From contig CM120642.1 in NCBI GenBank assembly GCA_051362555.1, positions 8,928,001 through 8,992,000 of the forward strand: DNA of 64,000 nt, in the 5' to 3' direction. This stretch comes from Lingula anatina. Lineage: Eukaryota; Animalia; Brachiopoda. The number at the start of each line of letters is the position of its first letter. Positions within the stretch are counted from its first letter, which is position 1. A program made the position numbers and the translations under genes. Positions 1-64,000 of this stretch are shown here, one piece after another. The notes beneath the pieces are model-generated. The model saw only the letters and a program-made list of their open reading frames with translations, searched no databases and was not told the origin of the DNA.

Positions 1-197
1 ATCTTCAGATAGATTCGAAGTGTCTTTGGCAATTAAGGTACCCATTCAAGGTATCCATTCTAGGTGCGCATCCACACAGGCGTCTTATTTATCGGCAGTA
101 CTTTTTAGTTGGCAAATTATTTCAAATATTCATTCAATATAGTAAAATCTCTTTCTGAATTGAGTACTGTATCTCGATATAAATATATTCACTGTAG

Positions 198-303
198 GTT
201 AGCATCTATGCAGGCGCCCTCTTTATCCAGCTTGCCCTGGGCTGGGACATGTATGTATCCATTGTCGTCCTGTTGGCTGTCACTGCCGTCTTCACCGTGC
301 TAG
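198..303 (+). CDS. SLC5A exon ([36 protein letters not shown])
   Basis: ctgtag acceptor, gtaggt donor, SGLT-like TM segment. Confidence 0.9.
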
Positions 304-3300
304 GTAGGTCTACTAGCATTTCCAGTCCCCCGCTATCTAGGTCATTGGTCTACTAACATTTCCAGTTCTCCTCTATCCAGGTCGTTGGTGTACTCTAGGG
401 AATGCGCAGGATGTCCATATTTTCCTCCTGTGAGGAAAAAGGAATGATTTGTATATATCTTACGTGTATTACTGTTATTATATGCAATTAAATGTCTGAG
501 ACTAAGGTAAAGCTAAATAATGGGAACATGCTTTTAGTATGCAGTAGACATTTCTGGTGATTTTACTCTAGACATTCTTACTAACGGAATGTTAACACAA
601 CTGTGTGTTTAATTTTTCAGCACATATAACATGAATGTTAAATATAAAATGGACAGATTATATATTTTAAAAACGTGTGAAACGATTCAGCTAAAAATTA
701 CGTGAATTCAGAATTTAAAAAATGCAAAATCGAATGGGCTTTTGGTTGAACATGAAATAATACCACTCATTTTGTCAAAAGCCTTTTTGGATTTCACTCT
801 ACAAACACTTGTTCCAAATATTGTTTATGTCCTCTCAGATATATCTATAAATCCAGTAATATTTCGTCTACGGTTTTATCATCCTTTCAGGTGGACTAGC
901 TGCGGTAATATACACAGACACCTTTCAGACCATAGTCATGATGATAGGGGCGGTGGTGCTTATGGCCATTGGTGAGTGTCGTCATCACGCCCAAATCAGC
1001 ATTTCTCCGAGGTGTTTAACCTATTCCTTGTTAGTCAGATTTCCCCTGGTCCATTTAGTAATAATCGAATTTCCGTAGTTCGACACTTCGTACGTCTATT
1101 GTTTTTCATGGAACGTCTTGTTATATTTGCTGTACATGAGCATGTCGTAGCTAACTTGCAATTAAAATTTAAAATTGCACTGAAAATAAGTGAATTAGTT
1201 TAACACAGAATATGATACATCTTTCATTGATGCTATATATATATATATTCAGGCTTCGTAAAGGTGGGAGGTTACAACAACCTTATCCTGGCGTACACGG
1301 CTGCAGTACCGACAGTACGTGATCTGAACTCCACGTGTGGTTTTCCGCGGGAAGATGCATTCCACATGTTCCGTGACCCGGTGACCTCTGACCTCCCATG
1401 GCCTGGCCTCATTTTACAATCCACCATTGGCTGTCTCTGGTACTGGTGTGCTGACCAGGTGAATATGGATTGATATTGAATACGGATTGATATTGAATAT
1501 GAATTGACATTGGATATGAATTGTTATTAAATATGGATTGATATTTACAATTTTCGCCACTTTGCGCGTATGTTAATGTATTATTAATATTATATTATAA
1601 ACCATAAACTTGAGACAGTTATTGATTAATTTCACTACATACTGACAGCAAAAATAAGAAATTTTAAAATCAAAAACAAAAATTCTTTTAACAGTTTTGG
1701 GAAAATTAAAATTTCCAGCTATATTAATTTCGTGTTTTATATATATAGACCTAAAGGTATATAACGTGCTCAGTATGTGCCTTTAATAGAAACTGAGGAT
1801 GTTGTTAAACGCCATTGCTTGATGTTATTTTCAGGTCATAGTTCAACGTGCCCTTGCAGCGAAATCCATCACTCACGCCAAGGGCGGGGCAATCCTAGCC
1901 GGTTACCTGAAACTCCTCCCTATATTCATAATGATATTGCCCGGAATGATGGCACGAGCTCTTTATCCTGGTGAGTGAAGATGTAATAAGTTTTCCGCTA
2001 CTCAATGTGTACAGTCACTGGTGGATCCGGGATTTTGGTAAGGTGGAAGGGGGGGCACAAAGATTTTGCTGAGCGAAGCCACATGGTAAATCATGGTAAA
2101 CGGGGACAAATTTACCGTGACATGTAGGTTTAAACAATTGCGTGGCTTTGTCTCGTTTTATTTGGTATAGTGTTTTTGGGGGAGAAGGGGGAAGGTGAAG
2201 CCTTGAAAAATTAAGAATTTGCCGAGACATGGATTTATGTGTAGTTTTAATCCCTTGTATCCCTCTTGGATTTTATTCTAAAACTCTGTGAATAACTCTA
2301 AAATCCTCTTCATACCGACGCCAATGAAAACGTGGCCTTCATCGCTGGCAGAGGTAAATGTCGTTTTTGTCATTTTTTTTTAGTTGTTTTCTTGTTGTTT
2401 CAGAGGAGGTCGCGTGTGTGGATCCTGCAGAATGTGAGAAATACTGTGGCAATCCGGTCGGCTGCTCCAACATCGCTTACCCTAAGCTGGTACTTACTCT
2501 TTTGCCAGTAGGTGCGTACGTTAGTTAAGGTTATATACGTGCATTTTCAATAGTGATCTTGAAGGAAGCTTTACGATTTTCCCGGAGTAAACGATTACAG
2601 TATTTTGTGTTCAGGTCTGCAAGATTTTAGGTCACAGTGCTGATTTTAAGAACGGCAGATTTACGTATTAGGAATTTGATATTATGATAGATGGGACAAT
2701 GTGTGATTTACCTAGTTACAGTAGTACCGTTCTTCAAGGGGAATGCCCCTGCTCTCCCCAGTTATTATAAAGAAAGGGAAAGGTCAGTCAAGAACGCTTT
2801 AAGGTGTTGGCAAGGGTTATTCACATGAAGAAGCCCTCTCAATCGGTGAAATATACTAGTTAATCAATAAGACACAGTAGGTTCCCTGCATAACTACAGG
2901 TACCAATTCCATAATACGCAATTCCAGGTCTGAGAGGACTGTTAATGGCAGTAATGATGTCAGCTATCATGAGCTCTTTGACTTCAATCTTCAACAGCGC
3001 CAGTTCTATCTTCACTCTGGACCTGTGGAGACGATTTCGCGGGAAAGCAACTGAACGAGAGCTACTCATTGTTGGACGGTACTACATGTAGAAAATCATG
3101 AGAGGCATACAATTCACCTAAGACCTTTATACATAAAAAATGGAACTTTCCTTGGAATTTTCAGAAATTTCAACTCCGCCATAAATGCTACATGTATTAG
3201 TAGGAGTCAGTTTGAATGTCCTAAAAACATAACGGTTATGATGGAGAATGAATGTTTTAATTAAATTGCTGTCAAGGTTCATATACACTATTGCCCAAAA

Positions 3301-4751
3301 TGGTTGGCACACGGAAATTTTGAAAATTTTGAAAATATCGCTTGGATTCTTTCATTATTATTGATATTATTAAAAATATTTACGAGAATGCCGTAGGAAA
3401 ACTTATTTTTTATGTTTTACGTACTGTATCTCTAATTTTCCTATTAAACCTCTTTCAGAGTGTTCATCCTGTTTATGTGTGTGATAAGTATACTATGGAT
3501 TCCGCTGGTAAAATCATCCCAGGGTGGGCAGCTGTTCATCTATATCCAGGCCGTGCAAGGCTACCTCGGCACGCCTATCGGGGCTTTGTTCCTATTAGCA
3601 ATAGCGTGGGGAAGAATGAACGAACAGGTATTTCATAGTCTTGGCTGGTTTTATTTTCAAAGAGCTTCTAATGTCGGTTCTACACGTGCTTTGCAAACAG
3701 GCGCAACAGCTTGCCAAGGGAAATGGGAAATACTGATAAAAAGTTTTTAAAGGAAGTGTTTGAATCCTTGATTGGCTCTTTCAGGGTGCATTCTGGGGAA
3801 TCTTGGCTGGTCACACGTGCGGAGTCATCAGAATGATTCTTGACTTCAGTTTCCCAGGCCCAAAATGCGGTGAACCAGAGACCAGACCAGAAATTCTCTA
3901 CAAGGTCCACTATTCCTATTTTGGTTCCTTGACCATCGTGGTGACAAGTTTGGTCACTATTGTGGTCAGCTTGCTGACCAAACCACTGGATCAAAGGGTA
4001 AAGCATGCTTTGGTACATTTTTGTATTCCGAAATTGGAATAGGCTATTACTTTTTATTTGATTAAACGTCCAAAATTCTCTCTCATTCATTTTTAAAATG
4101 TAGATTTTTTGTAATGAGACAAAAAATCTCTTATTGTTTTGTAGAATTTTAAGAAGGTAAATAAAAGCATGGAAGGGTCTACTGTTTTACTCCTCTATCT
4201 TATCCTTCATACATGTACGTTACATTAGTATCCCCCATTCTCCTAAATCAACATTGTTTACTTCATTGATTACCACGTATTTTTTATGTTCTAGAATTCA
4301 GGGGTGAAAGAGGGAAAGGTTGTCCAACTTAAGCAGGTAATAACACGGGTTTGAGAGCCTCGGGGAAGGGATTTATGTTATCAATATGAAGCCACCGTCT
4401 ACACATAAAAACACAATGTCTGTCTCACCTAACGCATTTTTCTACCCAGCTTTGTGGACTCACGTGGAAAACACGGTGGGACGCATTCAGGGGAATACAA
4501 GCTGGTTCTCCTTCTGATGCCGTTGACGTGTCCAGCTACGCCTCGGAGACCGGGGCTCCTGATTACAACCCGGTTCCTATGGTGGCCGTGCAGAAATCCC
4601 AAGACACAAATTTAGAAAAAGAAACGAAGTCTGAAACGGGTATCAACGGCATGAAGGAGTTAACAGCGAAAGAGCAAATATTAGGTAGGACAAGAATTGT
4701 TCAATACATTTTGCTAAATTGCAGTTTCTTTTGCTTGATGTTTTATAAAAT

Positions 4752-4805
<54 letters not shown>

Positions 4806-5742
4806 CAGTTGTTGCTACTAATCATACCTTACTATTTATATAGATGGGTGTTCTTTTTTCCCCCTGCTCATTCTTATTGATAATTATTTTTGCAAAATGA
4901 ACCGTCATCAGTTGGATGATGGACATGACCAGTTTATTTAGTGTTATTCATTAGTTTATGCATTGCAATCCGCGAAGCATTGGCCTAACTCTCGGAGAGA
5001 ACTAGAATGTCCCAGTTGATACAAAAAACGGATGGACAGTGATAACTCGTCTTTTTTAAAAAAATCAAAGGGATAATTTGCGGGTATATATACACCAACC
5101 ATACTCTACATTTTAGAAATATACAACGGTATCAGAAAAACACCGTGAACAGCTTTCGTCAGCACTGAAGCAAAATTGTGGTAATATTTGTTTTGTAGGA
5201 TATTGGTTTTGATTTTTGTCTGATTCCACTGCACCTCACATTCGGTTGTTAAAACCTACAAAAATTATTTCAAAAACCAGCTATAGCACTTCATTATTGA
5301 ATACTGTTACTGTGAAAGATATTTGTTCAAAATAATAACATAGAAATAAAAAAACGGCTCAGTGCAGCTTTATATTCTTCGCGGTTTTGGTAGGGTAATA
5401 TTACACTGCAAATAAGGGGACCTACATGTACACGGATTTAACAAAGACACGTTACAAAGACACGCACAATTCAAATGAATGTCTCTTAAATTTTCAGAGG
5501 GTACAGAAGAAAACAAGATCGAGCACCAGGAGGAGTCGATGTCCACAGAAACAAAAACGACCATTTTACGACATTGGGTCCACTTCGTTTGTGGCATACC
5601 GGAAATAGCTCAAGCCAGTGTAAATGATGCAGCCGTTAGAATGGCCGCGATGATAGAGAGTTCAAAGTGGAGATTTATTCTCAACGTCAATGCCGTTATT
5701 GCATTGGCCATAATGATGTTTTTGTGTGGGTTTTTTGCATAA
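198..5742 (+). CDS. Spliced sodium/glucose (or myo-inositol) cotransporter, SLC5A/SSF family; 3' ten exons, 5' part lies upstream of the window
   Basis: Exons 198-303, 891-971, 1253-1458, 1835-1970, 2404-2511, 2928-3078, 3459-3627, 3785-3997, 4450-4684 and 5498-5742 all have AG/GT boundaries with compatible phases. The joined translation contains [71 protein letters not shown] and a C-terminal TM helix ending GFFA-stop. The exact paralogue cannot be assigned. Confidence 0.95.
891..971 (+). CDS. SLC5A exon ([27 protein letters not shown])
   Basis: tttcag acceptor, gtgagt donor, SSF signature motif. Confidence 0.93.
1253..1458 (+). CDS. SLC5A exon (FVKVGGY...[21 protein letters not shown]...WYWCADQ)
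   Basis: attcag acceptor, gtgaat donor. Confidence 0.93.
1463..1545. repeat. Intronic 17-bp minisatellite (atatggattgatattga)
   Basis: About five imperfect copies just after the exon donor. Confidence 0.75.
1835..1970 (+). CDS. SLC5A exon ([45 protein letters not shown])
   Basis: tttcag acceptor, gtgagt donor. Confidence 0.93.
2404..2511 (+). CDS. SLC5A exon ([36 protein letters not shown])
   Basis: tttcag acceptor, gtgcgt donor. Confidence 0.93.
2928..3078 (+). CDS. SLC5A exon ([50 protein letters not shown])
   Basis: ttccag acceptor, gtacta donor. Confidence 0.93.
3459..3627 (+). CDS. SLC5A exon ([30 protein letters not shown]...RMNEQ)
   Basis: tttcag acceptor, gtattt donor. Confidence 0.93.
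3785..3997 (+). CDS. SLC5A exon (GAFWGILAG...[11 protein letters not shown])
   Basis: tttcag acceptor, gtaaag donor. Confidence 0.92.
4450..4684 (+). CDS. SLC5A exon ([10 protein letters not shown]...variable cytoplasmic loop)
   Basis: acccag acceptor, gtagga donor, LxGLTW motif; donor position less certain. Confidence 0.75.
4753..4798. repeat. (TAT)n microsatellite
   Basis: Direct observation. Confidence 0.95.
5498..5742 (+). CDS. SLC5A terminal exon (...WVHFVCG...[21 protein letters not shown]-stop)
   Basis: tttcag acceptor; typical SGLT terminal helix; TAA at 5740-5742. Confidence 0.92.
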
Positions 5743-6953
5743 ATTACAATGTAGGCAGTGTGTGGCCTGTGTGTAACATTGATCTCAGGCTCATAAGAAT
5801 GGCATCAGTTTGTTTTTTCGTAAGGATTTCTAAAAAATGAAATACTGTAAGGATTTCTAAATAATGAAATACTAATTAAATTGTATTTTTATTCCTTTTT
5901 TGATTCAAAATCTTATTGGGCCTCAAACTAAATTTTGTTTGGTTGCCACGTTAATACCATAACAGAACAGTCATGTGTCACTTTCTTGTCCTGAATACCA
6001 AAACGTTTTATGCAAAATAGGTGCTCGAAGACGAAATGAGCACTATCATGTAAACTATGAAATTTCCTTTACCACGTATGTATAATCATAGTGAGCTTAA
6101 TGATAATGTTACATTCACAAAAATAAACTATTGCCGAAACCACATTTTTTTATTTTGCAGAGCCAAAATTTTTGAAACATTTTTGATTTCATAAATTAAA
6201 TAAAAGACATTATAACCTACACTAAATTCCGCTCGTTTCTCTTTGTAAGCGCCTGTCGGCCAAATTTATGTTAGCTTGATTGGATACTTTAATTCGATTC
6301 TATATAATTCTAGATCAAAATAACGGTAAAGTAGCACGATTTGAAACGCCGCCATGCGACATCTAACTTGAAATTTTAACAAGTTTTTTATACTCATTTC
6401 TACCGTATTAAATATTTTCTTATATTTACAACATGACAATCGTTTTGTATCGCGGAGTATTATCTAATTTTTCATAGTCGTGGGGTGGGTATTGTGAAGT
6501 CCATTTCACTCATACGCGTACATGTAGGTTGCACATTCAGATTGAGATGGCCACGAAAGTACTTGGAATCTTGGTTTACGGGGATGCAATCGATAGATGT
6601 GCTATTTCACCGTAATTTGAATATATCATTTAAATGCCCTAACATATGACAAAATATTTAATTCACGGTCATCACACCGATTTCCATCTATTGTTGAAAC
6701 CATGAGTCACCTACCCTATCCCGATAATTACGACAGCCACACGCACCTTATTTCTAGTACAAGTACTAGTATATAAACTACGTTCTGCGCTAATTGTGGA
6801 GAAAACTTTGGAAGATCAGTGTGGCCACCCTAGCACCCTCAGCAGACGAGACAAGTTTTACTTGTGACATATTACGAATAAAACTGTGGTATGGAGGAAA
6901 TGATCACGCCCCTCACAACTGTCTGTATGCAGTAATCAATATATCCTGGCATA

Positions 6954-7177
6954 GACTGGGTTCCCACAGATTTAGATCGGTCCATCTGGATCGACATAAC
7001 TCCCTGAGGGTTCACGCTAAATTGCTGTCAGCTTCCCGGAGCCGAGCGCGCACAAAAGTTAATTACCCCCTTACAGCTTTTAGCAGGCGGGACAGACATT
7101 TAAGCCGGTTAAGCCGACAGCAATCTAGTGAGACTCCCCAGGGGGAGAGATCGATCTAAATATCTGTGGGGATGGTC
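6954..7177. mobile_element. PIF/Harbinger-type (Tourist-like) MITE
   Basis: Imperfect TIRs (ttcccacagatttagatcg / cgatctaaatatctgtgggga); inverted homologue of 44922-45135; absent from the copy-B site near 40735. Confidence 0.7.
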
Positions 7178-7324
7178 TCATACATTCTGTAAACCAAATG
7201 TAAAGCGTCTTTGAAAGTATGTTAAACACATCGAAAATATGCCTAAATCATTTCAACGCCTACATATCCTGCAATTCAGACCGTAAAACCGATATATCCC
7301 CATGAATAAAAAATAGCAGATGTC

Positions 7325-8550
7325 ACTCTATTGCCGTGAACATTCTCGACTATTTTCACACCCGAATCCTCGTTTCCCGTTGTCATCAATCATGTATAGG
7401 GGAGACCGGGGCTAGTTGGCCCAGTTAGACACTTTTGGCCTTGTAGAGCCAACTAGGAATGAGTTAGAGTAACAAAACCGGTTTCAAAGTAAGCCTCATC
7501 AACTAAGCTACGTATGCAACGTCATTATTTTTCAAATATAATGCCAGATGGCTCACAATTTGACAAAAAACGCAGTTGACGTCAGGGGGTGCCAACTTGC
7601 CCCGCCACGGGGCAAGTTGGCCCCCTATACAAAAATGGAGTAAATATCCCACGTAAACGCCTTGCAATACATTTTTATACATTTTTAATTTATTAAATTG
7701 ACTTTTGAGAGTCTCTGATGAATAAATAGTTCAAATGAGGTAGATTTATTGAGGTTTCCGTACGTCACGTTGTAGGGGGGGGGGTATGTGTTGCAAGAAG
7801 CAGAATATCTATCGATGAATTTGTTTTATTTTAATAAAGAATTGATTAATAATGGTATAAAACAGGTTTTTAATGAATGAAAACGAATAATAAATTTTCG
7901 TTTTAAAAGAAAGTAACATATTCAGTTTTAAACCATTGAGTTTGTTTCAACAATGGCCTCTAGCTGTGTTGCGCGCAAAGGTTTGTGGGTAATATGAGGG
8001 TCCAACTTGCCCCGAGTCAAGTGGGCCAACTAGCCCCGGGTGCACACTTTTTATTTTAAAGGATGGCAGCCATTTATGGTGCTAGAATGAGCAACGATGA
8101 TACGTCTCTGTGAAACTTGAAACATTGAGCTTCAGTTTGTTGCCCTATACATATATTATATTCGATCAAAAGCCTATGAAATAGATTTTTAAATCTCTTT
8201 AACAAAATTACTTTTAGGTGCAAAAATACTTTATTTTGACTCACCGCTTAAGTAAAACTTTTTAACGTCCGACACCTCCTTTGCATTGTAGGCTACGGTC
8301 ACTTTACAAGAGTATGTGGCCAATTTTTTAACTTCGTAGTTACTTTGTCATAAATTGACGGGGGGCCAACTTACCCCGGGGTCCAACTAGCCCCGGTCTC
8401 CCCTACATTGACTCTTCTTGAAGACGAATGGGCGGCAATAAAGGTTACAGTTTTATTAAAGTAGCTTGCCGTAAAAATCAGCATAAAAATAATCAATACA
8501 CTGAAAAAACCTTCCAGTTTCCTCTAATTTTCTCGCTTGAAGGATAAAAC
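7325..8550 (-). pseudogene. N-terminal remnant of the DxD/GT-A-like gene (paralogue of 41300-42474), interrupted by a MITE and missing most of the catalytic region
   Basis: 7325-7398 plus 8404-8550 align with 42270-42500; about 1.4 kb of copy B (40.82-42.27 kb) has no counterpart here. Confidence 0.8.
7399..8403. mobile_element. 1-kb non-autonomous DNA transposon, Tc1/mariner-pogo type
   Basis: Perfect TIRs GGGGAGACCGGGGCTAGTTGG / CCAACTAGCCCCGGTCTCCCC; TA on both sides; internal CCAACTTGCCCC motif repeats; absent from the paralogous site near 42350. Confidence 0.93.
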
Positions 8551-10044
8551 TAGAACAATCGATGAAAATGTATATACAACATTGGTCAAAAAGGTTGTCC
8601 CACCCCCATTTCCATGTACTTTTATTTACAAATGATCACCTCACAGCTGTGAACTGTTAGAAATAGTGCTTTTTATTACGGATACCGTGTCTAACATGAT
8701 TAATGGTTAAAAAAATACAAAATAGTGGTGAAAATATACACATTTTATACCATTTAGTAAAATTTATAAGAGGTACCCCCTCAAATCGACTGTTTCACTG
8801 TGACTTCTACAGATGTAAAGAAATTGTCTATAAAATTGAAAAGACGCCATCAAATGTCACCAAATTCACACACAATTAGCATTAGGGTGTGCTCGTTAAA
8901 AATTACGTGCCTAACAGCGTGTGCGTCTACCGCGTACTGCAATTATCTCCTGTAGACGGCGGCGACAAGCCTTCAACACGGGTTAGCCTATATATGTTTG
9001 TACCTGTAGATCACTGTTGCAAAACCCTTGACCTCAAGCCTAAACGGCAAACACATTATTTGACCACTCGCACTGAATAGGAACGAAGGTAAATACCAGC
9101 AATTTAGCTGTCAACTGTATTTTTTCTTCGCAAGTGTCAGTTTTTATAGTGGTAACTACCAATGAAAAGATTAAATAGGAGGAATGTGTGCCCACTGAAT
9201 AATTTGCACTGGTGTACAGTATTGAATATCCCCTGTCGAAAAAGAACATTTAACAAGGTAGATCGGTAGATGATTTTAAGTGCCGCTTGAGGTTCATCCT
9301 AGTTTGGATTTGTGGTGTGGTATAGTCTTACTTATACCTCTGTTTAATTCCCCTTTGGAAAATGATATTCAGGGATAGGTCCCTATGGGCGTGCACAGTA
9401 CTACGACTGCAGCTGTTGTTGAAAGCCCTGAGATAATGATTAAAAAAAAAAGCTTCTAGGTCACTCGCCTAGGTCGTGTTGCGGTGTCTGGGTGTCCCTT
9501 TCTGTACTCTGATTAGGTGGGGGACGAAGGCGGTAATATTAAATTGTGGTGTCCTCCCTCGTAGAACAGCTGAATGCTAGACGCCGATTTAGCAGGGGGT
9601 CTTTTATCTTTACATGATTTAATGGGCTTTTAATTCTTTTAATTTAATGATTGTATGGAGTTTTTTTATCTTTACATAATTTAATGGACTGTGTTCGTCC
9701 GTGAGGGTGGTCGATTCTAATTTTTACATTGCGTTTTCTGCCATCTATCCATTGTATAATACAGCTGGTATAAGTCATTTGAGTTAGGAACGTGAAACGT
9801 AGCATGATTTGGGATGTGGAAGGGCACTTTGGATTTTTTTTTTACTTTGGGTGTGATCCTAAGGGCGGTTGTATCTAATATGACATTGTAATTTCTGCTA
9901 TCTACCTTTAGACAATAAAAGATAGGAACGTAACGTTATGGGGATTGAAAAACGTACCTGTCTTTGGGGATGTGTATATGGATCTTTTTACAACGTAATT
10001 TCTGCCATCTACCCTTAGGCCATTAGAATAACGCAATTTTTTCC

Positions 10045-10820
10045 ATGCCTGAAATTAACTATCTGAGTTTTATCCTCATTCAGAGTCAGCTGCCATTTAT
10101 GAAACCACTTGTACACTACATCAAGCATTGCTTGCAAATCTTTTTCATTTTTTCATTCCCAGCTACCGAAGTACAACATCATCCGGATAAAGAAGATAAC
10201 AGATCAGATCAGCTCCTACATTAATGCCCTTAACCAGTGCTTTAACACCATGTACCAAATCATTTATATACTATTAGATGTCAAAAAGTAAGGGTGACAC
10301 CAGACACCCCTCTTTTACTCCAGTATCTGTGTCAAAGAAGCCTGTTGTATAATTATTAGCCCTAACACAACACTTGGGTTTACTATATGAGGCCTGATGG
10401 AAATTCATGAAATTTCCGCAAATCCCCAACTTGTTAATTTTGTCGAATGCTTTTTCTTGCATCGATGTAACACGCATATAGGTTTTGATTTTGCTTTAGA
10501 CCATTTTCTTTAATACTAGACATTATACACATACAGCTGATCCAAACACCCTCGATCTTGTCTAACCATTTTGCTCGTCAACTATTATTTTATTGTCCAT
10601 AGCCCTTCTGTTTAGTACATGTATAAATGTGTATATCTATATGCTAGATGCTTATGTTATTCCTCTGTATGCTGGTGGATCACATACATGTAGATTAACA
10701 CAATTACCCTTAGGAATTGGGGTTAATAACTTAAACCAGTCACTAGGCACGACTGAATTAGCAAAGCAGAACCTAAATAAAATATGTAGAAATCTAATAG
10801 TCGCCTTTTTTTCAGAACCT
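10045..10820 (-). mobile_element. Degenerate LINE (CR1/L2-like) reverse transcriptase fragment
   Basis: KAFD...GICGNF...TGVKEGCLVSPLLF motifs with frameshifts; paralogue of 44100-45480. Confidence 0.85.
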
Positions 10821-10825
10821 TTGTA

Positions 10826-10960
10826 ATCCTTTTCCTGTGTTTGGTGCATTGGAGTTGCCGATAAAGATCTAGTAGGCTGGGTTGAAGATGAAGTTGCTGA
10901 AATGCACGATGCGGCCGAGGCAGGGACAGGCTTTGGTCTGGGTGGCTGCACTGCTCTAAT
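10826..10960 (-). mobile_element. Fragment homologous to the tail of the Crypton-like element at 49.5 kb, inverted
   Basis: QPPRPKP...SATS...RSLS..PM.Q..EKD matches 49485-49615 on the opposite strand. Confidence 0.6.
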
Positions 10961-12449
10961 TCCTAGGTGTGAGAAAATGTTGCATGGTGCATGTGTCAGC
11001 ATTTTCAGTCCCTTTGTCTGCACGGATAATACTGGTGCATCCTTTATGTTCATCTACAGTCTCCATAAAATAACCTCTATAGTTCTCGCGCCTTACTAGT
11101 CCTTTCTTCTTCAGGATCCTTTTAAGAGTTCTTTTAAGAACTCAGTAACACTTCATGCTTTGCACTAAGACTAGATACAATGTCTTTATATTTGAGTCCA
11201 AGATTAAAGTAAAGCGTAATGAGATCGTCTCTACTCATGTCTGCCATTTTGACTGAAGTTGGTTTGTGATTGGCCAATTAACTAGAGCGCTCGAGATAGT
11301 AAGTCGAGCGCTCGAGATAAAAAACAAATTTTTGAGTGAGCCCTGCGGGGCTCCGTATATTTGCGCGCGTTAGCGGGTTATGCCGTTGTGCAGTTATTTT
11401 GTTGTCCACTGGCCTAAAGATATATATAACCGGTTTACTATATGTCCCGCTTATCCTGTTACTTGGGTCACGACAGGTCATTCTTCGTTATTCTTCAGTC
11501 AGTCGTCACTCGTGTGTAAATTTACTGTAAGAATAAAGAAGCTGGTGATCGATTTGCAGTTTAGTCTATGTGTTATTTATACTCAGCTTTAATTGGAGCA
11601 GTCGACAGGAATTTGCAGGCTATGGTTCCTACTGATGTCAATGAGATTGACGGTGAAAATCAGTGAAATCTAGCCTAAGAAGAGAAGGTACCTTGGAGGT
11701 GGGCGTGGCTGATAAAGAACCCGATCTCACCAGACCTCAACCATGACGTGTACCATTGTTAGCAGACTATATCAACTGTTGTGCCCTCTTGGTTCGCGAT
11801 TTACCAGAGTGAAACGATGTAATGACTGTTATGGCCAACATTGCCTTTCCAATAGCGATAAGATAATTCAGCCGAGAACCCCGTATATTCGTTCTGTATG
11901 CACTCGGGCTGTTCAGAGGCCGACGATTTTCATTTACTGTCGTAGCGCCTGTTAGTTGTGTGAAGATACACATAGTGCTCATTAACCAAATTTAGAGAGA
12001 CTGTTGACGACATTAGCTCTCTCGTCAAGAATCTTAACACACGTAAGTGCGGAGAGCTATTGTTTGGACGCCCTCTTCTGACGTGTCATCACCCGTTTGC
12101 TGTGAGCTACGAATCCGGAGGAGATCGACAAGGACTCGAAAACGGCCTATTGTTTGTTTCGAGACATCGCTATTCGCACTATCACGAATCCGGTGGAGAT
12201 TGACAAAGACCTGAGAACAGTACTGCTGTTTGTTTTGAGCCATCCTCAGTCGCAAGACCACGAATCCGAATCAACATCCACGAACGGAGACCTGAGAACG
12301 GCGCTGGTGTAAATCAAAAACGAGATCAACCGCCGTCAAGGAGGATTCAGTGATATTTTTGACGTATGTAAATGAACATTTGCGAATGGATATTGTTTAT
12401 TTGACTCATTCACCGTGTAGCGATTTGGGGTGAGTGCAGAAAAATCACC

Positions 12450-12522
12450 GACCAGACCAGGAATCAAACCCGGGACCCCTCGCTTACAGGGCGAGTGCTC
12501 TTACCTACTAAGCTACCCGGCC
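12450..12522 (-). tRNA. Second tRNA-like copy in the 3' LTR, B box mutated to GGTTTGATTCC
   Basis: Same sequence as 12641-12713 apart from one B-box substitution. Confidence 0.6.
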
Positions 12523-12640
12523 GGTTCTACCTGCCCCTGGCACTACACTCCTCCCACCCAAATGCCGAAAGACGCGAGCCCTATCTCGCAACACCGCTGC
12601 CACCATTGTAGCGATTTGGGGTGAGTGCAGAAAAACCACC

Positions 12641-12713
12641 GACCAGACCAGGAATCGAACCCGGGACCCCTCGCTTACAGGGCGAGTGCTCTTACCTACT
12701 AAGCTACCCGGCC
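12641..12713 (-). tRNA. tRNA-like (Thr-TGT-derived) Pol III unit in the 5' LTR; probably not a translational tRNA
   Basis: GGCCGGGTAGCTTAGTAGGTAAGAGCACTCGCCCTGTAAGCGAGGGGTCCCGGGTTCGATTCCTGGTCTGGTC: A box, intact B box GGTTCGATTCC, stem CTCGC/GCGAG around loop CCTGTAA (C instead of the usual U33), downstream T5. Confidence 0.7.
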
Positions 12714-13084
12714 GGTTCTACCTGCCCCTGGCACTACAACCGTTTTCATTAGGTCGTTGGATTAGCGGACAACTATATTTAATCATTATTTTCAGTGGAC
12801 AGGGGGTTCTAAGGAGATCCAGCAAACGATAAGTATAAGCAATTTGCTTTTTGCGTAGCTAATTATTGTGATACATGTACCTTCTTGCTGATATTGCCAA
12901 GATGTTGCTTTATATGTGCAGCTGATTATTACGCTACACTCTGCCGTTAAATGTGATCATAATCGCGCTGTTTCGCTTGACCGTGATTTTGAGCCATTGC
13001 TTGTGCTTCTGTGTGTTACAGTTGCTTATCTTTTTAATTTACAGTTTGTGTAACTTGTTTTACATCATTACCCTAAAATAATGT

Positions 13085-14870
13085 GTAGCCAGGTGTGTTA
13101 CCTAATTTCCATGCAACTTTCGAAACAATTAATGTAAGCAGTTGCATGTTCTGTGGTCAGAAATGTGAGGGGTGGTCTTTTCGGCAATTTCTGCCCTTGT
13201 ATAAAAACGCATGGGTTTGGTTAATCTTTGGAGTGTATTTAGAGAAGCAACAAAGGGATCCCTCTGAAACTTGTCAGGTACCTTAGAGAAGATATGCTTC
13301 GACAGCTAAGCAACTCAGCTTTCTATGGGATTCTTGGCCTCAGAGAAAATGGCTAGAAACGGACAGCCATTGCCAGATAATTCAACATTTTTCAGGAACC
13401 GTTAGTAAAGTCCTCCAAACAAATGCTACAACAGGGGCACCTACGCCAATACTTCCACCAGGGTGTCCGCGTACCACACAAAGAAGACAGGATCGCCTTC
13501 TCCTTAGAGTGCGCCGTGCTGGTCGTACAAAGACAACCAGTGTCCTCAAAAAAGAGTGGCAGAATGCCTTTCAAACGCCCGTTTCAAGGTCCCTTGTAAA
13601 CAAGAGATTACAGCAAGCCGGTTATTTTGCACGAAGGCCAGTAGGGAAACCACTGTTAACAGCAGGTCATATACAGCGACGTCTGCAATGGGCTGGGGAC
13701 CACGTGCGTTTGCAGCCAAAACACTGGAATCACGTCGTTTTCAGTGATGAGGCCAGATATGGAATTTGGGGGGTTGAATGTCGAATCCGTGTCCGCCGAC
13801 GTGTACGAGGGGCATAAAACGATGATTGTGTACTACCTAGGGTGCAAGCAGGGGTGGTAACGTCTCTGTTTGGGGAGCATTCCATGCCGGTGCCCAGAAC
13901 CAGTTGGTTTTTCTAGGAGGCAACCTCAACCAGGGTTCCTACAGAGACATTCTACAGCAAACAATGCTTCGATTTGTAAGAGTCATCTTCAGGAACAACT
14001 TTGTGTACCAAGACGACTGTGCAACCCCACATCGAGCTAGCAGAATCATTGTTTTTCTTCAAAACCAATGGGTTCAGCAACTGCCCTGGCCTGCAAACTC
14101 CCCAGTAATGAACCCAATTGAAAATCTGTGGGCGGAAGTAACTCAGAGAATTAATAGCTATGGTCATCGGCCGGTAAATAGTGATGAAGTGCAACAGGCA
14201 AATATCACTGCGTGGAATGATATCCCCATCCAAACTCTAAAAAACTTGTCACAGGGTATGGCATATAGGATGAGGGCGCTGCAAGCGGCTGCTGGAGGTC
14301 ATACCCGCTATTGATGACTTTTCATGATTAACTGTAATGCTTTCTTTGACTGTGTAACATATCACTGTCCGGAGGCTATCATTTTCTTTAATATCTTAGC
14401 TTAAAGTTAATACTGACATCAAACTGTTGATATGGTTTTCTGGGGGTGTTCTCTTCTTTTGAATGACATCTTATGTCAGATTTGAGATTATTGACCAAAA
14501 TATCTCACAATAGAAGACTGGATATTTTCCTCACTCAATGATATACTTATTTGATGAATCAAGCCAAAAAATATTTAATCAGGACTCAAAAATAACAATG
14601 ATAAAAAATATTCCATATTAAGTAGTAACCCTGTATGTACAAAATTTACGACAGGTAAAAAATGTCAGCCTTTCGGTCTGACAAGTATGAAAATTTTGTC
14701 AATCTGAAACAAAAACAAAATTATAGCAAGAGCCCAAATTATTTGATTTTTAAACGTTTTTATGCGTATTTTCATCGTTTTCAGTCCCAGACAATTAAAA
14801 CATTCAACTAAAGTGTTTCCCACACAGTTCATACTTTTCAACTATCTAAGACAGTTAAATATACGTAGGC
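13085..14870 (+). mobile_element. Tc1/mariner transposon relic; transposase pseudogene about 13290-14314
   Basis: HTH region (RRPVGKPLLT), WNHVVFSDE, FVYQDDCATPH, WPANSPVMNPIENLW and GGHTRY; broken by stops and frameshifts; absent from copy B. Element ends are approximate. Confidence 0.88.
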
Positions 14871-15649
14871 CTACTTTAATACTAAGCATATTTGTATTAC
14901 TTTACAAATACGTTGTTGGATTATGTTTATTATCCATTTTGTCTTTACCATACATGTATTATGTACGTGTAGCTTACAGAAAGGCTTTTCTGCATTTTTT
15001 GTAAAAATATGCCCATTGAATTTTCCAATTCTCTTGTCATTGAGTTCAGAAATAAATAATTTTTTATTTCGCCGATAACGTTCTTGAATGTTTTGTAAGT
15101 AGAATCCCCGTGTAAAACTTCAAAGCTTTTACTTTCTTTTTCGATAATCTCATGCTTGAAGTCTTTTCTTAATTTTTAGGCCCCGGCCTATTCTTCAATT
15201 TTTTCTTCAAATCTTTATAATGTTTTTTTTCTCGCATTTTTTACCCCCGAGTTCTATTTGCCGATAGTTCATTATATACGTTGTTTAACTAAGCATTTCT
15301 GTTTTTTATTAAAGCACCGTTGAACTCCTAATATTATAGTTTTTCTTCCCGCCTTCGAAATGTTCAGCGCAAACGCGGTGCCCTGCTTTTGATCCAAACT
15401 TGCTATATTTTCCTTTCTTTCTACCATATTTTTCATTCTAACGGGTTTGTTGGGAACTTATTAAACCTCATGTGTCGATCTCGCTTACTGTTATTGTAGT
15501 AGTGGGACAAAAAGCACGTAAACCCAGCCATGGTTGTAAGCACCGCATTAAGTGTTTCGACGTAGCAGGGCTCCCCTACCCACAATGCAATTTCCATTTC
15601 CGGAAAAGTTGAAAAAGGCTACTTTGTGTATCCCTGTAACGTTAGTTGC

Positions 15650-15737
15650 AGTCCTATGGGTGAAGATGGACATCGTCCATTGCTGTGGGTGAAGATGGAC
15701 ATCCTCTTGAGCCGTGGGTGAAGATGGACATCGTCCA
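15650..15737. repeat. Minisatellite of about 25 bp (tgtgggtgaagatggacatcgtcca)
   Basis: Three copies here; about six copies at 51405-51570. Confidence 0.85.
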
Positions 15738-16296
15738 GGGCCCCGTATCTCGAAAGCTTCGCATATGGCGAGCGTGAGCAAGCATGGCGAGCGTGCACTA
15801 TCCCATATCTCGAAAGCTTCGCAAATCGCGGCCGTGCGCTAATGGCGAAATCACCATTAGTTTCGAGGTTATTTGCGGCGATACAAACTAGTCGCAATGG
15901 CCTCTGCGTATGCATAATTCGTCATTTTTATGTGTCTCTCATGTAATTAAACATGTCGGCAAGTTTGGGTTGCTAGTCATAATAGCATATAACAAAACAT
16001 AACAAAAACATGGAAGCTTACGATAGATAATAGATCGGTACCTCTGATAGAAAAACAATCAATATTATCAATAGACTACACAGATTAATTATATTCATCA
16101 GAAACTATAAAATGATGTATGAAATGTTTAATTTTGAAATTTTTGTGCGTAATAAAGCATGACTTTAGCATTCTTCACCTGAATATTTACCGCAAGTTTT
16201 TCTATCAGAGGTACCGAGTGCTTCAATCTATTATAAGCTTCCATTTTTATGTACAGACACAGATGTGTCTGTACATATAGCCATCATCTGCGTCTG

Positions 16297-16327
<31 letters not shown>

Positions 16328-16335
16328 GCACTTTT

Positions 16336-17120
16336 ACCGATAACACGATAAGTGGAAAACCATTTTACCTTTTGACTTGAAACTTGCAGAACTGATGAAT
16401 ATTCATAATACGCAGGTCAAGTTCGAAAATCAGCATGATCGGGTCACTTTTAGGGAATTTATGCTGTTTTTTCACTTTTTTCAGCATATATGCAGCACCG
16501 ATAACACGATAAGTGGAAAACCATTTTACCTTTTGACTTGAAACTTGCAGAACTGATGAATATTCATAATACGCAGGTCAAGTTCGAAAATCAGCATGAT
16601 CAGGTCACTTTTAGGGAATTTATGCTGTTTTTTCACTTTTTTCAGCATATATGCAGCACCGATAACACGATAAGTGGAAAACCATTTTACCTTTTGACTT
16701 GAAACTTACAGAACTGATGAATATTCATAATACGCAGGTCAAGTTCGAAAATCAGCATGATCGGGTCACTTTCAGGGAATTTATGCTGTTTTTACACTTT
16801 TTTCAGCATATATGCAGCACCGATAACACAATAAGTGGAAAACCATTTTACCTTTTGACTTGAAACTTACAGAACTGATGAATATTTATAATACGCAGGC
16901 CAAGTTCGAAAATCAGCATGATTGGGCCATTTTTAGGGAATTTATGCTGTTTTTTCACTATTTTCAATATAAATGCAACACTGATAACACAATATAAGAA
17001 AAACGGATCGGCCAATTGTAATTATACTCACAGGAGTGGTCAATCTTACTAAAACGCAGGTTGAGTTCGAAAATCAGCATAATCGGGCTATTATTTTAGA
17101 AGTTATACTGTTTTTTCCCA
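16336..17120 (+). repeat. 161-bp tandem repeat, about 4.9 units
   Basis: Unit starts at 16336, 16497, 16658, 16819 and 16980; the last unit is degenerate. Confidence 0.95.
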
Positions 17121-17519
17121 TTTCCTCAGATTCAATTATTAGGCATGTTAACAGTCTCATTATTTAACTAATAAGATGCCTAAAAGTGTTTGTTTGATAT
17201 TTCCTGCATCTTTACAGCATTGTTAGTTGATTATGTAAAAAACATGGTAAACTTGTTATCATGTATTGTGTAATAAAGTGCCAAAAATGGAAATAAACTC
17301 ATATCATTGCAGTTTGTCAGATTCAATCATCCACTATGTTCAGAATCTCAGAATGGAGGAAATTGGACATTTAACACTGTTCTATTGATACTTTTCCCAT
17401 CTCATCAATTTTCTTAGTTGGTCATATAAAAATGGCAGTAAAATGTTTATTTTGTTTTATGTTAAAAAAGTGTTAAAATGGAAATAAACCCATTTCAGAA
17501 CAGTGCTGTCTTGTTTACA

Positions 17520-17803
17520 TTTTGGCATTTTCAAGGTGTGACTTTGAAGTTCCATGGGCCTGAAGACCTTTGCTAGTCACATTTTCTGAATATCTGTGAT
17601 ACAAATATTTTATAATTAAAAATTGATGGTCATTAAGCTGTTAAACATTATGTAATATTGCATCAAAATTTGAAGAAACCCCTATTTTGGACACTGCTTC
17701 CGTGATGACCATTTAAGGAAAATCATGTCACTTACTGTTCTCAAACTTACAGGAAAGAAACATGGGACTAAAATACAGCTTCAGTAGGCAATGCAGTCTG
17801 TTT

Positions 17804-17846
<43 letters not shown>

Positions 17847-18230
17847 GCAGTTAAACAGTTTTTTGTGAAAATTTAATTTTTCACATATTGGCATTTTCAA
17901 GGTGTGACTTTAAAGTTCCATGATCCTGAAGACTTTTGCTTGTCACATTTTCTGAATGTCCATGTTACTAATATTTTATTAATAACATTTGATTGTCATT
18001 ATGCTGTTAAACATTATGTAATGTTGCATCAAAATTTGAAGAAACCCCTATTTTGTACACTGCTCCTATGATGACCATTTAAGGGAAATCATGTCACTTA
18101 CTGTTCTCAAACTTACAGGAAAGAAACATGGGTCTAACATACAGCTTCAATAGGCAACGCAGTCTGTTTGGTAAATTTTTCTGGCAATTTAACATTTTTT
18201 TGTGAAAATTTAATTTTTCACTTATTTGCA
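17520..18230 (+). repeat. Tandem duplication of about 365 bp inside the HINE; the first copy has an expanded poly-T
   Basis: ttggcattttcaaggtgtgactt at about 17522 and about 17888. Confidence 0.85.
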
Positions 18231-21200
18231 TCTTTATTTTCTGTTTTTTTGTCTGTACATTTGACAGCTTTGCTGCCTTGTTTTGTTATATGTTTTGTTA
18301 TATGCTATTATCACTAGCAACCCAAACTTGCCGCAATGTTTAATTACATGAAACATGGACCTAGTTAGGTCCATGCATGAAAGATACGTTAAAATGACAA
18401 ATTGCGCATACGCAGAGGCCATTGGGTCGGGATTTACTCGTTGCATATAACAGCCTCGAAACTAACGGTGATGTCGCTTCTAGCGCAGGTCGCGATTTGC
18501 CAGACTTTCGAGTTATGGGAAAGCAAGGAATCGCCATGCTTGCGCCCGGGCCCGGGGCCCTGACCGCGTAACCTCGACATCAGCCGCCTTTCGTAACAAT
18601 AGAAGGGGGAGGATCGCAAACAATGGGGGCGTAACTTGTAGCGATGTTTGAAGGATTATATCACGTGCGTTGATCACAGCTTGGGTCATGCGTTCGTCAC
18701 TTTAAATAATCAGACATAACTGAGGTTAGTAGCTGTAAAAGCGCCACCGGTATCGCACAGATGGCGTCACCTAAACAGTATATGGATTTCTGTACCGACT
18801 TATATGAGAGCCCCGACTTCCACACCTAGGATTACTATTCCTGGCACACCGGCAATTTTGGTTATCTAAGAACCCATTCAGAATAGAAGATCCGACTATC
18901 AACTGATCCAAGTATAAAATATGGCGGACCCTACAGAAAGGACGGCCGCTTAATCCTGTAATGGTCTATCTGCCTTTCACATGCCCCCCCACGCGTCGTC
19001 CTTGCATGGGCATAGTGATTAAATCTTGATTATAACAAAAATCATTAATATCATTGCAACTCGACACTACTAATTTATATTGTAACAACTTGACATCCTT
19101 ATTTAAACTGGCTGGGTGTATATACTAACCTCAGGTGGAGCAGTGTCTTCAAAAGGGCATGGGGAAATTATAGTATGCATATGTATAGAAAAATTCGTCA
19201 CTAAAATTATAGCAAAAGTTAGTTCCTTCATGTCATTCACTGGTGGATTGGTTTATTTTTATAATTTCTTTAAAATAATATTGGATTGAGTCATCTAATA
19301 CATTAATACATCGGACGTTTCATTGTTCTCTTGTGCGTTCTTTCAAATGAAGCCGGGAATCAGCTGATCAGTTCGGATCTTCTGAATGGGTTCTAACAAA
19401 TTAGTGCTGATGTCAATATATCTTTTAGCGATTAATCTTACTAATAGTTTGGACTTTCGATGTCAGATTCAAAAACTTATTTTCGTTCTGCGCAGAGTTA
19501 GATCGATGCAGTTAGTACGATGAGTTTATGGGAACGCTCCCATATAGTAAAAAACGCAGAGACGGAGCCATCGTCTAAACAGCAGAAAGGTGTTCCACAT
19601 GAGTCTTTTGCATCTAGCCCTGGCATTGGAAAGATGAGTCGATCAAAAGACGAGGAGTACCTACTGACATTTTCGACAGGCTCTCAATGTCCAAATTTAA
19701 GATAAAGTTGCACCCTGTTTAGCGTTTTCGCGTGACATTAAAGTAATGGCTGTGTCACTTGTAGACCCCATTTGTGTTTCATATTAAAACAGTAACATTC
19801 TTACAATGAAGAGATCGTAATAGTAAAATGAATTGTGAACATACTCATGTTAATTCTACTGTTTTACATTTTTAATAATAACTTTTAATATACAATAGGC
19901 TATAGATAAATAGCTAGCAGTTGCAATCCTTTTGTTTTTAAATGTATATAATAAGCTTTTGTTTTTAATGTGTAAGAGTGTAATTAAAATATATTAAATA
20001 TATCTTTCCAATGAATTACTACTGTTTCTCCATCACGACGAAAAAATATCATGATCAGTACCGGTATTTTATATGGAAGAACAGTACCGCAACGTTATTC
20101 AGAATTCAGCTCGATGCAAGCAGGCACTATCTGCAGTTCGTACAGTGCCCAAAGTTTTCAGTAAGCCCCTGGGTGAAAAAATATACTGGACTATTGAAAT
20201 CGCGGTTATATTTTTGATTTTAAGTGATGATTATTTTACTAGTGAAAACTAATCAATGATATTTGGCAGATATAATATAGGCTGCCCTTCATCTGTTGCG
20301 TAAGTCTACATTAAGATGTATTTGGGAATTTGAAAATATTTGCATATAATCTATTAAAAGGCCTGGTTACGCCACTGTTAAAACATCTTAAAACTCGTCA
20401 CAATATTGAAAAAAGATACGCCATTGCACAACGATCGTGGCTCGCTGCGATTTATAGTAGTTGTTACTTGCGATCTTCTTTCTGGTTTTAACAAGGTACT
20501 CTAAAACACCGTTATATAATAGCAGCACTTACCGTAAAAAGCCAAACAATAATTAGATATGGGCATATCAGATTGCAAACATGCAAAAATTGTATATGAC
20601 AACGATTTTCATCCTCGCGGGGTTTTTTTTCATCGTGACGTCTTTTGTCGCGCTGTTGATCGATGCAGCAAGTTACTGGAAAAAAGATAAATCATTGAAC
20701 AACGAATCGGTCGTGGTTTTTTGTGCAATTTGGTTGTTAGTTTCTGGTTTTAACGAGGTTATTTAAGGGCTCTAAAACACCGCGACTGTCAAGGGACTTT
20801 TCTGTTTTAGCTGCTGCAGGTTATTTTATTTATTTATTTATTTTGCTCTGCCTGCGCTTCCTCTATGCTGGCCACAGTTGTTGGTCGTGCCTTACAGTTA
20901 AATCCTTTATAATGAATTGTACCCGTGGCAGTGGGTCTATTTCTTCTTTGTTCATTGGTTGCAAGTAACTAATGTCTTCATTTGGAAGAGTCGCTTCACT
21001 AAAATGGCAAATACTTATGTGCTGTGCACGTTTGATGTAAGCAAGAGTGATTTACATAATTATTGTGATACTTTTATTTTACAAATGCGATATTTAGTAT
21101 AATTTTGACTTTCTGTCTGATTGAAAACTCATGCTCACTTTCTAAACATAAGAAAATAGGGTTTCATTTTTGTGCTGGCCCGCTAGGAAGTGTTCTATGC

Positions 21201-23046
21201 AAAGTTGCATGGCCCTATGTAGAGATCCCACTCTTTTGGGTCTTTGCACGATTAATATTGGTTAATTTTGTATTCAAAGTTTGGTTGTAGCTCTCTGAAA
21301 TATAAAATGTAACGTTTACTCTGATGCTGCTACACTGCTCGTTTTATAATACAATCGCTAGTGTAAGTCGTAAAAGTACATTTATTTGATTTATGTTAAG
21401 AAAAAGAAAGTAATTATTTATGAATAATATATAAATCACCCGTGAGTCCCTTTGCCTCTGCTTAAGGATTTCATTTAACTATGCAGTTTAGATATAGAAA
21501 GCATATTTACAACATCATTAAATCTGACAAAAATATTGGCACGTTTTCAGCCTTGTTATTGGGCAGTGCTTTCACTGAAGCGTGCTTCGTGAAGTAGCAT
21601 ATGGCTGCAATATAACACTGGTTACCTTGATACGATTTTGGCAGGTGGGCAAAATCAATTCTAATCTGACAAGAAAAACCGAAATGGTTAAAGATTTGGA
21701 AATTATGCCAAAACGTAAGATATGAAAAATTACCTTTTCCGTTAAATTTAATGTCCATCTTACTGTAAAGTATTTTGATGTATTTACCTAATTCCACGGT
21801 TTGCACTTTTCCACCACTATTGGGTGAAGTGGGACATGGTTCATTCTAATTTTTTTTAATTGCCACCTGGCACTGGTGGCATAACGAAACATATCTTCTA
21901 ATGTCTGTGGCCATGTTGTGCCAGTATATCTCTGTTCTACTTTGACCAGGGTTTTTGATGCATCCAAGTGTCCAGATTGAATTTAAAAAAAATAGAATTT
22001 TTTAGAATGAATCAAATAATGAAATATTTAATTTAATGATTATTTACGATGATAATGTCTATATTACTATTGAAATGTGAAGCTGGAAAATCAATTTAGC
22101 TGTAGAACATAAGTAAATAATGTATCGTAAGTAAATAATGTATAGCACCTTTGTCATGCATTTCTTGTAACAAGGCACTTTTCTTATCTTCGCTTTCCAC
22201 ACCTTTCCTCCATTTCCCCTTCTCCCTCTCTTCCTCCCCAATTTCTGTTTCGACTATCTTTCTTACAGCTCTGTAATATAAGCAGCTGCTTTCAAGCCAA
22301 AACCGAATGACAAATATTAATCTTAAATGTACCTGTAAATTGCGCTTTTATTAAATAATCTTCAAACTTTAACGAGTATATAATACTTACTTTGCAATGA
22401 TTTGCCGCGCTTCTCCTTATTGCTCTTTTCTGATTATTGGTTGATCATAAATTTTTGGAAAGAAGCCTCATTACCATCTCTTATTTTAGAGAACTTTAAG
22501 GTTATTGCCACCTTTCGCCAATAAACTCCTTATTTACTGCCTTTCATGCAGTCTTTTGGTAATAGATAAATCTTCAGTTTTTAGTGACTAGATTAATTTA
22601 ATATATGAAGAACGATTTAAGTTCAATGGTTCTCTTATGTTCAAGATTGGTGAAGCTTCCAACACCATTAGCAGCGAAAAATTTAAAATTAAACGAGACT
22701 TACCTTGGTTAAGTCGATGTTTGATTGTAATTCTGTGAGTGTAAAAATGAGGGAGGGCTTAAATGCCACCCTCCTCACCCAGCTTACTCAGTAATATAAT
22801 TCCAATGTAATCAGCTCACAGATATAAATAGGAAAGTTTGGATGAATTTTAAATTCTATTTCGTATAAAAATATCGGTCAGTCTTAAATGAGACTTTAAA
22901 GTAAAATGTGACAAACATCAATAAACCAGTATTCAATGGCCTTTATTTCAGCTTAAAATATCGTTTAGAACAGTTTCAACAAATCATCAACAGATACTCA
23001 TGTAAACCTATACATGCCAGTATATACTAGTATATGAATATGCTCA

Positions 23047-24050
23047 TTACTTCCTTTTTAAAACTCCATATTCAAATGTGGTAGTTTTATCCTCGATTTG
23101 TTTCTCATAGAATTTTGCAAATGTTTTTTCAGTACTCCAACCAGCTTTGTTCAAAATATCTGTCACTGGCACAGAATTCATTTTTGCCTTTGAAACAGCA
23201 GCAGCTCTCACACTGTGAGCACCAAATAAAGTAGTGTCTATTCCCGATTTTGTCATTACAACTTTGATCCATCTAGAAATAGTATCTCTTTGAACAGGTT
23301 TATAAGGTTTCATATAACTTATAAGCAAATTTTTATCAACATTATGCCTACGCAATGTCTTTGTACGAGCTATATACTCTTTTAAAACAGTATAAACACA
23401 CAACCTCCTATCTGGAGGGTAAGCTTTAAACACAATATGTGATGAATTACAACCTGGTCTACTTTGCTTCAGTAAACCACATAACTGAAACACAAACTCT
23501 GAACTCAACTTTTTCATATCAACAACAGAAATTAAATGCAATGTTTGTACACGTGTGGCATTAATTAATGCCATGAGCATTGTAAGTTTTAAAGTCAGAT
23601 CCTTCAAAGTCAAGTGCTTTACTGGTGAAAGTTTCCTTAAGAAAACCAGAACTTTATTAACATCCCAAATTTGAGCATAACGTTGTCTTGGTGGCCTCAA
23701 ATTATAAATGCCTTTCATATATCTTATCACCAATGGATGACTCCCTGCTGAAACTCCATCAATTTGAATACCCATTGATGAAATAGCACCTCTTGCTGTA
23801 TTTAAACTGTCATAAGCTAAGCCATCATTAAACTGTTTTGTAAGAAATTCTATCACCTCTTCCACATGTGGTGAAATTGAATTAATTTTCCTTTCACCAC
23901 AGTATTTGAACCAGCGTTTAATGAACACGTTGTATTGTTTCTTTGTCCCTGTACGCCAAGATGACATAAGTATGTGGGTTGATTGCTCAGAAAGGCCTCG
24001 TTCTCTAAACTGTTCCCTGATACTTTGCATACAATGAGTTTCAACTTGTC
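23047..24050 (-). CDS. DIRS tyrosine recombinase, open reading frame intact
   Basis: SSWRTGTKKQY, LINATRVQTL (R), LLKQSRPG (K), AHSVRAA (HxxR) and AGWSTEKTFAKFY (W, Y); overlaps the end of pol; start position approximate. Confidence 0.92.
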
Positions 24051-25900
24051 CATAAGAGGATGTTCCACTGGGAGCTTGTTCCCTGGTAAAGTTAGCAGAC
24101 CTTTTTTCTTTTGAATGACTATTGGGTTTTCCACAAGTAATTCCATCAACTTTGCAAACCATATCTGTGTTGGCCATACAGGAGCCACTATAATACCCCT
24201 GGCTTTGTCTTTGCGAATCTTCTGGATACAATGACCCAGCAAACTGAAAGGTGGAAACAGATAAACATAATTCAGTGTTCCCCAATCATAAGTAAATGCA
24301 TTAATACCCCAAGCAAAGGGGTCTGCCTGCCATGAACAATATCTTTCAACTTGCGCATTTAATCTAGAGGCAAAAAGATCAATAAATGGATTTCCAAATT
24401 TTTCACATATCTTTTGAAATACATTCTCATTCAACTTCCATTCTAAACGTTCATTAAACTTCCTAGAAGCATTATCAGCATCTACATTATCTTTCCCTGG
24501 CACATGGACACAGGTGAGCCAAACATTTTTCTCGATACACCAATGCCAAATCTTTTTTGCTATGTTATTGCAATCATAAGACTTAATTCCACCCATATTC
24601 TGAATATAGTCACATGCTGTAATATTATCACTCATGATCTTTACATGTTTATTTTCAAATCTAAATGTAAAAGACTGCAATGCATTTAATATTGCTAGTA
24701 ACTCTAAAGCATTTATATGAAGGTTAGCTTCTTCTGGAAACCATCTACCACCAATTTTTTGACCCTCCAAATGAGCACCCCAGCCTAATTTGGATGCATC
24801 AGTATACAATATAATGTCAACATTTCCTTTGTCAATTTTCCTTCTTTGCAAGTGGACATTTTCCATCCACCATTGTAATTCTTGCTTCATACTAATTGTA
24901 ATGTGCATCATAGCATCATAATTTCCATTGTTGCTTTTTAAAGCACTTATCTTCTGCTTTTCAAGTTCTCTATAATGGAGTTTACCATATTCAACAGCTG
25001 AGAATGTTGAAACTATAATTCCAATCACTTTAGCTACTAGTCTTACTTTTGCTTCTGTTTTAATGATAAGCATTTTACACTGCTGTACAATGTGATCCAT
25101 TTTATCTTAAGGTAAAGTCACCGTCATACTTTCAGAATCAATTATATTTCCCAAAAACAACAATGATTGTTGGGGAATAAGGACAGACTTTTCTGCATTG
25201 ATTATAAAACCAAGTGTTTCCATTAGATGTTTTGTGCATCTTATATTTTCAACACATTCGAGGTAATTATCTGAACACAATAAACTGTCATCAATAAATC
25301 CTGAACTAGAATGGCCAAGACTTCTCAATTTTGCATATACAGGCTTTAATAATTTCGTAAATATTTTGGGCCCTTCAGAAACGCCATTTGCAAGGCATGT
25401 GTATTGATAGATATTTCCTTCCCAAACAAAACGACAAAGAATTTGCTGTTCTTCTGCTATTTTCACACTATAATATGCATGCTTTATATCAATTGATGCT
25501 AGGAAGCATCCTTTTGTCACTAAGGTCAATGCCTTTTCAAAAGTGTCCATTTTAAAATGTTCATAGGGAATGTGTTGATTCAGCTTCTTAAGATTTAATA
25601 TCATTCTGTATTCTCCATTCTTTTTAGGGCGTACAAAAATAGGAGATAAAAACTGCCCCGGTACACTTTGAACTTTCTTAATAACACCAGATCAAGTAGT
25701 TTAGAAATTTCTTTCCTGATTATAATTGTTTCTTCTGTGTTAAACCTATATTTCACCATATCATTTAAGTTTTGAAATCCAATGTTGGTATCAACATTTA
25801 TATGACAATTTTGTACTATATCCAAGATATATGGGTCACTGGTCAATTTTCTCCATTCATCTACAAACAAATGCAATCTACCAGCTTGAAATTTATGTCT
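23853..25900 (-). pseudogene. DIRS pol: reverse transcriptase, RNase H and N6-adenine methyltransferase-like domain
   Basis: ILNLKKLN, IDIKHAY, FIDDSL, TDASKLGWG, HINALEL, SDN, DNVDADNASR, IDLFASRLN and YLFPPF motifs; one 1-nt frameshift near 25690 and one in-frame TAA at 25107-25109. Confidence 0.93.
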
Positions 25901-25905
25901 CACCT

Positions 25906-27027
25906 CTAGTATCTGTTCTGATCCCACTGGCTGCTTTGCCATGAGAAGTTTTTTGAATCTGCATGTGCACCCCTCTGGGAAGAACTTCCTCGGCCACGAT
26001 TGTACCTTCCTCTCATGCGTCCCCTGAATCGTGGGCCCCTTTGGTATGGGCGGTTTCTATAATCCAAGCCCATTCTACTCTGCATCATTTTATAACTCAT
26101 TTTCGCAGAATCTTCCACTTCCCTTGCAGATTTGGTAATATCATCTCCAAAGAGAAAAGTTGTGCACGGAATGTTATGATTGCACAAAGGTTTGTACTCT
26201 GGCTTGAGGTTTGGTTTTAACAAATCCTTTCTAAAACAGTTAATCTGTGTATTGGCATGACCAAGCAAAGCAATACTGTCATTGAACATATCAATGAGTT
26301 TTCCAAGCCCTTCACTCGTGTCATTTCCTGTTTCTAACTTAGCCAGTTTGTCTATTCCTTTAGTCATCAACGTAGCTGCTTTTACAACTGACATTTGAAC
26401 ATCCTGTAACTTCTTATCATTTGTTTTGGCATATTGAGGAATAATGTTCCATACCATTTTATTGGTTTTGACTATCACCAAACTTTCACAGTTTTTTGGC
26501 CGTGAGTTATTTTCATCTTTGGTAAGTTCTGTATACTTTGAATGATCTACTATCCCATTGGTGAACAAATCATTGACACTACTCGCCAACACACTGTCAA
26601 CTTCCACGTCTGTATACTCTATTAATTTATATCTCTTCGTCATATCATCAAATCTGTTTGTGCTACTAGTACCTGCCTCCGGGCATGTTTCATCCTCCAA
26701 TCTTTCATCATACTGTTCATCAAATTCATAATTCTCCTCACAATATGCATCGTGATACAGGTACTGTTTCTCTAAAGAATCTATGCGTCCCACGACGCTG
26801 TTAATTTTCGTTTCCTGTCTCTGCACAGTTTCTTGTATATTTTTCATTATAGTTAAATATTCATCACTGTTATGACTAGATTTTGCTTTGTCGTCTAGTT
26901 TCCCCTTTCCTGTTCTAGTTTTTACTTTCTTTGCTTTAACGTCCTCGCTATTCTTACATGTATCTATTGCGGGTTTTGAAAGGCCCGGTAAAACAGCACT
27001 TCACGTGCTTTCGGCCGCCATATTCAT
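25906..27027 (-). pseudogene. DIRS ORF1 (gag-like)
   Basis: 313-aa ORF with RPKNC, D+KL..+Q and FLFGDD motifs and an RG-rich tail; the frame continues upstream to MNMAA through one TGA at 27001-27003. Confidence 0.82.
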
Positions 27028-27949
27028 TGAAATTAAGTTTGGCACACAAATGATTCGTAGCCTACAATGTGTAACTACGTTACAGATCAATATAAATGCC
27101 GCATAAAAGATTGCAACTCCGTTGCAAAAATGTTTCCAACTTAAGCAAACAAACTACGTTTGTTTTAGATTATAATTCTGATAGAAATAGATCGCATCTA
27201 TTTTCAGGCTGACTACCCAGCCGCATGTCACAAGCTAACTGAGTACGCATGCGCAAGCATATCTCATTTAAGACTGACCGATATTTTTATACGAAATAGA
27301 ATTAACACAAGGTGATGTTGATAGTTGTAGAGAAAAGTTTCCCAAGTAATGCAAGTCCTACGTCTAGTAATGAAAGTCCTAATGGGGCATGAATTCCTAA
27401 AATTTCAGTAATGTATGTCCTATATTATTTGTAATTTAAAGGATGTCTTTGAATTATCTGTTTATTTGATAAATATACTTATGTCCTTACTTTTAATTTT
27501 ATCATGACATCGTATAATATTGATTTCAGAATGAAGTGGATTAAATCAATGGAATATGTTCATATGAATAAATAAAACAAATAACAATTAACTCAAATGA
27601 TTATAGGGAAATTACAGACAATGACACGCGTACGCATGGATTTCAGAATAATGAAAGTCGATACAATTCATGAAACCATATGAACATATTTTATTCGGAA
27701 AATGTTTATTCAAAGTAACATAACAATAAGGACAATATTTAGTATATTGATTCATGTATAATTTTAAATTAAACGACCCCCTTTAATGTGCCCCCCACCC
27801 CTTCCTGCGGGTGAAGGGGCACCTTCTGTGGGACGAACCTGCGTTCATTCTTCTTCCGCCTTACCCACTGTTAATTGGTTATTCTAACTTTTCCAGGACT
27901 GAACTTTGTTTTTGAACATCAACACGAAGACCGCGCCCACAGCTAGTAT

Positions 27950-28440
27950 ATGGATCACACCAGGTTTTACGTTTGCCCTCCTTGGAACATCATCTAGTTC
28001 CAGTGGCTCTATAGCTTCCCATATCAGAGGGTAAAGATATTTTGAGTTGACACCATTTGTTGGAAAACTGGCAAGTGCACATTTAAGTCTGAGGTTATGA
28101 TTTGTACCATACAAACCATCATGTATCGGGCTAGATTTGCAGTATTCATGTCATCAACTTTGACATACCCCCCAAACTCCAAGATTTCAATTCTTTCATT
28201 CACCAAATCCACAAAAACAATAATTTCTCCAGTCTTTTTGTGCAACATCAAGTCAGAGCGGACACGTGTCTAAGTTTCTGGATTTCATTTCTTTCGTCAT
28301 TTGCCTAAATGACCTAAATGCTCCCCAGCATTAAAATAATTTCTTCATAATGGCTTACCAGTTAAACAATTGTTTTTCAGCGTAACCAGTGGTCTCTCAT
28401 CCTCGGATTCACTTGGTCCATTGTCCAAAATGCATATAAC
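27950..28440 (-). mobile_element. P-element/THAP9-like transposase remnant, copy A
   Basis: KTGEIIVFVDL...LARYMMVCMV...LASFPTNG...LYPLIWEAIE.LE resembles the N-terminal RNase H region of P transposases. Confidence 0.75.
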
Positions 28441-28805
28441 AAGTATACAAGTATATGACTAGTATACATCTTATTATCTTTAAATGAATTTTATACAAAA
28501 CTGTTTTTAAAGCAAAGTGTATACCAATATATTTCAACCAGTTGTCTAATGATACATTACAAAGCATATATAACATGCGATGGAAAGAGGGTCTTTGTCA
28601 CAACCGCCTTTTCAGAGGTCTCTATATCAGGAAAACCATTCCCCTCGCAGACTTGTTAACTACGTTATATCTGGAATGAATGGCAGTTCTTTTTCTGGGA
28701 ACATTTCAGGGAAAGCATAGATTATTTTCATCACTGCAGACGTCACCACCCCAAAATATCGAATGTTCGAATGTTTACTGTTGAACCTTTGGACCAATGC
28801 AGATA

Positions 28806-28806
<1 letters not shown>

Positions 28807-28841
<35 letters not shown>
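28807..28841. repeat. (TAT)n microsatellite
   Basis: Direct observation. Confidence 0.95.
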
Positions 28842-28842
<1 letters not shown>

Positions 28843-29160
28843 TCCAAACTTGCAACCCGAGGGTTGAATAATTACAATCATTGCATCAAAGTTGAATAAA
28901 ACCATTATAGTGATGTAAACAAATTTAAAACAAAATAATTAAAATACAAGTCACGTATCCTAGGAGTTTGTTGTTTTATTTATTTTTATTATTTTTTTTT
29001 TTTCATAATCCCTGAAGAAGGCCTAGGGGCCGAAAGCTTGGATTAGGCTACATATTACGCTGGTGTTGCACGAACAGAATCCATCCAGTAGATGGCACTT
29101 AGAATTATTTTCCCTAGGTTATCATACGTTGATGCCCTAATCAAAGCAAATATCGCTACT

Positions 29161-30138
29161 TTACGTACAGAAGGTGATACTTTTTGCTTGGAGGAGCAAC
29201 ACTTTTTTCCCATTCTGTTCTATGTTCTTTAATCCATGTAAGATTGATTTCTCTATTTCATCTGTTGGTAGGTCGATGACACCTTCACAGCCAGACACAC
29301 CAGAGATTCCATGCCACCGATATCCAAGGATATGGGCAGCATTTTGATAGCAGAAATTTATATGAATCCAATTACAAACCAATTCCACAATAAATGTTCC
29401 AGGTTTTGATAACAGTATGTTGGACAGACCTGCCCCGTGTGGGGCAACCACCATTACTGCACGATTAAACATGGCAGCTATGTCATTGAATGAAGGTAAT
29501 GGTAAATCCGTAAACAATTCAAATCTGAAACCTAGAGCTGGGACAAATTTCTCCATGAAATTCTGTAACTCTGTGTGGTGGGAATAGTGTCTTAAAGTTC
29601 CAGGGTTTCTTTTGATTAAAACCACACTGTTTCTTTCATTCGGACGAAACTTTTCATCAATGTGTTGTCTTAGGTCCTTATAGAGGAACTGAGCATGTAT
29701 AGGTCTGGCTCTTCCACATGTTGTACCTTCTGGAAGATATATCGTCTTGGCCCACACATGTCCAGTCACTATTCTGGAGGGGTCAATTCCAAGGTGTTTC
29801 AAAATATTTTTAACTATCCCAACATTATAAATGTGTATTTTGACGTCCTTATGTTTTTTAAGGAAGTTGATATAGAAACTTGCTCGTGTGAACTCCTCCA
29901 TCATCGAGTGGAAGATGTTATTACCCCAAAACTGGGATAATACAAACACAGTGTCTTCCACATTAGTTGGAGGTTTAAGGTTAACAGGGGGGCGTTCCCC
30001 CAAGTCTGGATAATTGCACTGTGTAGCAACAATTTTAACGTTAGCACTAATTACATGCCCGAATTTAGCTGTTATCAGGCCTCTTGACACCTTAGTCAAG
30101 AATGTTGCCACACGAGGTCTACGATTTGAGTCTAACCT
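29161..30138 (-). CDS. Glycosyltransferase family 61 (DUF563-type) catalytic domain; 5' end unresolved
   Basis: NIFHSMME, VVLIKR and FNRAVMVVAPHGAGLSNILLSKPGTFIVEL motifs. The tracked ORF starts at GTG; the open frame is bounded upstream by ttttag at about 30139, which may be an acceptor. Confidence 0.85.
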   Translation of the reverse strand, partial: RLDSNRRPRVATFLTKVSRGLITAKFGHVISANVKIVATQCNYPDLGERPPVNLKPPTNVEDTVFVLSQFWGNNIFHSMMEEFTRASFYINFLKKHKDVKIHIYNVGIVKNILKHLGIDPSRIVTGHVWAKTIYLPEGTTCGRARPIHAQFLYKDLRQHIDEKFRPNERNSVVLIKRNPGTLRHYSHHTELQNFMEKFVPALGFRFELFTDLPLPSFNDIAAMFNRAVMVVAPHGAGLSNILLSKPGTFIVELVCNWIHINFCYQNAAHILGYRWHGISGVSGCEGVIDLPTDEIEKSILHGLKNIEQNGKKVLLLQAKSITFCT

Positions 30139-31453
30139 CTAAAACATCTAAAACATAGTACCACTGGAACGTAAAATTTTGTTACACCAGCAGTGATTAT
30201 ATCAAGGAAAATATATTTCTGTGGCAAGATTTGATTGTTTTAATTTTTTGCAACGTATTGTGATTATAAGTACAACTTTTGATGGTTAATTTAATATTTC
30301 ATAGATCTTTTATTTTATATAATTCACCAGTTCTGTAAGCAATTTTATTGTTTTCTTAGCGTGTTACTATACTTCTGTCAAGATAGGACAAAAGAGAGAA
30401 AGGGCCTATAGTATGCTGGAAGAATTTTAGTGTTTGTTTATTCCGCACTATAATAGGTTCAGATAGGTTCAAAAATGAGATTCCAGGCCACGCATGCAAT
30501 TCAGTGTGCACCAGTAGTTCAACAACCACACCTTTTAAGTTAAACTTGGACATAATAACGAATGGTTAAAACTTTTAAATTGATAACTGGCAGCTCATTT
30601 ACAGTTGATGGTGTAGTTTTATTTGCTTGTTGTTGAACTAAAAAAAAAAAAAAAAAAACAGAAGATACATAGCATGGCAATAATCTAGTTTTCATTTCAC
30701 ATAGAAATGACATCAACTGTCGCACCTTGGGGCCATCAAACTCAGTTTCATGAGACATATAATTTAGGCCTGCCTGTTTATGATATGCCACCAAAACGGT
30801 ACTTTTACATGATATTGTTCACGCCACACCAGACGCAAACACGTATCAAAGAGTAAAAGAGAAAGATTTGCAAGTTCAATTTGTTATTTTGCAAATGCAT
30901 CATATTCTATGTCTTTGCATTTAAATTTTAATGTCCTCTGCAGATATTTAAAATTAACAATATTCAAATCTACTAATTGTTACCAGTCTTGCAGACGATT
31001 TCGGAAGTGTATTATATGGGTTTGTGGTGTGCTGCAAGGTTGAGAAACTAATGGGCAGGTGCAAGGCAGAGATAGCTTTTACTCAGTCTGATTTTTCGAA
31101 CATAATATTTATTGAAAAGTACAGTATTCAAGATTTTATCTGAAAACAGAAGTTTCATCTTTGGATAATTTTATACATGTAGTTTTGGTTTCTCTTATAT
31201 CATTTCAAAACATTTTAAAGGGTTTTTCAACTGCTTGAAAACTTAATTAATAACATATAGAGACAGACATCTAATGAGAATTCTCTAGGTAGCAAAAGTT
31301 TGCTTTTTTTATATTAGCCTAAAAGCATATATCCTATGTTCAATATGTCAGTAAAGGAGGGGGACAGAATCGTGGCAACGAAAATGATATTATCTGCCCA
31401 CAATCTAGTCATCGGAAAAACAGGTGGGTCAGAACACCATGAAAAATTGTTTG

Positions 31454-31457
<4 letters not shown>

Positions 31458-31517
<60 letters not shown>
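31458..31517. repeat. (AT)n microsatellite
   Basis: Direct observation. Confidence 0.95.
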
Positions 31518-31520
<3 letters not shown>

Positions 31521-32509
31521 CAGAGTGCCGAGAAAGTTTCGCTCAATGGCCTTTACAATTTGAATATCATTTTTCTAGAATATCGTTTTCTTGTGGAGTA
31601 AAAATGAATTTAAGTATTGGAGGGAACATGTTTGGCGAAAAGCAGAAAATGTTCTTGATCGCAGGAAAATAATTGTAACCAAATTTCTGCAAAAATACGG
31701 AATGTTGTCGTTTTAATGAATAACTGATTTTATGGACAATAACATGTCAGATACTGCAATTTCTACAGCTTAACATATGCATGACACGTATTTATTTTAT
31801 GCATAGTTTTGTTCACCAACCGGTTGCCTTGCGTTTCAAGGTAAGGATAGTCCGAGGCGTAGAGGCAAGAAGAGGCTTAGGTTAAAAGACTATTTAAACT
31901 CTCCTGTGCTGCACGCAATAATTTTTATTGTATCAATTATGGTTTCCCTCAAACGCTGTCAAAAGGAAAACAACAAAGCTATTAATCAGCAATTATTGTT
32001 ATTTGGAGCCATTACCGTTGTCATAACCATGCCTAAATTACAAGATATATGCCCGGAAAAGCTATGCTTAAATACCCTATAATACCCGCTAGATTACGAA
32101 AACAGAACGTGAGAAGTCACTCCGCATTATGCACTTTACAATGCAAGACATTCCTGGCGCATATAATTTCATCCTTTTCGCTGTAAAGATAACTCCATCT
32201 CACGTAGATTCTCGACCGTTTGCTAGTCTGTTGGGTCTATTTAGGTTGGCCCCCATTAGCTCTTCTCGTCTTTTTTTTTTACCAGGGCCACAGATTTCAA
32301 AGATACCCGGTATGTCTCTATCTAATTACATGTACATTTCTGAGACAGTACAACACTGTGTCTTAGAATAGCCAGAGACATATCTAGTGGAAATCAATAT
32401 GTGACTCTGATAAAGGTTACTTATCATCTCTCACATTCCCACCTTTCATTCTTCTATTTACCTATTTTAACTATCAATATCTTCGTTCATCTTGACAGCC
32501 TTCTGTCTT

Positions 32510-32755
32510 AGGGACCATTCCAATAATCCTGTCGTACTAGCAGGATCTATCTATCTCCGCGGGGATTCTCGCTAAATTGCATTCAGTTTAAGCAGTACAC
32601 GAAAGTTAATTACCCCACTAACAGCTTCAGTGTGCGTGACAGACTTAATGGGCTTTAGTGGGCGTGACAGCTTAAACTGAATGCAATTTAGCGAGGAATC
32701 CCCTCGGAGTTAGATCGATCTTGCTAGTGCGATAGGTATATGGGAAACCAGTCTT
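32510..32755. mobile_element. Harbinger-type MITE related to those at 6954 and 44922
   Basis: Long inverted arms (ctcgctaaattgcattcagtttaagc / gcttaaactgaatgcaatttagcgag) and a shared aaagttaattacccc core. Confidence 0.7.
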
Positions 32756-32797
32756 CAGTAGCTTTTAATTTTATGGAAATGTATTATATCACTACAG

Positions 32798-33081
32798 CCC
32801 GCACGAAAACGAAGTAGATACTCCAGCGCAGTAGACTACTGCAATCATACTGCAAACATGCTTCAAATCTGCTTCGATGTGGGAGCTAATTAGCATATTT
32901 GAAACATGCTTCTATCATGCTGCTAATCTACTGCATTAATGCTCCTCCTCTGTACAACCCTATGTAATTTTTGAAGTAGAATTGCAGTAGGCTATACTGC
33001 ATTTCTACTGCAAATATGCTCCACACCACTACTGCGTTAATGCTTCTTTGCTACTTCGATACTACTGCATTTTCGTGCGGG
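32798..33081. mobile_element. MITE with CCC...GGG termini and 2-bp TSD (CMC/EnSpm-like)
   Basis: TIRs CCCGCACGAAAA / TTTTCGTGCGGG; AG on both sides; internal ctactgc repeats. Confidence 0.8.
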
Positions 33082-33949
33082 AGGTATTTGCAATTTGATA
33101 CCAAATCTGTTAAAAAAAGAACAGTAACTTTGTTCATGCATATTCTAAATATATTTTGCTTGTTGTCCTTGGCCTCGGGATGGTGCCCAAATTAAGACCC
33201 CATCCCAATACTTAATATCGTGGAATTAGCCACGTGCGCAAAATGATACATGAAGATCCACGTTATATACAGGCTCATCCAAGGCCAGGTAACATTTACA
33301 GGTGGACAGATGTGACACCTTGGTGTACATAACAACCACACTTTATGGCTAACCCATTGCTAATGAAACATTTCAGTTTAAACAACTCACATTAATGTAT
33401 TTAAGGTGTCTTATAATGTTTTCTTGGAATGATTTAGGATTTACATTTTAAAGTGAGATGTCACCACCTTGCAATAAATTCAGCACTGATGGCAATAAAA
33501 ACATGGTCGTTCGTGAAAGATTAAGTAATAAACCAAGGAAACTACCATCGTCAAAAATAAACACGAGTTTTGTAATTACAGGTGCTCCTAGTGTTTGCAA
33601 ATACAGACTTGACATTTAATATGGAATATATCAGTTTCGAATGTATGCCTAGGTGAAAATGCGTTCTTTTTTCACAAACTCCGATCTCATATAAGATATG
33701 TGAATGGAGAAGTGTGTAGTCAGGTGTGTCGCTACCAATTAACTGATTATTAGGTTTGTTGCGCTGCTGCATTATGTAAAATGCAGTGATTTAATTGAGT
33801 AGTGCTCCTTTGGGCAGGTCAAAGCTTGGCTTTGGCAAAGCATGGTTCTGTCAAAAAAAGTATCCATATGTCGGCAACTACTGCATAGAAGAATTTAAAA
33901 TTTTGCATGCAAGTGGTTGTAAAATGAGCTATGTAGTGCTTTACAAATT

Positions 33950-34930
33950 TGTTCATCTGTGGCAGAATGGCGCGAAAAAGACAGGCATTGCTAGACAGGT
34001 AATTGTGCCAAACGAAACGGTCCGCACAGTTTTATAGAGTAATGCCCAGACTGATGTGCCTACACAGAGGCCACACCCAATATATCGAAATCATACCACC
34101 AGGATACAGGACTCACTCTCCTTCAGGGTATGCTGCTGCAACTAAACAAAACCACCCAGTCCGTTCAGAATGAGGGACAAATTGCCACCACAACGCGTTT
34201 TTCAAGGCCCTTAGCGAATACCAAACTTGTTTTAGCAGGTTAGAATACCAGACGACCCCTGAGAAACTCAATAAAAACAGCAAAACATCGTAGTCTGTTT
34301 CTCCAATGAATTGGCGACCATGACCGTTTCTGGATAGAACATTGAAACAGCGTGGATTTCTTTATTGGGGTCAGATTTCACCTGTATCGCTCAACTAGTC
34401 AAAACAGAGATTACAGACGTCCAGAAGAGACCTACGACGAAGCGACGAAGCGTGTGCGGCGTCCAAAGTGACTACGATCACCGACAGCGTCAGTATTTGG
34501 AGATGATACCACACTGGTGTCAAAACACCTATGGTAGTCATCGATGAAAACCTGAACCAGATCAAATAAAGCAATAATCTGGGAACCTCTTGACTATCAT
34601 TTGATACGAAGAACCTTAGAAACAATTTTAGGTTGCACGATGAGATTGCCTGTTCACAAAAAGCACTTTAATAGCAGATAACTTACAGAAAGAAGGAATG
34701 AGCAGCTACCTTGGTCATCAAAGTTGCAATATTTAAACGACAATATGTGGGCAGGTCATTTCTCGCCAAATCAACGGCCTACATGTCCCACGACAAAAGT
34801 TTACCAAATAGGACAAGTTTTGGCCGATGATTGGAATGTTATTACAGATTAAACTTGAGAAAATCTATCCCAATGAATGCCTTGTCGCTTGAGAGCCTTG
34901 GTAGCAGCCAGATGAGGTCAGGCCTAAAAG
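33950..34930 (+). mobile_element. Highly decayed Tc1-like transposase
   Basis: Piecewise translation gives GVKTPMVVIDENLNQ, NNFRLHDE, QLPWSSKLQYLN and RLRALVAA, collinear with the 13.3-14.3 kb transposase. Confidence 0.65.
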
Positions 34931-35739
34931 CGACCGTAGCTATGACTAGACACTGACTTGAGGGTTCTTTGTGGAGCATGTAACTCTTTTACAGACTATA
35001 TAATTTGGAATAAAATGGAGATCCAAAACATCGCTTTTAATGTTTATCGTATGACTTAGAATGTCACAAGGACATCAAAGAGATAAGTAAAATTTATAAA
35101 AACACGATTTTAATCCTAACTTTCATTTATCAGTCAGCAAAAAAGGAAAAAAATGATTTGGAAAAAAATATTCCATATTAAATGTCAAGTCTGTACTTGC
35201 GCCTCGCTGATAATTTTTGGCGTCATAAATACCATTATCTGGGACATCAGATGGAGTTATTATTATTTTTACTGTTATTGAAACTATTATTTCGTTTATA
35301 TACGCTTAAATACACGTATTGTTGTTATCAAATCTTCTGCATCAACAATATCGTGGCAAATTAAAGTTTGTCTGATATACATAACTGTATTGAATTTTGA
35401 AGATAACTGTTAAGATACAGGTAGTTAAGTTTTTTCTTGACATGCATATCTGCGTCATTAGCATTGGATGTATTCGTAGACGCTGGTCATTGGACATTCA
35501 TAGATATACAGGAAACTATGAACATTTACCTATACGTGCGCCAACGTACGCCATAAAAACTATTATCCATTATACAATGAATGGCAAATGACAAACGTTA
35601 TTCACCGTCTGTAAGGACTTATTTGACATTAAATGGAACTGAACTCCCGTGCTATAGTTAAAAAAGGAGGATGCAGTGAACTAGACCAAATGAAAATCTT
35701 GCCATTTGTTTGAAAATGAACTTTGAAATTTATTTGAGT

Positions 35740-36190
35740 CATATGTTATTGCATGTGATTATAATGATACATTAAGTGTTGTGTAATGAATACTAAATAT
35801 TATAAATATATCTTTATCCATCCTATCAACCTTATGATTGATATTTAATATTTAATCAGATTGATAATCGGTTTGATATTTAATCAGACAGATATTGGTG
35901 TATTAACAGTATGTTTAACTTTTGTAACGCTGATGACATGAAATTGATGATTTATATACTTGATATTTCATAAGTTAAAATTTTTAGTCAAACATTATTG
36001 CATGAGGTAATAATGATACATTAAGTATTGTGTAATAAATATTAAGTGCGTGACGTATTATATTAAGCTTAGCAATCTTATGGCTATCTGTTATCGATAT
36101 TTTATCAGACAGTTATTGGTGTACGGTATTAACAGTATATTTAACTTTTGTAACGCTGATGACATGAAACTGATGATATATACATTAAGG
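35740..36190 (+). repeat. Tandem duplication of about 250 bp
   Basis: attgcatg..ataatgatacattaagt and tattaacagtat.tttaacttttgtaacgctgatgacatgaaa each occur twice. Confidence 0.8.
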
Positions 36191-38583
36191 AAAATTTTCG
36201 CATTTATGTGGCTATATTATTTCTTGGTATAGTTTTATATAACCATGGATTGCATTTGTTATAAACAACTTTTTTTATAGTCATCAAAGAGGAGAACTAT
36301 AGTGTGGATAAGTAGAAGCTGAACAGGTACTTCGTCATCGACGATGCGCTGGTCGCAACGTTGTGATGAATGCTGTTTATTTGAAGGGGCCCCAATAAAA
36401 ATTGTCTCACGTAGTGCCTTCCAGCAACAACACTGTATAAGAAAATGTGTCAGAGCCATAATAAAAGAGTCACAGGTGGTTGTCATAATGGAAAAAGAAA
36501 AAGAATCTGTATTCTTGGGCAACACATTATAAAAGTGTAAATGCCAATTTCAGTACGAAATGCGTCCATGAGAAAGAATATTTTCCAAAAAATAATCAGT
36601 CTACCTTCCTTTGAGTTATATTTTTGGTTTCATGTCGAATGTGTTTCTATTTCATATGTTAGTTTATTATATAGAATTTATTTACTTAATTATATTTTTG
36701 CATGACTTTCTGATAAATATGAAGTTCTTAAGAGGGATTATTTAAAGGTATATTTTAATTTTAAACGTGCCTAGGCATATTGTTAAAACGATTTTATTTA
36801 TGCAGTTTACCTATTTTCTGTAGTATTTATACATTTAATGTTATGGTTTAGAGCTAGCATGTACACCTCATATAGCATGTACACCTGAAAAACTGAATAT
36901 AGCTAGACAGCACCAGATCCAAGGATCTCAAAGATAAACGTTATATTTCTAAGGAATTAAATGACAGGCAAACCTGTCCTAGAACTCGATACACTGCGGT
37001 ATCAAGTATCAAAGTATGATATGTTCTGTATTAGTTACTATGAAAGCTGAATCTTTAAGTAAAAACTAGTGTAAGCTTAAAGAATAAAACACTATAACCG
37101 GATTCTTGACTCGTGTTAATCAATTATATATTACCGCCGCGAACAACAACAAAGCCGTGGTAATAATATCGCCCCAGAAGATGATGTAATGTTAGTAATT
37201 GACAGCCATGGGTGAATAAGAAGCGGGGGTGTTTTGTAGAGGAAAAGAGTTGATTGGCATGCTTTTATGATATCTATACAACTGCATGTAATGTAAACGG
37301 AGAGAATGCCGCTAGAGATTGAATGAGGTAGAGACAAAAATTGTAAGAAAGTGGCGAGGGAAACAACTGGAAGATAGTTAATCAATAATATGGAATATTA
37401 TAACTGAGTTGTTCATATTACCCCGCGCACAGCAAAAGATAAAGACATCAACTTTGTCGCACAATGTACATGTACATCATGTATAAAGTCTAGTCGATAC
37501 AATATGGAACATGCACGGATTTGATGTAGAATTATACACTGTAGTGATAACTACAGACAACTCCACATTTTCACTTAGTATCTAAGTGAAAATTGACACG
37601 GCTTTTCAGATCGTTTATTATTCTATCTTTTTCCAGCAGATCATTAACCAGATGGGCTGACTTTTCTTTTAGTACTTTAATGCGCTCACTTTGTGCATTG
37701 ATGATTGCACCCATATGTTTTCATAGCATTTACGTTTTCCTCTACTAAAGTTGAGATGTCTCTTTCCAAACTTTTCCCCATTCTTTCGTTATTATCAATG
37801 TTTTTTTTTGTTTTTTTTTGTCCTTCTTTAATAATTTTAAGTTCTTTCATATTTCCTGTCATTTGCCCCACAAGCTGTTGTATAGCGCGCAAGGGAAAGA
37901 AACAGTCAAAGAAAAGTCTGAGGAAAGGCATTAGCCTTTCACTGAAATTCTGAATCACTGTTTATTTCAAGCCGAAATACTCAAGACACGTGAAAAAATT
38001 GGAAAAGAAAATAATAATAATGCAAATCACTATGTTAGCTGTTAAATATGAATTAGTTTTGAAATAATTGAAATAAATTACAAGTATCAACTGTTAACTT
38101 TGCTGCAGATGTGTCTTAGCTGAATTTATTAAAATTCTTTCCTAAATACAATAATATATATCTTCATTTTTCAAATGTAAATATGTGCACCACAAAGTTT
38201 ACAATGTATTTCTCAAACAACAATACATTTAACTCACCAATTATGCCTATCCTTGAAATAATAAATTGTAAGTCCTAATCTTGAATTTACAAAAGAGCAA
38301 AAATGTGAGGTATAGTATGTCTTTCTCCTTCGAAGTCACTGGGATTATCCCTAAACCTTAAAGTTATCACTTATGCAAAAGAACGTTGCATCAGACGTGC
38401 CGGATCACCCGGCTCCTCAAGCACAATAAACACAATCAATTTATACCTTACACGTTCACTAAACATGCTACCGAACGGAGGGATGCAGCTACGTGGCGCG
38501 ACATTATTACCATTGCTTGCGTGGGGATCGGAGAAGACAGTTAAAGAATGGTGTTAAAGAATTGTCTGTGCCGCCATACAAAA

Positions 38584-38750
38584 GAGGGGCGGATTGAGGC
38601 CGTCTTCTGGGTCTTCTGGAAGACGGTCAGATTTTCGCGTTTACATTGACAGGTATCTATTTTTTTCTGTCGGAAGACGGTCAACAAAGATAATTGGATC
38701 AACAAAGATAATTAAGAAGACTATCTGAAAAAAGCTCTGGATCCGCCCCT
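38584..38750. mobile_element. Short hAT-like MITE; second copy at 47001-47173
   Basis: (c)AGGGGCGGAT...ATCCGCCCCTG termini; the two copies align over their whole length. Confidence 0.75.
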
Positions 38751-41299
38751 GCAAAATATGGTTTAAGTCTTTTAAAATGTTACTAAGCTGCAAATGATCT
38801 TGCTGAGGTGAGTTATTAGTTCTTGTTTTCTTACTTTTACCCATAATCACGGAGAGACAGGGCAAGCTCCAGTAATTACACTGTCATCACATTCACGTTT
38901 TACAAGGTAGGGCCTGCAGCCTGAATGCATTAGCTGGGCTATAGTATACCCGCAGCATTGTGTGCGACAGTTTTTTTCACTCCAAATCTTCAAATTGTCA
39001 ACATGTGAGCCTCTTAATTACGCCAGTGCATGTTATGTATTGGCACAAGTTAGTAGCCTATTTAAAAAGGACCTACTGTTTTAAAAAAGTAACAGTTTGA
39101 AGAATTTCGTTGGCAAGGTACTATACATGTTCTACGTATTTTTATAATTCAGTGAACTTTTCAGCTTAGCAAGTTCAGTTGAGTGTGATACAGGCATGGG
39201 ACAGTCACTTCACTTGCGTTGATAAAAAATCAAATACTGTGTGTAGAATAACGAGAGCCTTGGATTTTATACATTAAGCATAATATTTAAGGATTGCCAT
39301 TCAGGATCACAGGCATAGGATGAAAAACAATGAGAAACCGCCCGAAGTCGAGTCTAGTTAATCAACATTATTTAAAACCTTAAAAATATTTTTACATATG
39401 AGCAGTACAGTGCCAATTTTACAGAACCTTTCCATGACCATTTACTTATTATTCATTTTATTTCAACATAATTTCATGAGGACAATTTTTTTGACATCAA
39501 ATAAATTGATAGAACATCCATTTCCCATTGAATGGGGGAGAGTGTGAAATGCATTCCAACTTGGTGTAGTTCTCTTATTTGGTCGGTGCCCCCCCCCCCC
39601 CCAAATTTATTTGCAAAGTTTTCATTCACTTGGATGTCTCTTTATAGTAAAACATTTTTTTAAAAAAATCGGACGTTAGAACATTATATAAAATAACGGT
39701 TACGTGAAATAACGCCCATTTCCCCATTGATATGAATGGAGACTAGTGCGAAACGCAGGGTGTAACATGCTTGGGCCTAGTTCTTTTATTTGTTCTGTGA
39801 CCCTCAATTTTTTTGCAAAATTTTAATGTACTTTTCAAACAAACTAACAAAAAATAAATGAATAAATAAAATAAAATGAAAAATAAAATCGAACGTTAGA
39901 CATGTAACGAACGATTTACCTTAAACGCGTATCGATAACTGCTATCTAAGCAGTGTGTAAACTGTCTATAATATTGAACCTAGGCTCATTAGAATGGTAT
40001 CAACTTATGTTTTTTCGGAAGGATTTCCAAATAACGAAATACTAGTCAAGGCGAAGTTTTAAGAACCAAGACATTGTATTTCTTATTTCTTTTCTTGATT
40101 CAAAATCTTGTTAGGCCGCAGACTAAATTTAGTTTGGTTGCCACGTTAATAACATAGCAGAACAGTCATGTCTTTTTCTTGTCCTGAATTCCAAAACGCT
40201 TTAAGCAAAATATGTGCTCAAAGACGAAATGAGCGCTATCCAGAAGAACACACACAATTATAAACAGTATAAATGCTTTTATTTGCACCAATGAGATTAA
40301 AAAATAGTGACAACACCCATGCTTAGCAACTTAAAGGTTAAGCTTGCACGAGAAAATGTTAAACAATGCGCTTTAGATATCATTGAGCGAACGCATACAA
40401 TTTAAATGCCGTAGCATATGACAAAATATTTACTTCACGTCATCACACCGATTTCCATCTGTTGTTGATACTCTTAGTCACCTACCCTATCCCGATAATT
40501 AGGACCGCCACACGCACCTTATTTCTAGTACAAGTAGTAGTAAACTACGTTCTACGGTAACTGTGGAGAAAATGCTGAATCTTGGCCAGATCACTGTGGC
40601 CACCCTAGCACCCCGAGCAGACTAGACGTTGCGCTAGTTATTTGTGATAATTATATTATAAATAAAAATGTGGTATGGATGAAATGATCCCGCCCCTCAC
40701 ATTTTCTGCATGCAGTCAGCAACATATCCTGGCATATACTCCGTCAACCAAATGTACACCGCTTTTGAAAGTATATTAAAAGCGTTTTAAAATGTGACAA
40801 ATCATTTTCTACGCCTACGATATATACCTCGGATAATTACAGGAAGACATGGCGGTATACCTAACCAGAAATTTTGAACTAAATTATCAAAATAGAAACA
40901 GTATATAGCAAAGAATCTTAGTGCAGGTGCGGACGAGTCTTAGGTGCTTAGGAAAAATTGTATGGCTTTTTTTTTTCTTTAGAAAACTTATATTTGGCGC
41001 AAAGACTCCGGATTTGTTACTTTTAAGAAACGTGTCACAACCTGACAACAAAATCACCTTCCATGGATAACGTATGGATTTTTTGCAGTAAGTACCACTT
41101 CGTATGGCTGTCAGAGCAGTGACACAATAAATTTGCGAGGGAAAAGGTATACTTGCAAGCCGACATTTTTCACAGGTCCTCATCTCTCACCCTCCATTCC
41201 CACACAAGATTTTTGCTAACTACGTCAACTTAGCGATGTCTGGAATAAATTGCGGTTCATTTTCTTGACGAATTCCTGGAGTTGCGTAGATGATTTTCT

Positions 41300-42474
41300 T
41301 TACCTCCGGAAGACGTCGCAGCGTAAAATGTTTTGTATTATCGGATGGTCGGCACGAAAATTGTCCAATATGAAATTAGTCGAAACTCTATAGTTCATTT
41401 GATTTTTCTTTGTAGCAGTACCGTTGATGTATGCAAATATGGGCTCCTTTTTCGAAAATACACCAATTAAGTTTGTGGCGACATTGTTATTTGTTTCGTT
41501 CCGCAGTGATGATAATTGAAATGCCTTCGCGATTTCAAATTTGATAGAATCATGATAATCATGAAAACGTTTGTTGGTCACTTGAATGTCATTGCACTGG
41601 ATTCGATACGAATTATATAGCATTGCTGCCCAATAATCAAGGAAAAGTTGTGAAAAATACCAAGAAATATGATCCAGTTCCTCGGTATACGGTAAAACAC
41701 AAGAGAGCGTATGTCTGTGAAAAGCTGTAAACATGGCATCGAATTTGAAATTTATATTTACGCGTGCTCCTTTTTCTATGTAATTCTTTGCATAATGTGG
41801 ATATCCGATGGCAGGTTCCCATTCCAGAAGAAAACTCTCGAAAATGTCAAACGGCGTGTCTTTGGTTGAGTTTCTACTTGTAGAGGAACTGTTAGTATTT
41901 TTGACTGTTGGCAATGGAAGTAATACCGCGTCGTCGTCCAAAAATATGTAGTACAAATAACCACCATCTTCGCGTTTGGAAGCCTGTCTGACGGCTTCCC
42001 TCAGCAGCATGTTTCTTCCTTGTGTCCAGGTACTTTTTGGAAAGTAAAAGTCTCCAGACCGGTCAGCGAACGTTAACCAGATAATCTGACGGTCAGATGA
42101 ATGTTTTAGTCCCTTAATTGATTTAACGCTTGGGCCTTGAATGAGGTACACAAAGCGAGCAGAAAGGCTTTCTGTATTTTCATATTTTCTATCTGTCAAA
42201 CTGGACATTGTCGCAGTTTTAACTTTGTCCTCTCCATCTGGGTTCTTCAGTGACGAGGACGCGGGAACAGCCGTCACCCTACTGCCGTGAACATTCTCGA
42301 CTATTTTTACACCTGAATCCTCTTGTTTCCCATTGTTATCATTCATGTTTACCTTGACACTTTTTGAAGACGACTGGGTGACCATAAAGGTTACGATTTA
42401 TTAAAGTAACTTGCCGTAAAAATCAGCATCAAAATAACCAATGCACTGAATATTCCCCTCCAGTTTCTTCTCAT
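41300..42474 (-). pseudogene. Uncharacterised DxD-motif (GT-A fold-like) type II membrane protein; 361-aa ORF separated from its signal anchor by a 1-nt frameshift
   Basis: STWTQGRNMLL...YLYYIFLDDD, EWEPAIGYP, FDAMFTAFH and LPY motifs. An upstream ATG at 42474 encodes MRRNWRGIFSALVILMLIFTASYFNK; the paralogue near 8450 has one more base here and stays in frame. Confidence 0.75.
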
Positions 42475-44099
42475 TTTTCTCGCCTCTGGGATACACCTAT
42501 AACAATAGATAAAAATGCATTTAGAAATGAGCTATATATATTTCTACCTGTAGATCATTGTTGCGGAAAACGCGACCTCTAGTCTGAAAGGCAGACGTCC
42601 TATTTAACCGTGCACACTTTACGGTAACGAAGAGAAAAAACAATTTAGCTGCAACAGTATTTTTCTTCACACATGTCACCGTTCTTTTAAAAAAGTGGTG
42701 ACTCCTCATGAAAATATGAAAATAGCCTATGAAGAATGATGTCCTTACGTCCACTGAATAATTTATACTGGTAAATTGAATACCCCTTATCGAACAAAAT
42801 ATATAACAAGGTAGAACGGCAAGTGCGGCTTGAGGTTCATCCTAGTTTAGACTCTCTCTGTACTCTGAATAGGTGGGTGACGAAGGTGGTAATGTTAAAT
42901 TGTGGTGCCCTTCCTCGTAGAACAATTGAATGCTAGACGTTGATATGTCATTTACAAGGGAGTCCCCAATGATAGAGAACCCGGTTCCATGGATAAGTCT
43001 AAGCCCCGTCCCAGATTTTGATTAACTTCTTCATGTTACCCCTTACCTGTACAAATGTAATGGAGGGCGGATACTCTGTATGCACAATTATGTCTTATAA
43101 AGTAACTGTCAATTCACTGCGGTGTAGAGCCCCATTTTGCAATATTATTTATTTTAAGTCACTGAAATGGTGTAAAGTACTATAGAGGTAGATCAGGAAT
43201 GGGGACATAGTTGCCTCGGCTAGGTACGCTGACATTGGTCAGGCTACCGCTGGGGTGGACTACATATTCACAAGATACATGTATAATGTATTTTACATTG
43301 TTAATTCCTAGTCCACCATGATTAGGAACTTACGTTGGGGGCTAATAAACCCATCTTGAGGGATTTGCAAATCAAGGCTGTTCTGATATTTAATTGTGTC
43401 TTGGACATGTTCTTCACTGTTATAGACTAGGGCATATAACAGTAAAAACGCTATAAAAATATAAATACCATCACCCAAGGACAGCAAGCTCAAACTAAAA
43501 TTCCGCATATATGTTTATTAATTCTAATTATTTCAAATTCCTCAGTCTAAAGATCTTAGGGTATATTTCAATCAACCACCCCCAGGGACAACCACAATCA
43601 TAGTCAAAAAAAATTCGAAGTGCCCATGCACATTTCTTACGATTGTGTATTAATCCCCAACGATTTAATTTCCTTACTTTAAAGATATAAGGGTAAATGG
43701 CAGAAATTAAGATTTAAAAATTACAATCAACCACCCCTAGGGACGAACACACCCCAAGTTACAAAAAAAAATCTGAAGTGCCCATGCATATGTCTTACAA
43801 TATCTTTACTAATCCTTGACGTTTCAACTTCCTAACTCTAATGGTCTGGGAAATTACAGTCTAGAATAAATTGTATATATGTTCGTCCGCCACAGGGGCA
43901 GCCTGGCCAAATTCATCGTACATAGTAGAGGAAAACCCGTCACCATTTTAATTCTACCTCAGTAGCATAGTACTCACCGTTTTAGGTTCTGGTTGCAAAA
44001 TGCGTTGCAGTTGCAAAATGCATATTTCGCGATTTTTTTGCTTACCCTAACACAACACTTGCAACCGGTTGCAAAATGCGTTCAGTTACAATATGCAGC

Positions 44100-45480
44100 T
44101 CTACACAGCATTGATTTGACTAAATTCCTGGAGTCCCCAAAACGCAGAATCATACTCTAACACTGGGGCTACTAATACATAAGGCATGCTCCCTTTTGCT
44201 TTGGATTTTGCTGTCAGAAGGCCTAGAGTTCTACCTGCAGATTTTGCTTTGCAAGATACCGTCTTACTCATATCAAAATGCTCAAAATATCCCATGCCTA
44301 AGTATTTGTATTTTACAGCAACATTTACTCCAAAGATACCACATGTAAACATATAATCAGTCCTAGGCACACTGGGTGTCCGAAAATTAATTATCTGAGT
44401 TGTATCCTCATTCAGAGTCAGCTGCCATTTATGACACCACTTGTACACTACATCAAACATTGCTTGCAAAACTTATTCATTTTTTCTTTCCCAGCTGGAA
44501 ACACAACATCATCCGGATAAAGAAGATAACAGATCAGATCAGCTCCTACATCAGAGCCCTTAACCACTGCTTTAACATCATGTACCAAATCATTAATATA
44601 CTATAGGATTTCAAAAAGAAAGGGTAACACCAGACACCCCTTTTTTACTCCAGTATCTGTGCCAAAGAAACCTGTTGTATAATTATTTACCCAAACACAA
44701 CACTTGGGTTTACTATGCAAGGCCTGAAGGGAATTCATGAAATTTCCGCAAATTCCCAACTTATTAAGTTTGTACCATAAATAAGACCTGTTAATTCTGT
44801 CGAATGCTTTTCTTGCATCGATGTAACACGCATATAGGCTTTGATTTTGCTTTAGACTATTTTCTTTAATACTAGATATGATATACATTCAGATGATCCG
44901 AACCCCCTCGATCTTGTCTAAGGGCGCATTCCCATAGATTTTAGATCGATCTATCCCTGTGGGGAGTCTCTCTAGATTACTGTCAGATAATTCGGCTTAA
45001 ATGTCCGTCCCGCCTACCACAAGCTGTAAGAGGGTAATTAACTTTCGTTCCCGCTCGGCTGACCGCTATTTAGCGTTAACCCCCAGAGAGTTAGGTCGAT
45101 CTAGTTGGATCGATCTAATCTCTGGGAATGGGGTCTAAACCATTTTGCTCGTCAGCTATTATGTTATTGTCGTCAGCCCATTTTGATAAACTTCTGTTCA
45201 GTGTAAATGTATATACATCGTACATACGTTAAATGTTAAATAATGTTATTCCACTGTATTCTAGTGGATCACATAGATTAACATTATTACCCTTATAGGA
45301 TTAGGAATTGAGTTAATAACGGACTTGAGCCAGGCACTAGGCACGACTGAATTAACAAAGCAGAACTGCAGAAATCTAATAGTCGTCTTATTTTTCAGAC
45401 ACTCTGCGGGAAGGTAATCAAACCCCGGGCTTTTGTCACACTTAGCACTATTCACTGTATACTCAACCTCTTCTAACCGA
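44100..45480 (-). mobile_element. Degenerate LINE (CR1/L2-like) reverse transcriptase fragment, copy B
   Basis: KSPGFDYLPAECLK, YACYIDARKAFD, GVKKGC, WCHKWQLTLN, YKYLG and APVLEY motifs. Confidence 0.9.
44922..45135. mobile_element. PIF/Harbinger (Tourist-like) MITE inside the LINE
   Basis: TAA on both sides; TIRs cattcccatagatt.tagatcgat / atcgatctaatctctgggaatg; empty site at 10556-10570. Confidence 0.88.
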
Positions 45481-45881
45481 ATGTCAATTAAGTACAGTGT
45501 AGTGCGTACCCCAGCTGTAATAGATCTATCATTGCACTATCAACGATTTATATAGGCTTGAAATTTTATCATCTAAAAACTCGACACAACATTGAAAAAA
45601 ACGGATATATCATTGCAACTCGATTGTGGTTCGTTGCGATTTGCGATTTGCAGTAGTTGTTAGTTGCGCTCTACATGTACTTCCTGGTTTTAACAAGGTC
45701 CTTAAAATGATTTGCGTCGGACCGTCGGAATGGCTTGAACGGAACATATTCTTCATAAACATGCCTAATTAATGATACCTTAATCAAAATACACAAATTT
45801 GAAGCTAGTTTTGTAAATTTTGAGCTTAAAAATCCTTTTCGCTAGGTATGGGATTTAATGAGCTACGTGGCCACGTGGTCC

Positions 45882-46407
45882 CAGGGCCGTAGCCTCCGGG
45901 GGGGGGGGGGGCCCGGGGGGCAGGTGCCCCCCTGGGATTTGAGCTGCAAAAAAAAAAAATAATCGCAAAGGTAAAAAAAAATAATTGCAAAGTTGGTATC
46001 AATTCTGTGAGAAAATGCACTCATGGCCACTAGACAATCATTCAACAATCTTACAAAGGTGACTGTTTTTAGCCAACTCAGTTCATGCCAAAAAGCTCAC
46101 CCTCCCTTAGGGAGCTCTCCTGATCCTATTCCTAATCCTGAGACAATCTACGAAATGAAGTCCAACTGGCGTGTTGTGTTGAAAAAATGACTGTACTTAC
46201 GGCAAAATGAACCCACAATTTCTGACTTCTGATTGAGCACTAAATAAGTTAAAATGCACCAGAATGCAGTATTATACATACAGTTTTTAAAAATTTTCCA
46301 CACCGTGGGAGGGGGACACCCCCTCCCACACCCTCCCCTTCTCGGGGCCTTTGCCCCTCGTGTCCGCTTACTGCCCCCCCTGGCATTTTGCTCAGGCTAC
46401 GGCCCTG
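45882..46407. mobile_element. hAT-like MITE with 5-bp TSD
   Basis: TIRs CAGGGCCGTAGCC / GGCTACGGCCCTG flanked by GGTCC on both sides. Confidence 0.85.
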
Positions 46408-47000
46408 GGTCCGGGAACGACAACGAGCCACCGGAGGAGAGAGCCGGCTTGTTAAGTAAGCTTTCAAACTACTGATATCAATTCATGCCCATTCCACCTC
46501 TCTTACCTGAGGGGTTTATATCTTCGTGAAGCCAGCTTCCTGTCTATAAACTAGCATTTCATTACCGTTATCCCCAATAGTATAAAGTACTGCAGTTAAA
46601 TGACTTGGGGGTATTTTGATCATTCGATATTAGGTCTATGTTATTTGCGTTAAGTTTTGCGAAAAGTTTTGCGTAAAGACGCAGTACTTTGGGTTCTACT
46701 TATAAATAATTAATATTATTTAATATTCAGTTGAAATACCCTTTAGAAACAAATAAGAAATCTACCCGGTAAAAGCACATAACACATTATTTCGTGCACC
46801 GAATTAGGAATAGGAACCATTTCATTACAGCCGTTTCCATTCTTTATTCTCTTTAATATTACGTCTCTTTCTTCTCAACGACGTTTTCTTCCTCGGAAGT
46901 AATGCCTGGGCATGTGCATTAAGATACCCTGAGGCGATCTCTCTCATGAATGTTCGCAACCGTGTTGAGCTCACTTGTTTAAATATCGATATTGCGGGGA

Positions 47001-47173
47001 CTGGGGCGGATTGAGGCCATCTTCTGGGTCTTCCACAAGACGGTCAGATTTTCAAGTTTACATGATGGGTATTTATCTTTTTTCTGTCGGAAGACGGTCA
47101 AAAATGGAGGATGGATCAACAAAAATAATTGTCAAAAAAAAACTGTCAAAAAATATCTCTGGATCCGACCCTG
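47001..47173. mobile_element. Short hAT-like MITE; relative of 38584-38750
   Basis: ctggggcggatt...ggatccgaccctg. Confidence 0.7.
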
Positions 47174-47874
47174 GGTAAACGTCATTTAAAAATACCAATG
47201 ACATTACCCCATGAAATAAAAGAGATATATTGAAAAAATATTAAAGCCCACCAAGAATCTGATAGGTTGAGTTACCTGTCATTACCTGGCTTGGGGATTG
47301 CGGCGGTGCATAATTATAATTAACAAGTATTATTGTTAAAAATCCGCTTCAACATCGCACTCATGGCTCCGATCCAGTGTTTTTCCTGCTAAAAATGACC
47401 AGGCAGCTTTACGTCTTACACCACTCGACGTCATATGACGTGCACTTCCGGCACAATCCTTTCTCCTCCGGTTCCCTTTCTTCAATAAGCGAAGCGCGCG
47501 TGTTATTATGGACTGATTCAATTACTGATACATTGGTGTGTAGTGTTCAGTCTCATAATAACATACACTAAGGAAGGTCATGGTGCAACCGAATGCTTTG
47601 TTCTGCTTTTTCATTTTGTGTAGAAAAAAGAATGTTTAAACTTATTATTATTATCAATAGACTACACGGATGTATTTTAATCAGAAAATATTAAATAATA
47701 TATAAAATTTTTAATTTTGAAATGTTTATACATAATAAAACATGGCTTTATTCATGTTCATCAGTAAAATGTTTTGGCCTTTTATGAATACTTTCTTCAT
47801 GTGAAAATTTACCGCAAGTTTTGTTTTCTATTAGAGGTACAGAGTGATTCAATCTTTTAAAAGCTTCCATCCTT

Positions 47875-48205
47875 TGTTACCTCGGGCAAGGAAGTTATGT
47901 TTTTGGTTCCGTTAGTTTGTCTGCCTGTCTATCTGTCTGTCTGTCTGTCTGTCTGTCTGTTACATGTAGCAACATTACAGAAAAAGTTTTGGACCGATTT
48001 TGATGAAATTTCCTGGAACTGTCAGTAGTGGGCCAAGGAACAGAGGATTAGTTTTTGGTGGTGATGCGGATATTTAATCAATCAATAATCAATAATCAAA
48101 AATGAAAAAAAAAACTTTATCACTATAGAATGAAAACTTAGGGGTAAAACGGCATTGGGTGGAGACTTTGCTGCCTTGGCGGAGGTCTGCGCTCTCGGAG
48201 TGTTT
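47875..48205 (+). mobile_element. Short HINE (Helentron-type non-autonomous element)
   Basis: ttacctcgggcaagg...(tctg)n...ccttggcggaggt followed by a gcgctc-tcg-gagtgt hairpin and a T run. Confidence 0.85.
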
Positions 48206-49099
48206 TTTTAATTATCTGATAATATAACTAGCAACCAAAACTTGCCGCCATGTTTAATTACATTCAAGACACTAAAATGACGAATTATGCATGCGCAAAG
48301 GCAATTTGCAATTGGTATTTACTCGACGCAAATTATAGCTTCGAAACTAACGGTGATATCGTTATTAGCTCTAGGTAACACATTGCCATACTTTCAAGTT
48401 ATGCAATAGCGACAAATCGCCATGGCTGTGCTCTGTCGCAATTTGCGATGCTTTCGTTTAATTTCTTTCAGGACTGGCGCAAATGGCGTAATTTAAGAAG
48501 TGTCACAATGGCGGACCCCACTGGCCTATTCCAACCCTTTAGGGGTGAGATCTAAAGGTTTTGGAATATTACTGGCTAGATTTATAACGGCAATAAAGCG
48601 CCAAAATGGCAGTCCATATCAACCAGGTGTGGTGTTTCATATTATTCGCATTTATTAGCGATTTAAGTCGCAGCAGCATCTTGAAGTATAACCCTTCTTC
48701 AATACAGTTTAAATATTTAAATTAAATGTGCAATAGAAATATTTTGAACTTAAAAAATATAATAGCAGTATTTCATTTCGTTTCATAATTTTATTTTTGT
48801 CAGTTGCAGGCCTAGGTTCTCTTACAAGTGTTGCAGCCGGATGGCAGAGATTCATGTGCAACCGAAGTGATGTATGGCTCCTGGTAATAGATGACCTACA
48901 TATTAAAAGCTTTAGGGAAACCCTTGAGGCGCGACGAAAAAAAGCTTTTTGGTTTTCGTGCCAGGTACGAGCATGATAGGTTAATGGAAATATAGTATTC
49001 ATCTGGACAAGAGGACGACCGCAAATACCTTCAGTATAATGGGTAACTTTCCGAAAACATTACCGGTTCTCTCAGCTCTAATGCCACCCCCCACCAAAA

Positions 49100-49680
49100 A
49101 ACTGCCACTACGAATATCCTGACAATAAGTAGTAAATTGTAGATGCGTAGTAAAAGTATTTCAGAAATATTTGTCATTTATTCCACCAGAACCTAGATTC
49201 TGCAGGCGCCACTTGCCTGGAAAGGAATGTTTTCCTTTGTTCAGTTCCCAACCAGTAGGTGTAAATGTTTTATCGGGGTACCTGCCCAAGATGTTTCAAG
49301 AGGCTGGCATAAGTGTAGAAGGGAGAAATATCAGTGATCACAGTGGTAAAGTAACATGTTGAACCGTGTTATATAAAGCTGGCTTTGATGAACGAATCAA
49401 GAAACGAAGTGGTCATTCTTCTGATGCGGTGCGTACATACAAGAGGCCCTCTTAGGAATTAGAGAAGAGGGTGATGAGCGACGCATTGCAACCACCCAGA
49501 CCAAAATCTACCCCTGCCGTGGTTGCATCGTGAGTTTCAGCAACTTCCCAGCCTGCAAGATCTCTATCGTCACCTCCAATGCAGCAAAATACGGAAAAGG
49601 ACGAGAACATTTTAACAACTGAAATACCTTCTGTTATTGAAGAAATTTTAATGATAAAAACAGCAAAAAAACGCTTCTGA
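49100..49680 (+). mobile_element. Crypton-like (DUF3504) tyrosine recombinase relic
   Basis: SQPVGVNVLSGYLPKMFQEAG...ISDHSGKVTC-stop-TVLYKAGFDE...KKRSGHSSDAVRTYKRPS. Confidence 0.78.
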
Positions 49681-49802
49681 AATATAACAAAAGCTTTTTT
49701 TTCTTTCTTTTATAGTATATATGGTGATAAACGCTCTGCCCCTTATGAACTTGTTTTCAGGTGTGTTTAAGGCTCGGTGCTTCAGTTAGTAGTTTTTGCG
49801 TG

Positions 49803-51290
49803 TGTTAGCGGGTTATACTGCATTCATGTCAGAGATGCAGTTATTATGTTCTCCACTTTCACCGTGTAAAGATATATAACCGGTTTACAAAACGTCATGT
49901 TATTGAGTAACATAGTACCGCTTATCCTGCTACTGGGGCCACGTATAAATTCTCCGTTATTCTTCAGTCAGTCGTCACTCGTCAGATGTATGTGTAAATG
50001 TACAATAAGAATAAAGAAGCTGGTGATCGATTTGCAGTTTAGTATATGTGTTATCTATACTCGGCTTCAGTTGGAGCAGTCGACAGGAATTTGAAGGCTA
50101 TGGTTCCTACTGATGTCAGTAAGATTGATGGTGAAAATCAGTGAAATCTAGCCTAAGAGGAGAAGGTACCTTGGAGGTGGGCGTGGCTGATAAAGAACCC
50201 GATCTCACCAGACCTCAACCATGGCGTGTACCATTGTTAGCAGACTATATCAACTGTTGTGCCCTCTTGGTTCGCGATTTACCAAAGTAAAACGCTGTAA
50301 TGACTGTTATGGCCAACATTGCCTTTCCAATATCCATAAGACAATTCAGCCGAGAACTCCGTATATTCGTTCTGTATGCACTCGGGCTGTTCAGACTGTC
50401 ATTTACTGTTTACTGTCGTAGCGTCTGTTAGTTGTGTGAAGATACGCCTAGTGCTCATTAAACACATTAAGAGAGAGACTGTTACGACGTTGACGACATT
50501 AGCTCTCTCATCGAGTATTGCCGACAAGTACGCACACATAAATGCGGAGAGCTATTCGTGGAGTTTGGACAGTCTTCTTCTGACCGTGTCATCACCCGTT
50601 TGCTGTGAGCTACGAATCCGGAGGAGATCGACAAGGACTCGAGAACGGCTTTATTGTTTGTTTCGAGGCATCACGAATCCGGTGGAGATTGACAAGGACC
50701 TGAGATCAGCACTGCTATTTGTTTTGAGCCATCCTCAGTCGCAAGACCACGAATCCGAATCAACACCCACGAACGGAGACATGAGAACGGAGCTTGTTTT
50801 AATCAAAGACGACTGTCAACCGCCGTCAAGAAGGATGCAGTGACATTTTTGACGTATGTGAATGAACATTTACGAATGGATATTGTTTATTTGACTCATT
50901 CACCGTTTTCATTAGGTTGTTGGAGTAGTGGACTACTATATTGAGTCGTTAATTTCAGTGAACAGGGGATTTTAAGGAGATCCAGCAAACGATAAGTATA
51001 AGCAATTTGTATCCCTTTTTTGCATATGTGTTGCCTGTTGTGTTGCTTTTTGCGTAGCTGATTATTGTGATACATGTATCTCCTTGCTGATGTTGCCAAG
51101 ATGGTGCTTTAGAATTATGTGCTGCTGATTATTACGCTACACTCTGCAGTTAAATGTGATCATAATCGCGCTGTTTCGCTTAACTGTGATTTGAGCCGTT
51201 CCTGTGGGTGAAGCTTCTGTGTGTAACAGTTGCTTATCTTTTTAATTTTTAGTTTGTGTAACTTGTTTTATATCGTTACCCTGAAATAAG
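49803..51290 (+). mobile_element. Probable decayed LTR (49803-50069) with PBS-like motif and non-coding internal region, copy B
   Basis: TG...CA ends, TATAAA, TCAGTC and AATAAA, then gt-TGGAGCAGTCGACAGGA resembling a tRNA-Ser PBS; no second LTR or TSD found. Confidence 0.5.
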
Positions 51291-54200
51291 TCTTTGTGTT
51301 GTTGTGTATAGTTATAAATACCTCATTACAGTGCGTCCTTGTGGGACTCTGGGTCCCTGCAATTGATACTTTGTAGTTGTGTATCCCTGTGGCTTTAGTT
51401 GCAGTGCAGTGGGTGTAGATGGATATCGTCCAGTGCTGTGGGTGAAGATGGGCATCGTCCAGTGCTGTGGTTGAAGATGGGCATCGTCCAGTCCTGTGGG
51501 TGAAGATGGACATCGTCCAGTCCTGTGAGTGAAGATGGACATCGTTCAGGGCAATGGGCATCGTTCAGAGGTACCGAGTGATTCAATCTGTTATAAGCTT
51601 CCATGTTTTTGTTATATGTTTTGTTATATGCTTTTATGACTAGCAGCCCAAAATGGCCACACCATATTTAATTACATGAAAGACACATTAAAATGACGAA
51701 TAATGCATACGCAGAGACCAAATAATAGCCTCGACAATAACGGTGATTCGCTATTAGCGCACGGTCGCGATTTGCGAGGCTTTTGAGTTATGGGATAGCG
51801 GGGAATCGCCATGCTTGCGCCCGGGCCCGGGGCCCTGACCGCGTAGCCTCGCCATCAGCCACCTTTCTTAACAATAGAAAGGGGAGGATCGCAAACAATG
51901 GGGGCGTAACTTGTAGCGACGTTAAGGATTATATCCTTTGGCACGTGCGTTGATCACAGCTTGGGTCATGTGTTCGTCACTTTAAATAATCAGACATAAC
52001 TGAGGTAAGTAGCTGTAAAAGCGCCACCGGTATCGCACAGTTAGCGTCATCTAAACAGTATATGGATTTCTGTACCGACTTATATTTTACGACCGTTAAT
52101 TACTTGGAACTATTTGCTTGAATAAAATTTTGCCTGCCATATTTAAATTTGCGATGTTTAGTATTTCAAAAAATAAGTGCATGCAATCGCCTGTTGAAAA
52201 GAGGGCTTTTCGTAACTAGTACAGGTCCATCGTCAAGCAGGTAAGTTGTTCAGAAAAACATCGTCGCCGTTCGTCGCCCCTACCTTCAGGGAAATGTATC
52301 TTCCGCTAGGAACCGTAGTCCGTTTGAAACTTTCCCATTACTTTGTACAGGTGAGATTTGTCCCATATACTTACCCTAATACCCCAACTAACCCTAACCT
52401 GTACTAATCATATGGGAGCCCCGACTTCCACACCTAGGATTACCATTCCTGTCACACCGGCAATTTTGGTTATCTAAGAACCCATTCAGAAAAGAAGATC
52501 CGACTATCAACTGATCCACGTATCAAATATGGCGGACACTACAGAAAGGAAGGCCGCTTAATCCTGTAATGGTCTATCTGCCTTTCACACGCCTCCCACA
52601 CGCGTCGTCCCTGCAGGGGCGCAGTGATTAAATCTTGATTATAACAAAAATCATTTATATCATTGCCACTCGACACTACTTATTTATATTATAACAACTT
52701 GACATTCCTATTTAAACTGACTGGGTGTATATATTAACCTCAGGTGGAACAGTGTGTTCAACAGGGCATGGGGAAGTTATAGTATGGATACGTATAGAAA
52801 AGTTCGTCACTAAAATTATAGCAAAAGTTAGTTCCTTCATGTCATTCACTGGTGGATTGGTTTATTTTTATAATTTCTTTAAAATAATATTGGATTGAGT
52901 CATCTAATACATTAATACATCGGACGTTTCATTGTTCTCTTGTGCGTTCTTTCAAATGAAGCCGGAAATCAGCTGATCAGCTCGGATCTTTTATTCTGAA
53001 TGGGTTCTAACAAATTAGTGCTGATGTCAATATATCTTTTAGCGATTAATCTTACTAATATTCTGGACTTTTGATGTCAGATTCAAAAACTTATTTTCGT
53101 TCTGCGCAGAGTTAGATTGATGCAGCTAGTACGATGAGTTTATGGGAACACTCCCATATAGAAGAAACAGCAGAGACGGAGCCATCGTCTGAACAGCAGA
53201 AAGGTGTTCCACATAGTCTCTTGTATCTAGCCCTGACATTGGAAAGATGAGTCGATCAAAAGACGAGGAGTACCTACTGACATTTTCGACAGGCTCTCAA
53301 TGTCCAAATTTAAGATAAAGTTGCACCCTGTTTAGCGTTTTCGCGTGACATTAAAGTAATGGCTGTGTCTCTTGTAGACCCCATTTGTGTTTTATATTAA
53401 AACAGTAACATTCTTACAATGAAGAGATCGTAATAGTAAAATGAATTGTGAACATACTCATGGTAATTCTACTGTTTTACATTTTTAAGAATAACTTTTA
53501 ATATACAATATAGATAAATCGCTAGCAGTTGCAATCCTTTTGTTTGTATATTTTTAAGAGTGAAACTGTTTCTCCATCACGACGAAAAATATCGTGATCA
53601 GTACTGGTATTTTATATGGAAGAACAGTACTGCAACGTTATTCAGAATTCAGCTATATCCAAACAGGCACAATCTGCAGTTCGTACAGTGCCCAAAGTTT
53701 TCAGTAAGCCCGTGGTTGAGGTTGAAAAAATATACTGGAATATTGAAATCGCGGTTATATTTTTGACTTTAAGTGATGATTATACTACTAGTGAAAACTA
53801 AGCAATGATATTTGCCAGATATAATATAGGCTGCCCTTCATTGCGTAATTCTACATTAAGATGTATTTGGGAATTTGAAAATCTGTGCATAGAATTTTAA
53901 AAGGCCTGGTTACGCCACTGTTAAAACATCTTAAAACTCGTCACAATATTGAAAAAAGATACGTATTGCACAACGATCGTGGCTTGGTGCGATTTATATA
54001 GTAGTTACTTGTGATCTTCTTTCTGGTTTTAACAAGGTACTCTAAAACACCGTTATATAATAGCAGCACTTACCGTAAAGAACCAAACAATAATTAGATA
54101 TGGGCATATCAGATTGCAAACATGCAAAAATTGTATATGACAACGATTTTCATCCTCGCGGGGTTTTTTTTCATCGTGACGTCCTTTGTCGCGCTGTTGA

Positions 54201-56139
54201 TCGATGCAACAAGTTACTGGAAAAAAGATAAATCATTGAACAACGAACCGGTCGTGGTTTTTTGTGCAATTTGGTTGTTAGTTTCTGGTTTTAACGAGGT
54301 TATTTAAGGGCTCTAATACATCGCGACTGTCAAGGGACTTTTCTGTTTTAGCTGCTGCAGGTTATTTTATTTATTTATTTGTTTATTTATTTTTATTTTT
54401 ATATTTCTCTGCCTTCGCTTCCTCTATGCTGGCCATAGCTGTTGGTCGTGCCTTACAGTTAAATCCTTTATAATGAATTGTATCCGTGACAGTGGGTCTA
54501 TTTCTTCTTTGTTCATTAGTTGCAAGTAACTAATGTCTTCATTTGGAAGAGTCGCTTCACTAAAATGGCAAATACATATGTGCTGTGCACGTTTGATGTA
54601 AGCAAGAGTGATTTACATAATTATTGTTGTACTTTTATTTTACAAATGCGATATTTAGTATAATTTTGACTTTCTGTCTGATTGAAAACTCATGCTCACT
54701 TTCCAAACATAAGAAAATAGGGTTTCATTTTTGTGCTGGCCCGCACGGAAGTGACCTATGCAAAGTTGCATGGCCCTATGTAGAGACCCACTCTTTTGGG
54801 TCTTTGCACGATTTGGTTAATATTGCCTTCAAAGTTTGGTTGTATCTCTCTGAAATATAAAATGGTACGTTAACTCTTATGATGCTATATTGTTCGTTTT
54901 ATAATATAATCGTTAGTGTAAGTCGTAAAAGTACATTTATTTGATTTATGTTAAGAAAAAGAAAGTAAATATTTATGAATAATATATAAATCACCTGTGA
55001 GTCCATTTGTCCTTGGATGATATGGGCTCGTAATATAACCCGTCTGCTGCAACCAGATATTTTTGACATGGTGTCAACCAAGATGTTGCAGAATTCTCTG
55101 CCTTGGTCTGATACTACAAAGGTGGGATAACCAAACCTAGATATTACAAATGTGCATAGTTACAGATCAAGGGTGTGCTGTTTAAGGATTTCATTTAACT
55201 ATGCAGTTTACATATAGAAAGCATACTTACAACATCATTGAATCTGACAAAAATATTAGCACATTTTCAGCCTTGTTACTGGACAGTGCCTTCACTGAAG
55301 CGTGCTTCGTGAAGTAGCATATGGCTGCAATATAATACTGGTTACCTTGATACGAATTTGGCAGGTGGGCAAAATCAATTCTAATCTGACAAGAAAAACC
55401 GAAATGGTTAAAGATTTGCAAATTATGCCAAAACGTAAGATATGAAAAATTACTTTTTCCGTTAAATTTAATGTCCATCGTACTGTAAAGCATTTTTATG
55501 TATTTACTTGATACCACGGTTTGCACTTTTCCACCACTACTAGGTGAAGTGGGACAGGTTTCATTCTAAATTTTGTATTTGCCATCTGGCACTAGTGGCA
55601 TAACGAAAGGTATCTTCTATTGCCTGCGGCCATGTTGTGCCAGTAGAATCTCTGTTCTTCTTTGACCAGGGTTTTTGATGCATCCAAGTGTCCAGATTGA
55701 ATAAGAAAATTTTTAGAATGAATCAAATAATAAAATATTTAATTTACTGATTATTTACGATGATAATGTCTTTATTACTATTGAAATGTGAAGCTGGAAA
55801 ATCAATGTTGCTGTAGAACATAAGTAAATAATACGTGTATATCACCTTTGTCGCGCATTTCTTGCAACAAGGCACTTTTCTTATCTTCACTTTCCACACC
55901 TTTCCTCCATTTCCCCTTCTCCCTCTCTTCCTCCCCAATTTCTGTTTCGACTATCTTTCTTACAGCTCTGTAATATAAGCAGCCGCTTTCAAGCCAAAAC
56001 CGAATGATAAATATTAATCTTAAATGTACCTGTAAATTGCGCTTTTATTAAATAGTCTTTAAATTTTAACGAGTATATATTACTTATTTACAATGGTTTG
56101 CAGCGCTTCTCCTTATTGCTCTTTTCTGATTATTGGTTG

Positions 56140-59100
56140 TTCGTCTTCTGAACCTGCCATGTTGTAAATAGAGGCGTATTGCTTTTAATCCATGGTGGCA
56201 GTGTAGGATATCGCGAACAGCTAGCCATTATCTTTGCTTGTATCACATTTCCATCTTCCGTGTTTCTTCCACACCCGATCACTTACATCATCAGGAGCAT
56301 TAGCAACCGCTGTGGCTCCTACAGATCTCATAGAGTGCAAACCAAAATTCATACTCCCACCTCAACTTGAAAACCAAACTTTGACTCGCCGCTGAGTAAC
56401 TCAGCTTTTTGTTTTTATATATCAATTTGCACACATTTTTTTATCTTAAAATAGGCTTGAACAAAAAATGGTTAGATTTCAAATTAGTATCTGCCAAATC
56501 CATTTATCTTTTTAACATTTTCATTGGGCAAGCTGCAGAAGAACCTTTGGAAATGTAAACGTCATTTCCATTTCTGTACCGATTTGTTTTGCTTTTCTGA
56601 ATGCATAAAACTATGTATTCGTCAAATATGAATACGTCTGAGCACAATAAATAACTTATTTCATCGTATCTATAAAAAACTTGAAAAACACAAAACAATC
56701 ATGCACAGATCTCTAACAACATGTAAATCACCTGATCATTCATATTTAACACAAAGATCAATCAACATTTGAGCGGATCCTTGATTTTTTCTCGACTTTA
56801 TGGGACAAGCAGTTTTTTTGCCAGATTCTTGAAAATTTTTAACAAAACTGTTGCTGGTTGGATCAATAAAGCTGTGAAGATCATGAGTCCATTTAATTGC
56901 AAAAACAGCTGAGTTTATGGTACTAAATGTTGATCCAGATTCCAATAAATGAGTAAGATAAAGGGATACATGAATTGGCAAAGCTGGTAAAGCTCGAAAA
57001 CCTTGAGAGGTAATAAAATCTTCCCATCTTCTGAAATTGCTGAAATAAACCCTGTCGGTATTGACACTCCTGGAATCCATCATGTGCTCAGCCATTTTAG
57101 CAGATAGATCATGTAGGTACGATCCCTTCTCCACACCACTTTCTTCAGCTAAGAATTCTGCTCCCGATTTAAAATCAAAACCTGAAAATTAGTGAAAAAA
57201 TTAAAATTGTATTCTAATTGCAACAAATCTGAAATTTTGAAAAGGCTTTCCAAATATGCCAATATTTCCTCTTCTTCTGTGTGTCACATTTCGACCTTCA
57301 TTATACACTGTATCTGTGATCTTTTACAAACCATTTTAAAACTGCGCCTTCCCATATTACTGGCCAAAATGGTGCAGATTTCCATTCAGGAATTATTAAT
57401 GTGCATGAACTACTCTCCTTAACAGCTTTTTAAAGTGTATGAACACTTAACGTTGGTGGTGGCACCAACCAATTATTGTCAAATGAAACGTTTGCTTAAA
57501 TGCATCTCTTCCACTGCTCTTTTTTACACCAGAACTTTGAATTAAAAATTTCACATTTCCTGTTATAATAATTATCGAATCTGTCGCAACTATGGGGTCC
57601 CCACAACCTGTACAACTCCTCACAAACAACCCCTGAATTCCCCAGTCATCACAATCGGACTTTCTATCAATTCACCTGCATCATTATTCCGAGATCTAGA
57701 CATCCATTTTGACTGAAAAACAATTTCATTTTCATCGCAAATGCGAACTATTTCCGTATTGATATCATTTAGCTTTGGCTTCCTGCTGCCCACATCTGAA
57801 ATGCGCTTCACATTTTGATTATCACTTAAAACTTTTTTTTGCATTTTAAAATATCAACATTATGTAATAACACTCCTTGTACAGCTTCCGTTTCTCTCCA
57901 TGTGGAACTTTGCGCCACTTCCCATGCATTCCAAGTGTCATGCATCACCGACTCTATTAGCAATTGCTCCGACTTTGATAACAAATACCTTCCATAGCCT
58001 GCTCTTGAAGCATAACAAAACATTCTAATGTCTGCCGTGAATTCTGTCAAATGACAAAACTGACTTCCCCATTCATTGAGCTCTTTTCCATTTGAAACCC
58101 AGATATTTTACAAAATCTGTAGCGATCATTGCATGATGATAAGCCGATTTCAAATCATAAGTAAATAAATAATCTTGTTGTTCAAATAACCCTTTTGCTA
58201 TTTCACCATTTTCATATTTAAACTGATTTAAGTGCTTGTTAATAAGTCTACAATGTAGCACCAACCTCTGCTTTCCAGTGCCACTTATTGCAACTGTCAA
58301 TGGATTGGCCACCAAAGGTTTATAAGGCACTGTGAGACGCATTTTCTTCTCAACAAATTATCCATTTCATTTGTAACAAATGTTTCATTTTCTCTGGCAG
58401 ATTTATTGTTTTTCAAATATACGGACCCTGGCTCCGTTTTAAACGGTAGGCTATAGCCTTTCTGAATGACCCCCAATATGTATTCACTTGCATTTGTTTC
58501 TGGCCAAGCTGTCAAATGACTTCTTAAACTGCCAACTGGCGTTTTCTCCGAATCTGACTTCAGTACATTTTCATCACTGTCATATTTCGTCAAATAACTT
58601 CTTAAACTGCCAACTGGCTTATTCTCCAAATTTGGTTCCAAAACATTTTCATCACTATCATAATTTGATATGCATTTCGCTACTCTGTCAACTTGACGCA
58701 AATTTGCATGATTATTTTCAAATGAAAATATACTTATCTTATTCTGCGCATTGGCGTTCTCTGGACACTCTTTCTTCCAGTGCCCTCTTTCTCCATTATT
58801 ACTAGGATTGTAAAATCCACTTGAGGTGCTTGGTTGACTGTCCCTTTGGCTAGTAGAATTATAAGGTCGAAAACGGACATTCTCCCCCCCCCCCCCCTTT
58901 TGTTCTTCTCCGCTTTGATATTCCTTTCCGCTCTGCCTTGGGCTTTTAGAATTCTTTTCTCATCATCAGAATCTTCCGCGAGAGGATAAGAAACGTATTC
59001 CGCCAACCAGCCTCTGTAGAATCGGCAAATTTTATGAGCTTTTGTCTGTGTTTTACTGACTCCATGACTGCAGCCAACTTTTCTCTACAACTATCAACAT

Positions 59101-59190
59101 CACCTTGTGTTAATTTTTCGCTGCTAATGGTGTTGGAAGCTTCACCAATCTTGAACATGAGAACCATTGAACTTAAATCGTTCTTCATAT
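56140..59190 (-). mobile_element. Decayed PAT-like tyrosine-recombinase retrotransposon (gag, RT, RNase H, MT-like, YR)
   Basis: RQKLIKFADSTEAGW, a GHWKKECP knuckle remnant, NPLTVA..GKQRLVL, YDLKSAYHH, SSTWRE, SDNQNV, NNWLVPPP and GLHSMRSVGATAVAN...KHGRWK motifs; many frameshifts. Confidence 0.9.
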
Positions 59191-59730
59191 ATTAAATTAA
59201 TCTAGTCACTAAAAACTGAAGATTTATCTATTACCCAAAAGACAGTATGAAAGGCAGTAAATAAGGAGTTTATTGGCGAAGGGTGGCAATAACCTTAAAG
59301 TTCTCTAAAATAAGAGATGGTAATGAGGCTTCTCTCCAAAAATTTATAGAAGAGGTTTTGTCTCTGGACTGGAAGTGGTGTTTTCACAAATGTCGGAGCG
59401 TAATGCTTGCATCAGATACATGTTTGCGCTCGAGAACTGCATCAGGTTGACGAGCACCGTAGTGAGATCGGGAGTTGTACTCCAGAATAGAATTGCATTG
59501 CAGGCAGTATGAATTTTACAACATAGTGGACAGGGGTATTACAAACCACTGCAAATAGAACTAAGATAAACTCTCAAACTCTTCCACGTAGGATAGGAGA
59601 CTACACAGCGTGTGTTTATGAAACACAGTAAGCGCAGCGTCAAATTTGTAGTTTATATTCACTGGCGAGTTCACGTCCACATAATTTTTACGCAAAGGAA
59701 CATACGAAGCCCAGTGTGAAAGGAATTGTA
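59190..59730 (-). pseudogene. C-terminal half of another DxD/GT-A-like paralogue
   Basis: KNYVDVNSPVNINYKFDAALTVFHKHTLCSLLSYVEE and LILENFK..HP align with the 41.3-kb ORF. Confidence 0.8.
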
Positions 59731-60949
59731 TCCTAATAACAGTCCTGGGAATGCAAGTCCTAAAGCATACGTTGCTAGGAATGGAAGTCCCAGGACACGC
59801 ATTCCAAGGATTCGATATCCGTAGGAAGAGGTTTCCCAAGTAATACAAGTCCTACGTCTAGTAATGGAAGTCCTAATGGGGCATGCATTCCTAAAATTTC
59901 AGTAATGGATGTCCTATATTATTTGTAATTTAACGCACGGAAAGGATGTCTTTGAATTATCTGTTTATTTGATAAATATACTTATGTCTTTACTTTTATT
60001 TTTATCATGACATCTTGTAATATTGATTTCAGAATGGAGTGGATTAAATCAATGAAATATATTAATATGAATAAATAAAACAAATAACAATTAACTCAAA
60101 TGATTATAGGGAAATTACAGACAATGACACGCGTACGCATGGATTTCAGAATAATGAAAGTCGATACAATTCATGTAACCATATGAACATATTTTATTCG
60201 GAAAATGTTTACTCAAAGTAACACAACAACATAACAATAAGGACAATATTTATATTGTTCTATGTATAATTTTAAATTTAAACGGCCCCCTTTAATGTGC
60301 CCCCACCCCTTCCTGCGGGTGAAGGGGCACCTTCTGTGGGACGAACCTGCGTTGTTTCTTCTTCCGCCTTACCCACTGTTATTTGGTTATTCTAACTTGT
60401 CTTTTCCAGGCCTAAACTTTGTTTTTGAACACCGACACGAAGACCGCGCCCACAGCTAGTATAGCGGTCACGCCAGGTTTTACGTTTGCCCTCCTTGTCG
60501 CGGTCTTAGCATTGCATATATATAAACCAGTGGGTGGCTTTCGTGTTATCAATATGCCAGTGTTGGATTAACATTACTCTTTGACTACATGGTGCGCTAG
60601 TAGTCTTTTACAAAATAATTGCCTCGCACTTGAATTTTCTATGCTATTTACAATCCCTGATATCAAAGGGCTGGTGAAATTAAGATCGATCTATCCAATC
60701 CCCAATATGTTTCCCAAATATCAATCTATTATTATACTGCTATTTATGTAATTACTGTTTGTAGATTTTGCTAAAAGAAGTCTAACTTTATAAATATTGA
60801 AGGCCGTCAATCACCAAAACTAAATCTAACCTGCTAGTATAGGTACAGTAGAATACGCGGTTATCGCTGACCTTTTGTCTTTTAAACAGGTAGACGCCAA
60901 TCGCATTAGGCATAGCAAAATTACGTTACTATGTTCAAGGAAAAACTAA

Positions 60950-62350
60950 ATTGCTAATTGAAAAACCAAATGTTATAAATACACAAGACCACAGTGGTGC
61001 ATTGCCCAATTTATCCTCCCTGCTTCTTGTGTATTCCCTCGCATCGAAACAATTTATAATAACTTTTGTATTCTTCGGTCTTAACAAGGAAATGTTTGAG
61101 TTGAATTCATACACACTTGGGTTTTCATTGGCTCCAGTTGCACTTCGTTGTGATGAAAGCCATTGTTCTGAGGGATCTTTGTTGTAGTGCTCACTCAGAC
61201 TTTTGCACACTTTGAGTTAGCAAGTACTTGCACAATTCCACCGAAGATCTAATTGTGATTTCAATTCCCTCCGACGTCTGCTGACTATGAATCATTTTTG
61301 TTTGTCTGCCTTAGTAAAATGGCCCGGTCTATGTTTAATATCATCTTTCGAGTTCTTCGAATCACCAAGAAAGACATTCTCCAGCCAAGGAAATCTTGGA
61401 TCATAGATACTTGTGTATGGTAAAAAGTCTGGGTTTTCCCGCGTTCAAGTCCATACAGAGATCGCCCATTTAAACAGTCAAAAAAAAAAAATTGCCAAGA
61501 TTTCTTATGAACTTGACGATTTCTGCAATGCATGGCCCTCCAGTGAACTGCAGTGCTTTTGCTACTGTAGAGCTGAGCACCCGACCTGCATATTTCACCA
61601 CCATTGTAGAAAAGCTTGTTTAGTAGACGTTAGTACGGGATAATTTTGGAGCGAGTCTCAATGGTGCGACGAATTCACGTTCATACAAGTCAATTATGTG
61701 CTGCCATGAAATATTATACCCATTTCTCTACATCAGTCTGCTGCGCTTGTGGCTCTAAGAATAGTGTAAACAGTTTCGGGTCATCTTCAGTTGGTGGGGT
61801 GGATCAGATGAAGAATAGTGGCCTTGATTCACCCATAATTGGATTAACTGCTTTGTACAATATCGTATCCAAGTCATATCGTAATTTTTTGTGCAGTCTG
61901 AAAAAATTCCTGTTTGGTGTAGCTCCATCATATGTAATGCACATCATCAAGTTCTAATTGCTCAATAGCTTCCCATATCACAGGGTAAAGATATTCTGTT
62001 AGTGACACTTAGTGAGTTTTCATGTCATCGCCTTTGACATACCTACCAAACTCAAGGAATTCAATTCTTACATTCCCCCAATCCACAAAATCAATTATTT
62101 CTCCTGTGTTTCTGTCAAACACCAAGTCAGAGCGGACTTTGACTTCCTCCAGCAACACAGAAAAAAAATCGATGACACGTTTCTAGGTTTCTGGAATTCA
62201 TTTCTTTCGCCATTTGCCTAAATGATCTAAATGCTTCCCAGCATTAAAATAATTTCTTCATGACTTACAAGTTAAAGAATTGTTTTTCAGCGTTACCAGT
62301 GGTCTCTCATCCTCAGATTGACTTGATCCATTGTCTAAAATACACATAAC
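60950..62350 (-). mobile_element. P-element/THAP9-like transposase remnant, copy B
   Basis: ITYDGATPNRNFF, RPLFFI and NKDPSEQWLSSQRSATGANENPSVYEF, which corresponds to the QDPLE..F..QR...G.N.NP motif. Confidence 0.8.
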
Positions 62351-62359
62351 AAGGTGATT

Positions 62360-62672
62360 GCTGCAGCAGCTCCACGCGTGTAGGAGTTCCACACGTTCAG
62401 CAGCTCTATATGTTTAACAGCTGCACGCGTTTAACAGGGGAAGTGCTTAGCCAATGTGCTTAGCCTTGTGATAAACATATAGAATCATATACCGGTGAAG
62501 CTAAACACATACATGTAGCTAAACGTGTAACACTGCCAAACATGTCTAGCATTTTCCTCTGTGAGAAACTTGAAAAGCTATACGTGTTTAGCTTTTACAC
62601 ATATTTCTAAATGTGTTTAGGTGCTAAACGTGTGTTGCACGTGTTTAAATGCTAAAAACTGTTTTTACAGTG
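62360..62672. mobile_element. One end of a CACTG/EnSpm-like element with subterminal acacgt/ttagc repeats
   Basis: Ends tttttacagtg (reverse complement CACTGTAAAAA) exactly where the neighbouring pseudogene is cut off. Confidence 0.6.
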
Positions 62673-62945
62673 ATAAGCAATTATTTGTATAATATGGATA
62701 CCCTATGGCAGGTTTCCATTCCATATTAATATTTTTGCTTGAGGACAGTTTATGAGTCTGTAACTCAATGTCGTCGTCCAAAAATATGTAGTACAAATAA
62801 CCACCATCGTCTCATTCAGAGGCACGTCTAACGGCTTCCCTCAGCAGCATGTTTCTTGCCTTGTGTCCAGGTACTTTTAGGAAAGTGAAAGTCTCCAGAT
62901 CGGTCTACCAAGTAGGTAAAGCAAGCGGAAAGGTTTTCTGAATTT
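62673..62945 (-). pseudogene. N-terminal catalytic fragment of a further DxD/GT-A-like paralogue
   Basis: ENLSACFTYL, DRSGDFHFPKSTWTQG, DGGYLYYIFLDDDIEL and EWKPAIGYPYY motifs; internal deletions and a frameshift. Confidence 0.85.
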
Positions 62946-64000
62946 TTTTTATCGAACTGGACGATCTTGCGGTTTTCCGTATTTTTGTATCTTTTAGGTG
63001 TCAAACTATATTTAAAACGGTGGTCGTGGGTGATCGGGTAAAAGAGAAATTTGAAAAACTGATTTTTTTCAGTTTTACCCAAAAAAATCTCAATTATAAC
63101 GTCACCCGTAAGATGACATGTGTATGGTTAACTGATTTAACCACTGAACACTGAAAATTTATCTATTACCTAAATGATTGTATGTAAAGCAGTAAATGAG
63201 AATTTTTGGGTGAAGGGTGACTATATATTTAAGGTTCTTTAGACAAGGGGAGATCAGTTCATCGCAATTCAGTTTTTTTTTTCAATTAGGAGAGAGAACA
63301 CGTATTTTATTACGCAATTTCTAAATTTTTCATCAAAAGTTAACCCTTTTTGCAGTAATAAAATTATGAGAGTAATGTTACCGATATTGATCTAATAGTA
63401 ATAAAAACAGCAAAGTTTTCATTGTTTTCACGTTAATTATTGCTTTTTACATGATTCTAAATAAAGTAAAGATTTGGCAACATTCACAAAATCAACTATT
63501 CGTTATAACTGATCCATTAGGGCTAATGACATAAGGATCAGCAGGTTTTAGGAAAAGAGTTGTTAGTGTGACCAGTAAGAGTGTGCCCAGTACCGGTAAG
63601 TATGTGGGTATAGACTGAGAAATGGAAGTAAATATGCAATCTCAGTCATTCAGTCAGTCAATTAAAGCTGTTTACATTATATATGAGAAAATCCATTTTT
63701 AATATTTCATTATTCATATTATTAGAAATCAAATATTGAACATCTTTACTACATTCAAACATTTATTATTAGTAGGTTATACATTAATAATGTTTGTTAC
63801 AAAGCTACTGAAGAAGAGTATTACGTAGTCGCAGTTTAACTGGATAACCCAACTTGTCTACTTTTTTTGTGAAAGGAGTCATGTTGGGGTTCGTTGATAT
63901 TTGGCTCTTTCTTCCTATTTACATTACAAGTAGGTAAAATTTACAAATATATAAACTGATTTCTTATTGACCCCAGTGAATTATTCTCAAAATGTTTATC

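Follow-up and report, generated by a model that had tools for sequence, protein, structure and literature searches.

An element matching the published tRNA-bearing family Helenus-1_LAn in Lingula anatina, and its empty paralogous site

The Helenus families are TRIMs of less than 1000 bp that code for no protein, in which TG...CA LTRs, each with boxes A and B, flank a PBS and a PPT, and which in animals carry a 4-bp TSD (Kojima 2024, Biology 13:119, PMC10886601). Helenus-1_LAn, from the brachiopod Lingula anatina, is listed in Data S1 of that work, is deposited in Repbase according to the same source, and appears in Table S1 with an LTR of 132, an internal portion of 59, a full length of 323 and a TSD of 4. 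Thus, family, host, size and TSD have been known since 2024 and are not new here. For the Lingula families the paper gives neither a PBS assignment (brachiopods are not among the panels of Fig. S2) nor a copy number (Table S3). It also states that Pol III activity of Helenus is unvalidated, and its main text leaves the terminator of these elements undiscussed, mentions termination for Cassandra alone and makes no mention of read-through. Our literature search, conducted outside most subscription journals, found no experimental follow-up on Helenus and, among the matches listed, none naming a helper element for the Lingula TRIMs; a 2026 sugar beet paper cites Helenus just in passing in the sections available (PMC13570524).

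In the 64-kb stretch of DNA analysed here (the window), the minus strand bears a well-preserved, gene-less LTR element of 323 bases, composed of two 132-bp LTRs and a 59-bp core and read in the order 5' LTR, one base, PBS, short core, PPT, 3' LTR (Table 1). Judged by its bases, the element is a full-length copy of Helenus-1_LAn: compared by eye, with no aligner, 318/323 bases agree with the published consensus, the T5 run included, and full-length copies are defined in that work as exceeding 90% of the consensus in both identity and length (PMC10886601). The five single-base departures fall at position 38 of each LTR, position 103 of the 5' LTR, position 82 of the 3' LTR and internal position 51, the last two placing deviations from the family consensus in the B box of the 3' LTR (12466) and at the lone pyrimidine of the PPT (12556). 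Both LTRs start with TGTAG and end with CTACA on either strand, and they differ from each other at two of 132 sites (12445/12636 and 12466/12657), both of which are transitions. The sequence-only reading had described two 132-bp TGTAG...CTACA repeats with two differing sites, separated by a 59-bp spacer with a minus-strand PBS one base past the 5' LTR and a PPT touching the 3' LTR, and it had suggested the name Helenus; the layout was reproduced on recomputation, and the name proved right, the lengths, the TSD and the matching bases specifying Helenus-1_LAn. The longest stop-to-stop frame in six frames reaches 75 codons and no protein is encoded, so that the 323-bp element fits the Helenus definition of a short non-coding TRIM, and TG...CA LTRs with boxes A and B in each, the flanked PBS and PPT, and the 4-bp TSD expected in animals, here backed by an empty paralogous site, are all present. 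Taken together, the LTRs, PBS, PPT, TSD, tRNA units and empty site are above chance level. No second copy of the element is found within the window.

Table 1. Features of the Helenus-1_LAn copy and of its empty paralogous site (positions in the window)
Feature	Position	Strand	Basis and remarks
TSD, left copy, 4 bp	12412..12415	.	ACCG; single copy at the empty paralogous site
3' LTR, 132 bp	12416..12547	-	130/132 as in the published Helenus-1_LAn LTR, by eye
T5 run of 3' LTR	12440..12444	-	seen in the sequence; predicted 3' end of the template RNA
tRNA-like unit, 3' LTR	12449..12522	-	ARAGORN; Rfam RF00005, 54.0 bits, E 8.1e-9; A box 12515-12504, B box 12470-12460
PPT, 12 nt	12548..12559	-	11/12 purines; abuts the 3' LTR
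Internal portion, 59 bp, non-coding	12548..12606	-	58/59 as in Helenus-1_LAn-I, by eye
PBS, 14 nt	12592..12605	-	one base after the 5' LTR; complementary to the tRNA-Leu-AAG 3' end including CCA
5' LTR, 132 bp	12607..12738	-	130/132 as in the published LTR, by eye
U3 of 5' LTR	12738-12714	-	predicted border
R of 5' LTR	12713 to ~12631	-	predicted borders
U5 of 5' LTR	12630-12607	-	predicted border
T5 run of 5' LTR	12631..12635	-	in the published consensus; predicted leaky Pol III terminator
tRNA-like unit, 5' LTR	12640..12713	-	ARAGORN; Rfam RF00005, 56.6 bits, E 1.6e-9; A box 12706-12695; B box 12661-12651 (intact); anticodon position reads TGT; internal Pol III promoter by prediction
TSD, right copy, 4 bp	12739..12742	.	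ACCG
Empty (pre-insertion) site	50902..50905	.	single ACCG in the paralogous block 49915-51289

The insertion site itself could be examined through a pair of paralogous blocks, one filled (11444-13081) and one empty (49915-51289). Once the element and one TSD are taken out, the blocks align without a gap at the site and show 41 mismatches over 581 columns (7.1%), which bears out the earlier call of an ACCG duplication and of an exact empty site in the duplicated block. The LTRs diverge by 1.5% (95% Poisson range 0.2-5.5%) as compared to 7.1% between the host blocks, and this sequence comparison fits an order in which the host block was duplicated first and Helenus-1_LAn inserted afterwards. 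Absolute dating was rejected, as with just two differences the confidence range spans 30-fold and a substitution rate is not available. The description of the element as young hence holds relative to the duplication but not in absolute terms, the junction being present in another sample as well (see below). The blocks lie in a large local duplication, approximately 5750-28450 versus 39940-62350, with an offset of 32-38 kb and pieces that are 70-94% identical; it includes a short inverted piece (22447-22683 versus 59347-59112), and each copy bears later insertions of its own.

The window holds several further features. A Tc1/mariner-type transposase remnant with two frames (HTH_Tnp_Tc3_2 and DDE_3) is located at 13287-14314, and no terminal inverted repeat of it was found within 12900-15000. 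Tandem arrays occupy 16336-16994 (161 bp, 4.1 copies, 96%) and 17517-18201 (366 bp, 1.9 copies). On the minus strand, a 325-codon open frame at 29161-30138 encodes a glycosyltransferase 61 domain (PF04577, E 3e-14), while one of 365 codons at 41300-42397 is without a Pfam match and has broken paralogous pieces at 59462-59725, 62680-63007 and 7318-7371 (40-47% identity). About 110 stop-free codons at 3650-3990 on the plus strand resemble a membrane-protein exon.

To place the copy within its family, contigs of four public DNA runs (X1, X2, X6 and X7, of 10 listed) were mapped to 12050-13100, with the boundary bin omitted and with summed contig depth taken as a relative measure that is not a copy number. 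The depth of the element is far above that of its flanks in all four runs: 263-2234 versus at most 123 in X1, 588-7566 versus 75-294 in X2, 69-2166 versus at most 7 in X6, and 2550-14206 versus at most 680 in X7. Furthermore, among 24 of the 94 loose-end rows, at least 10 (at least 21 contigs) lie no more than 2 nt from an LTR end and continue into unrelated flanks. Helenus-1_LAn is a dispersed multi-copy family, with raised depth in 4/4 runs and foreign flanks at the LTR ends, and the check for further genomic copies that the sequence-only reading had set came out in its favour. At site 12701 the letter of the published consensus accounts for all depth in the four runs, and at 12556 for most of it (dominant in three runs; a minority share, 962/1264, plus deletions in the fourth); these two departures of the present copy are thus not the family norm.

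The same contigs inform on the individual insertion. One X1 contig with the letters of the paralog runs straight through the empty site; it is not independent, since X1 may be the window's own source. In X6, which is another sample, a contig of depth 2 spans the right junction (41 + 139 letters) and does not have the letters of the paralog at the seven listed sites, which indicates that more than one animal carries the insertion. An X2 contig at the left junction reaches 28 letters into the LTR, below the 31-letter bridging rule, and was not counted. Likewise not counted was an X7 joint that goes back 190, as two near-identical LTRs explain it with no tandem array. At the loose ends 12692 and 12530 (X1 and X7), contigs share the tRNA part and diverge in U3; their sequence suggests that the same genome contains sister families, in keeping with the existence of Helenus-2_LAn and Helenus-3_LAn.

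Over half of each LTR, 74 of 132 nt (56%), is a cloverleaf, which with its boxes, its TGT and the T5 run agrees with what had been noted from the letters. ARAGORN calls tRNA-Thr(tgt) in both LTRs, the sole two tRNA calls within the window, and both units exceed the RF00005 score cut-off of 29 bits. The cloverleaf folds at -24.4 kcal/mol, compared to a minimum energy of -25.1 kcal/mol, with G-U in 5/21 pairs, three of these in the seven-pair acceptor stem, and it has C at loop position 33, which in tRNAs is nearly always U. On account of this C and of the acceptor-stem G-U pairs, a functional tRNA-Thr gene was rejected. Congruently, Helenus-1_LAn is not in the list of possibly functional tRNAs (Fig. 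S1 of PMC10886601). It is likely that the LTR tRNA is an internal promoter; it would not be the primer, and probably has no role in translation. A hairpin of the whole LTR is not significant against shuffles (z -1.39, 18/200). As copies of this family pass as tRNA-Thr genes in both ARAGORN and Rfam, they will inflate tRNA counts.

The PBS is complementary over 14 nt, including CCA, to the end of honeybee tRNA-Leu-AAG (by eye, the honeybee tRNA being a proxy and not the host's), the 3' end of which is printed in Fig. S2A of Kojima 2024 (PMC10886601). With that proxy, the earlier assignment to tRNA-Leu's 3' end is supported. Under the same tRNA-Leu-AAG primer the paper lists Gypsy-57_CaAu and Gypsy-130_CGi, from goldfish and oyster. 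The LTR tRNA, on the other hand, shows no long perfect match to the element's own PBS, the best duplexes being interrupted (-13.0 and -12.7 kcal/mol), so self-priming by the LTR tRNA was ruled out for want of a good complement. The proposal that one tRNA serves as promoter and a distinct one as primer gains support, the end of the LTR tRNA mismatching the PBS, and Helenus in general behaves in the same manner (PMC10886601).

A Gypsy element is the likely trans mobiliser of Helenus-1_LAn, and mobilisation by Gypsy is inferred in Kojima 2024 too (PMC10886601). Within the window there is no autonomous Gypsy with the same PBS, and the PBS motif occurs once. A metagenome scan with the 20-nt junction of LTR end and PBS returned two matches, both rejected as chance since neither extends past 21-27 nt: one (L002) lies inside a bacterial gene, the other (L001) is without an LTR pair or tRNA. 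The retroelement frames of the window are DIRS-like and do not represent a Gypsy helper. The DIRS-like retrotransposon at 22852-27303, with long open minus-strand frames at 23047-27000, has RT (PF00078), RNase H and Dam-type methyltransferase domains as well as gag-like and recombinase-like frames without a Pfam match, and is bounded by a perfect 42-bp inverted repeat; it is missing from the paralogous block and is therefore probably recent. Fragments at 56736-58959 on the minus strand have the appearance of a second, degraded recombinase-type retroelement, without a Pfam match.

Each T5 run begins 4 nt past the tRNA unit and 5 nt after the acceptor stem. The T5 belongs to the Helenus-1_LAn consensus, and T4 or T5 runs are also found in the sister families Helenus-2_LAn and Helenus-3_LAn. 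Counted by eye in 45 LTRs of 57 lophotrochozoan families, in the portions of supplement parts 6-7 of PMC10886601 that hold them, approximately 28 of the 45 have a T4 or longer run after the B box and approximately 17 do not, whereas all 11 complete wasp LTRs in the covered portion of part 7 have one. By this sequence tally, a T4 or longer run after the tRNA unit is common and not required. In yeast, excerpts of one preprint report that T5 gives intermediate release, that read-through of primary terminators is frequent, and that structure beside a short T run raises termination (bioRxiv 2021.08.27.457903). For human tRNA genes, the sections available of another describe read-through as common, as extending several hundred bases and as able to pass several terminators, with four U's reported as the optimal terminator in human cells (bioRxiv 2025.10.17.683076). 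The sequence-only reading had the T5 stop Pol III before the PBS; the T5 is indeed present, but as a block it does not stand, given the leakiness of terminators in yeast and human and the approximately 17/45 LTRs that lack a T4 run.

We consider it probable, at roughly 0.7, that the Helenus-1_LAn copy is transcribed by Pol III from its 5' LTR and then reverse-transcribed and integrated by Gypsy. In such a cycle, Pol III would be recruited by the 5' LTR's A and B boxes, the LTR tRNA acting as promoter, with a start near 12713. Many transcripts would stop at the first T5 and yield a dead-end RNA of 83 nt, while some would read through U5, PBS, PPT and U3 into the 3' LTR, to end at the second T5 (274 nt) or beyond. 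An RNA that passes the first T5 and enters the repeated tRNA segment would possess an R of approximately 80 nt at both ends and could serve as template; host tRNA-Leu would prime the minus strand at the PBS and the PPT the plus strand, and the Gypsy integrase would insert the DNA with a 4-bp duplication. The simplest reading of the T5 would accordingly be that of a leaky terminator, which makes it a question of yield and no true paradox: under the standard LTR mechanism, any RNA that re-enters the repeat past the first T5 can act as template, and the T5 would then reduce the yield but not prevent replication. Such a leaky T5 may also limit run-on into host DNA. Read-through could nevertheless be rare, considering the acceptor stem 5 nt before the T5, the four-U optimum in human cells and the structure effect in yeast.

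An alternative, unlikely in our view, is that the same known element uses a Pol II transcript as template, from host read-through or from a cryptic promoter in the LTR; the tRNA unit with its T5 would in that case give only short Pol III RNAs or represent a captured SINE head. The T5 problem would thereby disappear entirely, many copies would have many chances to lie inside host transcripts, and multi-unit Cassandra transcripts that read through LTRs are reported from RT-PCR and ESTs in the portion consulted of PMC7215508. However, neither TATA nor a poly(A) signal (AATAAA/ATTAAA) is present on the element strand, and just 25 nt lie upstream of the 5' LTR tRNA unit. Moreover, the A and B boxes are kept across fungal, animal and plant Helenus, unlike the remainder of the LTR, and Helenus lengths of 311-1263 bp suit the limits of Pol III (PMC10886601), which speaks against a Pol II template.

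We give less credence still to the T5 being a position-dependent, built-in Pol III terminator, at which the polymerase reads on in the 5' LTR and stops in the 3' LTR, an arrangement that is not described in Kojima 2024 (PMC10886601). At the 3' LTR, the transcribed U3 would lengthen the acceptor stem by 3 bp, to at most 2 nt from the U run, making termination stronger; at the 5' LTR, the RNA does not include U3 and escape of Pol III would be more frequent, after which U5 would pair with the PPT/U3 junction and close the core into a stem. When U3 and tRNA are folded alone, the three extra pairs form at a probability of 0.64-0.80, and hairpins beside short T runs increase termination in yeast, in the excerpted text of bioRxiv 2021.08.27.457903. 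In the full 267-nt nascent RNA, however, the LTRs cross-pair and the extension is absent at the 3' end. The 8-bp helix between U5 and the PPT/U3 junction reaches a probability of 0.91-0.95 in the read-through fold, and Helenus-3_LAn retains it with a G-U to A-U change (by eye), yet the fold is weakly better than shuffles (z -1.97, 9/200; duplex 339/5000), and pyrimidine-rich and purine-rich tracts pair through composition alone. The approximately 17/45 related LTRs without a T4 run, in the tallied portion of the supplement, also argue against it. If true, such a switch would be a Pol III counterpart of the retroviral two-LTR poly(A)-site problem, solved in 323 bp. Separately, several animal Helenus consensuses in the tallied supplement portions display a pyrimidine-rich stretch after the tRNA unit that seems, by eye, complementary to the PPT and first LTR bases; from the sequences, this complementarity may be compositional.

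That a local tandem duplication of a tRNA-Thr gene, or a tailed SINE, mimics an LTR element has next to no probability despite ARAGORN naming both units tRNA-Thr(tgt), as the empty site and the dispersal of the copies refute it, and it is opposed by the TG...CA ends, PBS, PPT and 4-bp TSD, the lack of a tail, the other contigs that continue from both LTR ends into unrelated flanks and the match to a published TRIM consensus.

As a discovery the Helenus-1_LAn copy adds little, with family, host, size and TSD in print. The small additions are the assignment of a tRNA-Leu primer to the Lingula families, a filled and an empty paralog that together establish the TSD and which event came first, and the recognition of a T4-T6 run often found behind the tRNA unit. 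Being among the shortest Helenus (range 311-1263 bp) and with an intact 5' promoter, the copy is a handy template for testing whether Helenus is driven by Pol III.

Among known systems other than the family itself, close ones are Helenus-2_LAn and Helenus-3_LAn, which share the layout, the 4-bp TSD, the PBS start and a T4 or T5 run after the tRNA unit. Bivalve and nemertean families (such as Helenus-4_PiIm and Helenus-1_TeGr) likewise have the same layout and a 4-bp TSD, and Helenus-4_PiIm also has TGT at the anticodon position. In all of these, the LTR and core sequences differ from those of Helenus-1_LAn, and the listed bivalve Helenus are primed by Lys, His, Ile, Pro, Glu or Ser tRNAs, unlike the Leu assigned here.

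At greater distance, Cassandra of plants and Ajax of nemerteans, 5S-bearing TRIMs of the proposed TRIMp3 group, resemble Helenus-1_LAn in having a small-RNA-derived Pol III promoter in both LTRs, a PBS, a PPT and no proteins. They differ in carrying 5S, whereas the element here has tRNA only (two Rfam matches in the window), and Ajax has a 5-bp instead of a 4-bp TSD. Cassandra is the sole system among the three with transcription shown, a transcript being reported from the 5S unit of the 5' LTR to that of the 3' LTR in the parts consulted of PMC10886601 and PMC7215508. SINEs of the tRNA-derived type (SINE2) also possess a tRNA-derived internal promoter with A and B boxes, but the element here has no LINE-derived tail or A-rich end and departs from their head-body-tail structure. 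Indeed, the two LTRs, PBS, PPT and 4-bp TSD point to insertion by an integrase rather than by target-primed reverse transcription.
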